A stretch of 63,228 nucleotides of DNA, counting the filler. It is 3 parts of 3 records of this genome, joined end to end, with 100 filler letters (N's around TTAATTAATTAA, not from the genome) between each part and the next. Parts side by side here need not be neighbours in the genome. Positions count along the whole stretch, not along the records: positions 52,497 to 63,228 come from SRR22947727_1907; 2 more parts are not named here. One strand, given 5' to 3'. The notes beneath the pieces were generated by a model. It saw only the letters and a list, made by a program, of their open reading frames with translations. It was not told the origin of the DNA and did not search any database. Below, in pieces: positions 1 to 63,228 of the stretch. Made by a program: the position numbers and the translations under genes. Within the stretch, counting starts at the first letter, position 1. Every line of letters starts with the position of its first letter.

Positions 1-38
1 GGGCAACTCTATCGAGGGTTCGAATCCCTCGCTCTCCG
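1..38 (+). tRNA. 3' part of a tRNA, probably tRNA-Ser (window starts inside the long variable arm)
   Basis: T-arm GAGGG-TTCGAAT-CCCTC (14-30), acceptor 3' strand GCTCTCC and discriminator G. The preceding GGGCAACT fits a long variable arm. The anticodon is outside the window. Confidence 0.8.
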
Positions 39-51
39 TCACCTAACACCC

Positions 52-79
52 AAACCCCTTGCCTTGCAGGGGTTTTTTT
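52..79 (+). terminator. Rho-independent terminator after the tRNA
   Basis: AAACCCCT...AGGGGTTT stem followed by a T-run. Confidence 0.75.
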
Positions 80-540
80 ATTGGAATTTCTTAGAGACAG
101 GGGGGATAAGTTCTTACATGCGACTTGTCAAAGACTGAAGGACTAATTTGCAAAGACTTTTAAGCTCATACAAGCAAATGATATATTTCCTTAATTTTAA
201 AATAGTTAAAATCTAAAAGCGCAAGATAAGGGTCTTCAGTAATCTAACTTTAGGTCCTAATTTGATATCGCAATTCGAGGGCAATTGCTTGTGCAGGACT
301 GCTTCTCAGGGCAATTTTGGAGCATTGCTGGGGATTATAGATGTCATTGATCAAGAGGATGGATAGATTCATCTCCGTCGAAAAATCACCTATTGGTCAA
401 GCTGCTGAATTAATAATGTACGGCAGTAAATAGTATATGTACTTAGGCATTTATACGTAAATAGTGCAATGTGATGGTTTACATGCATTGCAAGCATGAT
501 CTCAGCTTCTTAATAGCCTAAAGATACGAACGAGTGCTTG

Positions 541-738
541 ATGACTTCTACTGAATCGCCAGACTTTTCATCCTTTGAGTATCTGTATACATCAGATGCT
601 CGTGATGCATATTTACTAGAGGTGTGGTTAAAATCGCGACTCTTTTTTCTTCGACTGACACATCCAGTTGATGATGTTGTCGCATTAATGGAAGAATTCG
701 AGACAGGCGCTGCTTTTGAATGCGATTCGTGGGAATAA
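541..738 (+). CDS. small hypothetical protein
   Basis: 65-aa ORF with protein-like acidic composition in the AT-rich islet; no family recognised. Confidence 0.5.
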   Translation: MTSTESPDFSSFEYLYTSDARDAYLLEVWLKSRLFFLRLTHPVDDVVALMEEFETGAAFECDSWE

Positions 739-1113
739 CTCCCCTTATCAAGGATAATTCTGTTTGATTGGAAAGTGCAAATCCATATCAACTCATTAAT
801 TTGAAGCTTTCCTTTTTCCTTATTCTTTTGTCGAGATCGTTAAAATAATTGAATGTCAACGTTGAAGCAACCTTACCTCGCCATAAAAAATTGCCATTAC
901 ACCGATAGCAGCAGCTGAAATCGCAAGAACAGTGAAAATCATTTGGTGCCTTTTTACTGCAACGGTCTAAATGGCTTTGCCCATTGGGCGTTAAGGAGAA
1001 CCGCCCTCGCATGGGCGGGTTAGCGCATGTCGGCTCGGGCGACCCTTTGGCTGCTGGGTCCGCCAAGCGACACGATCGTGTATGTTAATGAATGTAAAGC
1101 AACGTGTACGAAT

Positions 1114-1314
1114 ATGAATGGCTGGTTCGCGGCGCTCTATTTCCTCTTTTTCGCAGTGATAGCAGGAGGTGCTTTCGCAATGATGTGGGGAAATATTCGC
1201 AACACAAGCTGGGATAAGCCAGCCAAGCGCCACCCCGAAGCGCCACAACCAGGCGAAGACTTTCTCTACGCCAACTTCAGTCGTGAAAAGCTTGAGGAGC
1301 TTTACCAGAAATGA
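1114..1314 (+). CDS. DUF2973-like small membrane protein
   Basis: N-terminal TM helix (LYFLFFAVIAGGAFAMMW) and RHPEAP..GE..LY motif typical of picocyanobacterial DUF2973; start taken at ATG 1114. Confidence 0.65.
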   Translation: MNGWFAALYFLFFAVIAGGAFAMMWGNIRNTSWDKPAKRHPEAPQPGEDFLYANFSREKLEELYQK

Positions 1315-1556
1315 TGAAATCCATTCTCTCTCTGATGTTTGCTGCCCTGATGTGGGTTCAAGTTCCTCAATGGGATGCCGATTGGAGCAAGTGTGCCGTT
1401 GATGTTCCCGACACTGCCTGTCATTGGTACATCACAGCTCCAGATTCCACGATGGGTGAAGGTTTTAGTTGGGAGAATTCTCCTTGGTTCTCTGTTGAAG
1501 GCTTGAGAGATATTGGTGAATTAAGCAATACAGTTGAGTCATTGCAAGCAGCCTGA
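1311..1556 (+). CDS. small secreted hypothetical protein (Trp/Cys-rich)
   Basis: Signal-peptide-like N-terminus, two Cys, ATGA overlap with the upstream gene. Confidence 0.7.
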   Translation: MMKSILSLMFAALMWVQVPQWDADWSKCAVDVPDTACHWYITAPDSTMGEGFSWENSPWFSVEGLRDIGELSNTVESLQAA

Positions 1557-1823
1557 ACCTTATTATCAAATAATATTATCCCTTAAATTAATTGGGTAAT
1601 GTGAATATGATGTGGCGAACCTATTATTCTTGAGTGCCTACATCGTCCAAATTTGTTGGACTCGCTAGTTTCATTTCTCCTTAGCTCGTTCAGCTGTGTG
1701 GGGCTTCTTGAACCAGTCGTCTTCTACTTAACGATGAAATTAAGCCTATATCAAACCAATATTTGTCTTTAGTAGTGCCTGACCAATGCATTGACACTGC
1801 TTGCATTAGCTTTTGTATTGAAG

Positions 1824-2642
1824 CTAGCCAAATCGTCCAGACACATAGTCTTGCGTGGCTTGCTCTTGTGGAGAGTTGAAAATAGACTGAGTATCGTTAA
1901 ATTCCACTAGATAACCAACTTTTCCAGATCGGTTCTCCACCGTCTCTGCGTTGAAAAAAGCTGTTTCATCGCTGACTCGTACGGCCTGCTGCATGTTGTG
2001 AGTCACAATCACAATCGTGAAACTTTTTTTGAGTTCATGCATGGTTTCTTCAATTTTTAATGTCGAAATCGGGTCTAGAGCAGAACAAGGTTCGTCCATC
2101 AAGATGACTTCTGGTTGGGTCGCAATCGTGCGGGCGATGCACAGGCGTTGTTGTTGGCCGCCAGATAGGGAGCAGCCACTGTCTTGTAGCTTGTCTTTGC
2201 ATTCATCCCAAACTGCAGCCTGACGCAGAGAACGCTCCACCAATTCATCCATATTTCCTGTGTAACCATTGATGCGGGCACCAAATGCAACATTCTCATA
2301 GATACTTTTTGGGAATGGGTTGGGCTGTTGAAACACCATTCCAATGCGACGTCTCACTTCGACGGGGTCGACAGTAGGCGCATATAAATCAACACCATCA
2401 AAAAGAACACGACCTTTCAGCGTGCAACTTTCGATTAGATCATTCATGCGATTAATCGATCGCAGTAGCGTTGATTTTCCGCAACCCGAAGGCCCGATAA
2501 AGGCAGTAACTTTACCTCTTGATATATCGCAAAAAACATCTCGTACTGCAGCAGAATTACCATAGCTAATGGTCACATTCTGCATCGATACTGCAATCTC
2601 TTCAGGACGTCGCTTCTGTTTTTTTGAGGTTTCCTTGCTCAT
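1824..2642 (-). CDS. pstB: phosphate ABC transporter ATP-binding protein
   Basis: GPSGCGKST Walker [52 protein letters not shown]. Confidence 0.97.
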
Positions 2643-2708
2643 GGCGCCCTGTGCTGAGTAAAAAGTGGACGAAGTCGCGGGGGTCTTTCGTTCAATGCTG
2701 ACACGGTG

Positions 2709-3623
2709 TCACCTTGATGCGAATCGTCCAAGCCAGCGTGCAAATAAATTGAGGGATAAAATCAATGTTACGAGGACAAAAGAAGCTGCCCAAGCTAATT
2801 CATTTTGAACCTCAAGGGGCATGATTGAAAAATTATAAATTAAGACTGATAACGTGGCAATCGACGAGAACAACCCATCTACTGAAAAGAGGTTTGCCCA
2901 GTACGGAGAAAATAATGCCGTGAAGATAAGTGGTGCTGTTTCGCCCGCTGCCCTTGCAATGGCAAGCACTACGCCAGTGGCAATGGGTGTGAATGCTGCT
3001 GGCAATGTAATGCGGGTTATCGTGATGAATCGTGAGGCTCCCACGCCCAAAGCCCCACGACGAAGGTCATCCGGTACCAGCTTTAAGCCTTCATCCGTTG
3101 TTTTAATGACGGTTGGAATCATTAGGATTGAAAGTGCTAATCCGCCAGCTACAGCGCTATAGGCGTTTCCAAATATCAGTCTGGACGTCACAATTGTTCC
3201 GTATATAAATACGCCGGCAATGATGGAAGGCACACCAGAAAGAACATTCGTTCCAAAGCGGATGAACTGTGCAAACCAATCAGACTTAGAATATTCTGCT
3301 AAATAAATTCCTCCTCCTACGCCAACTGGAATTGCAAATAATGCTGCAATAAAAGTAACTACTAATGTTCCGACAATTGCATTGCCTATGCCACCTCCTT
3401 CCAAGCCTGGGGGTGGTGGAAGTTCTGTGAACAGGCTGATGCTGATTTTTGAGGCACCCTTGAGCAATACGTAACCCAAGACAAGAACTAATGGCAGCAC
3501 AGCAATAGTTGAAAACAATGCGGCGAGCGCTGTCATTAAACGGTTGCCAAGATTTCGCCTGATATTTGGTTTGTAGTTGAGTTGTTCTTGTCTTGTGATA
3601 AGACTAGGATTATTGATGTTCAT
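2709..3623 (-). CDS. pstA: phosphate ABC transporter permease PstA
   Basis: GIYLAEY, GVPSIIAG, ARAAGETAPL motifs; lies between pstC and pstB. Confidence 0.95.
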   Translation of the reverse strand: MNINNPSLITRQEQLNYKPNIRRNLGNRLMTALAALFSTIAVLPLVLVLGYVLLKGASKISISLFTELPPPPGLEGGGIGNAIVGTLVVTFIAALFAIPVGVGGGIYLAEYSKSDWFAQFIRFGTNVLSGVPSIIAGVFIYGTIVTSRLIFGNAYSAVAGGLALSILMIPTVIKTTDEGLKLVPDDLRRGALGVGASRFITITRITLPAAFTPIATGVVLAIARAAGETAPLIFTALFSPYWANLFSVDGLFSSIATLSVLIYNFSIMPLEVQNELAWAASFVLVTLILSLNLFARWLGRFASR

Positions 3624-3624
3624 G

Positions 3625-4590
3625 TCAATATTTAAGGCTGAGTCGTTTGACGAGCAGCTGCGCCAAAATATTGACGGCTAAGGTCATGATCATTAGAACG
3701 AAGGCCGCATACATCAATGACGAAACCTGCGATCCATCAGCCTCACCAAATTGGTTGGCAAGCATTGCAGATATTGTATTGCCAGGTGCCAATAAGGAGA
3801 AGCTAAAGTTATTTGAGTTTCCAATAATCATTGTCACAGCCATTGTTTCGCCCATCGCTCTGCCAAGGGCAAGCATCACGCCTCCGACGATCCCAGAGAT
3901 TGCCGCAGGTAACGTTACGTTGATGATCGCGCCCCAGCGAGTGGTCCCAATTCCATAGGCTGCTTGCGTTAATCGTTGTGGGACTTGTTGAAGTGAATCA
4001 CGGGTGATTGCGGTGATAATTGGAAGAATCATGATCACCAAAATCAACACTGCTGGCAAAGTCCCTGGTCCCATTGGTGGAGAGCTAAATAGGGGGAACC
4101 ACCCAAAATAGTTGTAGAGCATTTCTAGACCTGGCCGAATGAATGGTTCCATCACAAAGATGGCCCATAAACCAAGAACAACTGATGGAATTGCCGCTAG
4201 TAATTCCACCATTAAACCGATGAAATTTCTTATTTTTTCAGGGATAATGTTCTCGGTGATAAATATTGCCGTACCAATGCCCAATGGAATGGCGATGAAG
4301 AGTGACAAGACGGAGGTCACCAACGTGCCGTAAATCGCGGCCCCAGCCCCGTATTCATCATCGACGGGGTTCCAATCAGATGTAATTAAAAACTCCCAGC
4401 CATACCGAACCATGGATGGCAGGCCCCCCTGGAACACCACGATCAGAATGGCCACCAGGATCAAGGCCACGACCGACGCCAGACCCACAGCCAGGCCCTT
4501 AAAACCCGTGTCCACCAGCTTTTCAGACTGCGGTCGTTTGCGGAGTCGGTACCGATCGTCCAAGTTGCTGGACATTCTCCGGGAGATCAC
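3625..4590 (-). CDS. pstC: phosphate ABC transporter permease PstC
   Basis: WNP, ELLAAIPSVVLGLW, GRAMGETMAV motifs; start could be the ATG five codons downstream. Confidence 0.95.
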   Translation of the reverse strand: MISRRMSSNLDDRYRLRKRPQSEKLVDTGFKGLAVGLASVVALILVAILIVVFQGGLPSMVRYGWEFLITSDWNPVDDEYGAGAAIYGTLVTSVLSLFIAIPLGIGTAIFITENIIPEKIRNFIGLMVELLAAIPSVVLGLWAIFVMEPFIRPGLEMLYNYFGWFPLFSSPPMGPGTLPAVLILVIMILPIITAITRDSLQQVPQRLTQAAYGIGTTRWGAIINVTLPAAISGIVGGVMLALGRAMGETMAVTMIIGNSNNFSFSLLAPGNTISAMLANQFGEADGSQVSSLMYAAFVLMIMTLAVNILAQLLVKRLSLKY

Positions 4591-4714
4591 ACCGACACAA
4601 AGTATGGGTGAGACCGGTCCTGAGTTTCTTCTGATCCCGAATACACACCCCGCTCGATGCTGTGGAGGCTTATTCGGTACCGGCCGTTAGCCTGGAGTTC
4701 CACTGTTTGCGGGT

Positions 4715-6706
4715 ATGGGTCGGATCGTCGGAATCGATCTAGGGACCACCAATTCGGTTGTTGCCGTTTTGGAGGCCGGTCGCCCCCATGTCATTGCCAA
4801 TGCCGAAGGGGGCCGCACCACCCCATCCGTTGTCGGTTACAGCAAAGATCAAGAACTTTTAGTCGGTCAACTTGCTAGACGACAACTGGTGTTGAGCCCA
4901 CGCAACACCTTTTCCAATCTCAAGCGTTTTGTGGGCCGAGATTGGGATGAGTTGGACGACGGCAGCCTTTCCGTTCCCTACACCGTGCGGGCGAATGACC
5001 GTGGCCAGGTCCGTGTGCCCTGCCCAGTGACCGAGAGGGAATATGCGCCTGAGGAGTTGGTTGCAAGCATCATCCGAAAACTCGTCGACGATGCCTCGAC
5101 TTATTTAGGTGAAACCGTTGAAGCCGCAGTGGTGACGGTTCCGGCCTACTTCAACGATGCGCAACGGCAGGCGACGCGCGATGCCGGTCGGTTGGCTGGT
5201 ATCTCGGTTGAGCGAATTCTCAATGAACCCACAGCCGCAGCCTTGGCCTACGGCTTTGATCGCAGTGCCGTCCGCCGCGTGCTCGTTTTCGATCTTGGTG
5301 GTGGCACCTTCGATGTGTCGTTGCTTCGAATCGCCAATGGTGTTTTTGATGTCAAATCAACCAATGGTGATACCCAGCTCGGTGGCAACGATTTCGATCA
5401 GCGCATCGTTGATTGGCTGGCTGATGCCTTTCAGAAGGAACACTCCATTGATCTGCGACGCGATCGACAAGCCTTACAACGGCTCACCGAGGCCGCGGAA
5501 AAAGCAAAACAAGAACTCTCTGGTGTTTTAACGACTCCCATTTCTTTGCCGTTCATCGCGACGGGAACTGAGGGGCCGCTCCATATCGAAGCCAACCTGG
5601 ACCGACCCACCTTTGAAGGCCTCTGTCCGGACCTTCTCGACCGTTTGCTGAATCCGGTTCAGGCTGCATTGCGCGATTCCGGTTGGGCACCCGATGACAT
5701 TGACGATGTGGTGTTGGTGGGCGGTGGTACCCGGATGCCAATGGTTCAACAACTGGTGCGGACCCTCGTTCCGATTGACCCCTGCCAGTCGGTCAACCCC
5801 GATGAGGTGGTGGCCATTGGTGCCGCAGTCCAGGCCGGGATCTTGACTGGGGAACTGCGTGATCTGTTGCTGAACGATGTGACACCGCTCTCCCTTGGTC
5901 TGGAAACCGTCGGGGGACTGATGAAGGTTCTGATTCCCCGTAACACCCCCATTCCCGTGCGCCAATCCGATGTATTCAGTACTTCGGAAGCGAATCAATC
6001 GTCCGTTGAAATTCACATCTGGCAAGGTGAGCGCCAGATGGCATCCGATAACAAGTCGTTAGGACGCTTCCGCCTCTCTGGAATTCCTCCAGCACCGCGT
6101 GGCGTTCCCCAGGTGCAAGTGGCCTTTGATATCGATGCCAATGGTTTGCTTCAGGTCAGTGCCACGGACCGAACGACGGGCCGAAAACAATCGGTGTCGA
6201 TTCAGGGTGGTTCGAATCTCAATGAAGAGGAGGTGACGGCTCTCCTTGCTGAGGCTGAGGCAAGAGCTGATGAAGATCGCCGCAAACGCAATCAAATCGA
6301 GCGACGCAATCGAGCTCAAACCCTCCTCTCGCAGGCTGAGCGCCGATTGCGTGATGCTGCACTGGAACTTGGCCCCTATGGCGCAGAACGTCAGCAACGT
6401 TCTGTGGAAATGGCCATCCGTGATGTGCAGGACTGTTTGGCTGCGGACGACCTTCAAGAGATTGACCTCAGCGTCAGTGGATTGGAGGAGGCATTGTTTG
6501 GTTTGAACCGACGCCTCTCGGCAGAACGTCAATCCGATGGAAGTCCGCTTCAGGGCATCCGCAGCACCCTCGGTTCCCTGAAGGATGAATTGTTCTCAGA
6601 TGATTGGGATGACGACCCTTGGGGTGCTCCGAGTCGCCCGCCCGATCGCAGTCGTGGTTTGAACCGGCGTGATGCATCCGCTTGGGACGATGACATCTAC
6701 CGCTAA
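4715..6706 (+). CDS. dnaK: Hsp70 chaperone DnaK (cyanobacterial DnaK3-type, acidic Trp-containing tail)
   Basis: [27 protein letters not shown] motifs; DDWDDDPW tail; followed by dnaJ. Confidence 0.96.
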
Positions 6707-7619
6707 TCCTGATTATTGGTCCCTACTTGGGATCCGTCCCGATAGCGATGCTGCGCAGCTCAAACGAGCCTTCCGTCGGGAAGCGCGACGTTGGCATCCG
6801 GATCTCAATGGAAATGATCCCGTTGCCGAAGAGCGATTCAAGCTCGTGAATGAGGCATATGCGGTTCTCAATGACCCACGACGACGGGATGCATGGCAGC
6901 GGGGTGCTGGTGTTGTAGAGGCCGATGACGACCCGTTCACAACAGGTTTTCCTGATTTTGAGGATTACCTCGATGTGATTTTTGGAAGGCGAGAACGTCG
7001 TGAAGACGCTGCTCCTGAACCTTTATCTGACCCCGAGGTGATGCCCTGGCAGACAGGTGATAGCCATGTGTCCTCAGAGCGGCCCGTGGCAGCACCCGCA
7101 CCACCACCGCCTGTTCTGGCCGTTGAAGATCTTGAATCTGTTGTGGAGCTCACCCCAGACCAGGCTCTACTGGGTACCCAGGTGGAACTCTCCCTTGGCG
7201 ATGGAACGCTGATTCAGCTCGATACCCCACCCTTTGCCGGTGATGGCTGGCGCTTGCGTCTCGAGGGGGTGGCTCCGGGTGGGCGAGATCATTTTTTGCA
7301 GCTTCGCGTCATCACTGAAGACGGTCTGCGTGTTGATGGTTTGCGGGTGCACTACAAATTGGAACTTTTCCCCCCTGATGCGGCCCTCGGCTGTGCCGTT
7401 GATGTGCCCACCCTGGATGGCCCTGTCACCTTGCAGGTTCCTCCTGGTTCCTCGAGTGGTCGGCTTTTACGTCTGCGGGGGCGGGGCCTATCCATGGATG
7501 AGCAACTGGGGGACCAGTTGGTTGAAGTGGTGGTGGTGATCCCGTCGGACTTGGGAGAAGATGAACGGGCGCTCTATCGGCGCTTGCAGGAGCTAGCGCT
7601 CGAATCTGAGATCCAGTGA
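6690..7619 (+). CDS. dnaJ: DnaJ-class co-chaperone (J domain + C-terminal domain, no Zn finger)
   Basis: DYWSLLG...WHPDLN...FKLVNEAYAVL; C-terminal VPTLDG...RLRGRG. Confidence 0.9.
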   Translation: MTSTANPDYWSLLGIRPDSDAAQLKRAFRREARRWHPDLNGNDPVAEERFKLVNEAYAVLNDPRRRDAWQRGAGVVEADDDPFTTGFPDFEDYLDVIFGRRERREDAAPEPLSDPEVMPWQTGDSHVSSERPVAAPAPPPPVLAVEDLESVVELTPDQALLGTQVELSLGDGTLIQLDTPPFAGDGWRLRLEGVAPGGRDHFLQLRVITEDGLRVDGLRVHYKLELFPPDAALGCAVDVPTLDGPVTLQVPPGSSSGRLLRLRGRGLSMDEQLGDQLVEVVVVIPSDLGEDERALYRRLQELALESEIQ

Positions 7620-7697
7620 GGTATTCGCACCTCTGAGGATGCATGCATTCGTGGGTCGGTGAGAGACTCCGCTCCAGATCGGCTTGTTGGTTCAGGG

Positions 7698-8120
7698 ATG
7701 CGCGTTCACGTGCTTTTGTTTGACGCTGGCACGGACAGCGAAGGGATTCATTCGCTTGAGATCGCTGGACGCACCGTGGTGTTGTTATTTGAAAACCCAG
7801 AGGATGCCGAGCGATATGCAGGCTTGCTTGAGGCCCAGGATTTTCCTGTCCCAACCGTTGAAGGCTTGGATCGTGAGGATGTTGAATTGTTCTGTCGCGA
7901 TGCTGGTTACGAGGCACGGCTGATCGAAGCGGGTTTTGTGCCTGGCACCGATGAAGAGCGTTTGTTCATGGCCCCGCCTGAATCCAACCGTGATGTCAGC
8001 CAATGGAAGGAAGATCAACCTGCGGCGGAAGAGACACCGCCAAATTCCGATGCATCTCTCGACGCGGAATCAAACCCTGAACTCGATGCGTTGAGGCAAC
8101 GTCTCGAGGGACTTCTCTAA
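7698..8120 (+). CDS. DUF3110 family protein
   Basis: VLLF...EGIHSL...VLLFE..EDAERYAGLLEAQDF motif. Confidence 0.8.
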   Translation: MRVHVLLFDAGTDSEGIHSLEIAGRTVVLLFENPEDAERYAGLLEAQDFPVPTVEGLDREDVELFCRDAGYEARLIEAGFVPGTDEERLFMAPPESNRDVSQWKEDQPAAEETPPNSDASLDAESNPELDALRQRLEGLL

Positions 8121-8124
8121 CGCG

Positions 8125-9075
8125 ATGGCTGGCTTTGATCCCACGCTTCAGCCCTCCGATGACCGCGGTCATCTCCTGACGGAGCAATCCAATCCCCGTA
8201 GTCGCCGATTGGATCAATTGGTGACGAAGGATCTTGTCAATTTGTTCGTTGAGGAAGATCGGCGTCCCCAAGAGGCTGTTGCTGGGGCCTCCGAAGCACT
8301 GGCGGCCGCCGTGGACGCCATTTCAGAGCGACTTCTAGCCGGTGGTCGGTTGTTTTATCTGGGGGCCGGGACCTCTGGCCGCCTTGGTGTTTTGGATGCC
8401 GCTGAGTGCCCTCCGACGTTTTGTAGTGACCCCGAGCTTGTTCAAGGGGTGTTGGCTGGAGGCCCCCCGGCCCTATTGCGTAGTTCAGAAGGTCTTGAGG
8501 ATCTGGAACAGGCCGGTCGTGATGATCTGGATCGGCATGGATTCCGGCAGGGGGATTGTTTGGTGGGCATCGCGGCTGGAGGAACGACCCCCTACGTGCG
8601 TGGTGGTTTGTCCTACGCCCGCTCAATCGGAGCGCTTGCGATTGCGATGGCCTGTGTCCCCAAGGATCAAGCCCCTTTGCCCTGCGATATCGATATCCGT
8701 CTGTTGACCGGACCAGAGTTATTAACGGGATCGACGCGACTCAAAGCCGGCACTGCCACAAAAATGGCTCTCAATATTTTGTCCACCACCGTGATGGTCC
8801 GTCTCGGAAAGGTCTATGGCAATCGCATGGTGGATGTGGCAGCCAGCAATAGCAAATTGGTCGACCGGTCTCTCCGCATCCTCCGAGATCTCATTGGCGT
8901 CGAGCGGGAGGAGGGTTTGGCCCTGTTGGCGTTGTCGGATGGTTCCGTCAAGCTGGCTCTTCTGATGAAGGCCGCCAACCTCTCAAAAGATCAGGCTCGA
9001 AGTGTTCTAGAGCGGCACGACCAACAGCTGCGCCCGTCGCTGGAGACCTGCAGCGCGACGTTGGCTCAACTTTGA
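8125..9075 (+). CDS. murQ: N-acetylmuramic acid 6-phosphate etherase
   Basis: LTEQSNP, GAGTSGRLGVLDAAECPPTF, GPE.LTGSTRLKAGTA motifs. Confidence 0.95.
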   Translation: MAGFDPTLQPSDDRGHLLTEQSNPRSRRLDQLVTKDLVNLFVEEDRRPQEAVAGASEALAAAVDAISERLLAGGRLFYLGAGTSGRLGVLDAAECPPTFCSDPELVQGVLAGGPPALLRSSEGLEDLEQAGRDDLDRHGFRQGDCLVGIAAGGTTPYVRGGLSYARSIGALAIAMACVPKDQAPLPCDIDIRLLTGPELLTGSTRLKAGTATKMALNILSTTVMVRLGKVYGNRMVDVAASNSKLVDRSLRILRDLIGVEREEGLALLALSDGSVKLALLMKAANLSKDQARSVLERHDQQLRPSLETCSATLAQL

Positions 9076-9977
9076 GACCATGCTCCCCAGTAGGGCGCTG
9101 TAAAAAGATCAAGCTTTCGACGGGTCTCAAGGGGCACCACCTCTTTTGAAGTCACCAGTGCATTCGCTAGAGCCGTATGGGCGAGTGATGCTGGTCGCTC
9201 AGCGCTGATCCGTTGCATCAGCGTTCGAAGGATCGGTTCGGTGGCCATGGCATTGGCCCTCAGATTCCCCATCACCATCTCCACGGTGACGGCGTCGTGG
9301 TCCTGATGCCAGCAATCAAAATCGGTCACCATGCTGAGGGAGGCATAGGCCAATTCGGCTTCTCGAGCTAACCGCGCTTCGGTGTGATTAGTCATCCCAA
9401 TCACGGAACACCCCCAACTCCGGTAGAGCTCGCTCTCCGCACGGGTGGAAAAGGCTGGGCCCTCCATGCACAAATACGTGCCGCCTTGATGCAATGTTTG
9501 CCCGTTGGGTAAGGACGACTTCGCGGCTTCCGTTAACAGTTGGCTGAGTTGCGAACAAAAGGGATCGGCCAGGCTCACATGGGCCACACATCCTTCCCCG
9601 AAAAACGTCGGTGGACGTTGCTGAGTGCGGTCGATGAATTGATCGGGAACCACCATGTCCCTGGGTCGTATTGAGGCCTGTAAGGACCCAACAGCAGAGA
9701 CGGAGATCAACCAACGCACACCTAGTGAACGCATCGCCCAAAGATTCGCCCTGTAGGGCACTTCGCGGGGCAAAAATTGATGATGGCGTCCATGGCGCGC
9801 CAGAAAAACGGTGTCAACGCCCTCTAGTCGTCCAACGCGGAGTCGATCGGATGGATGTCCAAAAGGCGTTTGTACCTCGACCTCCTGCTCATCCTCAAGA
9901 CCGGCGATCGCATACAAACCACTGCCCCCGATCACTCCCACGCGGGCCTTGGACAGATCTGGACTCTGGTGTTCCAT
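9066..9977 (-). CDS. mtnP: S-methyl-5'-thioadenosine phosphorylase
   Basis: [36 protein letters not shown] motifs. Confidence 0.93.
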
Positions 9978-10039
9978 CGCAATCCTTTCGACGCCGATAT
10001 CTTGCCGTGTTTCTAAACTGCAGCTTTGCTCGCGCCACC

Positions 10040-10483
10040 ATGACCAAGGCCCTGATGGACACCGAAGCAGGCCCGATCGAGCTCGAGCTGTTCGACACTG
10101 ATGCGCCTAATACCGTCGCTAACTTCGTCAAGTTGGTGAAGGATGGGTTTTACGACGGTCTCGCTTTCCACCGTGTGATCCCTGGTTTTATGGCTCAGGG
10201 TGGCTGCCCCAACAGCCGTGAAGGGGCCAAGGGAATGGCGGGCACCGGCGGACCTGGTTACCAGATCGACTGTGAGATCAATTCCAAGAAGCACCAGGCT
10301 GGGACCCTTGCCATGGCTCACGCCGGTCGCAACACCGGGGGCTCACAGTTCTACATCTGTTACGAGGGGCAGCCACACCTTGATGGAGTCCACACGGTGT
10401 TCGGTCTCACAGGAAATATGGACGTCGTGCTGAAGCTGAACAACGGTTCACGCATCAACAAAGTCACCATTCAAGACAGCTGA
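10040..10483 (+). CDS. cyclophilin-type peptidyl-prolyl cis-trans isomerase
   Basis: [46 protein letters not shown]; true start at ATG 10040. Confidence 0.93.
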
Positions 10484-10500
10484 TTGCCTTGGCGCCGGCG

Positions 10501-12072
10501 TCATTGTGCTGAATGGCGCCAAAACACCAGAACCGGGCTGGTCTGGATCTGGCCAGCCCCCTGATCCGACTCCAAGTCTGTGAGGTCTCGATCGAGACGT
10601 TCCAGCGTTTGGGGTGGGTGGAGTGCCATTCGCTCGCTGGGAACGCGCATCAGGCCCAAGGCCTTTGTGCTCGATACCTTCGCCAACGCTTGGATTAATT
10701 GGTATGGATCCTGATCACCAGGCTTGATTTTCCAAACGAATTGCGGTCTGTCCCAAAGGGCGAGCAGCCTTGGTTCATGGAGCGCATCCATTTGAAATCC
10801 ATGCTCGTGCGCCAAGGACTCCACCTGTCGACGCACCTGTGGCCAGGTGTCAGCTTGCCCGTGAACCGCCATGGCCAACACGGTGCAAGGCGTATCCGCT
10901 TCAAGTAAGTGGCCAAGTTTGTCTCGCTTAGCAGCGAGGTAATCGGCATTGTGGTCTCCTGCATCCATCACGAGGGGGACGCGTTCTTCCACCTGCAGTC
11001 CGTATCCACCCAATCCGGCAATTTTGCGTGGATTGTTGGTGAGTAGGCGCAGCCTGTGGATTCCAAGGTCGGACAAAATTTGAGCTCCAACCCCGTAATT
11101 GCGCAGGTCGGCGGGAAAACCCAATCGTTCATTGGCTTCAACGGTGTCCAGTCCACCGTCCTGAAGGCTGTAGGCCCTCAGTTTGTTGATCAAGCCGATG
11201 CCTCGTCCTTCCTGTCGTAGATAAACCACGACGCCTTCTCCCTCGGCTTCGATCTGGCGAAGCGCCGCCTCCAGTTGGGGACGACAGTCGCAGCGCAGTG
11301 ATCCGAAGGCATCTCCGGTGAGGCATTCCGAGTGCATCCGCACCAAAACCGGTTCACGCAAAGACGCTGGGTCTCCTTTCACCAGGGCAACGTGCTCTGA
11401 GCCATCGAGATCATTTTTGTAGCCGATCGCTTGAAATGCGCCGAACTGACTTGGCAGTTCGGCGTGCGCCATCCGCTTGACGAAACGCTCGTTCTCAAGC
11501 CTGTAGCGAATCAAATCGGCAATGCTGATGAGCTTTAGGCCCCATTGGTCGGCGTAGGCCCTGAGCTCTGGCAAGCGAGCCATGGAGCCGTCGGTGTTCT
11601 GAATCTCACAAATGACACCAGCTGGGCTAAGGCCAGCCAACAGGGATAAATCAACAGCCGACTCCGTATGGCCAGCGCGCTTTAGGACGCCCCCAGAGCG
11701 TGCACGGAGGGGGAAGATATGGCCTGGACGGCGGAGATCCGCAGGCCTTGTTGACGGGTTGAGGGCAACTTGAATGGTTCGTGCCCGGTCATCCGCTGAA
11801 ATGCCTGTGGTGACGCCATGTTCAATGCCAGCGTCAATGCTGACGGTGAAGGCTGTCTGATTGGCATCTGTGTTGCGATCCACCATGAGCGGGAGATCCA
11901 GTTCATCAAGGCGGTCTCCCTCCATGGCGAGACAGATCAGCCCTCTGGCTTCCGTTGCCATGAAATTGATCGCCTCTGGGGTGGCGAACTGCGCCGCACA
12001 AATGAGGTCCCCTTCATTTTCACGTTGCTCGTCGTCCACGACGACCACGCAGGCTCCATTGCGAATGGCCAC
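10501..12072 (-). CDS. ribBA: bifunctional DHBP synthase / GTP cyclohydrolase II
   Basis: [46 protein letters not shown]; true start probably further upstream (see findings). Confidence 0.95.
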
Positions 12073-12195
12073 GAGTGCATCCGGAATGCTGTCGAATTGA
12101 ATCGGGTCGTTGGAAGAAGCAGGGGAGCTGGGGTTCAGGAGCCTGGAAGATCGGAATAAGCCCCCATTATCGATCTCTGTACGATCGATCGTTCA

Positions 12196-13314
12196 GTGAG
12201 CTCCCCGATGCCAAGCAGCACACCGTCAACGATGGCTGAAATGGCGGCGACGTCTGGGGGGCGTGTGGCCGTCATCGGCGCCTCTGGGTATGGCGGCCTT
12301 CAGACCATCCGCCTACTGCAAGGACACCCTTCTCTTTCCGTGACGTTCCTGGGAGGAGAACGAAGTGCAGGCCGGCGTTGGAGTTCGATCTGCCCCTTTT
12401 TGCCACTGCCGGATGATCCCCTCGTTGAATCCGTCGATCCAGTTCGAATCGCGGAGGTGGCGGATTATGCCGTTCTGAGCCTCCCTAACGGCCTTGCCTG
12501 TCAGCTGGCACCGCAATTACTTGATCGCGGCGTTCGGGTTGTCGACCTATCCGCAGATTTTCGTTATCGCTCCTTAGATCAGTGGCTCGAGGTGTACGCC
12601 CAGGAAGCCAGCAACATCAATCGGACCGATGCCGAACTTTGTCGTGAAGCTGTTTACGGGCTCCCGGAATGGAACGGACCCGCCATCGCTGAAGCCAAGC
12701 TTGTGGCGGCACCTGGCTGTTTCCCAACTGCGAGTCTGTTGCCGCTTCTTCCTTTCCTCAAACAAGGACTAATCGATACCGATCGAATCATCATTGATGC
12801 CAAAACCGGAACCTCTGGTGGTGGCAGGGTTCCCAAAGAAGCCATGTTGTTGGCGGAAGCCTCCGAGTCGATTGCTCCCTACGGCGTGATTGGTCATCGC
12901 CACACGTCCGAGATCGAGCAAATGGCCCAAGACGTCGCCGGCCAAACCATCCAGCTTCAATTCACCCCGCATCTGGTGCCGATGGTTCGTGGTCTTCTTT
13001 CAACGGTGTATGCCCGCTTAAGGGATCCAGGCTTAACAGCGGAAGACTGCACAACGGTGATCAACGCGGTGTATCGCCACCATCCCTGTGTCACCGTCCT
13101 GCCTGTTGGTACCTACCCCGCAACAAAATGGGCGCGACACACGAACCGAGCGCTCCTTTCCGTTCAAGTTGACAATCGGACGGGTCAATTGGTGTTGATG
13201 AGCGCGATCGATAATTTGATTAAAGGACAGGCGGGCCAAGGCGTGCAGTGTCTCAATCTGATGGCGGGTTTGGCGCCTGAGACCGGTTTGCCCTTGCAAC
13301 CCATCTACCCCTGA
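12196..13314 (+). CDS. argC: N-acetyl-gamma-glutamyl-phosphate reductase
   Basis: GASGYGG, DLSADFR, APGCFPT, HRH..EI, IDNLIKGQAGQGVQ; start uncertain (12196-12241). Confidence 0.95.
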   Translation: MSSPMPSSTPSTMAEMAATSGGRVAVIGASGYGGLQTIRLLQGHPSLSVTFLGGERSAGRRWSSICPFLPLPDDPLVESVDPVRIAEVADYAVLSLPNGLACQLAPQLLDRGVRVVDLSADFRYRSLDQWLEVYAQEASNINRTDAELCREAVYGLPEWNGPAIAEAKLVAAPGCFPTASLLPLLPFLKQGLIDTDRIIIDAKTGTSGGGRVPKEAMLLAEASESIAPYGVIGHRHTSEIEQMAQDVAGQTIQLQFTPHLVPMVRGLLSTVYARLRDPGLTAEDCTTVINAVYRHHPCVTVLPVGTYPATKWARHTNRALLSVQVDNRTGQLVLMSAIDNLIKGQAGQGVQCLNLMAGLAPETGLPLQPIYP

Positions 13315-13964
13315 CGCCAGCGGTGAGCGTTTTGCTGCAGCGTTGCTGGCAGCAAAACGTGTTCTTGCTTTTGCACGCGTCCTGAAAGCGAGGCGTGGGT
13401 ATCGGCAGGTAACACTGGAACCGCGGCTTGAGCAAGGATCGGTCCGGCATCAAGGTCGGCGGTAACGATATGCACGGTGCAGCCACTGATGGACACCCCT
13501 GCTTGAAGGGCTTGTCCCACAGCATCGAGTCCACGGAAACTAGGCAGGAGTGACGGATGGATGTTCACCAGTCGTTCCGGAAAGGCATCCACCAATACAT
13601 CGGTCACGATCCGCATCCACCCGGCCATCACCACAACGTCCACTTGATGGGATTGAAAGAGGCCAACCAACTGTCGATCGAGGGCTTCTCGATTCGGGAA
13701 GCCACGATGATCCACCACTTCGACATGGATGCCGAAGCGATCAGCCCGCTGATGGGCGCCGCAGTTTTTGTTGTTAACCACCAAAAGTGGAATGTCTGCC
13801 CCAAGCCGACCGGACTGAACGGCCTGGACGATGGCCTCGAAATTGCTGCCATTTCCGGAGGCCATCACTCCGATCCTTAGCGGGGGGATCAAGGAGGGCA
13901 CTCCATCTGAATACGGATGTAAAAGGGCCTGGTCAGCCGGATTTTGCTGGCTAGGGTCAGTCAA
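13305..13964 (-). CDS. purN: phosphoribosylglycinamide formyltransferase
   Basis: ASGNGSNF, AGWMR, NIHPSLLPSF.G, GCTVH, D.GPI; start uncertain (TTG 13964 chosen to avoid overlapping the divergent gene). Confidence 0.93.
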   Translation of the reverse strand: MTDPSQQNPADQALLHPYSDGVPSLIPPLRIGVMASGNGSNFEAIVQAVQSGRLGADIPLLVVNNKNCGAHQRADRFGIHVEVVDHRGFPNREALDRQLVGLFQSHQVDVVVMAGWMRIVTDVLVDAFPERLVNIHPSLLPSFRGLDAVGQALQAGVSISGCTVHIVTADLDAGPILAQAAVPVLPADTHASLSGRVQKQEHVLLPATLQQNAHRWRQG

Positions 13965-13980
13965 AGCAGGTGATTGGTCA

Positions 13981-14337
13981 ATGTCCCATCTCTCCATCCT
14001 GCCCACCGTTTACACACGGCTCGATTATTTGGCTCGTGCCTTAGCCCAAGAGGGCTTCAAGGTTCAGTTCGGTGGGTGCCTTGATGATGTCGGTTCAGCC
14101 CCAGTGCCCGCAGACCTTGTGGCCACTTGCGGTGACTGCCGTCCCCTGGGTTGGTCACGTCAGGCCGATGGAAGTATTTGTCTTTGTGGCGACCTTCAAC
14201 GCATCAGTTCGCACCCTGGACTGGAAGCACGACTTCAGCGGGTGGCGCGTCGCTATTCCCTGCTATTTGCCATCGATCAGATCACGATCGAGAGGGATCG
14301 CTTAACAACAGCCGCTATTTCTCTCCTGCAGGACTGA
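13981..14337 (+). CDS. DUF1257 / Ycf35-like protein
   Basis: MSHLSILPT N-terminus characteristic of DUF1257. Confidence 0.75.
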   Translation: MSHLSILPTVYTRLDYLARALAQEGFKVQFGGCLDDVGSAPVPADLVATCGDCRPLGWSRQADGSICLCGDLQRISSHPGLEARLQRVARRYSLLFAIDQITIERDRLTTAAISLLQD

Positions 14338-14338
14338 T

Positions 14339-16036
14339 GTGAGCGATTCGGTTCGGATACGACTCGACTTAACCCAACCAGCCAGCCAAACGGTTTGGGT
14401 CCACATGGAGTGGACGCCCCAGTGGAATCGGCAAATTCTTCAGTTACCCGTCTGGACCCCAGGGTCCTACACCGTTCGAGATCACGCTCAACACCTTCAC
14501 AGTCTTCGGCTGAGCAATGCTTCAACGGATCAAAAGGTTCGTCGTTTGTCCCCGAGTCGTTGGCTGTGCGAGCTGACAACGCTTGAACCGCTCACCCTGA
14601 CCTACGCGATTGAATCCCGGGACCTCACGGTGCGGACTGGCTTGCTGGACCCGGATTTTGCTTCCCTCAGTCTGGCTTCAGTGGCGATGGAGATCGAGGG
14701 CTTCCGTTGGATGCCCCATCACTTGGAGGTGTCAGCTCCTTCGCACTGGCAAGTGCATCTCCCCCTCGAATCGTCAGTTCGAGGTTGGCTTGCCAAGGAT
14801 TTTGATGCGCTGATCGATGCCCCATTGCATGCCGGTCCGTTTGCGGTCAAACCGTTCACCGTTCATGGGCATCGGCATGAACTTCTCTTAATTGGCGCTC
14901 CACCTTCTGGTTGGCCGGAGAGCTTCATCTCGGACATCGAGCGCGTTTGCCAGGCCACTTGCGATCTGATGGGGACGCTTCCCCCCGCCGGGGATCGCTA
15001 CCAACTGGTTCTTCAACTTCTCGAAAAGGGCTACGGCGGTTTGGAGCACGACCACAGTGCCGTTCTGCAATTCAATTGGACAGCCCTCGCCGGCAAAAAG
15101 GGTTACCGGCAGTTGCTTCAGCTGGTTGGCCATGAGTATCTGCACCAGTGGAATGTGCGGCGGCTTCGTCCCGTCGAGTTGCGCCCTTACGACTACTCAC
15201 AACCGGTGATCTGCGAGGGGTTGTGGTTCGCTGAGGGCATCACGAGCTACTACGACCTCTTTCTTCCACTGAGGGCTGGATGTACAGACCAGTCAATGCT
15301 TTTGGAGGACTTCGGCGAGGAGCTCTCCAGTGTGCTGATGTCGCCTGGACGGTCGATTCAATCCTTAGCGATGAGTGCAGAAGAGGCCTGGGTGAAGCTC
15401 TACAAGGCCACACCAGCATCACGCGATACCCAGATCAGCTATTACCGCCTTGGAGCCGCGGTGGCTTTTTGCCTGGACGTCCGCCTAAGAAGTTCTGGCA
15501 CATCCCTTCCAGTGTTGCTTCGCCATCTGTGGAGCTCGTTCGGCGAATACCGCCGTGGTTTTTGCAGAGACGACCTCCACCAGTGGCTTGCATCTGTGGA
15601 CAACGGACTTGCAGCGGAACTGGACCACTGGCTAGATGACACAAACGCGGTTCCGCTGGAGAAGTCTGCTGAGCTCATCGGTCTGCGCTTGGAGCCCGTC
15701 CCACAAAAAGCCCCCCATCATGGCTTGAGCTTGAAAGTTTCAGCCGGCGATCTGGTGGTTCAACGGGTGATGAAGAACAGCCCAGGCATGAAGGCCGATT
15801 TGGTTGTTGGAGACGAAATCCTTGCGATCAATGGTTTCCGTGTCCGTTGCATCGACTCCGTTGCTGATCTCATGCGTAACTGCTCTGAGGTTCAAGTGTC
15901 TTTTGTGCGTCGGGGCTTGATGAAGGCAACATTCCTGCAGCCTGAATCCGCCATTGAGACTTGGCGATTGGAAGTTGATCCTCAGGCGTCATCCGATCAG
16001 CTGGCTTTACGAGAGCAATGGTTCAAAATTTTCTGA
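14339..16036 (+). CDS. M61 family glycyl aminopeptidase with C-terminal PDZ domain
   Basis: LPVWTPGSY, GGLEH, HEYLHQWN, LWFAEGITSYY, SYY..G; PDZ-like SP...GDEILAING. Confidence 0.92.
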   Translation: MSDSVRIRLDLTQPASQTVWVHMEWTPQWNRQILQLPVWTPGSYTVRDHAQHLHSLRLSNASTDQKVRRLSPSRWLCELTTLEPLTLTYAIESRDLTVRTGLLDPDFASLSLASVAMEIEGFRWMPHHLEVSAPSHWQVHLPLESSVRGWLAKDFDALIDAPLHAGPFAVKPFTVHGHRHELLLIGAPPSGWPESFISDIERVCQATCDLMGTLPPAGDRYQLVLQLLEKGYGGLEHDHSAVLQFNWTALAGKKGYRQLLQLVGHEYLHQWNVRRLRPVELRPYDYSQPVICEGLWFAEGITSYYDLFLPLRAGCTDQSMLLEDFGEELSSVLMSPGRSIQSLAMSAEEAWVKLYKATPASRDTQISYYRLGAAVAFCLDVRLRSSGTSLPVLLRHLWSSFGEYRRGFCRDDLHQWLASVDNGLAAELDHWLDDTNAVPLEKSAELIGLRLEPVPQKAPHHGLSLKVSAGDLVVQRVMKNSPGMKADLVVGDEILAINGFRVRCIDSVADLMRNCSEVQVSFVRRGLMKATFLQPESAIETWRLEVDPQASSDQLALREQWFKIF

Positions 16037-16944
16037 ACCGTTGCCGAAAGCAACCTTTTTCGTTTCTGCGACGTCATCAAAAAACTGTTCTATCGGCCGT
16101 TGCCATCGGCTCAGTCGGTTTGGTCGGTCTGGGTTGGCTGCTGATTGATGGCCGGATGCTCTGGTTTGCTGGTGATCGCCCCTCACTGTTGGAGTTACTT
16201 GATCAGGTAGCTGAAGACAAGGGGGCTAGGCGTAAGCCATCTCCGCTTGGATCTGTTCCTGTCGCTCCCCTTTCCCGCTCGTGGCGTTCGCCGTTGGCTC
16301 GCCAATGTTCGAGCATCGATAAAAGCATTCGATCCCGCCTGCTCTCTCTCCAAAAGCGTTCGGGATCGTGGCGCAAATTTGTGCCCATCGATCCAACCAA
16401 CTTTGGCAAGCGTTTTAGCAAAGACGCTTTTGGGCGACGCCTCGATGGCTCTCCACGGGTGATTGTTTTGCATGAAACGGTGTATTCCGTGAGTTCTGCG
16501 GTGAACACCTTTCAAACGCCGCACCCCAGAGATGAAGACCAAGTGAGTTATCACACCCTCATCAGCCGCGATGGTCGTGTGCTCGATTTGGTGGATCCAC
16601 TCATGCGCGCCTATGGCGCTGGCTATTCAGCCTTTCTTGGGGAATGGGCCATCACGAACAAACGGCTCAAGGGATCGGTCAATAATTTCGCTCTCCATCT
16701 GAGTCTTGAAACGCCATCCAATGGAGCCAACGGTCGTTCTGGCCATAGCGGCTATTCGTCTGAGCAATACGACGCCTTGGCCCTGGTGTTAGCCGGGTGG
16801 ATGAATGCGTTCAATCTCCCCCCAACGTCAGTGACCACCCACCGTCATGTGGATATTGGCGGTGAACGAGCCGATCCGCGCAGTTTCGATTGGTCGGCCC
16901 TCCAGGTTCGACTTGCTGCTTTGGGAGATCTCTGTGTTCCGTGA
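16018..16944 (+). CDS. N-acetylmuramoyl-L-alanine amidase (Amidase_2 family), membrane-anchored
   Basis: IVLHET, VSYH, RAYGAG, VNNF, THRHVD...DP motifs; N-terminal TM. Confidence 0.85.
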   Translation: MVQNFLNRCRKQPFSFLRRHQKTVLSAVAIGSVGLVGLGWLLIDGRMLWFAGDRPSLLELLDQVAEDKGARRKPSPLGSVPVAPLSRSWRSPLARQCSSIDKSIRSRLLSLQKRSGSWRKFVPIDPTNFGKRFSKDAFGRRLDGSPRVIVLHETVYSVSSAVNTFQTPHPRDEDQVSYHTLISRDGRVLDLVDPLMRAYGAGYSAFLGEWAITNKRLKGSVNNFALHLSLETPSNGANGRSGHSGYSSEQYDALALVLAGWMNAFNLPPTSVTTHRHVDIGGERADPRSFDWSALQVRLAALGDLCVP

Positions 16945-16968
16945 GCTGGATCGTCAGTCTCACCGCCC

Positions 16969-17742
16969 CTAAATGAAATGTGCCCGAGCCGGAGCTCGCC
17001 GCGAATAGATCAGCCCATGCAGTTCCGGATCTTGCATGTAACGCAACACCCGTGCTGGGTAGTCGAGTTTGCCGTTGTGTAGATAGCTCAGGGTTGCAAT
17101 CGCCTTGGCGTCCAAATAGGAACGGCTGGCTTGAAGCACGCCATGGGGCGAGAGGCCTATTTCACGCTTCAGCCGTTGCAGTTTTCCGGTCAAAAGCTGA
17201 ACGTTTTGTTCTGGATTCAACAACTGATCCCGTGCCCAAGCAATTTCTTCCGCTGTGGGTTGTGGGGGAAGTTTCTTTTGATGAATTAGCTCACTAATGC
17301 CGATTTGGGCTGGTCCATGGGTTCTAACCAAGCCCGAATGGGCAATAAACGGCAACCCCTCCCCGGGTTTGGAATGTTGTATCTCATCGAACAAAATCGC
17401 CGTCACCAACATCGGATTAACGCGATGCCGTGCCGATTCACGAAGGATGGCCGGCTTGAGTGCTTGGAGGCGATCAAGGGTGCGCAACCGTAGGGGCTGC
17501 AGTTGATCCATTCCATCGGTGAAGAGCTGGGCCAGAGGTGTCTGGGGGCCATGAACTCCGAATCGCCGTTGGAGGATTTGCAATTCTTCAACGCTGAAAT
17601 CGGCAGGATTGGGATGCCCATCCAACGTTGATTGCACTTGGCCTGGTTGCATGTCGATGCCTGGCGTTGTGCGCAGGAATCCCAGTCCGATAACTACGGC
17701 GGCAAAGGCTCCTGCAGCGATAAAGCGCAGACGATCAGGCAT
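16969..17742 (-). CDS. membrane-anchored protein with lysozyme/lytic-transglycosylase-like motifs
   Basis: N-terminal TM; VNPMLVTAILFDE, GPAQI, LLNPEQNV, YLHNG, Y..RV resemble SLT motifs. Confidence 0.6.
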   Translation of the reverse strand: MPDRLRFIAAGAFAAVVIGLGFLRTTPGIDMQPGQVQSTLDGHPNPADFSVEELQILQRRFGVHGPQTPLAQLFTDGMDQLQPLRLRTLDRLQALKPAILRESARHRVNPMLVTAILFDEIQHSKPGEGLPFIAHSGLVRTHGPAQIGISELIHQKKLPPQPTAEEIAWARDQLLNPEQNVQLLTGKLQRLKREIGLSPHGVLQASRSYLDAKAIATLSYLHNGKLDYPARVLRYMQDPELHGLIYSRRAPARAHFI

Positions 17743-17857
17743 TGAGGAGTCGGGCCAAATGCGAAGGAACTCGGATGAAACTACCCGGGGTGTCCAAGAA
17801 AGTGCGCATTTCGTCAGATCCTGGATAGCTTCAGCAGATATCAGCAGCAACTCCCCC

Positions 17858-19456
17858 GTGAGCTTTCCGGATTTCAGCGCTAGCGACGCTCAGATTCAAT
17901 GGCAGCGGTTTTGTGATCTGCTCTGGTATCACGACGATCTTGGCTTGTGGCTAGACGTCAGCCGAATGCACCTCAATGCTTCTGAGCTTGAGGCGTTGCA
18001 ACCAGCCATGGACCGTGCCTTCACCGCCATGCATGAGCTGGAGGCGGGCGCTATCGCCAATCCCGATGAAGAACGACAAGTCGGGCATTACTGGTTGCGG
18101 AATCCCCAACTGGCTCCGTCTGATGACCTACGGACCCATATCGCCAGCGAAGTCGATGACATCGAGGCTTTTGGGCGTGGTGTCGTTCATGGTGAGATCA
18201 AGGCACCGAGTGGAGTTCCGTTTACGGATGTGTTGTGGATTGGGATCGGAGGCAGTGGCCTTGGTCCGGCCCTGATGATTCGCGCGCTCCAGAACAACAA
18301 CCAGGGGCTCCCCTTCCATTTCCTCGACAATGTTGATCCCAACGGGATGAGCAACGTTCTTGGTGGCCTGGCCGGTCGCTTCAAGACCACCTTGGTGGTG
18401 ACGGTGAGTAAGTCCGGTGGAACACCCGAGCCTCATATCGGCATGGAGCAAGCCCGCTTAAAGCTGGAAGCCGCCGGAGGTGAATGGGCTGGCCAAGCGG
18501 TTGCGATCACGATGTTGAACAGCCGGCTTGATCAACAGGCTCAGCAGGAAGCCTGGCTCAAACGCTTCGATATGTTCGATTGGGTGGGTGGTCGCACAAG
18601 CATCACCAGTGCCGTTGGCTTGCTCCCTGGCGCACTGATTGGTTGCGACATCAGAGATTTTTTAGCAGGTGCTGCTCAGATGGATGAAGCCACGCGAGTG
18701 GCTGATTCCCGTCGGAATCCGGCTGCGCTGATGGCAGCATCTTGGTACGTGGCAGGAGAAGGGAAAGGTCGTCGAGACATGGTGGTTCTCCCCTATCGCG
18801 ATCGCCTGGAGGTTTTTAGTCGTTATCTCCAACAACTTGTGATGGAGTCCCTTGGAAAGCGCCTTGATCGGGATGGCAATGTTGTTCATCAAGGTATTGC
18901 TGTTTACGGCAATAAAGGCTCGACCGATCAACATGCTTATGTTCAACAATTGCGTGATGGCGTTGATAATTTCTTCGCCACATTTATTGAAGAGCTTGAA
19001 GACAGTGAAGATATTCCAGTCATCAAAAACGAGCGTCCCGGTGATTTTCTCGATGGCTTTTTGCAGGGCACACGTTCAGCGCTGACGGAAGGTGGACGTC
19101 AAAACATGACGATCACCATGCGGTGCTTCGATGAACGACGCCTGGGGGCTCTTGTCGCTTTGTTTGAGCGAGCAGTTGGGCTTTATGGCGAGTTGGTGAA
19201 TGTGAATGCTTACCACCAGCCTGGTGTCGAAGCTGGTAAAAAGGCCGCAGCTGCCATTCTCGATTTGCAGCAACGTGTGGAGGAGGTTTTACAGGATGGA
19301 GTGCCTCGCACTGTGTCTGAGATTCGGCAAGTTCTCGACGACGGTAGTGATGAATCTATTTTTTGGATTATGCGGCATCTCACTGGTAACAAGCGCCAGT
19401 ACAACGCACAGGGTGACTGGTCGAGTCCAGCCGGTATGCGCTTCTGCAAGGGTTAA
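17858..19456 (+). CDS. pgi: glucose-6-phosphate isomerase
   Basis: GIGGSGLG, SKSGGT.E, VGGRTS, QQLVMESLGK, DQHAY, QPGVEAGK; GTG start at 17858. Confidence 0.96.
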   Translation: MSFPDFSASDAQIQWQRFCDLLWYHDDLGLWLDVSRMHLNASELEALQPAMDRAFTAMHELEAGAIANPDEERQVGHYWLRNPQLAPSDDLRTHIASEVDDIEAFGRGVVHGEIKAPSGVPFTDVLWIGIGGSGLGPALMIRALQNNNQGLPFHFLDNVDPNGMSNVLGGLAGRFKTTLVVTVSKSGGTPEPHIGMEQARLKLEAAGGEWAGQAVAITMLNSRLDQQAQQEAWLKRFDMFDWVGGRTSITSAVGLLPGALIGCDIRDFLAGAAQMDEATRVADSRRNPAALMAASWYVAGEGKGRRDMVVLPYRDRLEVFSRYLQQLVMESLGKRLDRDGNVVHQGIAVYGNKGSTDQHAYVQQLRDGVDNFFATFIEELEDSEDIPVIKNERPGDFLDGFLQGTRSALTEGGRQNMTITMRCFDERRLGALVALFERAVGLYGELVNVNAYHQPGVEAGKKAAAAILDLQQRVEEVLQDGVPRTVSEIRQVLDDGSDESIFWIMRHLTGNKRQYNAQGDWSSPAGMRFCKG

Positions 19457-19554
19457 AGATTGTTTTGCTATAAGGGCAATTTTTAATTCTTAGTTTTAAA
19501 AGTTTGGATTGTTTGGCGTAGATCTGGCTTTCATTTTGTGACCTGTTAGATGAA

Positions 19555-22170
19555 TCAGGGCACAAGGTTGACCAGTTTTCCAGGTACGACAATAACTCGC
19601 TTAGGTGTTGCTCCCTCAAGCCATTTGTTGGCCACTTCGCTGGACAGTGCCATGGACTCCAGAGTCGCTTTGTCTGCATCGGCTGGCGCTTGGATACTTC
19701 CACGAACTTTGCCCTTCACTTGAATCACGATGGAAATGGTGTCTTGGATTAATGCGCTGGGATCCACCGAGGGCCAGCTTTGTTGATGCACGCTGCCAAC
19801 ACCACCGAGACGACTCCAGAACTCCTCTGCAATGTGCGGTGCAAACGGGGCTAGCAATCGAATCAGGCCAGATAATGCTTCCTGGAGAATTGGAGGACGG
19901 AGACGATCAGGTCCCGATGATGTGATCGTGTTCGACAACTTCATTAACTCAGAAATTGCTGTATTCAGCTGAATTTCACCGTTTAGATCATCACTTACTG
20001 CATCGATCGCTAAGTGAAGGGCTCGACGAACATTGGCTTCCTGATCCGTCAAATCTGCTGGACATTCTGTTGAATTTAGATCGGTCAGCGTTGACGATGC
20101 ACTCTCAACCAAGCGCCATAGTCGCTGCAGAAATCTGAATTGCCCCTCTACATCAGCGTCATCCCACTCGAGATCTTTCTCGGGGGGTGCCTTGAACAAG
20201 ATGAACATGCGTGCGGTATCGGCGCCATAGCGATCAATCACTGCCGCTGGATCAACGCCGTTGTATTTCGACTTCGACATTTTCTCGAACAACACCTCGA
20301 GTTTGTCGCCAGTGGTTGGATCGAGCGGATCGTTGGGATCGCTTACATCAGCTGTTGCGATGTATTTGCCAGTGATCGGATTGCGATAAGTAATGGCCTG
20401 CACCATCCCCTGGGTGAGTAGACGCTCGAAGGGCTCATCGATATCAATTAGGCCACGATCTCGGAGTGCCTTGGTGAAAAATCTTGAATAAAGGAGATGG
20501 AGAATGGCATGTTCAATGCCTCCCACGTATTGCTTCACCGGTAACCAACGTCTAACCGCCTCCTTGCTGAAGGGTTGATCTGTGTTGTGGGGATCAGCAA
20601 AACGCAGGAAATACCAGGACGAACACATGAAGGTGTCCATGGTGTCGGTTTCACGCTTGGCGGCACCACCACAGCAAGGGCACGACACGTTGACCCAATC
20701 GCTCTGCTGGCTCAAGGGTGATCCGCCTTTTCCAGACAGATCGATGCCTCGCGGTAATTCAACTGGCAAATCGTCCCGTGGAACGGGTACAACTCCGCAA
20801 GTGGGGCAATGGATTACGGGGATTGGGCAGCCCCAATACCGCTGCCTTGAAATCAACCAGTCACGCAGCCTGTAGGTCACTTTGCTCGTGGCCCATCCGG
20901 CCGTTTCTCCATGGGACGTGATCGATGCTTTGCCCTGGTTTGAGGGCTGGCCATCAAACACTCCGGAGTTGATCAACGTTCCTGGCTCTATCCACGCCTT
21001 TCCTGCATCGATCGCTTCTTTGGCACCATCGGCATCGATCACCTGACGGATCGCTAATTCATTGGCCTTAGCAAATTGGATATCCCGTTGGTCGTGCGCC
21101 GGTACGCCCATCACCGCACCTGTTCCGTAGTCGGCCAAGACGTAATCGGCGATCCAGACCGGCAGTTGTTCGCCAGTGAGTGGATTGGTGACGCAGGCTC
21201 CAGTGGCAACCCCTTGCTTGGGCCTTTCGTCACTGGTGCGTTCAATCGTGCTGAGGCGAGCAACTTGTTTCCGAAACTGATCAACGGAAGCCCGGTGCTC
21301 TTCCGTTGTGAGCCCGTCCACCAATTGATGTTCTGGGGCCAACACCACATAACTCGCCCCCGACAAAGTGTCGGGCCGCGTGGTGAACACCGTGATGGAT
21401 TGTTGACTCGAGCCAGTCACTTGGAATGTGATTTCGGCCCCTTCTGAGCGCCCAATCCAGTTGGCTTGCATGGTGCGGACCCGTTCAGGCCAACCCTTCA
21501 GCCTGTCGAGGTCGTTCAGCAGGGCTTCGGCGTAATCGGTAATTCGGAGGAACCATTGGTTGAGTTGGCGTTGTTCGACCAGTGCTCCGGATCGCCAGGA
21601 ACGCCCATCGGCATCCACCTGCTCATTCGCTAGCACCGTCTGATCAACGGGATCCCAGTTGACCGTTGCATTTTTTCTGTAAGCCAGTCCGCCTTCGAAT
21701 AATTCGAGAAAGAGCCACTGGGTCCAGCGGTAGTAATCGCTATGGCACGTGGCTTGTTCGCGATCCCAATCGATGGACAGTCCGAGCCGATCGAGTTGAT
21801 CTCGCATTTGGTCGATATTGCGATCCGTCCACTCACCGGGGTCAATATTGCGTTCGATGGCAGCATTTTCAGCGGGCAATCCGAAGGCGTCCCAGCCCAT
21901 GGGATGCAAAACGGAATCCCCGCGCATCCGCTGAACACGAGCGATGACATCAGTAATTACGTAGTTCCGCACATGCCCCATGTGCAGGCTTCCTGATGGG
22001 TACGGAAACATCGAAAGGGCAAAGAAGCCCGGTTTGTTGGACTCGGTTTCTGTGGTGTCCAACCCTTGGTCTTTCCATCGGGCTCTCCAGCGCTGCTCAA
22101 GGGCCGAGGGGTCGTATCGGTTCTCCTGCGGGCTGTTGTTAGCTGAAGCTGAAGAAGAGGCAGCGTTCAC
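19555..22170 (-). CDS. leuS: leucine--tRNA ligase
   Basis: [32 protein letters not shown] editing domain, KMSKS; start approximate. Confidence 0.97.
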
Positions 22171-22216
22171 GGGACCCGCATGTGGCTTGGCTGCGATCGT
22201 GCCACACACCTGTTGC

Positions 22217-22438
22217 TCAATCGATGGATCGAATCAAGGTGATGTGCCGGCGGGCGATCAAAACAGGACGTGTAGAGCCGAGACGTTCAAGGGCCAGAAA
22301 CTCAGGGTCTTGCCAAATCAGTCGGCCCTCAATGCGCTCCTGATCAAGAACCGCGATGCTCACAGCGAGGCCTTCGCGGATCCAGTTCTGCAGCATCCGC
22401 ACACCCGGAAGACTTGGATCAAGGGGCGTGGTCTCCAT
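22217..22438 (-). CDS. hfq: cyanobacterial Hfq (Sm-like) protein
   Basis: LPGVR.LQ.WIR...G.L.WQD motif; conserved position between leuS and dapF. Confidence 0.85.
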
Positions 22439-22465
22439 AAAATTCAGAACACACGTAGGGGGAGC

Positions 22466-23533
22466 ATGCTGCAGTTCAGCAAATATCAGGGTCTTGGCAA
22501 CGACTTCCTGATTCTTGAGGGTCGTCAGGGTCAGCTGGATGTTGCTATTGCAGAGCCAGACCCCAACTGGGTTCGTCGAATTTGTGATCGACGCTTTGGT
22601 GTGGGTGGTGACGGTGTGATTTTGGCTCTCCCGCCTCAGGCCGATGGTGATCTGCGGATGCGGATTTTCAATGCCGATGGCACGGAAGCTGAGATGTGTG
22701 GCAATGGCATTCGCTGCCTTGCCCGATATCTGGCTGACACCGATGGAGAGGCTCCAGGTTGCCGATGGGCGATTGAGACCCCAGCAGGAATGATTCGCCC
22801 TGAGTTGATGACGAATGGACAGTTGCGGGTGGATATGGGCGCCCCGTTTTTGGAGTCAGCGTCGATCCCCACAACCCTTGAACCTTTGGCTGGGCTACCA
22901 AGAGGGGCGCTCGAGATCGATGGAGTTCCTCTCAATGTTGCCTCCGTCGGAATGGGCAATCCCCATGTGGTGGTTCCGGTCGATGACCTAAGCCGAATTC
23001 CCTTCGAGGTGTGGGGGGCTGCCTTGGAAGTGCACCCCGTTTTTCCCGCCAAGACCAATGTTCATTTCCTCAAGGTTCATGCCCGTGACCGATTGGAAAT
23101 ACGCGTTTGGGAACGGGGGGCTGGCCCGACCCTGGCCTGTGGCACAGGTGCCTGCGCCACGCTGGTTGCAGCTGTTCTTCTCGACCTTGCCGACGAGCAG
23201 GCCGAAGTGATGCTTCCTGGAGGCCCTCTACTTATTTCTTGGCCTGGACGTAGTGGATCTGTCTTGATGACTGGGCCTGCTGAGGCCGTGTTCGATGGGG
23301 TGATCACGCCGGAATTGGTGCCCGCCCCATCTCCTTCGGAATCGATGGTTCAAGTTCCCGACGCAAATACTCCTGTCGAGCCACCATCTCCTGCTTCGCT
23401 GGAGGATGAGGCGGCCGCACTGGCCAAGGTGCAAGCGTTTCTCAACGACACGTCATTGGACTCGATGTTGAACCTGGCCAGCGATTCTTTAGAGCAGCGC
23501 ACACGCTCCCGCTTTGAACGTGGTGGAAGCTGA
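22466..23533 (+). CDS. dapF: diaminopimelate epimerase with C-terminal extension
   Basis: FSKYQGLGNDF, EMCGNG.RC, GNPH, ERGAG.TLACGTGA; GGGGGAG RBS before ATG 22466. Confidence 0.96.
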   Translation: MLQFSKYQGLGNDFLILEGRQGQLDVAIAEPDPNWVRRICDRRFGVGGDGVILALPPQADGDLRMRIFNADGTEAEMCGNGIRCLARYLADTDGEAPGCRWAIETPAGMIRPELMTNGQLRVDMGAPFLESASIPTTLEPLAGLPRGALEIDGVPLNVASVGMGNPHVVVPVDDLSRIPFEVWGAALEVHPVFPAKTNVHFLKVHARDRLEIRVWERGAGPTLACGTGACATLVAAVLLDLADEQAEVMLPGGPLLISWPGRSGSVLMTGPAEAVFDGVITPELVPAPSPSESMVQVPDANTPVEPPSPASLEDEAAALAKVQAFLNDTSLDSMLNLASDSLEQRTRSRFERGGS

Positions 23534-24692
23534 GATTTATTTGGATGCGGCTGCAACCACTCCGCCTCGGCCGGATGTGATTGAGGCCATTGTTGAGGCG
23601 CAGCGAAAGGCTTGGGGGAACCCCAGCAGTTTGCACAACACAGGTGTGAAGGCTGCTGAGTTGCTGGAGCGGTTGCGCTGGGAGCTCGCGCAACGATTCG
23701 CGGTGGCGCCAGATCAGCTGATTTTTACCTCAGGCGCCACAGAGTCCGTCCATCTCGCCATTGTTGGTTCAGCGGCGAAGCTCACTCCCGGTCGAATCGT
23801 GGTGTCTGGGGTGGAACATCCGGCAGTTTTGGCAGCTGCCAATCAATTGAAAAACAAGGGTTGGACTGTTGCGTTCTGGCCTGTTGATGCGCTGGGTCTG
23901 ATCCGTTTGGAGTGCCTGGAGGAGCTATTGGCCGAACCAACTCGCATGGTTTCGCTGATTGCTGCCCAGAGCGAGGTCGGTGCACTTCAGCCAACGGACG
24001 TGGTGGGACAGGCGTGCCGTGCCCGTGGCATCACGTTCCACAGCGATGCGACCCAGCTGATTCCACAGGGCTGTCCTGAGTTCAATCATTTTCAGTCCGA
24101 TTTGGTCAGCCTGTCGGCCCATAAGTTCCAAGGCCCTCGTGGGATTGGCCTACTCATTCGAGGTTCAAACCTTCCGTTGGCTCCGGTTCAAGGGGGAGGT
24201 GGGCAAGAGTTTGGCTTGCGCTCGGGAACGGAAGCCTTACCTCTGATTGCTGGAATGGCTCAGGCCCTATCCGCACTCCCTGCGTATCACCTGGGTGGCG
24301 ACACGCTCCCACCAGGCTCTGGAGCTGAAGTTCGGCGACAACGGGATGATCTTCTCCAAGCGCTGTTGGAAATACGGGGTTTGTCATTGTTGGGCCCCAA
24401 CGTCACGCAGCGATCGCCAAATCACATCGCTGTTCTGGTCGGGTCTGCAGAGGGTCAGCCCCTTTCTGCGCGGGCGATGGTTCGAGAGTTGGCCCGCCGC
24501 GGTGTGGCTTGCAGTAGTGGAAGTGCTTGTCGTTCAGGACAGCGGCAAGACAGTTCTGTCTTGACCGCAATGAATGTCCCTGAACCGTGGCGTCAGTCGG
24601 GTTTGCGCTTCACCCTCGGTCCTTGGTTGGATGACAAGGCTCTGAAACAAGTTCCTGAACTTGTGTTGGCCGCTCAGCGCGCGCTCTCCTGA
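23514..24692 (+). CDS. cysteine desulfurase (IscS/NifS family, class V PLP)
   Basis: YLDAAATT, GNPSS.H, FTSGATE, SAHKFQGP.G.G, RSGT, SSGSAC. Confidence 0.9.
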   Translation: MNVVEAEIYLDAAATTPPRPDVIEAIVEAQRKAWGNPSSLHNTGVKAAELLERLRWELAQRFAVAPDQLIFTSGATESVHLAIVGSAAKLTPGRIVVSGVEHPAVLAAANQLKNKGWTVAFWPVDALGLIRLECLEELLAEPTRMVSLIAAQSEVGALQPTDVVGQACRARGITFHSDATQLIPQGCPEFNHFQSDLVSLSAHKFQGPRGIGLLIRGSNLPLAPVQGGGGQEFGLRSGTEALPLIAGMAQALSALPAYHLGGDTLPPGSGAEVRRQRDDLLQALLEIRGLSLLGPNVTQRSPNHIAVLVGSAEGQPLSARAMVRELARRGVACSSGSACRSGQRQDSSVLTAMNVPEPWRQSGLRFTLGPWLDDKALKQVPELVLAAQRALS

Positions 24693-24704
24693 GATGCTGT
24701 TGTT

Positions 24705-25421
24705 ATGACATCGTCCGAAGCCACAACAAGCTCCCTGCCAGCTGATTTGTTGATGGCAGAAGCACAACTTCAGAATGCAGTGATAGCAGCACTCGCCTCG
24801 GGTGCTGCGCGTCGATGGTCGGCCAATCTCCGCTTCGAAAATTTGCGGGTTCTTCCTGTAGCACTCAGGCTTGCCCGCGCTCTGTTGGCGAAAGATTGTC
24901 CAGTTTTAGTTGTGTGGCCGGATGCGGGTGCTGCGGCCTTAGCGCGGCGCGATGCGGACGACCTCAGCGCCGTCACAATGGACTTCAATCAACTGAAGCG
25001 GAAGGAGTCGAGCACTCCTGATACCCGAGTTCTGTTGGCGATTGGTCCACAGCCTTCTGATTACGAAGATTTTGAGGCGGTGTGTGATGGTCATGCCGGC
25101 CCGGTGGTGATGCTCAACGGTCGCTTGGAAGATGCCGCCGTGGGGATTGGCAGCGTGGCCCGGGAGAGACGACGGGGTTTCGTTGCCACTTGGCTGCAGG
25201 CGTATTGGCTTCAACCGCTGGAGGGAGGTGCCCTACTCAGGTCTTATCCCGAGAACTGGCAGTTGTTTCGCTTGGATCCGGACGGATATCGCCCACTGTC
25301 GTCGTTCGAGACGCGACCAGATCCTGAGACGATTTCCGCTGTTTTGGCCGGTGAGGATCCAGATGGCTTGAAGCAGCAGCTCAAAAGCGTCGATCGCTTT
25401 CTCGATGGTCTACAAAATTGA
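24705..25421 (+). CDS. DUF1995 family protein
   Basis: PDAGAAALA, LNGRLED..VGIG, L.R.YP..W motifs. Confidence 0.8.
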   Translation: MTSSEATTSSLPADLLMAEAQLQNAVIAALASGAARRWSANLRFENLRVLPVALRLARALLAKDCPVLVVWPDAGAAALARRDADDLSAVTMDFNQLKRKESSTPDTRVLLAIGPQPSDYEDFEAVCDGHAGPVVMLNGRLEDAAVGIGSVARERRRGFVATWLQAYWLQPLEGGALLRSYPENWQLFRLDPDGYRPLSSFETRPDPETISAVLAGEDPDGLKQQLKSVDRFLDGLQN

Positions 25422-25482
25422 TCGGAGTTCAGCTTGATTGCTGCTCCGACTGTCTTTAGGGTTCGTGTCCCCGTGGGGATTT

Positions 25483-25992
25483 ATGACTCGCCTCAATTGG
25501 CTTCGCAACCTGTCGCCCATCGATGGTGTAGCGGCAGTCATTGCATGCCTGGCTCTCGTCGGTGTGGTGTGGTCGCCAAAGCTGAATCAAGCCATCGCCA
25601 AGGCGTCAGGGGCGATGCAAACGGTTGGGGTGAGTGTGGATGTTCGGCAACTGCAATTGGCTCAGCCCGAGCTCTTGCTTCAGTCGATTCGTGAAGAAGG
25701 CCGAGTGAATATCGTGATTCGCAATCAACCGGCGGGACGTGTTGAACTCGTGGATGTGGTGAATGTCACCCAACCGTTGATGGCTATGCAACCGGACGGC
25801 CGAATTGTTGAAGCAGACATTGCCAATCAGTCCCAAGGGCTTCATGTTCGTTTTGTGTTGAAGGCAGACGCTGAAGCTGCTGCATCAGGTGTTGTTTTTG
25901 GCGGCACCAAGCTCAAAATTGGCGTGCCGGTGGATCTGCAAGGACGGCTCTACAGCTTCCGTGGCGTGGTCAGCGGGATCACGTTGCCGTGA
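25483..25992 (+). CDS. DUF4330 family protein
   Basis: ID + TM segment, IVIRNQPAG, KLKIG.P. Confidence 0.75.
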   Translation: MTRLNWLRNLSPIDGVAAVIACLALVGVVWSPKLNQAIAKASGAMQTVGVSVDVRQLQLAQPELLLQSIREEGRVNIVIRNQPAGRVELVDVVNVTQPLMAMQPDGRIVEADIANQSQGLHVRFVLKADAEAAASGVVFGGTKLKIGVPVDLQGRLYSFRGVVSGITLP

Positions 25993-27284
25993 TGCGACGC
26001 TTCACGGCCCTGGTTTTGTTGTCTTCGCTCAACGTCACTGGAGCTGTTGCCCAGCCGTTGTTAGCGCCTCCGCCCGTTCAACAACGTCAAGGTCTTGCTC
26101 TGCTTGGAATGGGACCGCTCTGCCCAGCCCTCCAACGATCAGTGGAGGCTTCAGTGGGATCCGAAAGTCGGGCCTGGAGCATCAGTGTGCTCGACGACCG
26201 CGGTCAAGCTCTGGCTGATCTCAATGGAGGACTCGCGCGGATTCCAGCTTCAAACCAAAAGCTGGTCAGCACGGCTTTTGCTCTTGATCGTCTTGGTCCG
26301 GACTTTCGTTTACGCACCGAGCTTCTTCGCCATCCCAACGGCACCTTGGAGCTGGTCGGCGAAGGGGATCCCGATTTGAGCGTCGCTGAGGTGCAACGCA
26401 TCGCGATGGTTGCCCTCGGTCAGGGTGGCTCCCGTCGACCATCGGCCTCAACGCAGCCGGTCAAGTTGGTCGTTCGCGAGGAACCTCGTCAGCGTTGGTG
26501 GCCCAGCGATTGGCATCCTGCCGATCGTTCTTATGCCTACGGGGCACCCATCACCCGGTTAGCGCTCACCAGTAACGCGCTTTACATGGCCGTAATGAAC
26601 CCTGCAGCTCGATTGCAGCAGGTTCTGGATTTGGCGATTCGCCGCCAGGGGGGGCAAGTCCAGCTTGAGTTGCTGGATCACGACAGTTTTGAAGACAGTG
26701 GCGTTGAGGAAAGTGTTGTTTTGCATCGCGAAGAGTCGGCCCCCATGCATGCCTTGCTCAGCCTGGCCAATACCGAAAGTCATAACTTCACGGCAGAAGT
26801 GTTGATGCGGGAAGCAGCGAACAGCTGGGATCTTGGACAGGCTTCATTGATCACAACCCGTTGGCTTCAAGCCCAGGGCGTTCCGATGGCTGGCGTTCGC
26901 ATCCGTGATGGGAGTGGGTTGTCCCGTGGCAATCGTCTGACCACTCGAGCCATTTCAACCCTGCTTTGGCGCATGGCACAGCATCCATTGGGTAGCTACT
27001 ACCAAGCCTCGATGGCGATCGCAGGTCAACGAGGAACGCTCAGAAAACGATTTGGAAGCACAACGCTTTATGGACGTTTTTGGGGAAAAACAGGAACGTT
27101 GTCTGGGGTGAGATCGATCTCAGGGGTTCTTGAAACTAAGCATGGACCCCTTTACGTGAGCATGATCTCGAACGGCGGTTCCGCCCCCTTCGCCGTGATG
27201 GGGGATGTGCTGCTAGCGAGTCAGCGGATTAGCCGTTGCCCTTCATGGAACGGAATCGAGAGGATGAACGGCGTCCGCGATTGA
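25989..27284 (+). CDS. dacB: D-alanyl-D-alanine carboxypeptidase/endopeptidase (PBP4, peptidase S13)
   Basis: PASNQK (SxxK), SHN (SxN), DGSGLSR, KTGTL. Confidence 0.9.
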   Translation: MMRRFTALVLLSSLNVTGAVAQPLLAPPPVQQRQGLALLGMGPLCPALQRSVEASVGSESRAWSISVLDDRGQALADLNGGLARIPASNQKLVSTAFALDRLGPDFRLRTELLRHPNGTLELVGEGDPDLSVAEVQRIAMVALGQGGSRRPSASTQPVKLVVREEPRQRWWPSDWHPADRSYAYGAPITRLALTSNALYMAVMNPAARLQQVLDLAIRRQGGQVQLELLDHDSFEDSGVEESVVLHREESAPMHALLSLANTESHNFTAEVLMREAANSWDLGQASLITTRWLQAQGVPMAGVRIRDGSGLSRGNRLTTRAISTLLWRMAQHPLGSYYQASMAIAGQRGTLRKRFGSTTLYGRFWGKTGTLSGVRSISGVLETKHGPLYVSMISNGGSAPFAVMGDVLLASQRISRCPSWNGIERMNGVRD

Positions 27285-28161
27285 TCGGTGCAGCGGCTTG
27301 AGCTGGATTCGACTGCTTGGATCCCAAGTCGGAACGAATTGATTGGATTTTGACCAATTCCTGGCGGCCACCAATGACGATCTGAGCCATATCTTTGAGT
27401 CGTGCTTCCAGCTCCCCCAGGGTTTGTTCGGCATAACGGTTGGCGCCGTCTTGCACTCCAGCCGCTTCTTGACGGCTGCGATGAATCAGCGCTTCACACT
27501 GCTGTTGAGTTTGCTGCCGAAATTGCAGAGCATCGTTGTGGATTCGCTCGGCTTCATCACGACCTTCCTTTTGAAGACGCAATCCTTCATTGCGAATGGC
27601 TTCTAAATCTTTCTGTGCTTGAGCTCGATTGATGTCGTGTTGTTCCGCGGCCTGACGGCGTAATTCAACAACTTCCTGCTCTAGTTCTTGACGACGCTGC
27701 AGGGCCTCCTGTTCGAGCTGCTGCCTGCGGGCAGCAAAGATCTGCTCTTGTTCAGCGATTTTGGCTTGAACCTCCTGCTCAAAACGGGCCCCTTGCTGGC
27801 GAGTTGTTTGAAGAAGTTGTTCGCACTGTTGACGGGTTTGATCGCGGAGGTCATTCACCTGACGTTCAGCCTCTTGCCGAATCGCCGCACTATTAACGAG
27901 CTGCTCCCGTTGACGTTGCGCCTGTTGAACGATTTCTTCGGCTTGCTGTCGCGCCGTATTGATGAAGTCATCCCGGCGTTCAATCAGTTTTCCAGCCCTC
28001 TCAATTTCCTTTGGAAGAGCTTCCCGTACGGCATCGAGAACTTCGACGGCATCCCCTTCGTTCACCAGTCGACCACCAGTAAATGGGAGACGACTGCCTT
28101 CCAGTACGACCTCCTCGAGCTGATCAAGCTGATCGAGAACGGTGAGCCGCACGTCGTCCAT
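27229..28161 (-). CDS. DivIVA/Cdv3-like coiled-coil cell division protein
   Basis: LDQLEEVVLEGSRLPFTG N-terminus, long coiled coil, GA..YA...L..LE; directly downstream of coaD. Confidence 0.75.
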   Translation of the reverse strand: MDDVRLTVLDQLDQLEEVVLEGSRLPFTGGRLVNEGDAVEVLDAVREALPKEIERAGKLIERRDDFINTARQQAEEIVQQAQRQREQLVNSAAIRQEAERQVNDLRDQTRQQCEQLLQTTRQQGARFEQEVQAKIAEQEQIFAARRQQLEQEALQRRQELEQEVVELRRQAAEQHDINRAQAQKDLEAIRNEGLRLQKEGRDEAERIHNDALQFRQQTQQQCEALIHRSRQEAAGVQDGANRYAEQTLGELEARLKDMAQIVIGGRQELVKIQSIRSDLGSKQSNPAQAAAPINRGRRSSSRFRSMKGNG

Positions 28162-28162
28162 C

Positions 28163-28654
28163 TCAGTGGGGTAAGAAAGTTGAATTAAAGAGCCTGTTGA
28201 GGTCGAGCGCCACCTCTTTGGGCACCATGTGGTCAATCGCGCCACCGAAGCGCGCCACCTCTTTGACGACTGAACTGCTCAGGAAACTGTGTTGGGTGGA
28301 CGTTGCCATAAAAACCGTCTCCAGAGTGTCGTCGAGGGAGCGGTTGGTATGCGCCAGTTGAAGTTCGTATTCAAAGTCGCTCATGGCCCGTAATCCCCGC
28401 AAGATCAGATCGGCGCTGTGCTCTTTGGCGCAGTTCACGGTGAGTCCATCGAAACTGACCACCTCAACACCCTGGAGATGGACCGTCGAAGAGCGGATTT
28501 GCCTGATCCGCTCTTCGACACTGAAGGCCGGTTTTTTACTCGGATTGCCCAGAACGGCAACGATCACGTCACCGAAAAGGGCCGCAGCCCTTTCGATCAG
28601 GTCCATATGACCATTGGTGAGGGGGTCAAAGCTGCCGGGATAGAGCGCCCGCAT
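28163..28654 (-). CDS. coaD: phosphopantetheine adenylyltransferase
   Basis: [29 protein letters not shown]. Confidence 0.96.
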
Positions 28655-28725
28655 TGGCACAGTTGACGGTGATCGAATCCTATGCAGCTGATCGCTGCCT
28701 AGATTTTTAAGAAAGCTTGGGTGCC

Positions 28726-29208
28726 ATGAGCCTCGATACCGACGCCAAGAAAGTTCTGCTTCGCAAAATCCCCCATGGACTGTTTATTTGTGGCGTGCGC
28801 GATGGTGATGATGTGAACGGCTTTACAGCCAGTTGGGTCACCCAGGGTTCATTTGAGCCACCTTTGGTCGTGATGGGTGTTCGGGCCGATAGCAGTAGCC
28901 ACGCCATCATTGAGGCCACCAAACGTTTCTCGCTCAACGTCTTAAGGGCCGACCAAAAGGATTTGGCTGCGGTGTTCTTTAAGCCTCAGAAAGGCTTGGG
29001 CGGTCGCTTTGAAGCTGCACCCTTCACCGAAGGTGAACTCGGACTTCCTTTACTGGACGATGCTGTTGGCGGCGTTGAATGTGAACTGGTTGGCTCGCTC
29101 AAGCACGGTGATCACACCGTTTTCGTGGGTGCGGTGAAGTCGGCCCGTTTGATTGCAGACGGTGAGGCCCTCAATTTGGCTTCAACGGGGTGGAACTACG
29201 GCGGCTGA
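28726..29208 (+). CDS. flavin reductase family protein
   Basis: [20 protein letters not shown] motifs. Confidence 0.88.
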
Positions 29209-29215
29209 TCAACCC

Positions 29216-30598
29216 TTGGCTGACTCGATCTCAGGGACGCCTCTCCTCACCCAGCCGGAGCGTTTGGAACGACGCTTAAAAGATATTCCTGCTGAACCCG
29301 GTTGTTACCTCATGCGTGATGGTGATGACCGGATTTTGTATGTCGGAAAATCAAAAACATTGCGCAGTCGAGTGCGTAGTTATTTTCGTAGCCGCCACGA
29401 TCTGTCGCCGCGCATTCGGCTGATGACTCGGCAGGTCTGTGAGATTGAATTCATCGTTACAGATAGCGAGGCAGAGGCTCTTGCCCTTGAATCCAATCTC
29501 ATAAAAAACCATCAGCCTCATTTTAATGTATTACTAAAGGACGACAAAAAATATCCTTATTTATGTATTACTTGGAGTGAATCCTATCCGCGTATCTTTA
29601 TTACTCGACGTCGACGTTTTAGAAGCCCATTGGATCGCTTCTATGGACCTTATGTTGACGTAGGACTGCTGCGCCGCACGCTTTTTCTTGTCAAGCGTGT
29701 CTTCCCATTGCGTCAAAGACCAAGGCCATTGCATCAGGATCGTACTTGCTTGAATTACAGCATTGGCCGCTGTCCTGGGGTCTGTCAGGAGAAAATTAGC
29801 TCCGACGACTATCACCAAACTTTGCGCAAAGTGGCGATGGTATTTCAGGGTCGAAGTGATGAATTGCAGCACCTCTTGCAGGAACAAATGCTGAAATATG
29901 CCGATCGTACGGATTACGAATCAGCGGCCCGTGTACGCGATCAACTTCAGGGGCTAGATCAACTCACAGCTGATCAGAAGATGAGCCTCCCCGACTCATC
30001 GGTCAGTCGTGATGTCCTTGCGTTGGCCTGTGATGAGCGGCTCGCTGCAGTTCAGTTGTTTCAGATGCGCGCCGGAAAACTTGTCGGACGGCTTGGCTAC
30101 ACAGCCGATGCGGCTGGTCTTTCTCCTGGACTGATCTTGCAACGCGTCATTGAGGAGCATTACAGCCAAGTCGATGCGGTGGAAGTTCCACCCCAGCTCC
30201 TTGTTCAGCACCCACTGCCTCAACAATCATTGCTGGAGGAATGGCTCACTGAGCAACGTGAACGCAAAGTTCAAATTCATTGCCCCCAGCGCCGTCAAAA
30301 AGCCGACTTAATTGAACTCGTTCAGCGCAATGCTGAATTTGAGTTGCTTCGGGCCAAGCAAGGTCAAGAGCAACAAGCCTTGTCCACAGAAGACTTGGCT
30401 CAACTTCTTGACCTCCCACTTCCTCCTCGGAGAATTGAGGGATACGACATCAGCCATATCCAAGGCAGTGATGCGGTGGCCTCCCAGGTGGTGTTTATCG
30501 ATGGTTTGCCGGCGAAACAGCATTACCGCAAATACAAAATCCAGAGCAGCAGCATCCGTGCAGGGCACAGCGATGACTTCATGGCCATGGCAGAAATT
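29216..30598 (+). CDS. uvrC: excinuclease ABC subunit C (3' end cut by contig end)
   Basis: GIY-YIG PG.Y...[44 protein letters not shown]. Confidence 0.95.
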
Positions 30599-30698
30599 NN
30601 NNNNNNNNNNNNNNNNNNNNNNNNNNNNNNNNNNNNNNNNNNTTAATTAATTAANNNNNNNNNNNNNNNNNNNNNNNNNNNNNNNNNNNNNNNNNNNN
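30599..30698. other. artificial contig linker
   Basis: 44 N + TTAATTAATTAA (stop in all six frames) + 44 N; gene content changes from cyanobacterial to gammaproteobacterial across it. Confidence 0.97.
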
Positions 30699-30830
30699 TG
30701 GTCGGGCCTCGGTGAGCGCTGGCTCAAGCTGTACCCCATCGGTAATGAGCACAACGCGATCGGCTTGCGCCTTTAATCCGAGTGTATTGCGTCCCGAGAG
30801 ATTTCCACTATCCAAAACTGGGTCACTCAC
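30699..30830 (-). CDS. murB: UDP-N-acetylenolpyruvoylglucosamine reductase, N-terminal fragment cut by contig end
   Basis: Not in the ORF track. Translates as (M)SDPVLDSGNLSGRNTLGLKAQADRVV..., with the MurB-like NTLG motif; expected position after kdsB. Confidence 0.65.
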
Positions 30831-31557
30831 CGTCCGTTAATAACTGCTTAATCGCGTCGAGATCGTCTTGCGTGTCCACTCCGACCGGCACTGTCTCAGG
30901 TGCCAGCTCGATCTGAATGTGAGCGTCATGGGCTAACGCCCTCAATTGCTCTAACGACTCAGACTGTTCAATCACTGCCGGCGGCCAACTGACAAAACGT
31001 AACAAAAAATCAGCACGATACGCGTACAAACCAATATGGCGATGACAAACCGCCGCCACCGCGTCGTCACGAGATCCCGGGATAACGGCACGCGAAAAGT
31101 AAAGTGCCCGGCCGGTCTCGCTCACCACGACCTTGACTACAGAAGCCTTAGTGGCCTCTTCACTGGAAAGGGGCTCCATTAAGGTCGCCATGTCAGCGCT
31201 TGATTGCTCCGACAACATCGCAGCCACTCGCTGAATATTAGCGACCGGCATCAAAGGCTCATCCCCCTGCAAGTTCACAATAATAGTGTCGTCCGCGAGG
31301 GATAATTGCTGAACGACTTCAGCCAACCGGTCCGTCCCTGAGGTATGCGCTGGGTTTGTCATCAGCACCTCTGCACCGCGGCCGACCATCTCATCACGAA
31401 TACGTACATCGTCAGTTGCAATACAAACCCGATCGGCCCCGGCGCGCATCGCTTGCTCCCAGACCCACGCCACCATCGGCTTGTCCTGTATGGGCAGCAA
31501 TGCCTTACCCGGTAGTCGAGTCGAGCCATATCGAGCCGGAATAACAACTGTAAACAT
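30823..31557 (-). CDS. kdsB: 3-deoxy-manno-octulosonate cytidylyltransferase
   Basis: IPARYGSTRLPGK, SGTDR, NLQGDEP, HIGLYAY, ESLEQLR. Confidence 0.96.
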   Translation of the reverse strand: MFTVVIPARYGSTRLPGKALLPIQDKPMVAWVWEQAMRAGADRVCIATDDVRIRDEMVGRGAEVLMTNPAHTSGTDRLAEVVQQLSLADDTIIVNLQGDEPLMPVANIQRVAAMLSEQSSADMATLMEPLSSEEATKASVVKVVVSETGRALYFSRAVIPGSRDDAVAAVCHRHIGLYAYRADFLLRFVSWPPAVIEQSESLEQLRALAHDAHIQIELAPETVPVGVDTQDDLDAIKQLLTDGE

Positions 31558-31564
31558 AAGGATC

Positions 31565-32572
31565 CTAGGCCTGCATCAGCGTCGGCAATTTATCGTGCAA
31601 TTCTGCTAGCAACGAGGCCGGCAGCTGCGCCTCGATCTCTACCACCCACAGTCTACTATCGATCGATCCACTGAGCTTTACCGCATCCTTAGCGGTCATC
31701 AGGACGATCTCCTCGTCAATGCCCTCAAGGTGCTCTGGCCTGATGGTGTCGTGGTCAGGCAAGGACACTGTATTGACCTTCAGCCCCTGCTCCGTGAGCA
31801 TCCGAAAAAACTGCTCAGGCTGTCCCAGCGCGGTGATCGCCGAAAGCGATTGATCGCCCCACTGCGACAGACAGTCTGCCCATAATACGAGACGACCAGA
31901 CGCCAGGTGGCGCGCCCTATTAATCTGATACTCAAAACCTCGATGAGGGTCGTCACTATTGCGCTCCAATATCCAGTCGACTTCCGCCAGTCGCTCTCGA
32001 GGCTCTCGCAGCGGTCCTGCTGGCAACAGCCGGCCGTTACCCAAACCTCTGTGCGCATCGAGCACCACAATCTCCAGATCTCGTGGCAACTGATAATGTT
32101 GCAGCCCATCATCCGATAACACAATATCGATCGCGTTCTGTTGGAGTAGCGCATCGAGCGCCTGCCTGCGATCTCGCCCTATCACAACGGGCACGTCCAG
32201 CTCCCGCCTAATCAGTAGCGGTTCGTCACCGACCGATGCAGCATCGTCACTCGATGCAACGTGGCAGACCTCGCTGAGGCGCTGACTTCGGTAGCCCCGA
32301 CTGATCACACCCACTCGATAACCGCCGTGTCGTAACCAACGGCCCAATGCCATCAGCACCGGTGTTTTGCCAGTACCCCCCACGGTCACGCCACCAATGA
32401 CGATGACCATGACACCGTCTGGCGTTGCCCCTTTCAACGGTGACTGACCCCGGCGACGCTTCACTTCAAAACGGACGATCAACGATAGCGGCAGGAGACA
32501 CCACGAGAGAATGCTGTTGCGATACCAAATAGCGTTAAGGCCCCGTTCCACTGCACCACGCCAAACGGTCAT
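31565..32572 (-). CDS. lpxK: tetraacyldisaccharide 4'-kinase
   Basis: VGGTGKTP, SRGY, GDEP, DDGLQH, LLPAGPLRE, T.KDAVK. Confidence 0.95.
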   Translation of the reverse strand: MTVWRGAVERGLNAIWYRNSILSWCLLPLSLIVRFEVKRRRGQSPLKGATPDGVMVIVIGGVTVGGTGKTPVLMALGRWLRHGGYRVGVISRGYRSQRLSEVCHVASSDDAASVGDEPLLIRRELDVPVVIGRDRRQALDALLQQNAIDIVLSDDGLQHYQLPRDLEIVVLDAHRGLGNGRLLPAGPLREPRERLAEVDWILERNSDDPHRGFEYQINRARHLASGRLVLWADCLSQWGDQSLSAITALGQPEQFFRMLTEQGLKVNTVSLPDHDTIRPEHLEGIDEEIVLMTAKDAVKLSGSIDSRLWVVEIEAQLPASLLAELHDKLPTLMQA

Positions 32573-34395
32573 GAGGCCGCAAACCCTTGCTGGTACAGAT
32601 CTGCATACAGTCCATCAGCGCGGATTAAATCGCTGTGCGAGCCGGTCGCCACAACACGCCCTTCATCCATCACAACAATCATATCCGCACGCTCTACGGT
32701 GGACAGGCGGTGCGCAATCACTAGAGTGGTACGACCGGCCGAAGCGCGTTCCAAAGACGCCTGAATACCCGCCTCCGACTCGTTGTCCAGCGCCGATGTG
32801 GCCTCATCCAACACTAATATTGGGGCATCTTTCAGTACCGCTCGCGCAATCGCTAATCTTTGCCGTTGACCGCCTGATAAGCCGCCGCCGCCATCGCCCA
32901 ACACAGTCTCGACGCCCTGCGGTAGCGCGTCGACAAACGTGCTCGCATGCGCAGCCTCTAACGCTAACTGAATGGCCTCGTCAGTGACGTCATCGCCCTG
33001 GCCAAACGCAATATTGGCTCGAATCGTATCGCTAAAGAGCACCACGCGTTGCGATACCAGCGCAAACTGCCGACGATAATCGGCCAGCGTAAATGCTTCT
33101 ACCGGCTCACCGTCGAGCCGTATTTGCCCCGAAGCGGGCGCATAAAAACGGCAAAGCAGTTGAATCAAACTGGTTTTCCCCGCTCCAGAACGGCCCACAA
33201 AAGCCACCATCGCGCCCGCCGGTATATGGAGGCTCACCTCATCTAGCACGCTTCGATCTGATCCCGGATAGGCGAAGCTCACCCGATTGAACTCGATATC
33301 ACCACCCGCACGCGTCAGCGGCAGGGTACCGTTATCTGATTCGGGCTCAGTGTCGATCTGAGCAAAAAGATCCTCGGCAGCTGCCAGGCCACGCTGGATA
33401 ATACTTTGCACATTTGTCAGGGTCCGAATGGGCTTACCCAGCTGCGTCGCGGCCGCAATAAAAGCGACCAGTGAGCCGGGTGAAAAACCACTGAGAATGA
33501 TCGGGTCAAGCGCAACCCAAAACAGTGCACCCAACGCGATCGCCAATAAGATCTGCGCCACCGGAGTGGAGATTGCTTGGACAAAAGCCAGTTTCAGACT
33601 CTGTATCCGGTTGACTTGACTGGCTTCGGTAAAGCGTCTGTTCTGCTGCTCGCTGGCAGCAAACATTCTGATCTCCTCAAACGCATTCATGCTCTCGGTA
33701 CTGAGCTGCGTCACCTCACCCATTGACGCCTGTATGCGGCGACTATAACGCCTGAAATGACGGCCCACGATCACCACCACGCCAGCGAGTAGCGGCGCGA
33801 TAGCGAAGAACACCATGGTCAGCTTCCAATTTAAGTACAGCATGTAAGCAACCAACGCGATCACGGTGAGGCCATCTCTCAATATTGTTTTCAGCGCATC
33901 CGAAGAGGCGCCACTGACTTGCTCAACATTAAAAGTGAGCTTAGCAACGAGCTCCCCTTGAGTATGGCTATCGATGTACTGCTTAGGTGCCCGAATCAAC
34001 GCAGCAAACACTTCAACGCGCAGATAGTGCACAACGCCCCTGGCGACAATATTCATAAAATAGTTGCCGAAAAAGTAACCGCTGGCGCGCAGCAGTGACA
34101 GTACGATCGCCGCGACGGGCACGGCGATACGAGCATACTCTACGGCGCCCTTATCTCCTTGCGGCCACATCCAATGAGCCGCTTGTGACACGAACCCAAT
34201 ACCGATTTGAGGCGCGTCTCCCAGCGAATCGAGGAGAAACTGAGTCAAGTCGGCGAGTAACACGTTGGCAAGAGAATAGGCCAAAAAGCCGATGATGCTG
34301 AGCACAAATATACCGGTGTACCGCGTCACATAACTCAGCAGGCGCCGGTACAGTACCCAATCATTTTCTTTGCCTGCTGTGGTCTTCACGCACAC
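32569..34395 (-). CDS. msbA: lipid A export ABC transporter
   Basis: YRRLL.Y, TM domain + NBD (GRSGAGKT, LSGGQRQR, LDEATSALD); upstream of lpxK. Confidence 0.93.
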   Translation of the reverse strand: MCVKTTAGKENDWVLYRRLLSYVTRYTGIFVLSIIGFLAYSLANVLLADLTQFLLDSLGDAPQIGIGFVSQAAHWMWPQGDKGAVEYARIAVPVAAIVLSLLRASGYFFGNYFMNIVARGVVHYLRVEVFAALIRAPKQYIDSHTQGELVAKLTFNVEQVSGASSDALKTILRDGLTVIALVAYMLYLNWKLTMVFFAIAPLLAGVVVIVGRHFRRYSRRIQASMGEVTQLSTESMNAFEEIRMFAASEQQNRRFTEASQVNRIQSLKLAFVQAISTPVAQILLAIALGALFWVALDPIILSGFSPGSLVAFIAAATQLGKPIRTLTNVQSIIQRGLAAAEDLFAQIDTEPESDNGTLPLTRAGGDIEFNRVSFAYPGSDRSVLDEVSLHIPAGAMVAFVGRSGAGKTSLIQLLCRFYAPASGQIRLDGEPVEAFTLADYRRQFALVSQRVVLFSDTIRANIAFGQGDDVTDEAIQLALEAAHASTFVDALPQGVETVLGDGGGGLSGGQRQRLAIARAVLKDAPILVLDEATSALDNESEAGIQASLERASAGRTTLVIAHRLSTVERADMIVVMDEGRVVATGSHSDLIRADGLYADLYQQGFAAS

Positions 34396-34401
34396 TCCCG
34401 A

Positions 34402-34686
34402 TTACGGCTTCACGTTAGTCGCACTGGTCAGACTCGAGGGGTTCAATTGCCTCGCCACCGCCATTGCAGACACCACAAACTGATGTGGGGTCATCGCGTC
34501 AGCCAACAAGTCCATAGAAATGTCAGTATTGCCACTGAGCATTCTCTTTCGCTCGCGCCGAAGGTCCTCAGCATCGCCGTAAAGGGGCTTAGGGTTCAAT
34601 GACATATTACCGGCCACATCAATGGTCAACTCGATGCTTTGCTCCGTGACAAATGCCGCACCCGTCACCTCGGGCAAGCCAATCAC
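34402..34686 (-). pseudogene. ExbD/TolR remnant (periplasmic part only)
   Basis: LP..., IELTID..G, AD..TPHQ.VV.AM..A..L match the ExbD C-terminal domain; the N-terminal TM with the essential Asp is absent and there is no exbB upstream. Confidence 0.65.
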
Positions 34687-34749
34687 TCACTCCCCCTCGC
34701 ATTTAGCCTCTCAGTATACCGGCCCCATCGCAGAGCCCCCAAGATGACG

Positions 34750-37002
34750 TTAGGGTAAGGTCAGCCAGTAGGGCGACCATCGAGTTCGCTGGCGAGTCGG
34801 CTTAACACCCGAGCCTCGATCCAGTCGCAGCACTATGGCACCCTCGGTGGCCGTATTCAAAACAACCGCCTCCCCCGCCTGCGCTAATCGCATTAACACT
34901 TCATCATGAGGGTGGCCAAAGGCATTGGCGAAGCCGGCGCTGATCAAGGCCCAATCAGGGCGTGCCCACTTCAACAGGGCATAACTTGTTGAGAATCGAC
35001 TGCCATGATGCGCTACCACTAAGTGGGTGGCCGCCAATGCTTCTCGCCAAAACCGGACCAACTCTTTTTCTTTCAGCGATGACATATCGCCGAGCACCAG
35101 CACACGTGTCTCGGCAGTGCTAATCAACAGCGCACAAGATTGGTCATTACGACTCACCTCGTCTTGGCCGGTTCCATTAAGAATCAGAAACTCCACCTGG
35201 TTCCAACCCCATCGCTCGCCATTACGACAGGGTTCGCCAGCAAAGCCCAAGTGACGCCCAATGGGAATCTGCTGCTTGATGACATCGAGACCGCCGCTGT
35301 GATCACGATCACCATGACTGACAATCAAAGCGTCAAGCGCATCAATACCGTGAAGCCTAAAATAAGGCAGAAGGACTTTGTCCGCCTGGGTGAGCTGATC
35401 GGGTCTGCCATCTCCCGTATCGTAGAGCAATGCCCGATCTCCCGACCGCACGATTAAGGCCAAGCCTTGTCCGACATCGAGTAGCGTCAGCGTGACCCCC
35501 TCACGCGCCTCATTGAGCTGAACCGCACTCAAGGCAGCCCCGAGGAGCAGCGCAACAGCGCATCGGGGGTAACGAGCCCAGAGCCCCAACGCCAGCACTC
35601 CCATCGAGAAGCCCATCCAGCTTAGGCCGCTCTGAATCACACCGATCGCTCGAAAATACGACAATACAAACGAAAGAGCAGGTAATAGGGATTCCCAAAT
35701 AATTCGACAGATCCACCACAGACCCTCCGCTAAAGCCGGGATGAACTCTGACAGAACAAGGCCGATCAAGCCCAGCGGCACCATCACCATCGTCACCAAT
35801 GGCACTAACACCAGGTTAGTCGCCACGCCTAACAAGCTCGCCTCGCCGAACCAAAAAAGCGTCAGCGGCGTCATAAATAGCACCATTTGCATCTGCAGGG
35901 TCACCAAACCGGAGATCCCCCGGGATCCTCGCAGACCACTGACCAGCAACCACGTCGCCGAGGCACTGAGCCAAAAGCTAGCGCCCAATAACACTCGGGG
36001 ATTCCATAGCACCATCGCGACAAGGGCCAACAATAACGCCCGGTGACCCCGCGTTGACCATCCGAGTATTGAGGGCACCTGAGTCATCGCTAGCATTAAA
36101 TACGCCCGGGTCACCGGCAACGTCGCACCGACCAACAGCGCGTAAGCGCCCGTGATCCCCAGCACCGCAACGGAAATGGCGCGACCTCGACCGCACTCAC
36201 CGGGAAAAGTGAAGAATCGACGCGGCAGACCCAACATCAACTGACACATCGCCGCCAGTAAACCGATATGCAGGCCGCTAATAATAAGGATATGAACCAC
36301 ACCCAGATGACGGAAATCACGCCACCTGTCGTGATCAATGCCTCGGGTATCACCCAACAGCAGTGCGCGCAAAATGACCCAGCCTTCTCCGACTCTCTCG
36401 GACCATGCCGCTAATCTTCTCGATCTAAATTGATGGAGAGGGCTCCCCTCCTCGAGGAGTCGCCACTCGCCTTTCACACTCCCGCTCGCATCTAGAGCGC
36501 GACTGGCAAACCGAGCTTGATCCGGAAAACTACCGGGGTTCCATTGACTCGGCAGTGGTTTTAGCTGGACTCGAGCGGACACGGTAGTGCCGTAACGCAT
36601 CGCTTTATGCTGTTCTGTGGCCGTTAGGTACTGGCGAATCAACAGACGGCGAGGTCCCTGACAGTGCGGCTCAACGATAACCACCCGGTCCATTTCAGCA
36701 CTCACCTGCCACTGATCGGCCATCAGTTGCTGCCAACGAGGCAATGTCGCAATGCGACCGATGACCGTTTGCTCTTGTCGGATGCAAGCCTCGGGCAATC
36801 GCGCCTCATGCCACAGCACACCATTGATCGCGCCCAACAGCAATCCAATAAGGCCCGCCAATAAGGGTATTGGCCGGCAATAACGGGCCACCGGTAGCAA
36901 CAGCGCAGCACCCAAACCCCAGTAAGGTGTGGGCAGGAATAAGCTCGAACCCGCCCCTAAGAGCAAAGCCGTCAAATCACGATCTCGCAGTGGCATCATC
37001 AA
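34750..37002 (-). CDS. comEC: DNA internalization competence protein ComEC/Rec2
   Basis: ALLLGD, H..IISGLH, LDVGQG, SHGDRDH.GG, HHGS, FGHPH. Confidence 0.92.
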   Translation of the reverse strand: MMMPLRDRDLTALLLGAGSSLFLPTPYWGLGAALLLPVARYCRPIPLLAGLIGLLLGAINGVLWHEARLPEACIRQEQTVIGRIATLPRWQQLMADQWQVSAEMDRVVIVEPHCQGPRRLLIRQYLTATEQHKAMRYGTTVSARVQLKPLPSQWNPGSFPDQARFASRALDASGSVKGEWRLLEEGSPLHQFRSRRLAAWSERVGEGWVILRALLLGDTRGIDHDRWRDFRHLGVVHILIISGLHIGLLAAMCQLMLGLPRRFFTFPGECGRGRAISVAVLGITGAYALLVGATLPVTRAYLMLAMTQVPSILGWSTRGHRALLLALVAMVLWNPRVLLGASFWLSASATWLLVSGLRGSRGISGLVTLQMQMVLFMTPLTLFWFGEASLLGVATNLVLVPLVTMVMVPLGLIGLVLSEFIPALAEGLWWICRIIWESLLPALSFVLSYFRAIGVIQSGLSWMGFSMGVLALGLWARYPRCAVALLLGAALSAVQLNEAREGVTLTLLDVGQGLALIVRSGDRALLYDTGDGRPDQLTQADKVLLPYFRLHGIDALDALIVSHGDRDHSGGLDVIKQQIPIGRHLGFAGEPCRNGERWGWNQVEFLILNGTGQDEVSRNDQSCALLISTAETRVLVLGDMSSLKEKELVRFWREALAATHLVVAHHGSRFSTSYALLKWARPDWALISAGFANAFGHPHDEVLMRLAQAGEAVVLNTATEGAIVLRLDRGSGVKPTRQRTRWSPYWLTLP

Positions 37003-37171
37003 CTGGAAAGACCCACTGGATCAGTCAACCGGGGTCTCGCTAATCGTTTTTCGTACGCACGCGATCAGTTCACCAATTAATGCCGGTATTCAAAACATCT
37101 GTGGACAAATAGGCTCACTAAAGGATTATCATGACGCCACCCACTCATCACTTTCCGACACGAACCCCCGG

Positions 37172-37690
37172 ATGCTGAAAAAATATCTTACGAAATGGAT
37201 CCCTAATCCAAGTCGGTTACGACAACATCGATCACTACGATTGTTTGGCAGCTGGACGGAGGAGTCTCGGCTTTGGCATCTGAGTCGACAAAGTGCATCG
37301 AAGGCGTTCGCCATTGGCTTGTATTGCTGCATGCTGCCGATACCCGGGCAAATGTTCACGGCGGTGGCCTTAGCCATTATCTTTACCGCTAATCTGCCGA
37401 TCAGCTTCGCCTTGATCTTCATTACCAACCCATTAACGATGCCAGCGATTTTTTATGGGGCTTATAAGTTAGGCGCCTGGATCATCGGTACCGATCCCAT
37501 CGAGGTAGAATTTCAAGCCTCTTGGACATGGTTTACCCAAAGTTTGGACGAAATCTGGATACCGCTGGTGGTGGGCTCGCAGGTTCTCGGTATTCTGCTC
37601 GCAGGACTCGGTTATTTGTTAATCGATGCCTTGTGGCGCAATGCTATCAAGCGTCAGTGGGCGGCCCGCCAGCGTAAGCGGAATCAGTGA
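37172..37690 (+). CDS. DUF2062 family membrane protein
   Basis: LW..SR.S...AFAIG, P.PGQ, ANLP, TNPLT; conserved position between lolE and comEC. Confidence 0.85.
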   Translation: MLKKYLTKWIPNPSRLRQHRSLRLFGSWTEESRLWHLSRQSASKAFAIGLYCCMLPIPGQMFTAVALAIIFTANLPISFALIFITNPLTMPAIFYGAYKLGAWIIGTDPIEVEFQASWTWFTQSLDEIWIPLVVGSQVLGILLAGLGYLLIDALWRNAIKRQWAARQRKRNQ

Positions 37691-38889
37691 GCCAGCGTCT
37701 CCGCCACGGGCAATGAAGCGGCTCGAAGCGCCGGTACCATGGAGGCCAACACAGAGAGCGCCATGGCAATCGCCGACGTCGTCGCAAAATCCTGCCATCG
37801 AATATCGACCGGAACGAAAGCCAATGGATACACGTCTGTTTCGAGCAACGGATAATCCAGCCACTGCTCGATGACCGTTGCCATATCGGGGGCGAAGAAG
37901 GCCATCACGACCCCCAGGATCATGCCAAGTGTGCAGCCCACTGCACCAATCATCGCGCCCTGCAAAAAAAATATCGTGACAATATCCGACGCTCGAGCGC
38001 CCATCGCCGCTAACATCGCGATCACCTTGCGACGGTCTGTGACCACTAGCATTAGCGCCGACACCACGTTAAAAGCGGCGACAAAAATAACAACCAGTAA
38101 AATAAGCCCAATCAAGTCACGTGACAGCTGAATGGCGGAGTAGAGATTACCGTGAGTCCGTCTCCAGTCTGTCACGTGAAATTCCGACGGGACCTGCTGA
38201 GCCACTTGCCAGCGCATCTGACTGGCGGCAAAAACATCCACTAACTGCAGCGCCAACCCTGTCGTCACCCTATTTGATGCCGCGAAAGGCTCAATCGTAT
38301 CGTGATGAACCAATGCGAGCACCTCATCTAACTCTGTTTTAGAATCGAGAACCGCCGATAAGCGAACGCGAATCGGCTCAAATCCCACGGTCTTCTCTGC
38401 CGGTAAAATGAACGTCACCCAATCGCCCACCGCCAATTCAAGCCGCGACGCCAGTGCGGCGCCCAGAATCAACCCGTCAGTATCCCACCCGGACAACGCC
38501 GGCTTTACTAGGCGCGCATAATGGGCAATCGATTCCTCGCCTACCGTACTCAAGCGCGCCGCCGTGACAGATTGACCGCGTAGCAATAAGGCATCGGCCG
38601 AGGCAAAAAAGCGTACCCTGGCGATACCGGGATCACGCGACAGCTGATCCTCCAGCACACGCCACGATGTCGACGCATCAGCGCTGGTCACTTCGACATG
38701 AGGTACCAAAGACAGTATGCGCTCCCGCATTTCCAAGTCGAATCCGTTCATGACCGACTGAACGGTCAGCAGAATCGCGATTGCCAATGCCATACCAACG
38801 ATCGCAATGCGGGATAAAAAGGCAGACAGGCCGTGGCCCGGATCGAGTGTTTGCCGGAGAGCGATATCAAAACGCAGTCGCCACGGCAC
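37684..38889 (-). CDS. lolE: lipoprotein-releasing ABC transporter permease
   Basis: SVMNGF, DW...HGNLY.AI, VAAFN, GA, PA.RAA; third gene of lolCDE. Confidence 0.85.
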   Translation of the reverse strand: MPWRLRFDIALRQTLDPGHGLSAFLSRIAIVGMALAIAILLTVQSVMNGFDLEMRERILSLVPHVEVTSADASTSWRVLEDQLSRDPGIARVRFFASADALLLRGQSVTAARLSTVGEESIAHYARLVKPALSGWDTDGLILGAALASRLELAVGDWVTFILPAEKTVGFEPIRVRLSAVLDSKTELDEVLALVHHDTIEPFAASNRVTTGLALQLVDVFAASQMRWQVAQQVPSEFHVTDWRRTHGNLYSAIQLSRDLIGLILLVVIFVAAFNVVSALMLVVTDRRKVIAMLAAMGARASDIVTIFFLQGAMIGAVGCTLGMILGVVMAFFAPDMATVIEQWLDYPLLETDVYPLAFVPVDIRWQDFATTSAIAMALSVLASMVPALRAASLPVAETLAH

Positions 38890-39566
38890 TATGACTGCTC
38901 CAACCGTCCAGCTTTTAACATCAGTTGTCGGTCCATTTGATTCGCAATCATCGGATCGTGGGTGACAACAATGAATGCCGTAGCACTCGCTCTTAGGGTT
39001 GCCATCGCCGACAACACTTGGGCCGCTGTATCGGGGTCAAGATTACCCGTGGGCTCATCCATCAAGACGCAAGCCGGCTCGTTAACCAATGCTCGCGCAA
39101 TCGCTACCCGCTGACGCTCCCCTCCCGATAGTGCACCGGGGCGATGCGATAGACGGTCGGCAAGACCCAACTGTGCTAGTAAATCGCCAGCACGCCGATG
39201 CGCATCACGCTTGCTGATACCGCCGATACGCGCTGGCATGGCAACACTTTCGATCGCTGAGAACTCGGGCAATAGATGATGCATCTGAAAAACAAACCCT
39301 AAGCGCTGATTGCGCCAATAGCTACGCTCTCGGTCCGTCATGGCTGATAAACTCCGGCCGGCCACCCTAACATCACCAGATGTGGGGTTATCTAAGCCGC
39401 CTAATAAATTGAGTAACGTGGACTTACCGGCCCCAGAAGCACCCACCACCGCCACCCACTCTCCGGCGTTCATGTTGAGGTCCAAATCGGCCAGTACTTC
39501 AATATCGCGCAACCCATCGGAATACCGCTTCGTGAGCTGCTCAGCTTGCAGTACGGGATCAGACAT
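38889..39566 (-). CDS. lolD: lipoprotein-releasing ABC transporter ATP-binding protein
   Basis: GASGAGKST, LGFVFQ.HHLLPEF, LSGGERQRVAIARAL, DEPTGNLD. Confidence 0.93.
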   Translation of the reverse strand: MSDPVLQAEQLTKRYSDGLRDIEVLADLDLNMNAGEWVAVVGASGAGKSTLLNLLGGLDNPTSGDVRVAGRSLSAMTDRERSYWRNQRLGFVFQMHHLLPEFSAIESVAMPARIGGISKRDAHRRAGDLLAQLGLADRLSHRPGALSGGERQRVAIARALVNEPACVLMDEPTGNLDPDTAAQVLSAMATLRASATAFIVVTHDPMIANQMDRQLMLKAGRLEQS

Positions 39567-40806
39567 AGTTCAGCACCTCTGCAGCGGGAATGCGCGATGC
39601 GCGCCACGCCGGGTAGACACTCGCTACCACGCTCAACGTGAGGGCGGTGACCACAACAGCCACCACATCGCGCCACAGTAGGATAGAGGGCAATCCGCCA
39701 ATGTAATATACCGCGGGATCAAACAGAACGACCCCCATAGTCTGCTCAAACCATCGCGACAGATCGGGAACGAAAATGGCTAAGCCAATGCCCAGCGCCG
39801 CTCCTAGCGCAATGCCCACCAGGGCAAGCAGCAACCCATGTCCCAGAAAGAGCAGTAATAAATGGCGGGTCGATAATCCCAAGACCTGTAAAATCGCGAT
39901 ATCACCTCGCTTCTCGGTCACCGACATCGTCAGCGTCGAAATCAAATTGAACGCGGCAACCAAAATCACCGAAGCCAGTAATATCCCCACGGTGATTTTC
40001 TCCATCTTAATCGCCGCGAATAGTGACCCCTGTGAAGTCGTCCAATCACTCAAGGCCATCGGCGCGCTATTGAGCCCCCTGAAGGCGGCTTGGTCCGTCA
40101 AGGCAAGCTGGCGATCGGTTAGCTTTATCTGCACGCCCTGCCGGCCTGACCTTCCCAGCAGTCTGCGCGCCGTCTCATAGGACACATAAGCGTCTCTCGC
40201 GTCTGGCCCCGCTCCGACTGAAAATAACCCCACCACAGTCAGCAGTCGCGTCTTTGGGTAGATACCGAGCGGACTCACCGTGAGCCGCGGCAAGAACACC
40301 TCGACTTCATCGCCCGGTGACACCCGTAATAGCCGCGCAAGATCAGTGCCCAGAATAACGGAGAAAGATTGGTTGACGAGGGCGTCGAGTTCCCCCGACA
40401 CCAAATGCACGCCAAGATTGACCACGCCTGTGAGGCCGTCTGTAGGCGCGCCGATGAGCGTGGCACCTCGCGTGCGACCCCCTGCTTGCAGCAATGTCGT
40501 CGCCCGCCGGAATGGGGTGGCAGCCACCACGCCGGGCTGCCCCTCTGCCCGCCGAGCCAGTTCGCTCAGTCCGTCAGCGGTCGGGGCTGAGGGCTCAAGG
40601 ACTAAATCGGGGGTGACGGACAGTAAACGCTGATGCAGTTCACCGGAAAAGCCATTCATCACCGAGAGCACCATAATCAGTGCTGCTACTCCCAGCATCA
40701 TGCCAATGAGTGAGGCCATCGCCACAAAACGAGTGAATCGGCGCTGTCCACTGCCGAGGCTGAATCGAACAATAATCTCTAGGGGGAGCGGCATCTCAAT
40801 AGCCAT
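39559..40806 (-). CDS. lolC: lipoprotein-releasing ABC transporter permease
   Basis: LSVMNGF, LF.AIKMEK, VAAFN, YPAWRAS; first gene of lolCDE. Confidence 0.85.
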   Translation of the reverse strand: MAIEMPLPLEIIVRFSLGSGQRRFTRFVAMASLIGMMLGVAALIMVLSVMNGFSGELHQRLLSVTPDLVLEPSAPTADGLSELARRAEGQPGVVAATPFRRATTLLQAGGRTRGATLIGAPTDGLTGVVNLGVHLVSGELDALVNQSFSVILGTDLARLLRVSPGDEVEVFLPRLTVSPLGIYPKTRLLTVVGLFSVGAGPDARDAYVSYETARRLLGRSGRQGVQIKLTDRQLALTDQAAFRGLNSAPMALSDWTTSQGSLFAAIKMEKITVGILLASVILVAAFNLISTLTMSVTEKRGDIAILQVLGLSTRHLLLLFLGHGLLLALVGIALGAALGIGLAIFVPDLSRWFEQTMGVVLFDPAVYYIGGLPSILLWRDVVAVVVTALTLSVVASVYPAWRASRIPAAEVLNYV

Positions 40807-40837
40807 GAGACTCGATGACCTCAGTCCAATACTCGCA

Positions 40838-41071
40838 TCACCGACTTGACGAACGACTCTGATCGTCAGGATAAAACGTTTGAACCGTCGCCGGCGTCAT
40901 CTCACTGTCACAGCGCTGTGGATCGCCACCACAAATTTCGCACTCTTGATCAATTCCCACCGCACCGAGCCCACCACAGGAGCCTTTGATCGGTTCACGA
41001 CCGAATATCACGCCCACAGACATGATGGTAATGATCAAAACGAATACCAATAACGCGAGCAAAAATGTCAT
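40838..41071 (-). CDS. nqrM: Na+-NQR maturation factor NqrM
   Basis: TM + IKGSCGGL...C..CG motif; directly after apbE. Confidence 0.9.
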   Translation of the reverse strand: MTFLLALLVFVLIITIMSVGVIFGREPIKGSCGGLGAVGIDQECEICGGDPQRCDSEMTPATVQTFYPDDQSRSSSR

Positions 41072-41093
41072 GTTCTATTCCTTGAGTATCGGC

Positions 41094-42134
41094 TCACTTT
41101 GGAGGAGCCGCTTCTATCCATTGCGTCATGGCCGCACTCGTGACGGCTTCTAACTCATCCCCCGAGCGCTTCAACAAATACACAGCCAAATCGCGCTGCT
41201 CGGCGACTGACAGCGCCTGGCTAGATCCCATCACCGTCAATGCAGTCGCCCACGCATCCGCCATCATCGCAGAGCCATGCACCACTGTCACGGAGACAAG
41301 ATCGTGCTGAATGGGATAGCCGGTCAGTGGATTAATTAAGTGAGAATAACGCCGCCCTTCATGCTCAAAGAAGTTGCGGTAATCACCCGACGTCGCAATC
41401 CCCACGTCGGTCACCGCCAATGCTGCCTGCACGCCGCCCCGCACCCCTGCGAGCGGGCTTTCCACCGCAATCCGCCAGGTATCGCCGCGCGGGCTCAATC
41501 CCCGCACGCGCACCTCTCCCCCGACCTCCAGCATATAATGCCGAACACCGACATCATCCAATGCGTCGGCACCTAAGTCGACGGCATAACCTTTGGCTAA
41601 GGACGAGAAATCCAGCGACAGCCCCGACACCTTTTTAGTGAGCTGACGGATTTCAGGCTGCCAAGATAACTGCCCGACACCCACCGAACGCATCGCGTCC
41701 GCGATGGCTAGCGACGTGGGAAAACGCGTGGGCCCCTCTGGCCCAAACCCCCACAACTCGGACAGCGCACTCACCGTCACATCATAAGCACCGCCAGTCG
41801 CCTCAGTTAACGTCAAAGCAGTCGACAGTACGTAAGCAAAATCCCAATCGACCTCAACCGGCGCATCGGCAGGAAGCGTGTTGAAGCGGCTGATCAGGCT
41901 GGTCGACTGGTAGTGGTTCATGCTGTTGTTAACCAACTCGAAGACCGACTCCATCTCGGCACGAACCGCCGCAGGATCCACGGTATCGCCGACACCTGAA
42001 TAGGTCAGTGACCAGCTAGTGCCGAAGATAGCGCCGCCCATTGTGACGGGGCGATCAGCAAAACCACACCCCGCTAAACAGCAAAAAGCCAGCACAAGTG
42101 CTGGCCTTAAAACGCGCTGAGTATTCGATATCAT
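41094..42134 (-). CDS. apbE: FAD:protein FMN transferase (lipoprotein)
   Basis: LAGC lipobox, [31 protein letters not shown]. Confidence 0.93.
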
Positions 42135-43354
42135 CCGCCGAAGTCGTCGAGGAAAATGTTCTCACGCTCGACCCCCAGATCCAGCAGCATATTGATGACG
42201 GCTGAATTCATCATCGGCGGGCCACACATGTAATACTCGCAATCCTCTGGCGCTGGATGATCTTTGAGATATTCCTCATAGAGCACATTGTGAATAAAGC
42301 CCGTTAGGCCCTCCCAATTATCTTCTGGCTGAGGGTCTGACAGCGCAACGTGCCAATTAAAATTCTCATTGGCCGCGTCCAATCCGTCATAGTCTTCGAC
42401 ATAGAACATCTCCCTCAATGAGCGGGCGCCATACCAAAAACTGATTTTGCGGTCGGTTCCCAGCCGCTTCAACTGGTCAAAAAGGTGCGAGCGCATCGGC
42501 GCCATACCGGCGCCACCGCCGATGTACACCATTTCGCTGCTGGTTTCTTTCGCAAAAAACTCGCCGAAAGGTCCGTACACATTCACCGTGTCGCCTGGCT
42601 TCAGATTAAACGCCCAGCTCGACATAATGCCTGGGGCAATTCCCTCGCTACCCGGCGGGGGTGTGGCAATACGAATATTAAACTTCACAATGCCTTTTTC
42701 TTCCGGGTAGTTTGCCATCGAATAAGCGCGAATCGTGGTGTCCTTGCAGCCCGATTCGATATTAAAAAATCCAAATCGCTCCCAATCGCCGCGGTACTCT
42801 TCCTCGACATCAAAATCGCTATATTTTACTTCGTGGGGCGGACACTCCAATTGCACATAGCCACCGGCGCGAAAGTCGACGCTTTCTCCTTCGGGCAGCC
42901 GCAAAACCAGCTCTTTGATGAAGGTGGCGACATTTTCGTTTGATTCCACCGTGCACTGCCACTGCTTAACGCCGAAGACCTCCTCGGGAACCTGAATTTT
43001 AAGGTCCTGCTTGACGGGGGTCTGGCAGGACAAGCGCCACCCTTCAGTCGCTTCGCGTCGCGTAAAATGAGACTCCTCGGTCGGGAGCATGGCACCGCCG
43101 CCCGTCTCAACAACACATTTACATTGTGCGCAGGTGCCGCCGCCGCCACAGGCACTCGCTAAAAACAAGTCAGCATCGGCCAATGTTTGCAGTAATTTTC
43201 CGCCGGCAGGCACTTCGATGGTTCGCTCGCCGTTAATTTCGATACTGATGTTGCCACTGGCAACCAGTCGGCTCCGTGCGGACAGGATCACTAACACCAA
43301 CGCGAGGATAATCGCGGTAAACATGCCAGTGCCATAAATGATGGTTATATCCAT
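42131..43354 (-). CDS. nqrF: Na+-translocating NADH:quinone reductase subunit F
   Basis: [45 protein letters not shown]. Confidence 0.97.
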
Positions 43355-43385
43355 TACGTGAACTCTCCCGTTCGATTTACCCTAT

Positions 43386-43994
43386 TTAAATGTCGATGCC
43401 ACCAAAGGACATAAAACCCAGTGACATCAGACCTACGGTAATAAAGGTGATGCCCAGACCTTGCAGGCCCTCAGGCACGTCACTGTACTTCAATTTTTCG
43501 CGAATGCCCGCGAGCGCAACGATCGCCAAGGCCCAGCCCACGCCAGCCCCGGCACCGAACACCGCACTCTCGGCGAGGTTGAAGCTTCGCTCTACCATCA
43601 ATAATGATGCACCTAAAATCGCACAGTTCACCGTTATGAGCGGCAAAAACACACCGAGCGTGGCGTAAAGAGCAGGGACATACTTATCGAGAAACATTTC
43701 TAGAATCTGCACCAGTGCTGCAATCACGGCGATATAGCTCAACAAGCCGAGAAAACTCAGGTCAACATCTGGCATCCCCGCCCAGCTCAAGGCCCCGTCG
43801 GCGAGCAAATTCTGATAAATCAAATTATTGACCGGAACGGTAATCGCCAACACCACAATGACCGCAACGCCCAATCCTGCTGCAGTCTGTATTTTCTTGG
43901 AGACGGCAAGGAAAGTGCACATGCCTAAGAAGAACGACAAGGCCATATTTTCAATAAAAACTGCCCGCACAAATAGGCTTAAATAGTGCTCCAT
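43386..43994 (-). CDS. nqrE: Na+-NQR subunit E
   Basis: MEHYLSLFV...[19 protein letters not shown]. Confidence 0.96.
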
Positions 43995-44653
43995 CAGGCG
44001 CGCTCCTCAGCTGGTGTGTGGTGTGCAATTTTGAATTCAGACACCTCTACCTGCTCTGTATTCACCGCTCTAATGGCCCAAATCAACAGGCCGATCAGGA
44101 AGAACGCGCTCGGCGGCAACAGCAATAATCCATTTGCTTGGTACCAGCCTCCCTCGGTGACTAATGGGAGTATTTCGAAACCAAATAATTTGCCCGTACC
44201 AAACAACTCACGCACGGTCGCGACGGCCAGTAATACGAAGGAATAGCCCAGTCCATTTCCGACGCCATCAATAAAACTGGGCACGGGGGGATTCTTCATT
44301 GCAAACGCTTCAGCTCTGCCCATGACAATGCAGTTTGTAATAATCAGACCGACAAAAACTGACAGCTGTTTAGAGATGTCGTAGGCAACGGCTTTCAGTA
44401 CCTGATCCACCACAATCACCAACGACGCAATGATGGTCATCTGCACAATAATGCGAATGCTGGAGGGAATGTAGCGGCGAATACTTGAGATGAAAAAGCT
44501 CGAAAACGCAGTCACGAGCGTCAGTGCAATACACATCACCACAGTCACCTTCAGTGAGGTGGTCACCGCTAGCGCAGAACAGATACCCAAAATCTGCAGT
44601 GCGATGGGATTGTTTTTGAAAATAGGGTCCGCCAATGTATCGCGAATCGTCAT
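43994..44653 (-). CDS. nqrD: Na+-NQR subunit D
   Basis: [33 protein letters not shown]. Confidence 0.96.
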
Positions 44654-45429
44654 GACACCTCTCCTTGTCGAAGGTTATCAAGCAGCGGCTTGAACCCCTC
44701 TTCGCCAAGCCAATATTTCACTAAGTTGTCGACCCCTTTGGTCGTCAACGTCGCCCCAGACAAGCCATCCACCTGCCACTGGGCTTGAGCTGACCCCGCG
44801 CGAACGGAGCCCTTCAGCACCTCAATCGCCACCTCGTTACCCTGATACACCAACTTACCGGGCCAGATCGACTTCCACCGAGGGTTGTCCACTTCTCCGC
44901 CCAATCCAGGGGTTTCACCGTGCTCATAAAATCCAAGGCCCGCAATGGTATTACCATCTGACTCCAGCGCCATAAATCCGTAAAGCGTGCTCCACAGGCC
45001 ATAGCCTCGGATCGGCAAAATAATCTTATCCAGCTCACCGCGATCGGTGCGCACTAAATAAACCAGCGCCTGATCCTCGCGCCGCACCAACTTAGCCGCA
45101 TCTTTATCGTTAGGGATTGCCCGGGACTGAGCAGGATCTTTAGCCGCCTCTCGCTGGTCAAAACTTGCGGGATCGACGCCCTCGACAAATTGTCCTGCGT
45201 CTAAATTGACGATCCGCGTTTCTACCTGTTCAAACTGCTCTTCCACCGATCGCGAGGGATCTAACAGCCCAGCCGCCATCAGGATGTTTCGCTTGAGATC
45301 GAGTGTTTTATTCGCCTGTTGGGCGGGTTTGAGGAGCACCGCTGCCGTGGACACTACGATAGAACAGACCAGGCATAACCCAAGCGCCACCGTCAAAACA
45401 CGTCCGAGCCCTTCTCCATTAGCTGACAC
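44650..45429 (-). CDS. nqrC: Na+-NQR subunit C
   Basis: [29 protein letters not shown] site. Confidence 0.96.
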
Positions 45430-46618
45430 GGGCAGCCCTCCTCTTCATGTTGGCACTCACGACAAAGTGGTCAAATAGTGGGGCGAAAAGATTGGCAAAC
45501 AGAATTGCCAGCATCATCCCCTCGGGAAAAGCCGGATTCACCACCCTAATCAGCACACACATCACACCAATCAGAATTCCATAGGCCCATCGACCCGAAT
45601 TGGTCATCGCTGAGGAAACAGGATCGGTCGCCATAAAGAAGGCGCCAAATGCGAATCCCCCTACCACCATATGCCAATGCCAAGGCATCGCAAAAGCGGG
45701 ATTAGAGTCGGAGCCCACCCCATTTAACAACAAACTGAAGCCAATGAGGCCCGCAAAACAGCCCGCTACCACACGCCAAGAAGCGATGCCTTGCACCAAC
45801 AGAAACGCACCACCGATCATAATCATGAGCGTTGAGGTCTCCCCTATTGAGCCGGGAATGGTGCCAATAAAAGCATCCCACCAGGTGTAGGCCTGCGTCA
45901 GACCGGCCATGCCCTCTTGCGCAACCACACCCAGCGGCGTCGCCCCGGAATACCCATCCACCGCCGTCCAAACGGCATCGCCAGAAATCTGCGCCGGGTA
46001 GGCGAAATACAAAAAGGCGCGTCCGGTGAGGGCGGGATTCAAAAAGTTTTTGCCGGTGCCACCAAAGACTTCTTTGCCAATCACTACGCCAAAGCTAATG
46101 CCCATTGCCGCTTGCCACAGCGGAAGATCTGGCGGCAACGTCAAAGTGAATAAAATAGAGGTGACAAAGAAGCCTTCATTCACTTCGTGACCACGACGCA
46201 TCGCGAAAAGAACTTCCCAAAAACCACCGACAATAAAGGTCACGAGGTAAAGCGGTAAAAAGTGCACGAGGCCGTACAGCATGTTGTGCCAGCCGTTCGC
46301 GGGATCGTGTCCGCCTAGTGCGGCCACCAAGCCACCACGCCACCCGTCCAACACTCCGCCGGACAGCGCCAAGACATCATTGGCCTGTAATCCGAGGTTA
46401 TACATTCCGTAGAACATAGCGGGGAATGTCGCAAACCATACCGTGATCATAATGCGCTTGAGATCGACCCCATCACGCACATGCGCATTAGCCCGCGTCA
46501 CGCTATTGGGTGAGTAAAAAATGGTATCGACCGCCTCATACAAGGCATACCACTTCTCTAAACGGCCTCCTGGCTTGAAGTGAGGCTCCATCGCATCTAA
46601 CTGTTGTCGCAGTCCCAT
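45419..46618 (-). CDS. nqrB: Na+-NQR subunit B
   Basis: [33 protein letters not shown] site, FMATDPVS. Confidence 0.96.
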
Positions 46619-46621
46619 GTC

Positions 46622-47965
46622 TTAGCCCTCTTTTTCGATGCGCGTCAGGTTGTCGCGGAGAATGCCGCCATACTCATACTTACCCGGACAAACATAGGTG
46701 CATAGCGCAACATCTTCCTCATCTAATTCAAGACACCCCAGCGCCTGAGCGGTCTCCGTATCGCCGACCAGCAATGCTCGTAATAATTGCGTTGGGAGAA
46801 TGTCGAGTGGCATTACTTTCTCGTAGGCGCCCACAGGAACCATCGCTCTCTCTGAACCATTGGTCGACGTCGACATCGCCAGAGGCTTGGTGCCGAACCA
46901 ACTAGATAGGTAGATGCCCAGCACCGAATGCTTTCGGCGCCCCAGAGACAGCCACCCCATAAAGGGTCGTTCTCTGCCCTCGGGCAAGAGGGCCACCTGC
47001 TGGTGATACCTACCCAAATAAGCCGTACCGCTCTGCACTGCGCGTCCCCCCAGGACTGATCCTGAGAGCAACCGTGCGTCCGCATCCGTCTGCTCACCCG
47101 CAACCAGCGCCTGTAAATCCGCGCCGACTCGGCTGATAATCAAGCGTGGCCGACTGACCGAGGGCCCCGCAAGCGATATCACTCTGTCCGTGTACAGCGC
47201 ACCGTCGAGGAACAAGCGTCCGATGGCGATGACATCTTGGTATCCCACCGTCCAGGCAATCCTCTCTAACGATGCACCCATCAAAAAATGCACATGGGTT
47301 CCCACCAAGCCCGCTGGGTGTGGCCCACTAAAGTCATGCCGCGTTAGCCGCGCATGCTGGCTTTGTGGCATATCCGCGCCAGGTGCCGCACACAGATAAA
47401 CAGGGCACTCGACCATCGCGGCCAATAACTCCTGACCTAGCAGAAAAGCATCCGGCTCTCTCGCAATGGCGATCTCAGGATCCGGTGCATGCGGGTGGGT
47501 ATCAATCGCCGTAATAAAAAGCCCCTTCGGCGAAGTCTGTGGATCTGCGACCCGACCGAAAGGTCGCGCTCTGAGTGAGGTCCACTGACCCGACTCCAAC
47601 AACCGCGCCTTGATGGCAGCGGGCGTGAGTGCACGTGCCTGCTCCGCTGAATGACGCTCAAAAGGTACTGCCTCATCCCCCTCAATCTCGACCACGACCG
47701 ACTCGAACACGCGCTTCGCGCCGCGGTTAACTGCCGCGACCCGACCACCCGCTGGCGAGGTATACCTGACGCCTTCGCACTTTTTGTCCGTAAATAATAA
47801 ATCGCCGCGCTTGACGACATCGCCCGCCTGCACCGCCATCGTGGGTTTCATGCCCGGGTAGTCATCTCCGAGTAGCGCGACCGCTCGAACAGTCACCGAC
47901 TGATCCAGCTCGCTTGCCGGGGCGCCAGCAAGGGGGATACTTAAACCTTTCTGAATTTTTATCAT
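46622..47965 (-). CDS. nqrA: Na+-NQR subunit A
   Basis: MIKI.KGL, GMKP.M.V, GPHPAG, LSGSVL.G, ELDEED.ALC..VCP.K. Confidence 0.96.
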   Translation of the reverse strand: MIKIQKGLSIPLAGAPASELDQSVTVRAVALLGDDYPGMKPTMAVQAGDVVKRGDLLFTDKKCEGVRYTSPAGGRVAAVNRGAKRVFESVVVEIEGDEAVPFERHSAEQARALTPAAIKARLLESGQWTSLRARPFGRVADPQTSPKGLFITAIDTHPHAPDPEIAIAREPDAFLLGQELLAAMVECPVYLCAAPGADMPQSQHARLTRHDFSGPHPAGLVGTHVHFLMGASLERIAWTVGYQDVIAIGRLFLDGALYTDRVISLAGPSVSRPRLIISRVGADLQALVAGEQTDADARLLSGSVLGGRAVQSGTAYLGRYHQQVALLPEGRERPFMGWLSLGRRKHSVLGIYLSSWFGTKPLAMSTSTNGSERAMVPVGAYEKVMPLDILPTQLLRALLVGDTETAQALGCLELDEEDVALCTYVCPGKYEYGGILRDNLTRIEKEG

Positions 47966-48239
47966 GTCAGTGCTCATCTGTCTTTCCACCAAATATGTAG
48001 CGCACGATCTTTCTGCCGCGGCATAAAAGCCTTCGCCTCACGCTCGCCGCTGACACTGTCGTATTCGGGGAAACACCCCCCCAGACTGTAATAATGGTAC
48101 TGCAGACCGGGGGCTTCTTAAGGCCGGGCCCGTAGGGCTCTAAACGGTCGCCCGTATTCTATTCGACTTGGCCACCCAAGGCCAACCCGGGGCATAGATC
48201 CCAGCGTCAAAAGTGCACAAACAGCGCCGATCATTGGTT

Positions 48240-49724
48240 TTAAAGAGGATAAGGGCCCTTCTCGGGATACGTCTGATAGCGAATACCTGCCATACGCTCA
48301 AGAATCCGGTACACCTGACAGCTATACCCATATTCATTGTCATACCAGAGATACAGCACCGCCTGCGTGCCGCTGACGATTGTCGCTTTGGCATCAAAGA
48401 CACAGGCAGCGCGCGAGCCGACAAAATCGCTCGACACCACCTCTGGGGAATCGGAATAATCGATTTGCTTTTTCATGCTCGAATGCAGAGCGATGTCCCG
48501 CATAAATTCGTTGACTGCCTCGCGTGTGGTGCTTTGCTTCAGCGTCAGATTCAAAATCGCCATTGATACATTAGGCGTGGGCACGCGAATCGCGTTACCG
48601 GTCAACTTGCCCTCTAGTTGCGGGAGCACTTTGGCAACCGCTTTAGCGGCCCCTGTCTCAGTTAACACCATATTGAGCGGCGCACTGCGCCCTCGTCGCT
48701 CAGCCTTGTGATAATTGTCGATCAAGTTTTGATCATTGGTATACGCATGCACCGTCTCGACATGACCCGCCGTAATCCCGTATTCGTCGTCGGCGGCCTT
48801 GAGCACGGGCACAATGGCATTGGTGGTACAGGACGCCGCAGAGATCACCGTGTCTGTCTCCTCGATGGCGCTCTCATTAATGCCCGCAACAATATTCTTC
48901 ACATCACCCTTGCCCGGGGCCGTTAAGATGACCTTGGCGACGCCTTTGGCCGCTAAGTGCCGTGACAATCCCGCTTTATCGCGCCATACGCCCGTATTAT
49001 CGACGACGATGCCGTCCTGAATACCGTACTGGGTGTAGTCGATGTCCTCTGGCGCGTCTGCGTAAATCACCTTGACTTCGTTTCCATTGGCAATGAAGGA
49101 TTGGCGCTCTTCATCGACCCGAATGGTGCCCTTGAAGACGCCATGAACCGAGTCTCTTCGCAACAAACTCGCTCGTTTCAATAAATCGTCTTCGGCACCG
49201 CCTTTGCGCACCACGATGGCTCGCAGACGCAAGCTGTCGCCGCCATCGGTCTTGGCAATCAGAATCCGCGCCATCAATCGGCCTATACGGCCAAAGCCGT
49301 ATAAAATGACATCGACGGGCTTATCAACGGGCTTCTGCGTCGCACCCATCAAATAGGCGAGTTCTTGGGCACAATATTCTTCAATGGAGAGGCCCTCTCC
49401 CGCACCTTTATCGTAGTACGCAACGGCAAGCCGCCCGATATCGAGGTGACAGGGGCCAAGATCGAGCTGACTGACCGCATTTAATACCGGAGCAGTCTCG
49501 AATTCGGATAATTCATTGGCTTCAATCTGACGCACCCAGCGGTGCGTCTTCATGATGTCGAGAACCGACTCGTTCACAAGGGAGCGCCCGTAAATGTAGC
49601 ATTTGACATTGCGTTCACGAGATAGGCCACCCACGATCGGAATCATGGCTTCCGCTAGTGCCTCGCGCTCCTTCCAATCAGAAAAATAATCGCCAGGGCG
49701 GGGTCGCTTGCGTTGTTCTGTCAC
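48240..49724 (-). CDS. gap: glyceraldehyde-3-phosphate dehydrogenase, long type with N-terminal extension
   Basis: YGFGRIGR, ASCTTN, NAIRVPT, WYDNE; about 130-aa N-terminal extension as in the gammaproteobacterial paralog found next to nqrA and mfd. Confidence 0.93.
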   Translation of the reverse strand: MTEQRKRPRPGDYFSDWKEREALAEAMIPIVGGLSRERNVKCYIYGRSLVNESVLDIMKTHRWVRQIEANELSEFETAPVLNAVSQLDLGPCHLDIGRLAVAYYDKGAGEGLSIEEYCAQELAYLMGATQKPVDKPVDVILYGFGRIGRLMARILIAKTDGGDSLRLRAIVVRKGGAEDDLLKRASLLRRDSVHGVFKGTIRVDEERQSFIANGNEVKVIYADAPEDIDYTQYGIQDGIVVDNTGVWRDKAGLSRHLAAKGVAKVILTAPGKGDVKNIVAGINESAIEETDTVISAASCTTNAIVPVLKAADDEYGITAGHVETVHAYTNDQNLIDNYHKAERRGRSAPLNMVLTETGAAKAVAKVLPQLEGKLTGNAIRVPTPNVSMAILNLTLKQSTTREAVNEFMRDIALHSSMKKQIDYSDSPEVVSSDFVGSRAACVFDAKATIVSGTQAVLYLWYDNEYGYSCQVYRILERMAGIRYQTYPEKGPYPL

Positions 49725-49925
49725 AGGGGATCCTCTTGTTGTGATGCCACCCGCGAGGGATGGCGCTTTGGCCTAGCTCTAACCGTCCATCGACGGTTAG
49801 AGTGCAGTGTCGCTCGGCATTATCGGAGTTGCAGGCCTGCCGAGGCAACCTTTTAACGCACTATTTCGGTGGTGACTGGACGCTCGGGTGCCTACAATAC
49901 CCCTCTCTACCCTGTGACCCTTTGC

Positions 49926-52396
49926 ATGTTTACCCAACTCCTCAGTGACACACCCTGGCCTGGCAAGGTCGGCACTCGCACTGCTTTAGGCCCCATGCCG
50001 GGCGCTGGCAGCACAGCGGCCGTCGCGGAGCTGGTAAGCTTAGGCAGGCCGCTGATCGTCATCGTCGCCAGTTCTGCAGAGGCGCAAACACTTGAGCGAG
50101 AGTTACCGCTTTTCTTGGCCACCGACGTCCCCGTATTAACACTGCCCGATTGGGAAACACTCCCCTACGATCATTTTTCGCCGCACCAAGATATCGTGTC
50201 GCAGCGACTGCGAACCTTCTTCGAGTTGCCACAGTTAACCGATGGCATCGTGATCCTACCGATCACCACCGCCATGCTCAGGACGCCGCCTCAATACTAT
50301 ATTGAAGGCAATACGCTAGACCTGAGCGTCGGGCAAACTTTTGATTCAGAAGCCTTCGCCACCCGGCTAACCTTAAACGGCTATCGAGCGGTTGATACGG
50401 TCTTCGAGCATGGCGAGTTCGCCGTCCGAGGTGCGCTGCTCGATGTCTTTCCAATGGGCAGCGAGTCGCCTTATCGTATTGACTTACTCGACGATGAAGT
50501 CGAGACCCTGCGCACCTTTGATCCCGATACGCAGCGCACTATCAATCGCGTTGAACAGATCAAGCTGATGCCCGCCAGAGAATTCCCAATGAGCCGCGAC
50601 GCCATCCATCGTTTCCAGATGGCTTGGTACGAGGCGTTTGAGGGTGACGCCGATCTGTGCCCCGCATTCACTGAAATTAGCGCAGGCCGGGTGCCCGGCG
50701 GGGCAGAATGCTATCTCCCGTTATTTTTTGAACAATGCGGAACCGTCTTTGATTATCTTCCAGCCGATACGGCCATGGTGCTCCTCGGTGACCATTACAG
50801 CGCTGCGCAGCGCTACTGGACTGAAATCACCAGTCGCTTTGAAGAATACGGAATTGATCCGCGACGACCACTGCTACCACCTCAACGCGGCTTCGTTTCC
50901 GTAGAAGAAATTTATGCGGCACTGGGTGCGTATTCGGTGCTCGAGCTCAAGCCCGACGATCGCTCACCCGCGCATGTGCGGACCAACCTCAAAATACCAC
51001 CATTGCTGGTCAGCGATGACGGGGCGGGAGGAAGCTATCAGCAAAAGTTAGTGCGGTTCATCAGTGATCATCAAGGTCCTCTGCTGCTCTGCGCCGAGAG
51101 TGCGGGTCGGCGCGAGATCTTGCTGGAAACGCTCGCGAAAGTGGACCTGACCCCCACCGCGGTCGACAACTGGCCTGAATTCGTGGCGACTGGCGTCCTG
51201 TTTGGCATCAGCACCGCACCGGTCGATCGAGGACTTTACAGCGGTCCGGGGCAGCCCATGCTCTTGTCCGAAGCACAGATATTTGGTCAGCGCGTCGCGC
51301 AACGACGGCGCCGGCATAAGCGAATCGAAACAGATGCTGATGCCATCATCCGAGACCTGACTGAACTGCGGCAGGGTCTGCCGGTGGTTCACATTGAGCA
51401 CGGAGTGGGTCGCTACCTGGGCCTGCAAGTCCTGCAAATTGACGGTGATGATGCTGAGTTTTTGCTGCTCGAATATGCCGAGGGCAACAAACTGTATGTG
51501 CCAGTGAGCTCACTGCAGCTGATCAGTCGATACACCGCCGGCGACCCCGACACCGCGCCCCTTCATCGACTCGGTACTGAGCAGTGGGAAAAAGCCCGTC
51601 GAAAAGCCCGTGAGCGCGCGGCCGACGTGGCCGCACAGTTACTGGATGTCTATGCGCGGAGAGAAGCACGGAAAGGGCATGCCCACTCATTAGACGAGAC
51701 CAAGTGGGAACAATTTTGCGCCGCTTTCCCGTTCGAAGAAACGCCAGATCAAGCCGCTGCCATTGATGCCGTCCGCAACGATATGTGCGCGCCGCAGGTA
51801 ATGGATCGACTCGTTTGCGGCGATGTCGGCTTTGGCAAAACCGAGGTCGCCATGCGTGCCGCGTTTATCGCCGCACAAAATGGACGCCAAACCGCCGTGT
51901 TAGTTCCGACGACATTACTGGCTAATCAACATCATACGAATTTTCGTGATCGCTTTGCCAGTTGGCCCTACTCGGTAGAGGTCGTATCGCGCTTTCAGTC
52001 AGCGAAGGATCTTCGCGATATCGTCGATCGCGTTAGCGCAGGCAAAATTGATATTCTTGTGGGGACGCATAAGCTCCTGCAAAGCGACTTTGGTTTCCAC
52101 GATCTCGGTTTGCTCATCATCGATGAGGAGCACCGCTTCGGTGTCAAACAGAAAGAAGCGATCAAAGCACTCCGTGCTGAGGTCGACATCCTGACAATGA
52201 CCGCAACCCCCATCCCCCGAACACTCAACATGGCGCTCGGCGGCTTGCGAGATCTGTCGATCATTGCCACGCCACCGGCACGACGGTTATCCATCAAAAC
52301 CTTTATCAAAGAGCACAGCATTGCCCTGATCAAAGAGGCCGTGTTGCGCGAGACGCTGCGTGGCGGCCAAGTGTTCTATCTACATAACGAAGTCAA
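49926..52396 (+). CDS. mfd: transcription-repair coupling factor (3' end cut by contig end)
   Basis: PDWETLPYD, GEFAVRG, VVH..HG.GRY, CGDVGFGKTEVA, DEEHRFG, TATPIPRTL. Confidence 0.97.
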
Positions 52397-52496
52397 NNNN
52401 NNNNNNNNNNNNNNNNNNNNNNNNNNNNNNNNNNNNNNNNTTAATTAATTAANNNNNNNNNNNNNNNNNNNNNNNNNNNNNNNNNNNNNNNNNNNN
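52397..52496. other. artificial contig linker
   Basis: 44 N + TTAATTAATTAA + 44 N; composition drops to AT-rich alphaproteobacterial-like sequence. Confidence 0.97.
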
Positions 52497-52560
52497 TTTC
52501 TGTTCTTAATACATAAATAAAAAACATCTCTGGAGCCGCTTGCAAGGCAAGGTTAAAAAA

Positions 52561-52639
52561 GTAAGCTGTGTCCGTTGGTAGAGAAATTAGGATATACCAT
52601 GCTCCATTCAATTTCTTAATCAAAAGACTTACGGCTTAC
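52561..52639. repeat. 79-bp imperfect inverted repeat/hairpin at the integrase breakpoint
   Basis: GTAAGCTGT...ACGGCTTAC termini with internal GTC/GAC, TTGGT/ATCAA and AGAAATT/AATTTCT pairs. Confidence 0.6.
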
Positions 52640-53050
52640 AGTGGCGTCCACTAGATATCTTACAGACCGCTGAACCCCTGAAGCAAAGGTCGAAGATCGA
52701 TTGGCGCCCTTCATGAACACATAAGTCTGAGTAGCCTCAGAAAGCCGTGGAGCATCTGTCGTAGAGTTGTCTGCAGTCATAGGACCGTTCGTAGGGCTGA
52801 GCCGTTGATCTGTCTCAAAGTATGTCCATAGACATTGACTGATGTCTCTACGCTTCAAGACCGCCCACTGATCCTCCAACTGTGAGCTGAGGATAATCGA
52901 ATATCGAGCAGCTTGATGTCTAGAGGATGTATGTAGGCAGACCTCGATACGATCTCTTGAGCAGTGCCTTTGAAGGCGCTTGGGAACTCTACGGGAGAAG
53001 TAATAGGTATTCCCTTTGAGTTTCAAATAATGTGCGTTTTGGTGGCCCAC
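52616..53050 (-). pseudogene. truncated tyrosine integrase (DUF6538-like N-terminal domain plus start of core-binding domain)
   Basis: YL..KG.TYYF.RRVP..L...I..CLHT.S...A motif and PRLSEA..Y...KG..R..TF; stops before any catalytic domain. Confidence 0.75.
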
Positions 53051-53125
53051 GCGGTGGTCTCCCCAGATAACCCGACAAGGATATCGTTGGAAAACAGTGG
53101 GTTAGCTTGAGATTAACTGAGGAAG

Positions 53126-53326
53126 TGGCGCTGTGCTGAGTGTTGAAAGCTCCCTGCTCTCGCAAATTTCCCTGTTAACAGGGAAATAAACAGGGAAAAT
53201 CAACAAAAATGGCTTCTAATTATCACTCAAAGCCCAAGGTTTGTTGGCTAATGAGGATTGTGCCTTCAAATTTAACAGGGAATTTAAATCGTAAGAACAG
53301 CGAAATACTGCGTTCCAAACAACAAA
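53126..53326. mobile_element. probable end/attachment region of an integrative element: palindrome plus iterated AACAGGGAA
   Basis: Perfect 22-bp palindrome ATTTCCCTGTTAACAGGGAAAT (53166-53187); AACAGGGAA again at 53189 and 53274, AACAGCGAA at 53296. Confidence 0.6.
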
Positions 53327-53330
53327 AAAG

Positions 53331-54839
53331 TCAAAGTTTAATAACAGATCTACGTATATGTTCACCAACACGCAAAGCTTGAGCGGCAATAGTCAAAGCT
53401 GGATTCAAAGCAGCAGAGGATGGAAAAAAACTACCATCTACCACGTATAAATTTGAATGATCGTGAGAGCGACAAAAAGCATTCAAAGCCGAAGTTTTGG
53501 GGTCATCTCCCATTCTGATTGTACCACTTTGATGCGAGGGCGCATGAATTCCAAAACTATGTTGCAATACGAATGGAAAACCGGCTTTTTCAAAAACTTT
53601 CTTTACATGACGAACAAAACGCTGGTGCGCGGACTTGGCGCCTGGTTTGTACTCAACCTTCACCGCACCGTTTTCGAGAAGTCTCACCCGACTTTCGGAA
53701 TTCGGCAAATCTTCAGACATAACCAAAATATCAACGGAGTGACGCCCCAACCAGTTTGCAAGGAATTTAGGGACGGAAGTATATGCTGATCGGATCATTT
53801 CACCTTTAATATTGCCTAGCATCTGAATGTTGCCTCTTGCGTCAACATCATTAGGGATACCATGGTAAAAATCATTTACTGAAAGGGTTTTAGGAAATTT
53901 TGTGTCATTTCTTTTAAACGGCTTAACACCCATCAAGCCAGTCAGATGATGGTTCATCAAATTTCGTCCGACTATGCCAGATCGGTTTGCAAGGCCATTT
54001 GGAAAATGTTCATTAGAGGATCTCTGCAATATCAAAGCAGAGTTTATAGCACCTGCGCTCAAAACGAATAAAGGCGCCTCTACACGTTTAAGTTCTCCAT
54101 GTTGTAGCATTTCTAAAGCTACTATCTGTTTGCCCTCAAAATCAGTAATTAACTTTAGAACCTTCGCTCCACGTTCCAACCTAACATCTGGATGTTCTAA
54201 AATCGGTTTCAATACTCGTGTTTCTGCATCGCCTTTTGCATCAAACCTGCAGACGAAAGCATCACAACTGCCACAGCGCCGGCACCTACCGCCTGGTCCA
54301 TAATCCACAGCAGAAGGCATATGAAAAGGTTTCAAACCAGCTTTAATAAATTGTTTTTTAAGCTCCTCTATAACAGGTTCATGCGGAATTGGAGGATGTG
54401 TAAAACTATCGCGTTCTGCCTCCGTTGGATCAACCCCCGCCTCACCGCGAACTCCATAAAGGTTTTCGGCAGCTTTATAATAGGGTACAAGGTCTTGATA
54501 AGAAATTGGCCACGCTGGGGACAAGGTTCCATCTATTTGCGTGGCATCAAAATCACTTTCACGAAAGCGAAACATTGCGGTCCCGTAAAACTTCGTATTA
54601 CCTCCAACATAGTAATACTGGCCAGGCCTGAATTGCTTGCCTTCGGCATCCGTCCATTGATCTTGAGTTTTGTAACGGGATTTTAGGAACACTGCGTTTG
54701 GATCACTGTTTTCAGGCTCATTTGGTAAGAAATCACCAAGCTCAAGAATTAATATCTTAGCACCACTTCCAGCCAGTTGATGAGCCACCGCTGAACCACC
54801 CACGCCAGAGCCAATTATCACAATGTCTGCTTTATCCAT
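53331..54839 (-). CDS. GMC family FAD-dependent oxidoreductase
   Basis: IIGSGVGG, VGGNTKFYG, C..CG.CD.F.C, LSAGAINS, VGRNLMNH, HQ.GT.RMG, D.SFFPS...NP.LT. Confidence 0.92.
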   Translation of the reverse strand: MDKADIVIIGSGVGGSAVAHQLAGSGAKILILELGDFLPNEPENSDPNAVFLKSRYKTQDQWTDAEGKQFRPGQYYYVGGNTKFYGTAMFRFRESDFDATQIDGTLSPAWPISYQDLVPYYKAAENLYGVRGEAGVDPTEAERDSFTHPPIPHEPVIEELKKQFIKAGLKPFHMPSAVDYGPGGRCRRCGSCDAFVCRFDAKGDAETRVLKPILEHPDVRLERGAKVLKLITDFEGKQIVALEMLQHGELKRVEAPLFVLSAGAINSALILQRSSNEHFPNGLANRSGIVGRNLMNHHLTGLMGVKPFKRNDTKFPKTLSVNDFYHGIPNDVDARGNIQMLGNIKGEMIRSAYTSVPKFLANWLGRHSVDILVMSEDLPNSESRVRLLENGAVKVEYKPGAKSAHQRFVRHVKKVFEKAGFPFVLQHSFGIHAPSHQSGTIRMGDDPKTSALNAFCRSHDHSNLYVVDGSFFPSSAALNPALTIAAQALRVGEHIRRSVIKL

Positions 54840-54923
54840 AAGATTTGGCCTAAAAAACTAACCTCGAAATTTCTACATCCCAATCCCGAGTATAAACTTA
54901 CCCATCATTTTATCATGCCTGTT

Positions 54924-55712
54924 CTAAATACATTTTATCGACAGATGCATAGTTGTGAAGCCTGAGAACACCGCACTCCATCCTTCACCTGGTAAAATTG
55001 GCATTGCATCAGTAAGAGTGCCTGTAGTCACAACATCTCCAGGTTTTAATTCTGGCTCACCGTTGTGATTTTCGATACCTTTTTGCAAATATTTCAATGC
55101 AGAAATGGGTCCATCAAGCACGTTGCTTCCTAGCCCCTCTTCCCTGATTTTATCATTTAGAAATAATTCAACACTAATTGAATTTAATATTTCTTCTAGA
55201 TTTTCAGGAGGGTCATATTTCTGCCCCACGATCAATCGACCATGCAATCCGCCCGAGATGATAGTGTCTTCTAAAGCGAAATCCCAATTTGGATAAACAG
55301 AATCTACTATTTCAAAACCGGGTGCTATCCATGCGACACAATCCACGATGTCACTTATGGATGGGCTTTGAGGGATAGCTCTATTCAGTCCTAATACAAT
55401 TTCAGGCTCTAACCGCGGTTCACAAAATCCTGACAGATTTACCGTCACCTGATTTTCAGACGCATATTCTATCGTTTTATCAGTTATCACGCCCCAAATA
55501 GGTTCATGAACATTATAAATCGGCCAAATGGATCGGTTGGTAAAACCAATCTTACGCCCCAGCACATGACCGCCTCTCATCGTCGCGACTTCTCTGGCAA
55601 CAGCGTATGCCTCTTCCTGGGAAAATCGAATTCCTCGCTTCGAAAAAGGTTCAATCTGCGCTGCAGAGTTTAAAGACCTAAAAATTTCAGAGGCCGCCTT
55701 CTGTATTTTCAT
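54924..55712 (-). CDS. 2-keto-4-pentenoate hydratase-like protein (FAH superfamily)
   Basis: AY.V, GRKIGFTN, PRLEPEI, FEIVDS, NVLDGP, GDVVTTGT. Confidence 0.87.
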   Translation of the reverse strand: MKIQKAASEIFRSLNSAAQIEPFSKRGIRFSQEEAYAVAREVATMRGGHVLGRKIGFTNRSIWPIYNVHEPIWGVITDKTIEYASENQVTVNLSGFCEPRLEPEIVLGLNRAIPQSPSISDIVDCVAWIAPGFEIVDSVYPNWDFALEDTIISGGLHGRLIVGQKYDPPENLEEILNSISVELFLNDKIREEGLGSNVLDGPISALKYLQKGIENHNGEPELKPGDVVTTGTLTDAMPILPGEGWSAVFSGFTTMHLSIKCI

Positions 55713-55809
55713 ATCCACACCTAACGTTGTCTCAAAGAATGGCACAGTTAATTCTAAAGCCCAATCAAGTTTTATTATTACAAGCCAGGATTAACTACTA
55801 AAAAATCAA

Positions 55810-55888
55810 TTGCACAAAACCTGCAAACCTTTTCTTACAATTTGCACAAAACCATCATTCTAGCTGCAAAACATCCAATCATAACATG
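55810..55888 (+). promoter_or_regulatory. phased TGCA direct-repeat operator array, copy 1
   Basis: TGCACA 55811, TGCAAA 55822, TGCACA 55843, TGCAAA 55865; TTGCACAAAACC occurs twice; TAACAT at 55882. Confidence 0.7.
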
Positions 55889-55889
55889 A

Positions 55890-55988
55890 GCGTCAGAAGA
55901 AATCTGACGCAAGTTGGGCCCTTCCTACCGGCCTCATAACTTCCCCTGGCGGCGTAGTTTTAGGTCGCACGCAGTCAGGGGCTTTTTT
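55890..55988 (+). ncRNA. candidate three-hairpin small RNA 1 ending in an intrinsic terminator
   Basis: Stem GCGTCAGA/TCTGACGC; stem AAGTTGGGCC/GGCCT..AACTT with loop CTTCCTACC; stem CCCCTGGC.GCGT/ACGC.GTCAGGGG followed by T6. GC-rich island in AT-rich DNA. Confidence 0.65.
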
Positions 55989-56017
55989 CATCCTGACCTA
56001 GTGATTGGAGACCTATT

Positions 56018-56215
56018 ATGAAGACTATGATTTCAACAGTAGCATTGATTTTGTTGGGTTCAGCAGTTGTTGCAGGCGTGATGCCGGAAGACATTTTGCC
56101 TGAAGTGACTGATATGTCCACGAAGTCGATGCCGATTGAGACAACATCAGAGATCGCGGATGAACCACATCCTTTTATGCACTTCTTAACATATGTATTT
56201 CTGATATTAATTTAG
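56018..56215 (+). CDS. small exported protein (signal peptide, acidic middle, hydrophobic C-tail)
   Basis: GGAG RBS at 56007; MKTMISTVALILLGSAVVA signal; FLTYVFLILI tail. Confidence 0.7.
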   Translation: MKTMISTVALILLGSAVVAGVMPEDILPEVTDMSTKSMPIETTSEIADEPHPFMHFLTYVFLILI

Positions 56216-56343
56216 CGATAAAATCAGGGGCCCTAATGGAATAAAATTCATTTCAATTGGAGCCCCTTTTCATACCCTTGAAATTTTTAACAGCGTTACC
56301 AAATACGGGTTCGTAAAAAGGAAAAACAGACTTGGAGTTTGAA

Positions 56344-56592
56344 ATGTTAAACTTCGACAAAGGCGATGGCCTAATAAAAGAAATCATGAATTCCACAGAC
56401 CCAATAAGTGTGGTTCGGCAGCACGTGCTTAAGAATGGCGGCTTTTGGAATGACACCGATAAAGTAAATAAATCCGCCATTTTTGAAATTCATCTCTATG
56501 GCGTCAGGGGCATTGGCCTGGGAGCAGATGAAGCGTTGAAGAACTGGCTAGTTAGCGCCAGAAACTCTTTGGAAAACTCCAGACAGTGCTAA
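56344..56592 (+). CDS. small hypothetical protein
   Basis: GGAG RBS before ATG 56344; DP...R..VL..GG.W and FEI.L.G..G.G.....W pattern reminiscent of a Rhodobacterales conserved hypothetical family. Confidence 0.65.
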   Translation: MLNFDKGDGLIKEIMNSTDPISVVRQHVLKNGGFWNDTDKVNKSAIFEIHLYGVRGIGLGADEALKNWLVSARNSLENSRQC

Positions 56593-58148
56593 GCTTTTAG
56601 CGATATTGAAAACTTCGCGCCCCCTTGACGTACATTACTTACAGATACTTTGCCGCCATGGGCGTCAACGACCTGCTTCACAATAAACAAACCTAATCCT
56701 GAACTCGCATCCTCTTCTGCGGTGCCTTCACGATGGGTGAAAAATCTTTCAAAAATTTTATCTAGCTGTTCTTCTGGAATTCCTGGCCCTGTGTCTTCCA
56801 CAGACAGAGTAAGATCCTTCATCCAGCGCCTCTTTAAAGAAATTGTAACTGTGCCTCTTGGCCTAGCAAAGCTAATCGCATTCTCGATTAAGTTGATGAC
56901 CACTTGTGCAAAACGATCCGGCAAACCAACAAATTGTATATTTGGTGCAATATCAGACATTATTTTCACGCCCGGAGTAGCTTTGGCTTCACGGAAATGA
57001 TCAACAAGATCATTGAGTAGAACCGACAGGTTGAATTGCTCCCTCTTGGCTGCCACGAGCTCATGATCAACTGTTGCTGCCTCTGATATTTCACTAACAA
57101 GCTTGTTGATCCGAATTGCTTGTTTCTGAATGGTTGTTATAGTGCCCTGCACCTTTTCCTGATCATTCAGATTGCCTTTTATTACTTCGGTATGCGCAAT
57201 AATTGAGGAAACCGGATTTTTGATCTCATGGGAAATATCAGCAGCAAACCGCTCTTTATCCGCAAAGATGCGCGCTAAATTATCATTCAACTTTATGAGG
57301 TTTTTATAGACCAAACCAATTTCATCTTTGCGCTTCTCAAGGCTTTGGATTCGAAAATCCGTAAGGTGCTGCGCCACATCATCAGATGTCAGTTTTTTGT
57401 TTAACCGCCTTGAAAGCCGTCGCAACGGAAACGCCAATGAAAAGGCAAAGACCGAACCGATTAATAAAGTTATGCCCGATAATCCAATCAAAACCCACAG
57501 ACGCGCATTGTTATCTTTTAGATATATCTCACGCAGGTGATACGCATCTTTTAGATCCACAATAGCGATTGTCTTTTTGTCAAACTTAATCGGCATGGCA
57601 TATCGTAATTCATACCCATCCGCATTTGCTTCAATCAGGTGGTACTGCGCAGAAAATCTTGCTCGACGATACATGATAGGATCAGTAAGCAGGTTGAAAT
57701 CCACTAATCTCTTATAAGAATAAAACAAAAGCTCCGCAATTTTCGGTAGCTTAGGTTGCTCTGCCAGTTTTGGCCCTTCTGATATAATTTCAGAAACAAT
57801 AATTTTGCTTTTCCGATAAGGATTGTTAGTTTGAAAAAATGCAAATCCATCATCGTTGACCTCATCAATGAAGAAGGGACGGATTTCTAAAGCATCCGAC
57901 AAAACCGTATCTAGTTGATTGAGCGTATTGGTAATCTCAATCATTTTATCAAAACGGCTCAAATCTGTTCTAAGCAATGTGGGTTTCACGATTTCAGAAA
58001 CTAGAACACCTTGAGAATATAACGCGCTGCGTTTGTTATTAATTTCAGAGTAAGCCGTATCCTCGGTCAAAAAGATAAATGCCCAAAGCGCCGCATTTAT
58101 AACGATCAGGATAATAAATATCTTTACGAAGATACTGCGGAACACCAT
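56589..58148 (-). CDS. sensor histidine kinase, ChvG/ExoS-like paralog
   Basis: Two TMs around a periplasmic domain, HAMP (RKDEIG), FAADISHEIKNP H-box, NLIENAISF, DTGPGI, SGLGL. Confidence 0.92.
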   Translation of the reverse strand: MVFRSIFVKIFIILIVINAALWAFIFLTEDTAYSEINNKRSALYSQGVLVSEIVKPTLLRTDLSRFDKMIEITNTLNQLDTVLSDALEIRPFFIDEVNDDGFAFFQTNNPYRKSKIIVSEIISEGPKLAEQPKLPKIAELLFYSYKRLVDFNLLTDPIMYRRARFSAQYHLIEANADGYELRYAMPIKFDKKTIAIVDLKDAYHLREIYLKDNNARLWVLIGLSGITLLIGSVFAFSLAFPLRRLSRRLNKKLTSDDVAQHLTDFRIQSLEKRKDEIGLVYKNLIKLNDNLARIFADKERFAADISHEIKNPVSSIIAHTEVIKGNLNDQEKVQGTITTIQKQAIRINKLVSEISEAATVDHELVAAKREQFNLSVLLNDLVDHFREAKATPGVKIMSDIAPNIQFVGLPDRFAQVVINLIENAISFARPRGTVTISLKRRWMKDLTLSVEDTGPGIPEEQLDKIFERFFTHREGTAEEDASSGLGLFIVKQVVDAHGGKVSVSNVRQGGAKFSISLKA

Positions 58149-58837
58149 CAGTCGGCTTTCAACTTATAGCCCAAACCATGGACTGTCGCGATTATGGAAC
58201 AGTCTTCATCGCTAGACTTAAGTTTTTGGCGAATATTGCGGACATGGCTGTCTATGGTCCGATCTGTCACATGAATGGCACCTGCATAAGCTGCATCCAT
58301 GAGCTGACTGCGGCTTTTCACCAAACCGGGTCGTTCTGCCAAAGCTGCAAGCAAAAGACATTCTGTAACTGTAAGATCTATCGGAAACTCCCTCCAAGAT
58401 ACCAAATGGCGACTTTGGTCTATGACCAAATCGCCCGCAATAATCTGAGAAGATTTGCCCTTAACCGAGGCATCAACATGGCGACGCAAGACCGCAGCAA
58501 CGCGCGCCAGTAAAAGGTGTTTACTAAAAGGTTTGGTTACATAATCATCAGCGCCAAGCGTAAAACCTATGATTTGGTCTTGTTCTTCATCCTTTGACGA
58601 TAGAAAAATGACAGGTAGGTTGGACTTAATCACTCTGAGTTCTTTTAAGAGATCATAACCACTCATTTCCGGCATTTTAATATCGCAAATTGCCAATGCA
58701 ATTTCGTTTCTTTTCAAGTGGCTTATCGCCTTAAGAGGGGAGCCAAAAGCGTCTATGCGATAACCCTCTGCCTCAAGCATAGATTGCAACGGGTTTAAAA
58801 TTTCCGGTTCGTCATCAACAATCATCAGTCTTTGCAT
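58148..58837 (-). CDS. OmpR-family response regulator, ChvI-like paralog
   Basis: DD, DIKMP, PVIFLSSKDEE, GADDYVTKPFS; ChvI-like LTVTE..LL.ALA.RPG.VKSR.QLMDAAY and DRTIDSH; TGATG overlap with the kinase. Confidence 0.93.
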   Translation of the reverse strand: MQRLMIVDDEPEILNPLQSMLEAEGYRIDAFGSPLKAISHLKRNEIALAICDIKMPEMSGYDLLKELRVIKSNLPVIFLSSKDEEQDQIIGFTLGADDYVTKPFSKHLLLARVAAVLRRHVDASVKGKSSQIIAGDLVIDQSRHLVSWREFPIDLTVTECLLLAALAERPGLVKSRSQLMDAAYAGAIHVTDRTIDSHVRNIRQKLKSSDEDCSIIATVHGLGYKLKAD

Positions 58838-58854
58838 CAAATTAGCTCCATCAC

Positions 58855-58989
58855 TTTGTGCAAAACTGGCACAGACTCATGAGTATCTCAAAGTGAAATA
58901 ACGCTTCTGCACATATTCTGCATAATCAATCACACTAACTGCAAATATCTCTCAAACTGGCTGCACATGTCTCTGCCAAACATTTCACA
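58855..58989 (+). promoter_or_regulatory. phased TGCA direct-repeat operator array, copy 2 (divergent promoter region)
   Basis: TGCACA 58908, TGCATA 58919, TGCAAA 58940, TGCACA 58962 (same spacing as copy 1); AAACAT at 58978; extra TTTGCACAAA on the minus strand at 58855-58864. Confidence 0.7.
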
Positions 58990-59095
58990 ACAGGTCGAGG
59001 CATCGATCTGTCGAGCAGAGCGAGTTGTAGGTTCCTCTCCCTTTACGGCTTCGCTCCTAGCCCTGGTGGTCTCCCCTCCCAACCACCGGGGCTAG
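58990..59095 (+). ncRNA. candidate three-hairpin RNA 2 with anti-SD loops (AbcR/cuckoo-like sRNA or structured leader)
   Basis: ACAGGTCGA-GGCA-TCGATCTGT; GAGCGAGTTGTAGG-TTCCTCTCCC-TTTACGGCTTCGCTC; 14-bp stem CTAGCCCTGGTGGT-CTCCCCTCCCA-ACCACCGGGGCTAG. Confidence 0.72.
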
Positions 59096-59116
59096 TTAAC
59101 CAAGAAAGGAATGAAA

Positions 59117-59200
59117 ATGGAGACACTTCAAATATTCACAGCTGGAGAAATCTTGTTCTTCATTGCAGCCGCAGGTTTGTACATTTGGGGATCCAAATGA
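59117..59200 (+). CDS. 27-aa single-TM small protein (not in the ORF track)
   Basis: AGAAAGGA RBS; METLQIFTAGEILFFIAAAGLYIWGSK; the stop overlaps the next ATG (ATGA). Confidence 0.6.
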   Translation: METLQIFTAGEILFFIAAAGLYIWGSK

Positions 59201-59481
59201 ATAATCTGCCCAAGAAACCTGAAGCCGAGACCAAAGTAGCAGTGAAGTCAAAAAAATATTCAATAAAACAGCATCAGCTTTATCTGATGATTTTTTTGGT
59301 CGTATTTTTCTCCCTAATTGGACTTTCAGCCTTCGCCTCACCAGGCGTTGAATGGAAAGAAGAAGTGGACGATTGGTGGGAGAGCATCTTCAGCCGTCAG
59401 AGCCATCCGCAAAAACTCATTGAAGGAAATAGATTCTATTCTCCTCAGAATGCTTCAATTGAAATTCCACCGCAGAACTAA
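59197..59481 (+). CDS. small membrane/exported hypothetical protein
   Basis: Basic N-terminus, hydrophobic segment ending AFA (possible signal cleavage site); translationally coupled to the upstream small ORF. Confidence 0.6.
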   Translation: MNNLPKKPEAETKVAVKSKKYSIKQHQLYLMIFLVVFFSLIGLSAFASPGVEWKEEVDDWWESIFSRQSHPQKLIEGNRFYSPQNASIEIPPQN

Positions 59482-59526
59482 AATTTTTGCACGTGTTTTC
59501 TAATCTTCAAAAAAAGGAAATCAAAA

Positions 59527-60258
59527 ATGAAACCTATTTTCAAAACTATTTCAGCTGCTTTATTGTTTCTTGCAAGCGCAGTTCAATCCGAAGAAGCCAA
59601 ATTTAAGATTCAGGGTGACACCCTATTTTACAGCACTGAAGACGAAGGAATTACAAAGGATTTTGTAAGTATTTCAGACGCTTTACATTTCCGGACCATA
59701 TTACATGATAATCCTGAAATTCTGCGTATTAACCTCTACTCATATGGCGGGCATGTAGAGGCCGGCTTGGAAATAGCGCGTATCGTCAGTGACTTTGAAA
59801 TAGACACTGAAATTTCAAAAGAATGCTCTAGCGCCTGTGTTCCTATATTTTTAGCAGGACAGAACCGCGTACTTAAAAAAGGAGCATTGATCGGGTTCCA
59901 CCGCCCTAACTGGCAGCAGGATTCGATGGAACGTTACTATGATGCCAAAAAGGAAGACTTCGGCTGGAATACGCCATTTGAATTTTCAAACTGGGTTCAA
60001 AAGGACACGTTCGAAGTCGCAACGCAGCTCTATGATAGATTTTCTCAAGCTGGAGTTGCACCCGAATTCATATCTCAAGCCTTCAAATATGACATTGAGC
60101 AAATGTGGTACCCTTCGCGCACCGAGCTTGTGAATTTTGGTGTGGTAAATCTGGTTGAGCTAGCCGCCATGAGGCCCCCTACCCGTCCAACAAATATTAA
60201 AAAAATCGAAGACGCTTTTCAAGAAGTGCAGATCAGTCAACTCGAAGAAACCGAATGA
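59527..60258 (+). CDS. exported ClpP/crotonase-like fold protein (COG3904-type)
   Basis: Signal peptide; L.S.GG.V..G..IA, C.SAC..IF.AG..R......IGFH motifs; AAGGA RBS. Confidence 0.75.
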   Translation: MKPIFKTISAALLFLASAVQSEEAKFKIQGDTLFYSTEDEGITKDFVSISDALHFRTILHDNPEILRINLYSYGGHVEAGLEIARIVSDFEIDTEISKECSSACVPIFLAGQNRVLKKGALIGFHRPNWQQDSMERYYDAKKEDFGWNTPFEFSNWVQKDTFEVATQLYDRFSQAGVAPEFISQAFKYDIEQMWYPSRTELVNFGVVNLVELAAMRPPTRPTNIKKIEDAFQEVQISQLEETE

Positions 60259-60291
60259 TTGAACATCAAATTTCTTAACAGGATCAAACCT

Positions 60292-60839
60292 ATGAAACTT
60301 TCTCATGGTACTTTTCATTACTCTTTTCGCCCGTTACCGCTGATGAAGGCTCAGTTTCTCCAAGCATATGGGAATTTACGATAGAGCCTAAGCCAATGAT
60401 TTATAAATCTGGCAATGTGACCTATGGGAACCGATTGTTCATGTTGCCGACTGATGATTGCGGCGTGCGAATACATGCCTGGTTCACATCTTACAACAAA
60501 GAGGCTCTCAAAAATCTTGAGGGCCAAGATATAGAAATGGATGTGGTTATCCTTGAAGATGAAAATAACTATCCACTGATGAATGAAGCCTATCTTGAGT
60601 ATGTTCTTGATCCCAGCTTTGGCGACTTAGATCTTCTGTTCTCAATTGCTTCTTTTCGATTAGGAAACCTTAACAGCGCCGAGACTTTGCTTAATTGGGA
60701 AGATATGGGCGCAACTGGTTTCCAGATGACAGCCCCTTCTGACGAAGTATTTGACGTACCTGTAGAAAGTTGGGACTTTTCAGGCTTTAGGCCGGCCGTG
60801 CAGGAATTGCTGACTTGGTGCAAAAGCAACCAAGCGTAA
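60292..60839 (+). pseudogene. exported hypothetical protein with an apparent 5' frameshift (intact ORF part 60396-60839)
   Basis: AGGA RBS and ATG at 60292 are out of frame by 1 nt with the open frame that encodes ...SLLFSPVTADEG... into 60396. Confidence 0.5.
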
Positions 60840-60878
60840 ATCATCCATTATCCAAATCAAACTACTCTGGAGGTTTTC

Positions 60879-61541
60879 TTGAAACGAAAGCTCATACTGC
60901 TTTTTGCGAGCATTTTTACCTTTTGCGCCATAATATTCTTCTTCGTTCGTGATGAAGTTCGAGACTTTATCATTGAGCAGCAACTTGAAACTCAAAGAGA
61001 CGCTGAAAATGCAGGGCTGACTTGCGTACAAAAACTTGAAAAGAAAGGCGTGGAGTTTGTAGCGTTACAGAAATTTGGAAAGCCTAAATGCACAGTCAAA
61101 GAACCGGTTCGAATTGAAAATTACCCCACAACCAAACTTTCTGGTCCGGTTACATTAAATTGTACGACAGCACTCAACCTTGCAAATTGGCTAGATGAAA
61201 TCGGCGCTAATGAAGTTGAACATTTTGGATCTTATAATTGTCGCACCATTCGAGGCAGCTCGATTATGAGTCAGCATAGCTATGGATCGGCCATTGATAT
61301 CGCCAGTATTAACGGAGCCTCTGTTTTATTTGATTGGGCAAATACGGCTGAAAAGTCGGAGTTTCTCAAAAATGCCGGAAAAACAGCCTGCAACCATTTT
61401 TCAAATGTCCTCACGCCGGATTACAATCTGGCGCATAAAGATCACTTTCATCTTGATGACGGGTATTTCTCAGCATGTAAAAAACCAACTGATACTAAAT
61501 TAACAGCGGCAATGAAGAGATTAGTACGGCATATATTTTAG
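60879..61541 (+). CDS. extensin-like C-terminal domain protein (M15/DD-peptidase-like fold), membrane-anchored
   Basis: GGAGG RBS with TTG start; HFGSYNCR, SQHSYG.AID, VL.PDYN.AH.DHFHLD. Confidence 0.85.
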   Translation: MKRKLILLFASIFTFCAIIFFFVRDEVRDFIIEQQLETQRDAENAGLTCVQKLEKKGVEFVALQKFGKPKCTVKEPVRIENYPTTKLSGPVTLNCTTALNLANWLDEIGANEVEHFGSYNCRTIRGSSIMSQHSYGSAIDIASINGASVLFDWANTAEKSEFLKNAGKTACNHFSNVLTPDYNLAHKDHFHLDDGYFSACKKPTDTKLTAAMKRLVRHIF

Positions 61542-61737
61542 GATAAAACTTCATTTAACTTCTGCACCTATTTCCCACATCGTACTTGTCTAAATTTTGC
61601 ATCATTCCGATGGACCAAACGCAAACCATGCAATAACAAGCAGAGAGGCCAAATGTATAGCGCCTGTCTTAGACACTTTTAATCTCTACACGCGAACTTG
61701 ACTAATAAAAACTCAAAGCACGGTATCTAAATAATGA

Positions 61738-62949
61738 ATGCAGTCGCTCATTAAAATGAATTTATCTGCATTTAACTTTAGAGACTTTCGTCTCTACTTG
61801 CTGGGAAATCTATTTGCGATAAATGCACTTTGGATGCAACGAGTTACAATTGGCTGGATTGCTTGGGATCTTACAAAATCAGCTACTTTTGTAGGATTTG
61901 TAGCATTCATAAATTTTGCTCCAGCGATTATCACAGGGCCTTTATTTGGGGTTCTCATCGATAGGGTGAATGTAAAAAAAGCCGCTCAAGTGACACAGTT
62001 TAGTTTGTTCACAATTTCTGTTGGGTTTTATCTTTTTTTCCTTTTCGGGGGGCTCAATGAGTTATTTCTTTCTGTGCTCTCGCTATTATCGGGAATAGCC
62101 ACCTCTGCGCATAATCCAGTAAGATTATCGTTAGCACCAAGGCTCGTTAATCACGGATCGGTTTCCTCGGTTGTCTCAGTTGTTGCTATCAATTTCAATT
62201 TAGCAAGGTTAACGGGCCCCGCAATTGCCGGGTGGCTAATTGCGGTTTGGGGTTTGCAAATTACTCTGCTCGTCCAAAGCTTGTTATATTTACCCTTTAT
62301 ACTGATGTTAAACCTTTTACATCCTCGAGATCAGGTGCCCCTTAAGGCTGGCAAAGAGCCTTTTGGGGCGGCCCTACGTTCAGGCGTGAAGCACACGCTC
62401 TCTAATTCTTTAATGCGACACGCCCTTTTAATAACGAGCCTCTATGCTTTTCTAATTCGAGGAACTTTAGAAATTCTTCCAGTAATTGCTGATGGTATTT
62501 TCGCAAAAGGCGCTGCTGGCCTTGGAATACTGACATCAATTGCTGGATTTGGTGCAGTCGTTGCCGGGATAACAAAAGTATTCACTCAAAGCCAAAAAGC
62601 AGGAGAAATACCAAAATTTGTGATCGCCAGCGCATTGCTTGGGTTAGCGCTTATTCCGTTAGTCGGACTTTCAAACACATGGGAGTTAACAGTTGGATAC
62701 ATCTGCTACTTAGGATTTGCTGGAACTCTATCCGGCATTTCAATCCAAACAGCGCTTCAAATGGATTTGCCTGATAACTTTCGAGGACGCGTTATGAGCC
62801 TTTGGACGGTGGTCAATGTAGGTGCTACTGCGACAGGAGCGATGATTTTGGGGGGATTGGCCGATTATATTGGAATTCCAACAGCGTTCTGTTTCGCCGG
62901 GGGCCTTGGCACAGTGCTTTTAATAACGGCGGTCCTAAAAAACCGATGA
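61738..62949 (+). CDS. MFS transporter (MFS_3 / H+ antiporter-like)
   Basis: F..RDFRLY..G...WMQ, G.L.DR, FNLARLTGPAIAG, RGRVMS; about 12 TMs. Confidence 0.9.
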   Translation: MQSLIKMNLSAFNFRDFRLYLLGNLFAINALWMQRVTIGWIAWDLTKSATFVGFVAFINFAPAIITGPLFGVLIDRVNVKKAAQVTQFSLFTISVGFYLFFLFGGLNELFLSVLSLLSGIATSAHNPVRLSLAPRLVNHGSVSSVVSVVAINFNLARLTGPAIAGWLIAVWGLQITLLVQSLLYLPFILMLNLLHPRDQVPLKAGKEPFGAALRSGVKHTLSNSLMRHALLITSLYAFLIRGTLEILPVIADGIFAKGAAGLGILTSIAGFGAVVAGITKVFTQSQKAGEIPKFVIASALLGLALIPLVGLSNTWELTVGYICYLGFAGTLSGISIQTALQMDLPDNFRGRVMSLWTVVNVGATATGAMILGGLADYIGIPTAFCFAGGLGTVLLITAVLKNR

Positions 62950-63055
62950 GCCTGCAATAATTTATGAAATAACACCTAAACACAAACAAACTTTAGGGGA
63001 AGAGATCCACCAAGGTACGATCTATCACCTAATAATTTTCTGAACCGAATCGCCA

Positions 63056-63142
63056 TTAATCCCTTTTTATTGAGAAGTCTTAAGGTCGATCCACAGATTT
63101 TGTGGATAAGTTTCACAAAGATGGGGATAAGCCTGTGGGTAA
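63056..63142. promoter_or_regulatory. cluster of DnaA boxes with a near-consensus CtrA-like site
   Basis: TGTGGATAA 63101 (perfect), TGGGGATAA 63122, TGTGGGTAA 63134, CGATCCACA 63087; TTAA-N7-TTAT at 63056. Confidence 0.6.
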
Positions 63143-63228
63143 GCGTTTTCCTCTAAATTTATGCTTTGTACCTTCGGATTCCTGTGTACTCTCGTAGATA
63201 ATCTAGTCTGGGGGGTAACGAAATTTCA

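Follow-up and report, generated by a model that had tools for sequence, protein, structure and literature searches.

The window, by which we mean the whole 63,228-nt stretch of DNA that was analyzed, probably carries an accessory two-component system of the OmpR/PhoB family, belonging to an uncharacterized family and equipped with its own small adjacent regulon. A kinase/regulator operon on the minus strand is flanked by two plus-strand units, each with an array of TGCA boxes, a folded RNA, and small genes. Direct observation covers the sequence features, how far they are conserved and occur together, and the representation of this stretch in RNA libraries. The features are as follows.

55811..55868, +, unit 1 array, putative operator: TGCA at 55811, 55822, 55843, and 55865; 11-bp phased TGCAC-type half-sites
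55880..55885, +, -10-like hexamer CATAAC, 11 nt past box 4 of unit 1; presumed promoter element
55888..55989, +, structured 5' leader of unit 1: three stems, the last with T6 behind it; apical loop CUUCCUACC
56018..56215, +, 65-aa protein: signal peptide, acidic middle, hydrophobic C terminus
56332..56592, +, 86-aa ORF, function not assigned: overlaps the kinase stop codon; shares its RNA contigs with the 65-aa gene
56589..58148, -, sensor histidine kinase, 519 aa: HisKA and HATPase_c, two TM segments, periplasmic domain of ~190 aa
58148..58840, -, OmpR/PhoB-family response regulator, 230 aa: Response_reg and Trans_reg_C; likely start ATG 58837
58908..58965, +, unit 2 array, putative operator: TGCA at 58908, 58919, 58940, and 58962, plus TGCC at 58974; divergent from the regulator
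58990..59097, +, structured 5' leader of unit 2: two C-rich loops; start codon 14 nt past its end
59111..59200, +, tiny hydrophobic peptide of 29 aa, or 27 if started at ATG 59117: stop and following ATG overlap (ATGA)
59185..59481, +, 98-aa single-TM protein: likely start ATG 59197
59527..60258, +, 243-aa exported protein: ClpP-like by language-model look-alike only
60259..60839, +, disrupted gene of a 202-aa exported protein: ORFs left at 60259..60384 and 60396..60839
60879..61541, +, 220-aa Extensin-like_C protein: Pfam E 2.9e-33; weak Peptidase_M15_4, E 0.0021

The kinase and regulator

The domain content is that of the OmpR/PhoB family. The regulator joins a receiver (PF00072, E 2.4e-28) to a winged-helix Trans_reg_C domain (PF00486, E 5.1e-19), and the kinase has HisKA (PF00512, E 1.3e-12) and HATPase_c (PF02518, E 2.2e-28). 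The earlier note had called the pair ChvG/ChvI-like, a label that the profile searches do not sustain. Among NCBIfam models, ChvG (NF058527) ranked first for the kinase core, but it covered residues 184-517 only and scored 181.9 bits against a cut-off of 740; CreC came second with 165.2 bits against 356. For the regulator, the nearest models were CreB (200.4 bits versus a cut-off of 273), BaeR, and PhoB, with the PhoB models also under their cut-offs. Sensor_TM1 (PF13755) was absent from the kinase, for which the Pfam search gave HisKA and HATPase families only. Family proteins P0001-P0036 likewise lack PF13755, which is present from P0037 on, in canonical ChvG matches. One source labels a protein of the identical family ChvG. 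We conclude that the system is equally distant from CreBC and ChvGI. The nearest structure to a model of the kinase periplasmic domain (pLDDT 69) was the extracellular PAS/Cache-like domain of WalK (Foldseek E 1.6e-3).

The kinase family is rare. It comprises about 36 protein clusters, mostly from marine metagenomes, and none was found in 401 genomes of the order or 400 of the class. Diverged loci have regulators 58-69% identical and kinases 39-49% identical. Sequence upstream of the regulator was available for seven lineages: the window group (window, L022, and L065), L068, L069, L072, L073, L074, and G459-C42.

TGCA box arrays

The two arrays share an identical box spacing of 11, 21, and 22 nt. 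Counted on both strands with at most one mismatch, the four-box pattern matched exactly twice in the 63,228 bases, while 100 shuffles gave a mean of 0.00 and a largest count of 0. This bears out the description in the earlier note of two plus-strand units flanking the operon with four equally spaced boxes each. The boxes form helically phased direct repeats of ~11 bp, as in a putative operator of the OmpR/PhoB type.

The earlier note had named a lack of boxes and RNAs at homologous loci as a refutation of its regulon, and the outcome favored the regulon. The 11-bp tandem of boxes 1 and 2, divergent from the regulator, was in register in six of seven independent lineages (the window group, L068, L069, L072, L074, and G459-C42); L073 retains boxes 2 and 4 only. 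A TGCAC-N6-TGCAC tandem thus recurs in register ahead of the regulator in diverged loci. In an anchored alignment of nine promoters, all in register, box 1 was present in eight, box 2 in nine, box 3 in five, and box 4 in eight, with half-sites at +1, +12, +23 (weak), +33/34, and +55/56. The pattern YTGCAM-N5-YTGCAH preceded the regulator in the window, L022, L065, L068, L069, L072, and L074, and also before the unit 1 analogue of L072, against a background of 3 matches in 2,066,644 nt of unrelated loci. The unit 1 array is itself retained in L022 and L065, and its boxes 1 and 2 in the L072 analogue. A promoter scan listed neither the unit 1 nor the unit 2 promoter.

This co-occurrence and the habit of the family suggest that the regulator binds the TGCAC boxes. 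TGCA is palindromic and common, and the boxes could be the operator of some unlinked regulator, or a promoter repeat unrelated to the two-component system. We regard this as highly unlikely, as the 4.6-Mb MAG G459 has three copies of the full array, all three beside copies of the system, while four genus genomes without the system (G001, G005, G012, and G015) have none, and the array stays in register across loci whose kinases have diverged to 39-49% identity. The chance that the TGCAC-N5-YTGCA tandem is a -24/-12 promoter element of the sigma-54 type rather than a regulator site is close to negligible, and this reading was already disfavored. The sigma-54 consensus is TGGCAC-N5-TTGCW, and the tandem is near it in letters and spacing, with one base off per half. 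However, the GG of the -24 element is found in none of the nine promoters, there are up to four phased boxes instead of a single pair, RNA contigs start ~70 nt past box 2 and not ~12 nt, and the regulator next to the boxes belongs to the OmpR type and not to the enhancer-binding proteins.

Probable leader RNAs

GC content peaks at the two leaders (0.55 and 0.59), against 0.31 to 0.51 elsewhere in the surrounding 7 kb. The unit 1 RNA (55885-55992) folds at -43.9 kcal/mol (z -4.60) and the unit 2 RNA (58985-59100) at -54.7 kcal/mol (z -5.76), with 0 of 200 shuffles as good in either case. Unit 1 has the C/U-rich loop CUUCCUACC, and unit 2 has the C/U-rich loops UUCCUCUCCC and CUCCCCUCCCA. A GC-rich folded RNA of ~100 nt with such loops does follow each array, as had been noted from the sequence, and boxes, RNA, and small genes are common to both units. 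The claim of one layout for the two holds only to that extent: the hairpin with T6 is confined to unit 1, while the unit 2 leader has no U-run or terminator and continues directly into the ribosome-binding site of the tiny ORF. Nor did the RNAs prove paralogous. A covariance model of the unit 2 type (R1) ranked the window unit 2 RNA at the top but weakly (9.1 bits, E 0.19) and did not find the unit 1 RNA.

A structured leader with a C-rich (CUCCC-type) loop was present in four of the six non-window lineages. The RNAalifold consensus of these (L069, L072, L073, and L074) has three hairpins and 24 pairs, of which 6 show compensatory changes; covariation statistics are thin because there are only nine diverged loci. 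Their 5' motif also occurs in the window, and the 5' part of the unit 2 leader, ACAGGUCGAGG...CUGUCGAGCAG, is common to the orthologues. Hairpins 1 and 2 of the orthologues do not carry the C-rich motif. The leaders of L072 (z -5.8) and L073 (z -7.6) fold stably; for L069 (z -1.75) and L074 (z -1.91), ~5% of shuffles fold as well. L068 and G459-C42 have array and peptide but no structured leader, and the RNA is therefore dispensable there. The leader at L072 7808-7682 has the layout of unit 1 (z -3.57).

Metatranscriptome contigs begin at 55895-55902, 10-17 nt past the CATAAC hexamer, a weak hint at the transcript start near 55890 predicted in the earlier note, given that transcript ends, strand, and level are not readable from such contigs and that DNA can occur in RNA libraries. 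Contigs 55901-56619 (X15, adapter in front) and 55902-56670 (X16) contain the leader, hairpin, U-run, and both ORFs. Because contigs continue past the hairpin and U-run of unit 1 to reach the ORFs, where some transcripts may nevertheless also stop at the hairpin, and because the unit 2 RNA is a 5' UTR that lacks a terminator, the RNAs look unlike the free-standing sRNA genes that had been proposed. Both are best read as primarily 5' leaders of the unit mRNAs.

Two other readings were weighed. It is unlikely that the RNAs are stand-alone, trans-acting anti-Shine-Dalgarno sRNAs which, once set free by termination (unit 1) or processing (unit 2), block target ribosome-binding sites via C-rich loops in the manner of cuckoo/CcsR, AbcR, or sX13. 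The apical loops are C/U rich, with UCUCCC-like loops kept in L069, L072, L073, and L074, and a GC stem with T6 closes the unit 1 RNA. An Rfam comparison, which the earlier note had suggested, brought up two C-rich-loop sRNAs for the unit 2 leader, sX13 (21.3 bits versus 50) and ar7 (19.9 versus 60), but only below threshold; at the gathering threshold, Rfam 15 gave no match in the window, ar7, ar14, ar15/AbcR, and sX13 included, and nothing relevant on the orthologous loci. There is precedent in the available text of the sources, in which ChvGI activates the sRNA ChvR (PMC9731502) and CcsR RNAs share a transcript with a small-protein gene (PMC4615179, PMC8034643). However, the contigs that cross the unit 1 hairpin come from two studies, the U-run is not conserved (T5 in X18 contigs and TTTTG in L022 and L065), and unit 2 has no terminator. 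Furthermore, CCUCCUCCC with at most one mismatch is absent from both RNAs (14 window matches, none in 55,800-59,100), and duplex energies single out no local start region as an RNA target. A possible reading, though a doubtful one, is that the leaders are cis-acting switches (an attenuator, a thermosensor, or a ligand- or protein-responsive element) that gate small-protein translation or read-through and have no role in trans. Each leader lies directly between promoter and ribosome-binding site, unit 1 and its L072 analogue have a terminator-like stem 25-30 nt before the start codon that is nevertheless read through, and the third stem of L073 sequesters the AGGAGGAG stretch. Against this, inspection of the leader sequences gave no anti-terminator fold, neither inspection nor duplex energies gave a conserved pairing of the C-rich loop with a downstream SD, and Rfam gave no riboswitch match.

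Genes of the two units

Most downstream genes listed in the earlier note stood, namely, those for the 65-aa protein, the tiny TM peptide, the TM protein, and the extensin-like protein. The ClpP-like assignment of the 243-aa protein is a look-alike lead only (nearest ESM-Atlas cluster "Clp protease family protein," score 0.97), and Pfam and NCBIfam gave no match. Two genes were added, the 86-aa ORF at 56332..56592, with homologues in L022 and L065 only, and the disrupted 202-aa gene at 60259..60839. A 28-nt loss at 60316 breaks the latter in the window, and contigs of X14, X15, and X16 contain the missing 28 nt. Contigs 59179-61494 and 59224-61257 span the unit 2 genes.

The 65-aa protein had no match in Pfam or NCBIfam, and BLASTP for a homologue found nothing. 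A homologue at L072 7665..7462 reached a Smith-Waterman score of 65 versus 24.3 +/- 4.6 for shuffles (0 of 2000 as high), and it follows a box tandem and folded RNA. The 98-aa protein corresponds to the N-terminal region of a Sel1-repeat protein of 544 aa in L022. The tiny peptide is 100% identical in L022 and L065, and counterparts of 23-38 aa occupy the same place in L068, L069, L072, L073, L074, and G459-C42, so that place, length class, and hydrophobic character are alike in seven lineages. A codon comparison of L072 with L074 gave 10 identical, 6 synonymous, and 8 nonsynonymous positions, and both have the same stop-start overlap. Except for the tiny peptide and the 65-aa protein, the small proteins are not conserved across lineages. 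Unit 1 was seen beside the system in the window group and L072 only. Unit 2 is the conserved core, and unit 1 is an analogous leader with the 65-aa and 86-aa proteins.

Comparison with known systems

PhoB recognizes pho boxes, tandem 11-bp phased direct repeats that replace the -35 region, with several boxes in a row. The arrays are alike in their tandem 11-bp phasing and multiple boxes but differ in the half-site, have no link to phosphate genes, and adjoin a regulator that falls under the cut-offs of the PhoB models.

CreBC (BlrAB) also has an OmpR-family regulator, and CreB and CreC were the best regulator model and second kinase model, respectively. In the available part of PMC4689548, the cre/blr tag upstream of creD, TTCAC-N6-TTCAC, is a pentamer direct repeat of 11-bp period, one letter apart from TGCAC, and the main target is an adjacent inner-membrane protein gene, as here. 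However, both proteins are under the CreB and CreC equivalog cut-offs, and the locus has no CreD-type gene. The array here has up to four or more phased boxes, and the structured leader RNA and tiny peptide have, to our knowledge, no CreBC parallel.

With ChvG/ChvI (ExoS/ChvI, BvrS/BvrR), the system shares an alphaproteobacterial host and ChvG as the best model for the kinase core. The accessible text of PMC9731502 offers a precedent for a two-component system that directly activates an RNA regulator and envelope genes. The kinase is nonetheless far under the ChvG cut-off (181.9 versus 740 bits) and lacks the Sensor_TM1 of canonical matches. Its boxes are TGCAC-N6-TGCAC direct repeats, not the ChvI motifs TTGC-N3-GCAA and GCC-N8-GCC given in that text (PMC9731502), and unlike ChvR, the RNAs are leaders ahead of ORFs.

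Cuckoo (ar14/CcsR) RNAs, as far as PMC4615179 was available, consist of 2-4 adjacent hairpins with CCUCCUCCC in each loop, and the RNA is co-transcribed with a small-protein gene. Adjacent hairpins and C-rich, anti-SD-like loops link the leaders to these and to Xanthomonas sX13 (RF02232). The leaders differ in lacking CCUCCUCCC, in lying 5' rather than 3' of ORFs, in reaching no Rfam threshold, and in the orthologue hairpins 1 and 2 without the C-rich motif. The accessible parts of PMC8404706 and PMC13425233 describe MgrB/PhoQ, SafA, and SamT, cases in which a small membrane protein acts on a sensor kinase or is induced by it. The tiny peptide resembles them as a very small single-TM product encoded beside a two-component system and presumably under its control; it differs in having no sequence relation and in being translationally coupled to an exported protein.

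Taken together, the system is undescribed and the leader RNA motif is new, and the module is otherwise conventional-looking. The view of the earlier note that this is an undescribed system with a self-contained adjacent regulon agrees with arrays that are conserved and co-occur with copies of the system, to which the regulator would bind.

Proposed mechanism

We infer regulator binding, activation, signal, and the RNA and peptide roles as follows. The kinase would sense a periplasmic cue, conceivably envelope stress, via its PAS/Cache-like domain and phosphorylate the regulator, dimers of which would bind TGCAC half-sites head to tail with 11-bp phasing. From the promoter-proximal half-site it is 24-25 nt to the first RNA hairpin, and the -10-like hexamer follows this half-site closely. 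With this geometry, the array would serve as a class II activator site, comparable to the pho boxes for PhoB and the cre tag (TTCAC-N6-TTCAC) for CreB. The arrays would drive two promoters, those of unit 1 and unit 2. Box 1 lies 64-71 nt from the regulator start codon in every lineage, and the kinase/regulator operon may thus be autoregulated via this box. Unit 2 would yield a leader of ~100 nt with CUCCC-type loops and then a membrane peptide of 23-29 aa translationally coupled (ATGA) to exported proteins, the identity of which differs among lineages. The leader RNA may control translation or stability or may be the source of a processed sRNA.

A bolder and rather improbable reading is a three-layer, self-contained module in uncultured marine Alphaproteobacteria, which would switch on its own leaders, use them as riboregulators, and receive feedback from the peptide. 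Partial termination or processing would free the leaders, which would then use their C-rich loops to silence SD-rich mRNAs, and the kinase would receive feedback from the co-transcribed membrane peptide of 23-29 aa, much as PhoQ does from MgrB. If this were true, one operon would combine transcriptional, post-transcriptional, and sensor-level control.

RESULTS

Two TGCA-box units flank a kinase/regulator pair

The earlier note described two + strand units of the same layout bracketing a kinase/regulator operon. That layout is present, and the four-box arrays, the RNAs that fold better than their shuffled sequences and the GC peaks were all found.

Features of the locus, in window positions. 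The kinase and regulator were assigned by ORF and domain search.
55811, 55822, 55843, 55865, +, unit 1 TGCA boxes
~55888-55989, +, unit 1 folded RNA
56018..56215, +, unit 1 65-aa ORF with signal peptide
56332..56592, +, unit 1 86-aa ORF
56589..58148, -, histidine kinase, 519 aa
58148..58840, -, OmpR-type regulator, 230 aa
58908, 58919, 58940, 58962, +, unit 2 TGCA boxes, divergent from the regulator
~58990-59097, +, unit 2 folded RNA
59111..59200, +, unit 2 hydrophobic ORF, 29 aa; its stop overlaps the start of the 98-aa protein
59185-59527 region, +, unit 2 98-aa single-TM protein
+, unit 2 243-aa exported protein
60259-60839, +, unit 2 202-aa exported protein, gene disrupted
+, unit 2 220-aa Extensin-like_C protein

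Two of the unit 2 genes differ from those of L022, a locus 98% identical. At 60316, the window lacks a 28-nt stretch found in L022 and in contigs of the RNA-library runs X14, X15, and X16. This loss, which is a lesion specific to the strain or else an error of assembly, severs the signal peptide of the 202-aa exported protein and leaves ORFs at 60259..60384 and 60396..60839. In addition, the 98-aa protein corresponds to the N-terminal portion of a longer L022 protein (4331-5965, -), which has 544 aa and Sel1 repeats; about 1.4 kb is missing from the window, and the short form also occurs in X15 and X16 contigs.

The pair belongs to neither the ChvG/ChvI nor the CreBC family

About 36 protein clusters (P0001-P0036) matched the kinase at E 6.6e-88 or better over 94-100% of their length, except P0035-P0036 (56-69%), and a gap followed down to canonical ChvG-type kinases at E 2.5e-43. 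Canonical ChvG-type kinases carry a Sensor_TM1 domain, whereas the small family defined by this kinase does not. Among NCBIfam models, the best for the regulator was CreB (200.4 bits, cut-off 273), followed by the "marine sortase system" regulator, BaeR, and PhoB, all below their cut-offs. The kinase scored 181.9 bits with ChvG (cut-off 740) and 165.2 bits with CreC (cut-off 356). The ChvI motifs published in PMC9731502 are TTGC-N3-GCAA and GCC-N8-GCC, in contrast to the direct-repeat TGCAC-N6-TGCAC boxes found here. The cre/blr tag given in PMC4689548, TTCAC-N6-TTCAC, has an architecture identical to that of these boxes. The sub-cut-off scores and these published motifs therefore place the pair in neither family, and its description as ChvG/ChvI-like was not borne out. 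The predicted operator would work most like that of CreB.

The model of the kinase periplasmic domain was of moderate confidence (pLDDT 69) and was nearest to the extracellular PAS/Cache-like domain of WalK (Foldseek E 1.6e-3, TM 0.44-0.60). A PAS/Cache-like sensor as in WalK may be taken from this model as a lead only.

The collection scans returned L022 and L065, both near-identical (98%), as well as nine diverged loci, L066-L074, with kinases 39-49% and regulators 58-69% identical. L022 was the sole close relative among 43 loci in a scan of genome contigs. A profile of the kinase family (A3) found no member in 401 genomes of the order or in the 400 genomes of the class that were scored (one further genome was not scored), while the positive control, the 4.6-Mb MAG G459 that holds L022, gave E 1.9e-221. 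In 41 relatives, no regulator match exceeded 43% identity. Of 20 such loci, the top six (L001-L006) had no kinase orthologue and are therefore not orthologous loci.

Because 54900-62950 had no DNA-level match among 61 genus genomes, the locus is strain-variable. With G001, the nearest genome, identity is 99% over window 43229-52396, at which point the G001 contig stops. From 52397 on, none of the 61 genomes matched the window at the DNA level, locus included, and this points to a variable region.

Another contig of G459 carries the pair a second time, in frameshifted form. This second copy (locus L166, G459:C42:24000-42000, at ~9650-12000) has several frameshifts and stops; it comes with a 27-aa peptide and an exact four-box array of its own, but without a structured leader. 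A pseudogene or a long-read assembly error may explain it, and the C42 contig may come from another organism in the bin. The large contig of G459 also encodes a much better ChvG-like kinase (G459:C35:1462146-1463246, 384.6 bits); the best in G001 and G005, genus genomes without the system, did not exceed 89 bits.

TGCA box arrays are conserved beside the regulator

The four-box pattern occurs in exactly two places in the window, compared to 0.00 expected. In the comparison that the earlier note proposed, the boxes proved to be conserved beside regulator homologues, with TGCA boxes divergent from the regulator in every lineage having sequence upstream of it. The exact array is present in the window group, L068, L069, and the second-copy locus of G459; boxes 1, 2, and 4 are kept in L072 and L074, and boxes 2 and 4 are kept in L073. 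An alignment of nine promoters anchored on box 1 was gap-free, with box 1 in 8 of 9, box 2 in all 9, box 3 in 5, box 4 in 8, and a weaker T.CAC at +23. Since the boxes are in register in this alignment, the sites lie on one helix face, every 11 bp. Box 4 lies 24-25 nt upstream of the first RNA hairpin (window, L069, L072, L073, and L074), and box 1 is 64-71 nt from the regulator start codon. This layout is as would be expected of an OmpR/PhoB-type activator site, also in the regulator's own divergent promoter region, and we strongly infer that the adjacent regulator binds the TGCA arrays.

The full array occurs at three places in G459, each adjoining a copy of the system, and at none in four genus genomes without the system. 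The tandem YTGCAM-N5-YTGCAH had 3 matches in 2.07 Mb of unrelated loci. At that background rate, about 13 would be expected in G459, where 21 were found; the 18 outside the arrays lack boxes 3 and 4 and lie mostly inside long open frames. These extra matches are close to chance, and the tandem pattern gave no evidence of further regulon members across G459.

TGCA clusters in L066 and L070 were rejected as a different operator, being TGCAACCGGTTGCA palindromes unrelated to the TGCAC direct repeats. The paired palindromes (L066 3182-3272 and L070 2724-2823) lie upstream of a 410-aa ORF converging on the kinase.

Structured RNAs follow the boxes in most lineages

Both window RNAs are GC peaks of the region and fold far better than shuffled sequences (z -4.60 for unit 1 and -5.76 for unit 2). 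Downstream of box 4, a stretch ACAGGUYGAGG...CCUGUUGAGCA is common to the window, L069, L072, L073, and L074. The RNAalifold consensus of these four orthologues has three hairpins with 24 pairs, 6 of them with compensatory changes, and a UCUCCC-like loop in the third hairpin; the window leader has an extra C-rich hairpin inserted. In L068 and the second G459 copy, the array and peptide accompany a short unstructured leader.

A covariance model built on the four orthologues (R1) ranked the window unit 2 RNA first in 7 kb, weakly (9.1 bits, E 0.19), and did not find the unit 1 RNA there. With default filters in 161,480 bases, it recovered its own 4 training sequences and no others. The Rfam search proposed earlier returned no family in the window or the orthologous loci, with sX13 and ar7 the sole hits, both below threshold. 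The cuckoo motif CCUCCUCCC was not found in the RNAs.

L072 also has a unit 1 analogue. Its box tandem is followed by a 127-nt RNA that shares the three-stem layout and closes with a stem and U-run (z -3.57), and then by a 67-aa protein homologous to the 65-aa one. BLASTP between these two proteins found nothing; their Smith-Waterman score was 65, whereas shuffles gave 24.3 +/- 4.6 and none of 2000 reached that score. A GmrSD_C/HNH nuclease-like gene (L072 6880-7461, +) lies between the kinase and this analogue.

A small hydrophobic ORF follows the leader

All 7 lineages have a hydrophobic ORF, 23-38 aa long, behind the leader. Its C-terminal region carries YIWGSK, YLFYDH, YLFGNL, YLWG, TVWAEQ, or SIWPEQ, with an internal YLWYKF in place of the C-terminal motif in L073 (38 aa). 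Stop codon and following ATG overlap in the window, L072, and L074 and lie 4 nt apart in L069. A comparison of L072 with L074 shows 10 identical codons, 6 with synonymous differences only, and 8 with nonsynonymous differences, with length and frame kept. Judged by this conservation, the ORF most likely encodes a real small membrane protein. A predicted complex of kinase residues 1-270 with the 29-aa peptide, which is below the calibrated length, scored 0.02 against a mark of 0.34.

The genes behind this ORF differ among lineages. BLASTP comparison of exported proteins from different lineages reached E 0.52 and 0.005 (short motif only), which does not establish homology; the C-terminal motif that some of them share is suggestive only. 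For the L069 protein, a match to IalB reached no better than E 0.14 and was rejected.

RNA-library contigs run through the unit 1 RNA

The stretch was found in many seawater DNA runs and six metatranscriptome runs, four of which were examined as Logan contigs. In unit 1, contig starts fall at 55901 in X15 (with adapter before it), at 55902 in X16, and at 55895 in X15, and the contigs reach 56619 and 56670. Such contigs do not show ends, strand, or level, and RNA libraries may contain DNA; their starts are a weak hint of a transcript start just downstream of the CATAAC hexamer. Because they continue past the hairpin and U-run and span both ORFs, they are a fair indication that the unit 1 RNA serves at least in part as a 5' leader. 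The U-run (55983-55988) is not conserved, and its length differs from strain to strain: the window has T6, X18 contigs have T5, and L022 and L065 read TTTTG. Unit 2 genes are covered by contigs 59179-61494 (X15) and 59224-61257 (X16), with no RNA-contig cover of 58854-59047 in either run.

One X14 contig joins window 56222 directly to 58948, from the 65-aa gene end to unit 2 box 3, which suggests a relative without the 86-aa ORF, kinase, regulator, and boxes 1-2.

DISCUSSION

We consider it probable that this is an orphan OmpR-family system activating two adjacent promoters. The regulator would activate both through phased TGCAC half-sites, both RNAs would be structured 5' leaders, and the cargo would be small envelope proteins. 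A purely cis-acting switch in the leaders overlaps with this reading and is possible, if doubtful. That the RNAs are stand-alone anti-SD sRNAs, as the earlier note proposed, we regard as unlikely. Partial termination or processing could release them; however, no observation demands such a reading, and when the two RNAs were compared by duplex energy with 8 local and 50 background start regions, no target of the C-rich loops stood out, the sole exception being the tiny ORF's own start region, which overlaps the RNA. Reading the boxes as a sigma-54 element is very improbable, as the GG is in none of the promoters, several boxes are present, and the contig starts lie elsewhere.

Two-component systems with a regulon next to them, operators built of direct repeats, structured leaders, and small membrane peptides are a known kind. 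A nonexhaustive look at the literature on ChvI motifs, the cre tag, kinase-acting small proteins, and CCUCCUCCC RNAs gave no account of this system. As far as that literature and Rfam 15 go, the two-component family, its operator, and its leader motif are undescribed. A previously uncharacterized family is defined here from sequence alone, together with its likely operator (TGCAC-N6-TGCAC arrays), a minimal regulon, and a conserved leader motif absent from Rfam.

Since the regulon is tiny and adjoins the regulator, the whole circuit is directly testable, with two promoters, two leaders, and one peptide that could be moved to a laboratory host. Should the RNAs or the peptide act in trans, the system would illustrate layered control in compact form; otherwise, it would be a clean, ordinary orphan OmpR-type system. 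The system is strain-variable in an abundant marine lineage and occurs in many seawater metagenomes and metatranscriptomes, and it could therefore mark an accessory envelope response.

Follow-up and report, generated by a model that had tools for sequence, protein, structure and literature searches.

A constrained three-hairpin RNA structure with C-rich loops, and its candidate role as the 5′ leader of a small-ORF operon in marine bacterial DNA

What could a run of 106 nucleotides, folding into three hairpins in a row, be doing between a divergent two-component system and the gene of a 27-residue peptide? The question is raised by positions 58990-59095 of the window, meaning here the whole stretch of DNA analysed, 63,228 nucleotides long. 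An initial annotation, made from the letters alone, had given two answers at once, an operon leader and a processed trans-acting sRNA. The analysis described here leads to the conclusion that the element is a real, constrained RNA structure of the + strand, listed in no catalogue. As to its role, we lean towards a structured 5′ leader of the small-ORF operon, equipped with loops of the anti-Shine-Dalgarno type. The features on which the argument turns are collected in Table 1.

Table 1. Features of the locus; positions run along the window, and variable alignment columns were counted among 12 sequences
Feature	Positions	Strand	Description	Variable columns
Sensor histidine kinase	56589-58148	-	Pfam HisKA + HATPase_c; the regulator's partner	
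OmpR/CreB-type response regulator	58148-58840	-	Pfam Response_reg + Trans_reg_C; divergent from the element	87/693; 70 on its 231 third codon positions (30%)
Intergenic region, upstream half				8/149
Four phased CTGCA boxes	58907-58968	+	starts 58907, 58918, 58939, 58961; spacing 11, 21, 22; repeat family D4	
Three-hairpin element	58990-59095	+		6/106 (5.7%)
Hairpin 1	58990-59011	+	9 bp, 58990-58998 with 59003-59011; loop GGCA (RNAfold)	
Hairpin 2	59018-59056	+	59018-59029 with 59044-59056, 12 bp and bulged U59050; 14-nt loop GGUUCCUCUCCCUU	
Hairpin 3	59057-59095	+	59057-59070 with 59082-59095, 14 bp; 11-nt loop CUCCCCUCCCA; inverted repeat I1	
A-rich single-stranded spacer	59096-59116	+	carries the small ORF's Shine-Dalgarno AGGA, 59107-59110	1/21
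Small ORF	59117-59200	+	27 aa, hydrophobic single-helix membrane peptide METLQIFTAGEILFFIAAAGLYIWGSK	5/84
ORF2	59197-59481	+	94-aa form in the window	
ORF2, N-terminal part				44/181
243-aa secreted protein gene	59527-60258	+	downstream, same direction; family without a name	

Structure at the RNA level on the + strand is supported by thermodynamics, by strand asymmetry and by sequence constraint. RNAfold was run on 58985-59120 of the + strand, with 200 dinucleotide shuffles as control. The minimum free energy is -55.3 kcal/mol against a shuffle mean of -38.9 +/- 3.8 (z -4.28), and none of the 200 shuffles is as stable. The reverse complement reaches -50.0 kcal/mol with a z-score of -1.65, and 9 of 200 shuffles do equally well. 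Four G-U pairs (G58994-U59007, U59025-G59048, U59026-G59047 and U59064-G59088) favour the + strand, so that a weaker fold of the minus strand is to be expected. The three consecutive + strand stems with G-U pairs described by the initial annotation are thus borne out. These hairpins persist whatever flanks are added, and their larger loops are open across all folded contexts (P unpaired 0.80 for loop 2 and 0.99 for loop 3). Loops 2 and 3 read as they had been written, with GUUCC at 59031-59035 and CUCCCA at 59076-59081. The GGCA loop of hairpin 1, which may be the 5′-terminal hairpin of the transcript, had been called a GNRA tetraloop; its third base is C, not a purine, and the label falls. 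With 61% GC, the element stands out from its contig (42%). In a whole-window scan for C-rich motifs in hairpin loops, hairpin 3 is the sole strong hairpin with a C-rich loop, and CCTCCC is not enriched as a word in the window (17 matches versus 30 expected). Stem 3 had been described as lacking a U-tract and lying about 20 nt before the small ORF, and so it does: no T-run follows on its 3′ side, the terminator scan calls nothing there, and the ATG at 59117 comes 21 nt past the end of the hairpin. The spacer between them is mostly unpaired in the folds (P unpaired 0.50-0.76).

The sequence of the element is also held back from changing. Its variation is about 5-fold below that at neighbouring synonymous sites, which is not accounted for by recent shared ancestry alone. 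Covariation, the further check that had been suggested, was counted on 8 of the 12 sequences, aligned, of which 5 are distinct and 97-99% alike; none of 35 pairs changes on both sides, two single changes keep the pairing and two break it. A lack of covariation had been named in the initial annotation as a ground for refutation, and formally the count shows such a lack, but homologs as close as these provide no evidence against structure. Among relatives, the stem of hairpin 1 has one change, G58997>T in L021, which breaks a pair, and its loop has two, G58999>A in L019 and A59002>G in the X11 contig, one of the contigs assembled from RNA libraries. In hairpin 2 of L019, C59021>T turns a C-G pair into a U-G that still pairs, and G59027>T breaks one. 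Hairpin 3 varies only by a one-C loop deletion in L001 and by A59094>G in 11 of 11 relatives, where U-A becomes U-G and remains paired.

The X11 variant shows how far the hairpins can diverge. Of its differences, 10 fall within 58984-59094, with 7 in hairpin 2; hairpin 1 is altered in the loop only, and hairpin 3 is unchanged but for the A59094>G wobble common to other relatives. Since the element holds 10 of the 16 differences listed over 734 nt, hairpin 2 evolves fast in this lineage, a point against the leader reading. When the changes are applied by position, the three hairpins still fold, at -51.9 versus -55.3 kcal/mol overall. Taken alone, hairpin 2 drops to -9.9 from -14.7 kcal/mol, and its loop keeps the core CUCUCCC and loses GUUCC.

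Immediately downstream, the small ORF is a real coding gene, as its five variable columns among the 12 sequences comprise four silent third-position changes against a single replacement, E2A. The L001 peptide is identical despite three nucleotide differences. No Pfam match was found for the peptide. A 42-aa ORF overlapping the element was rejected as a gene: its frame is shifted by the 1-nt loop deletion in L001. The small-ORF stop overlaps the start of ORF2 (ATGA). The ORF2 of the window is what is left of a 540-aa membrane-anchored Sel1-repeat protein that some relatives possess. In L001 it spans 540 aa with Sel1 repeats; the long form is present in L001, L015, L018 and partly L017, the short form in the window and eight loci. 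Next comes the gene of the 243-aa protein, which has no Pfam, NCBIfam or PDB sequence match and 19 homologs among metagenome proteins. Further + strand genes follow, encoding a 147-aa ORF, an Extensin-like_C protein and an MFS transporter, and one downstream protein cluster comprises 1223 member sequences.

On the other side, 276 nt separate the regulator from the small ORF. The regulator's best NCBIfam match is CreB, below the NCBIfam cut-off, and among 60 relatives of genome G042 the partner kinase finds no close ortholog, the best reaching 36% identity. The pattern of the CTGCA boxes is that expected of direct-repeat sites for an OmpR-family regulator. For CTGCAHAT, three of the nine whole-window matches fall in the 62-nt span just upstream of the element, all on the + strand.

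Where does this locus come from? The window consists of three contigs joined by N runs around TTAATTAATTAA linkers (30599-30698 and 52397-52496), and the element's contig is the third, from 52497 to the window end, with 42% GC, where the other two have 55%. G001, the nearest genome compared, is matched by the second contig at 99% and by the third not at all; the third instead matches contig C2 of G042, labelled a Rhodospirillales MAG, at 93-94%. It starts with a 144-aa fragment carrying DUF6538, which we take to be an integrase N-terminal domain, and with repeats that are multi-copy in G042. Given this GC content, the match to G042 rather than G001, the DUF6538 fragment and the multi-copy repeats, the locus is probably on mobile or mis-binned DNA.

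Relatives were sought by a peptide-pattern scan, with the 243-aa protein itself and then with an alignment of its homologs. The former gave one genome locus, L001 in G042, and the latter 21 marine metagenome loci. The element is present in L001 and in 10 of the 21, at 97-99% identity over 360 nt. Two close relatives, L013 and L017, are on contigs that end before its position, and L016, with 98% protein identity in the 243-aa gene, has an unrelated upstream region from window position 59478. Among eight distant loci, seven are negative in a covariance-model search and L022 has other upstream genes; L022-L025, whose 243-aa genes are 45-52% identical, all have other gene contexts upstream, without the element. 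BLAST with the locus found nothing in 41 relatives of G001, and in 61 genomes around G042 it found G042 alone, apart from a pair of matches in G085, 25-28 nt long and due to chance. Viral contigs, scanned by pattern, gave no match, and a distant plasmid search turned up no more than a small piece of the regulator gene, in Rhizobium and Sinorhizobium. Covariance model R1 matched the window only over 18 sources and G042 alone over 151 genomes around it, plus a 17-bit match at E 0.86. In 151 genomes of G001's order, its single match, of 26.8 bits, was rejected as a homolog: it is a U-tailed terminator hairpin which shares stem letters and has no C-rich loop. As far as searched, the element is confined to one lineage of marine DNA carrying an integrase fragment. 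It has one copy in G042, as is expected of a gene-linked leader rather than of a dispersed repeat.

Seawater and other marine samples from 10 studies contain the stretch in their runs, three of which are recorded as RNA. The RNA runs are available as assembled contigs, which have no power to show RNA ends, levels or a single transcript, and the libraries may contain DNA. Within these bounds, RNA-library contigs from three runs of three studies extend without a break from within the element to the downstream ORFs: X13 (58999-59222), X5 (59006-59603) and X11 (58948-59681). Another, X14, covers 59070-59674. The word depth of X13 is similar through 59095, at 5.87 and then 7.76. Such contigs fit read-through from the element into the operon, as well as the missing U-tract. 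The starts at 58999, 59006 and 59070 were rejected as RNA 5′ ends: they coincide with polymorphic sites (58997-59002 and 59073) and are maybe assembly breaks. Upstream, 58847-58947 is nearly without cover in three of four runs, the regulator-side contigs stop at 58839-58846, and one X11 contig crosses the region with unlike letters. The gap would fit an untranscribed promoter region, though uncovered positions in contig data are no evidence. The X11 variant first becomes similar to the window at 58948, some 40 nt upstream of hairpin 1, which fits a core promoter there. A scan of 58841-58990 finds no sigma-70-like promoter, and neither the sigma-54 nor the sigma-32 consensus fits when compared by eye.

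The leader reading can now be laid out as a mechanism. Small ORF, ORF2 and the 243-aa gene would form one operon, transcribed on the + strand from a putative promoter just upstream of the element, at about 58950-58990. The CTGCA boxes lie upstream of this presumed promoter and may be the operators through which the divergent response regulator would probably control it. The three hairpins would stand at the 5′ end of the mRNA or close to it. As hairpin 3 is no terminator, transcription would continue into the 27-aa peptide gene and on into ORF2, whose translation is coupled to it. Both pyrimidine loops, as the working parts of the leader, may imitate the anti-Shine-Dalgarno tail of 16S rRNA and bind G-rich ribosome-binding sites by pairing; most likely these sites would be in cis, on the leader's own message, namely AGGA of the small ORF and GGGGA of ORF2, with translation damped as a result. 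Stable 5′ hairpins could also protect the message from decay. The leader is the reading that fits best, by the position before a coding small ORF, the missing U-tract and the RNA-library contigs running into the ORFs, and this half of the initial annotation has held up on the same points.

The pairing step receives less help from the energies. Predicted duplexes of loops 2 and 3 with the small-ORF start reach -7.8 and -6.0 kcal/mol, and those with the ORF2 start -10.6 and -9.7 kcal/mol. On the contig, the background has its 5th percentile at -11.4 (loop 2) and -9.6 (loop 3) and its 1st at -13.9 and -12.9, and the four duplexes at start sites of the operon itself lie inside it and are unremarkable. 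In nested folds the loops are never paired with the Shine-Dalgarno sequences, which are left free, and there is no simple sequestering structure. Precedents for the arrangement are the c4 antisense RNA of phages P1 and P7 and the int-alpA leader motif, in which the loops of a leader RNA, once processed, cover the ribosome-binding site belonging to a small ORF further down the same transcript. The element would share with them the place of a leader ahead of a small ORF overlapping its neighbour, the integrase-bearing DNA, and loops able in principle to cover ribosome-binding sites. It differs from them in that no Rfam C4 or int-alpA match appears at E <= 10 and that its complementarity to its own start sites is no better than background.

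The second answer of the initial annotation, a trans-acting sRNA, has to be weighed against the known families. Over the whole window, Rfam gives no match at gathering thresholds. Rfam includes an alpha-r15 model. A permissive scan of 451 nt (E <= 10) yields only sub-threshold sX13 and ar7 and noise, with no family of the alpha-r14, alpha-r15 or CcsR type, so the proposed check against alpha-r15/AbcR, alpha-r14/cuckoo and CcsR came back empty, at gathering score and at E <= 10 alike. In that scan sX13 (RF02232) scores 21.3 bits against a gathering score of 50 (E 0.065), and alpha-r7/ar7 (RF02342) 19.9 bits against 60 (E 0.076).

In the description consulted, sX13 measures 115 nt and folds into three stable stem-loops, with CCCC, CCCC and CCCCC in their loops; through these 4C/5C loops it base-pairs to G-rich motifs at start sites, and alpha-r7 has a similar build (PMC3771888). 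The element resembles it in its 106 nt, its three hairpins and the apical C-rich loops 2 and 3. Every sX13 loop in that description has its 4C/5C motif, whereas in the element loops 2 and 3 are C-rich (CCC; CCCC and CCC) and loop 1 is GGCA. Moreover, sX13 and alpha-r7 are described as stand-alone genes at the polA locus (PMC3771888); the element, in contrast, adjoins a small ORF and a two-component system and lacks a terminator.

The cuckoo/alpha-r14/CcsR RNAs, as portrayed in the part of the literature used here, carry CCUCCUCCC in every loop, on 2-4 adjacent hairpins that measure 24-50 nt and have loops of 9-27 nt, and the CcsR RNAs are co-transcribed with a small gene (PMC4615179). Their modular adjacent hairpins, loops imitating the anti-Shine-Dalgarno and nearby small gene all have counterparts in the element. 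By these size limits, hairpins 2 and 3 are within (39 nt each, loops of 14 and 11 nt) and hairpin 1 is outside (22 nt, 4-nt loop). Within 58990-59095, however, CCUCCUCCC has no match even at one mismatch, all 14 matches in the window lying elsewhere. Cuckoo is often multi-copy and the element has one copy in G042; the element is also upstream, not downstream, of its small gene.

AbcR carries, according to the account drawn on, an M1 motif CUCCCA in the loop of its first hairpin and an M2 motif GUUCCC, single-stranded, between hairpins 1 and 2 (PMC5461406). The suggested resemblance to the AbcR seeds (AbcR1/AbcR2, alpha-r15, Rhizobiales) stands in part: CUCCCA is exact and exposed in a hairpin loop, and GUUCC recalls M2. 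The rest does not carry over to family membership. In the element CUCCCA is in the loop of the third hairpin rather than the first; GUUCCU agrees with M2 at 5 of 6 letters, lies inside loop 2 and differs in the X11 variant; and there is no Rho-independent terminator, nor an Rfam match at E <= 10. The element resembles the C-rich-loop sRNAs in design and is a member of none.

Could it nevertheless be a trans-acting anti-Shine-Dalgarno sRNA, made alone or cut from the leader in the A-rich spacer, with its C-rich loops repressing the ribosome-binding sites of other messages? We regard this as possible and rather doubtful. Its size and build match what is reported of sX13, the only sub-threshold Rfam matches worth noting are two sRNAs, the AbcR words are there as just described, and both loops are predicted to be open. 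RNase E could plausibly process an RNA where a stable 3′ hairpin gives way to an A/U-rich single strand, and hairpin 3 with its A/U-rich strand might, on general grounds, offer such a context. On the contig, the best predicted partner of both loops is the start region of the integrase, at -15.4 and -14.4 kcal/mol, past the 1st percentile of the background; 11 start regions were tested for such duplexes, so that one value beyond the 1% tail is not striking, and any CU-rich loop complements a Shine-Dalgarno by composition alone. Against an RNA acting on its own also stand the missing U-tract and terminator at hairpin 3, the RNA-library contigs that pass 59095 into the ORFs at similar word depth, the single copy in near-identical strains only, the family scores far under threshold and the alteration of GUUCC in X11.

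Another way of reading the leader makes its loops contacts for a protein: the hairpins would bind an RNA-binding protein or act as a pause or attenuation signal. The constraint does reach loop letters and single-stranded linkers, more than pairing needs, and the downstream genes without known function could include the partner. This seems to us improbable, as the loops have no CsrA-type GGA motif, the folds show no terminator/antiterminator alternative, no known cis-regulatory Rfam family matches, and Pfam detects no candidate RNA-binding domain in the neighbouring genes. That the hairpins have no function as RNA, being incidental or working in DNA as a protein-binding palindrome or mobile-element relic, with the island's recent common origin behind their conservation, is just as hard to credit: the homologs are all 97-99% identical, so that conservation could partly be recency, no covariation is seen, and the contig has an integrase fragment and repeats typical of mobile DNA, but in the same sequences 30% of neighbouring third codon positions vary against 5.7% of the element's columns, the four G-U pairs and the asymmetry of the z-scores indicate + strand RNA and not duplex DNA, the element is single copy and not a dispersed repeat, and its 61% GC stands in a background of 42%.

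Should the leader reading be true, an uncatalogued structured RNA of an abundant, uncultured marine bacterium would be at hand, and a 5′-leader example would be added to a design with loops mimicking the 16S tail, known mainly from free-standing sRNAs (sX13, cuckoo/CcsR, AbcR, RNAIII). The biology itself is not surprising, and what speaks for a function is indirect. Two-component system, phased operator boxes, structured leader and 27-aa membrane peptide would together make a compact and testable regulatory module. Small peptides beside two-component systems are often feedback regulators of the kinase, such as MgrB with PhoQ.

A bolder extension, to which we give little credence, is that the leader doubles as a regulator of the mobile island. 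Induced by the island's own two-component system, it would be cut after hairpin 3 into a stable RNA of about 105 nt that silences G-rich start sites in trans, one of them being the integrase start at 53052-53063. An environmental signal would then be coupled to the stability of the island as well as to the membrane-peptide operon. In that start region, 53052-53063 matches 12 nt of hairpin 3.

The third hairpin of the three-hairpin RNA shares 12 bases (GGTGGTCTCCCC, at 59065-59076) with positions 53052-53063, which lie directly upstream of the start of an integrase fragment and which, on the minus-strand mRNA, form its ribosome-binding region. This fragment carries DUF6538, which we take to be an integrase N-terminal domain. 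The odds of finding a 12-nt match on the third contig at random are about 0.1, a figure that was roughly estimated and not computed. For both C-rich loops, those of hairpins 2 and 3, duplex prediction on the contig also ranks the integrase start region first, with energies of -15.4 and -14.4 kcal/mol, and both of these duplexes fall past the 1% tail of the background. In the integrase paralogs of G042, labelled as a Rhodospirillales metagenome-assembled genome, 11 of the 12 bases are kept. The non-coding stretch in front of the ORF is itself repeated at several places in G042, with 74-90% identity, one copy being situated about 4.6 kb from the locus on contig C2 that is homologous to the one described here.

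Integrase fragment and the stretch in front of it
Feature	Position	Strand	Basis or content
ORF with DUF6538, 144 aa, cut short	52616-53050	-	domain match
Non-coding stretch in front of the DUF6538 ORF	53051-53306		includes palindrome TTTCCCTGTTAACAGGGAAA

Runs of N around a TTAATTAATTAA linker at 30599-30698 and 52397-52496 identify the window as three joined contigs. Because the third (52497 to the window end) has a GC content of 42%, as against 55% for the other two, is not found in the nearest genome, G001, and matches contig C2 of G042 at 93-94% identity, it is probably either mobile-island DNA or mis-binned.

Downstream of the RNA, ORF2 exists in two forms, a 540-aa Sel1-repeat protein (1281-2903 in L001, the homologous locus on C2) and a 94-aa remnant (59197-59481 in the window). 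The long form is present in L001 and in the marine metagenome loci L015 and L018, and partly in L017, while the remnant, from which about 1.5 kb is missing, is found in the window and in eight metagenome loci. In another such locus, L016, an unrelated upstream region meets the 243-aa gene at about 59478. The stretch 59478-59505 is therefore a recurrent recombination joint. Within ORF2, the terminator scan reports a terminator-like element on both strands at 59272-59289, consisting of a 6-bp hairpin with a T-run behind it; in the short-ORF2 form, this hairpin may partly terminate transcription once the small ORF has been passed.

The 243-aa secreted protein (59527-60258) has no match in Pfam, NCBIfam or the PDB sequences. 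Its metagenome homologs (n=19) share the invariant motifs GG..EAGLEI, ECSSAC and GFHRP, and one cluster has 1223 member sequences. Its distant relative in the metagenome locus L022 is preceded by a helicase-like gene and by an ORF of the HNH type.

On the divergent side, the ATG of the OmpR-type regulator lies at 58837, and the RNA-library contigs from marine samples that cover this gene end at 58839 (X13) and 58846 (X14). One record from a further run, X11, passes into sequencing-adapter letters at 58846. Together these ends give a weak hint that the regulator mRNA has a very short 5′ UTR. One record from a further run, X11, passes into sequencing-adapter letters at 58846.
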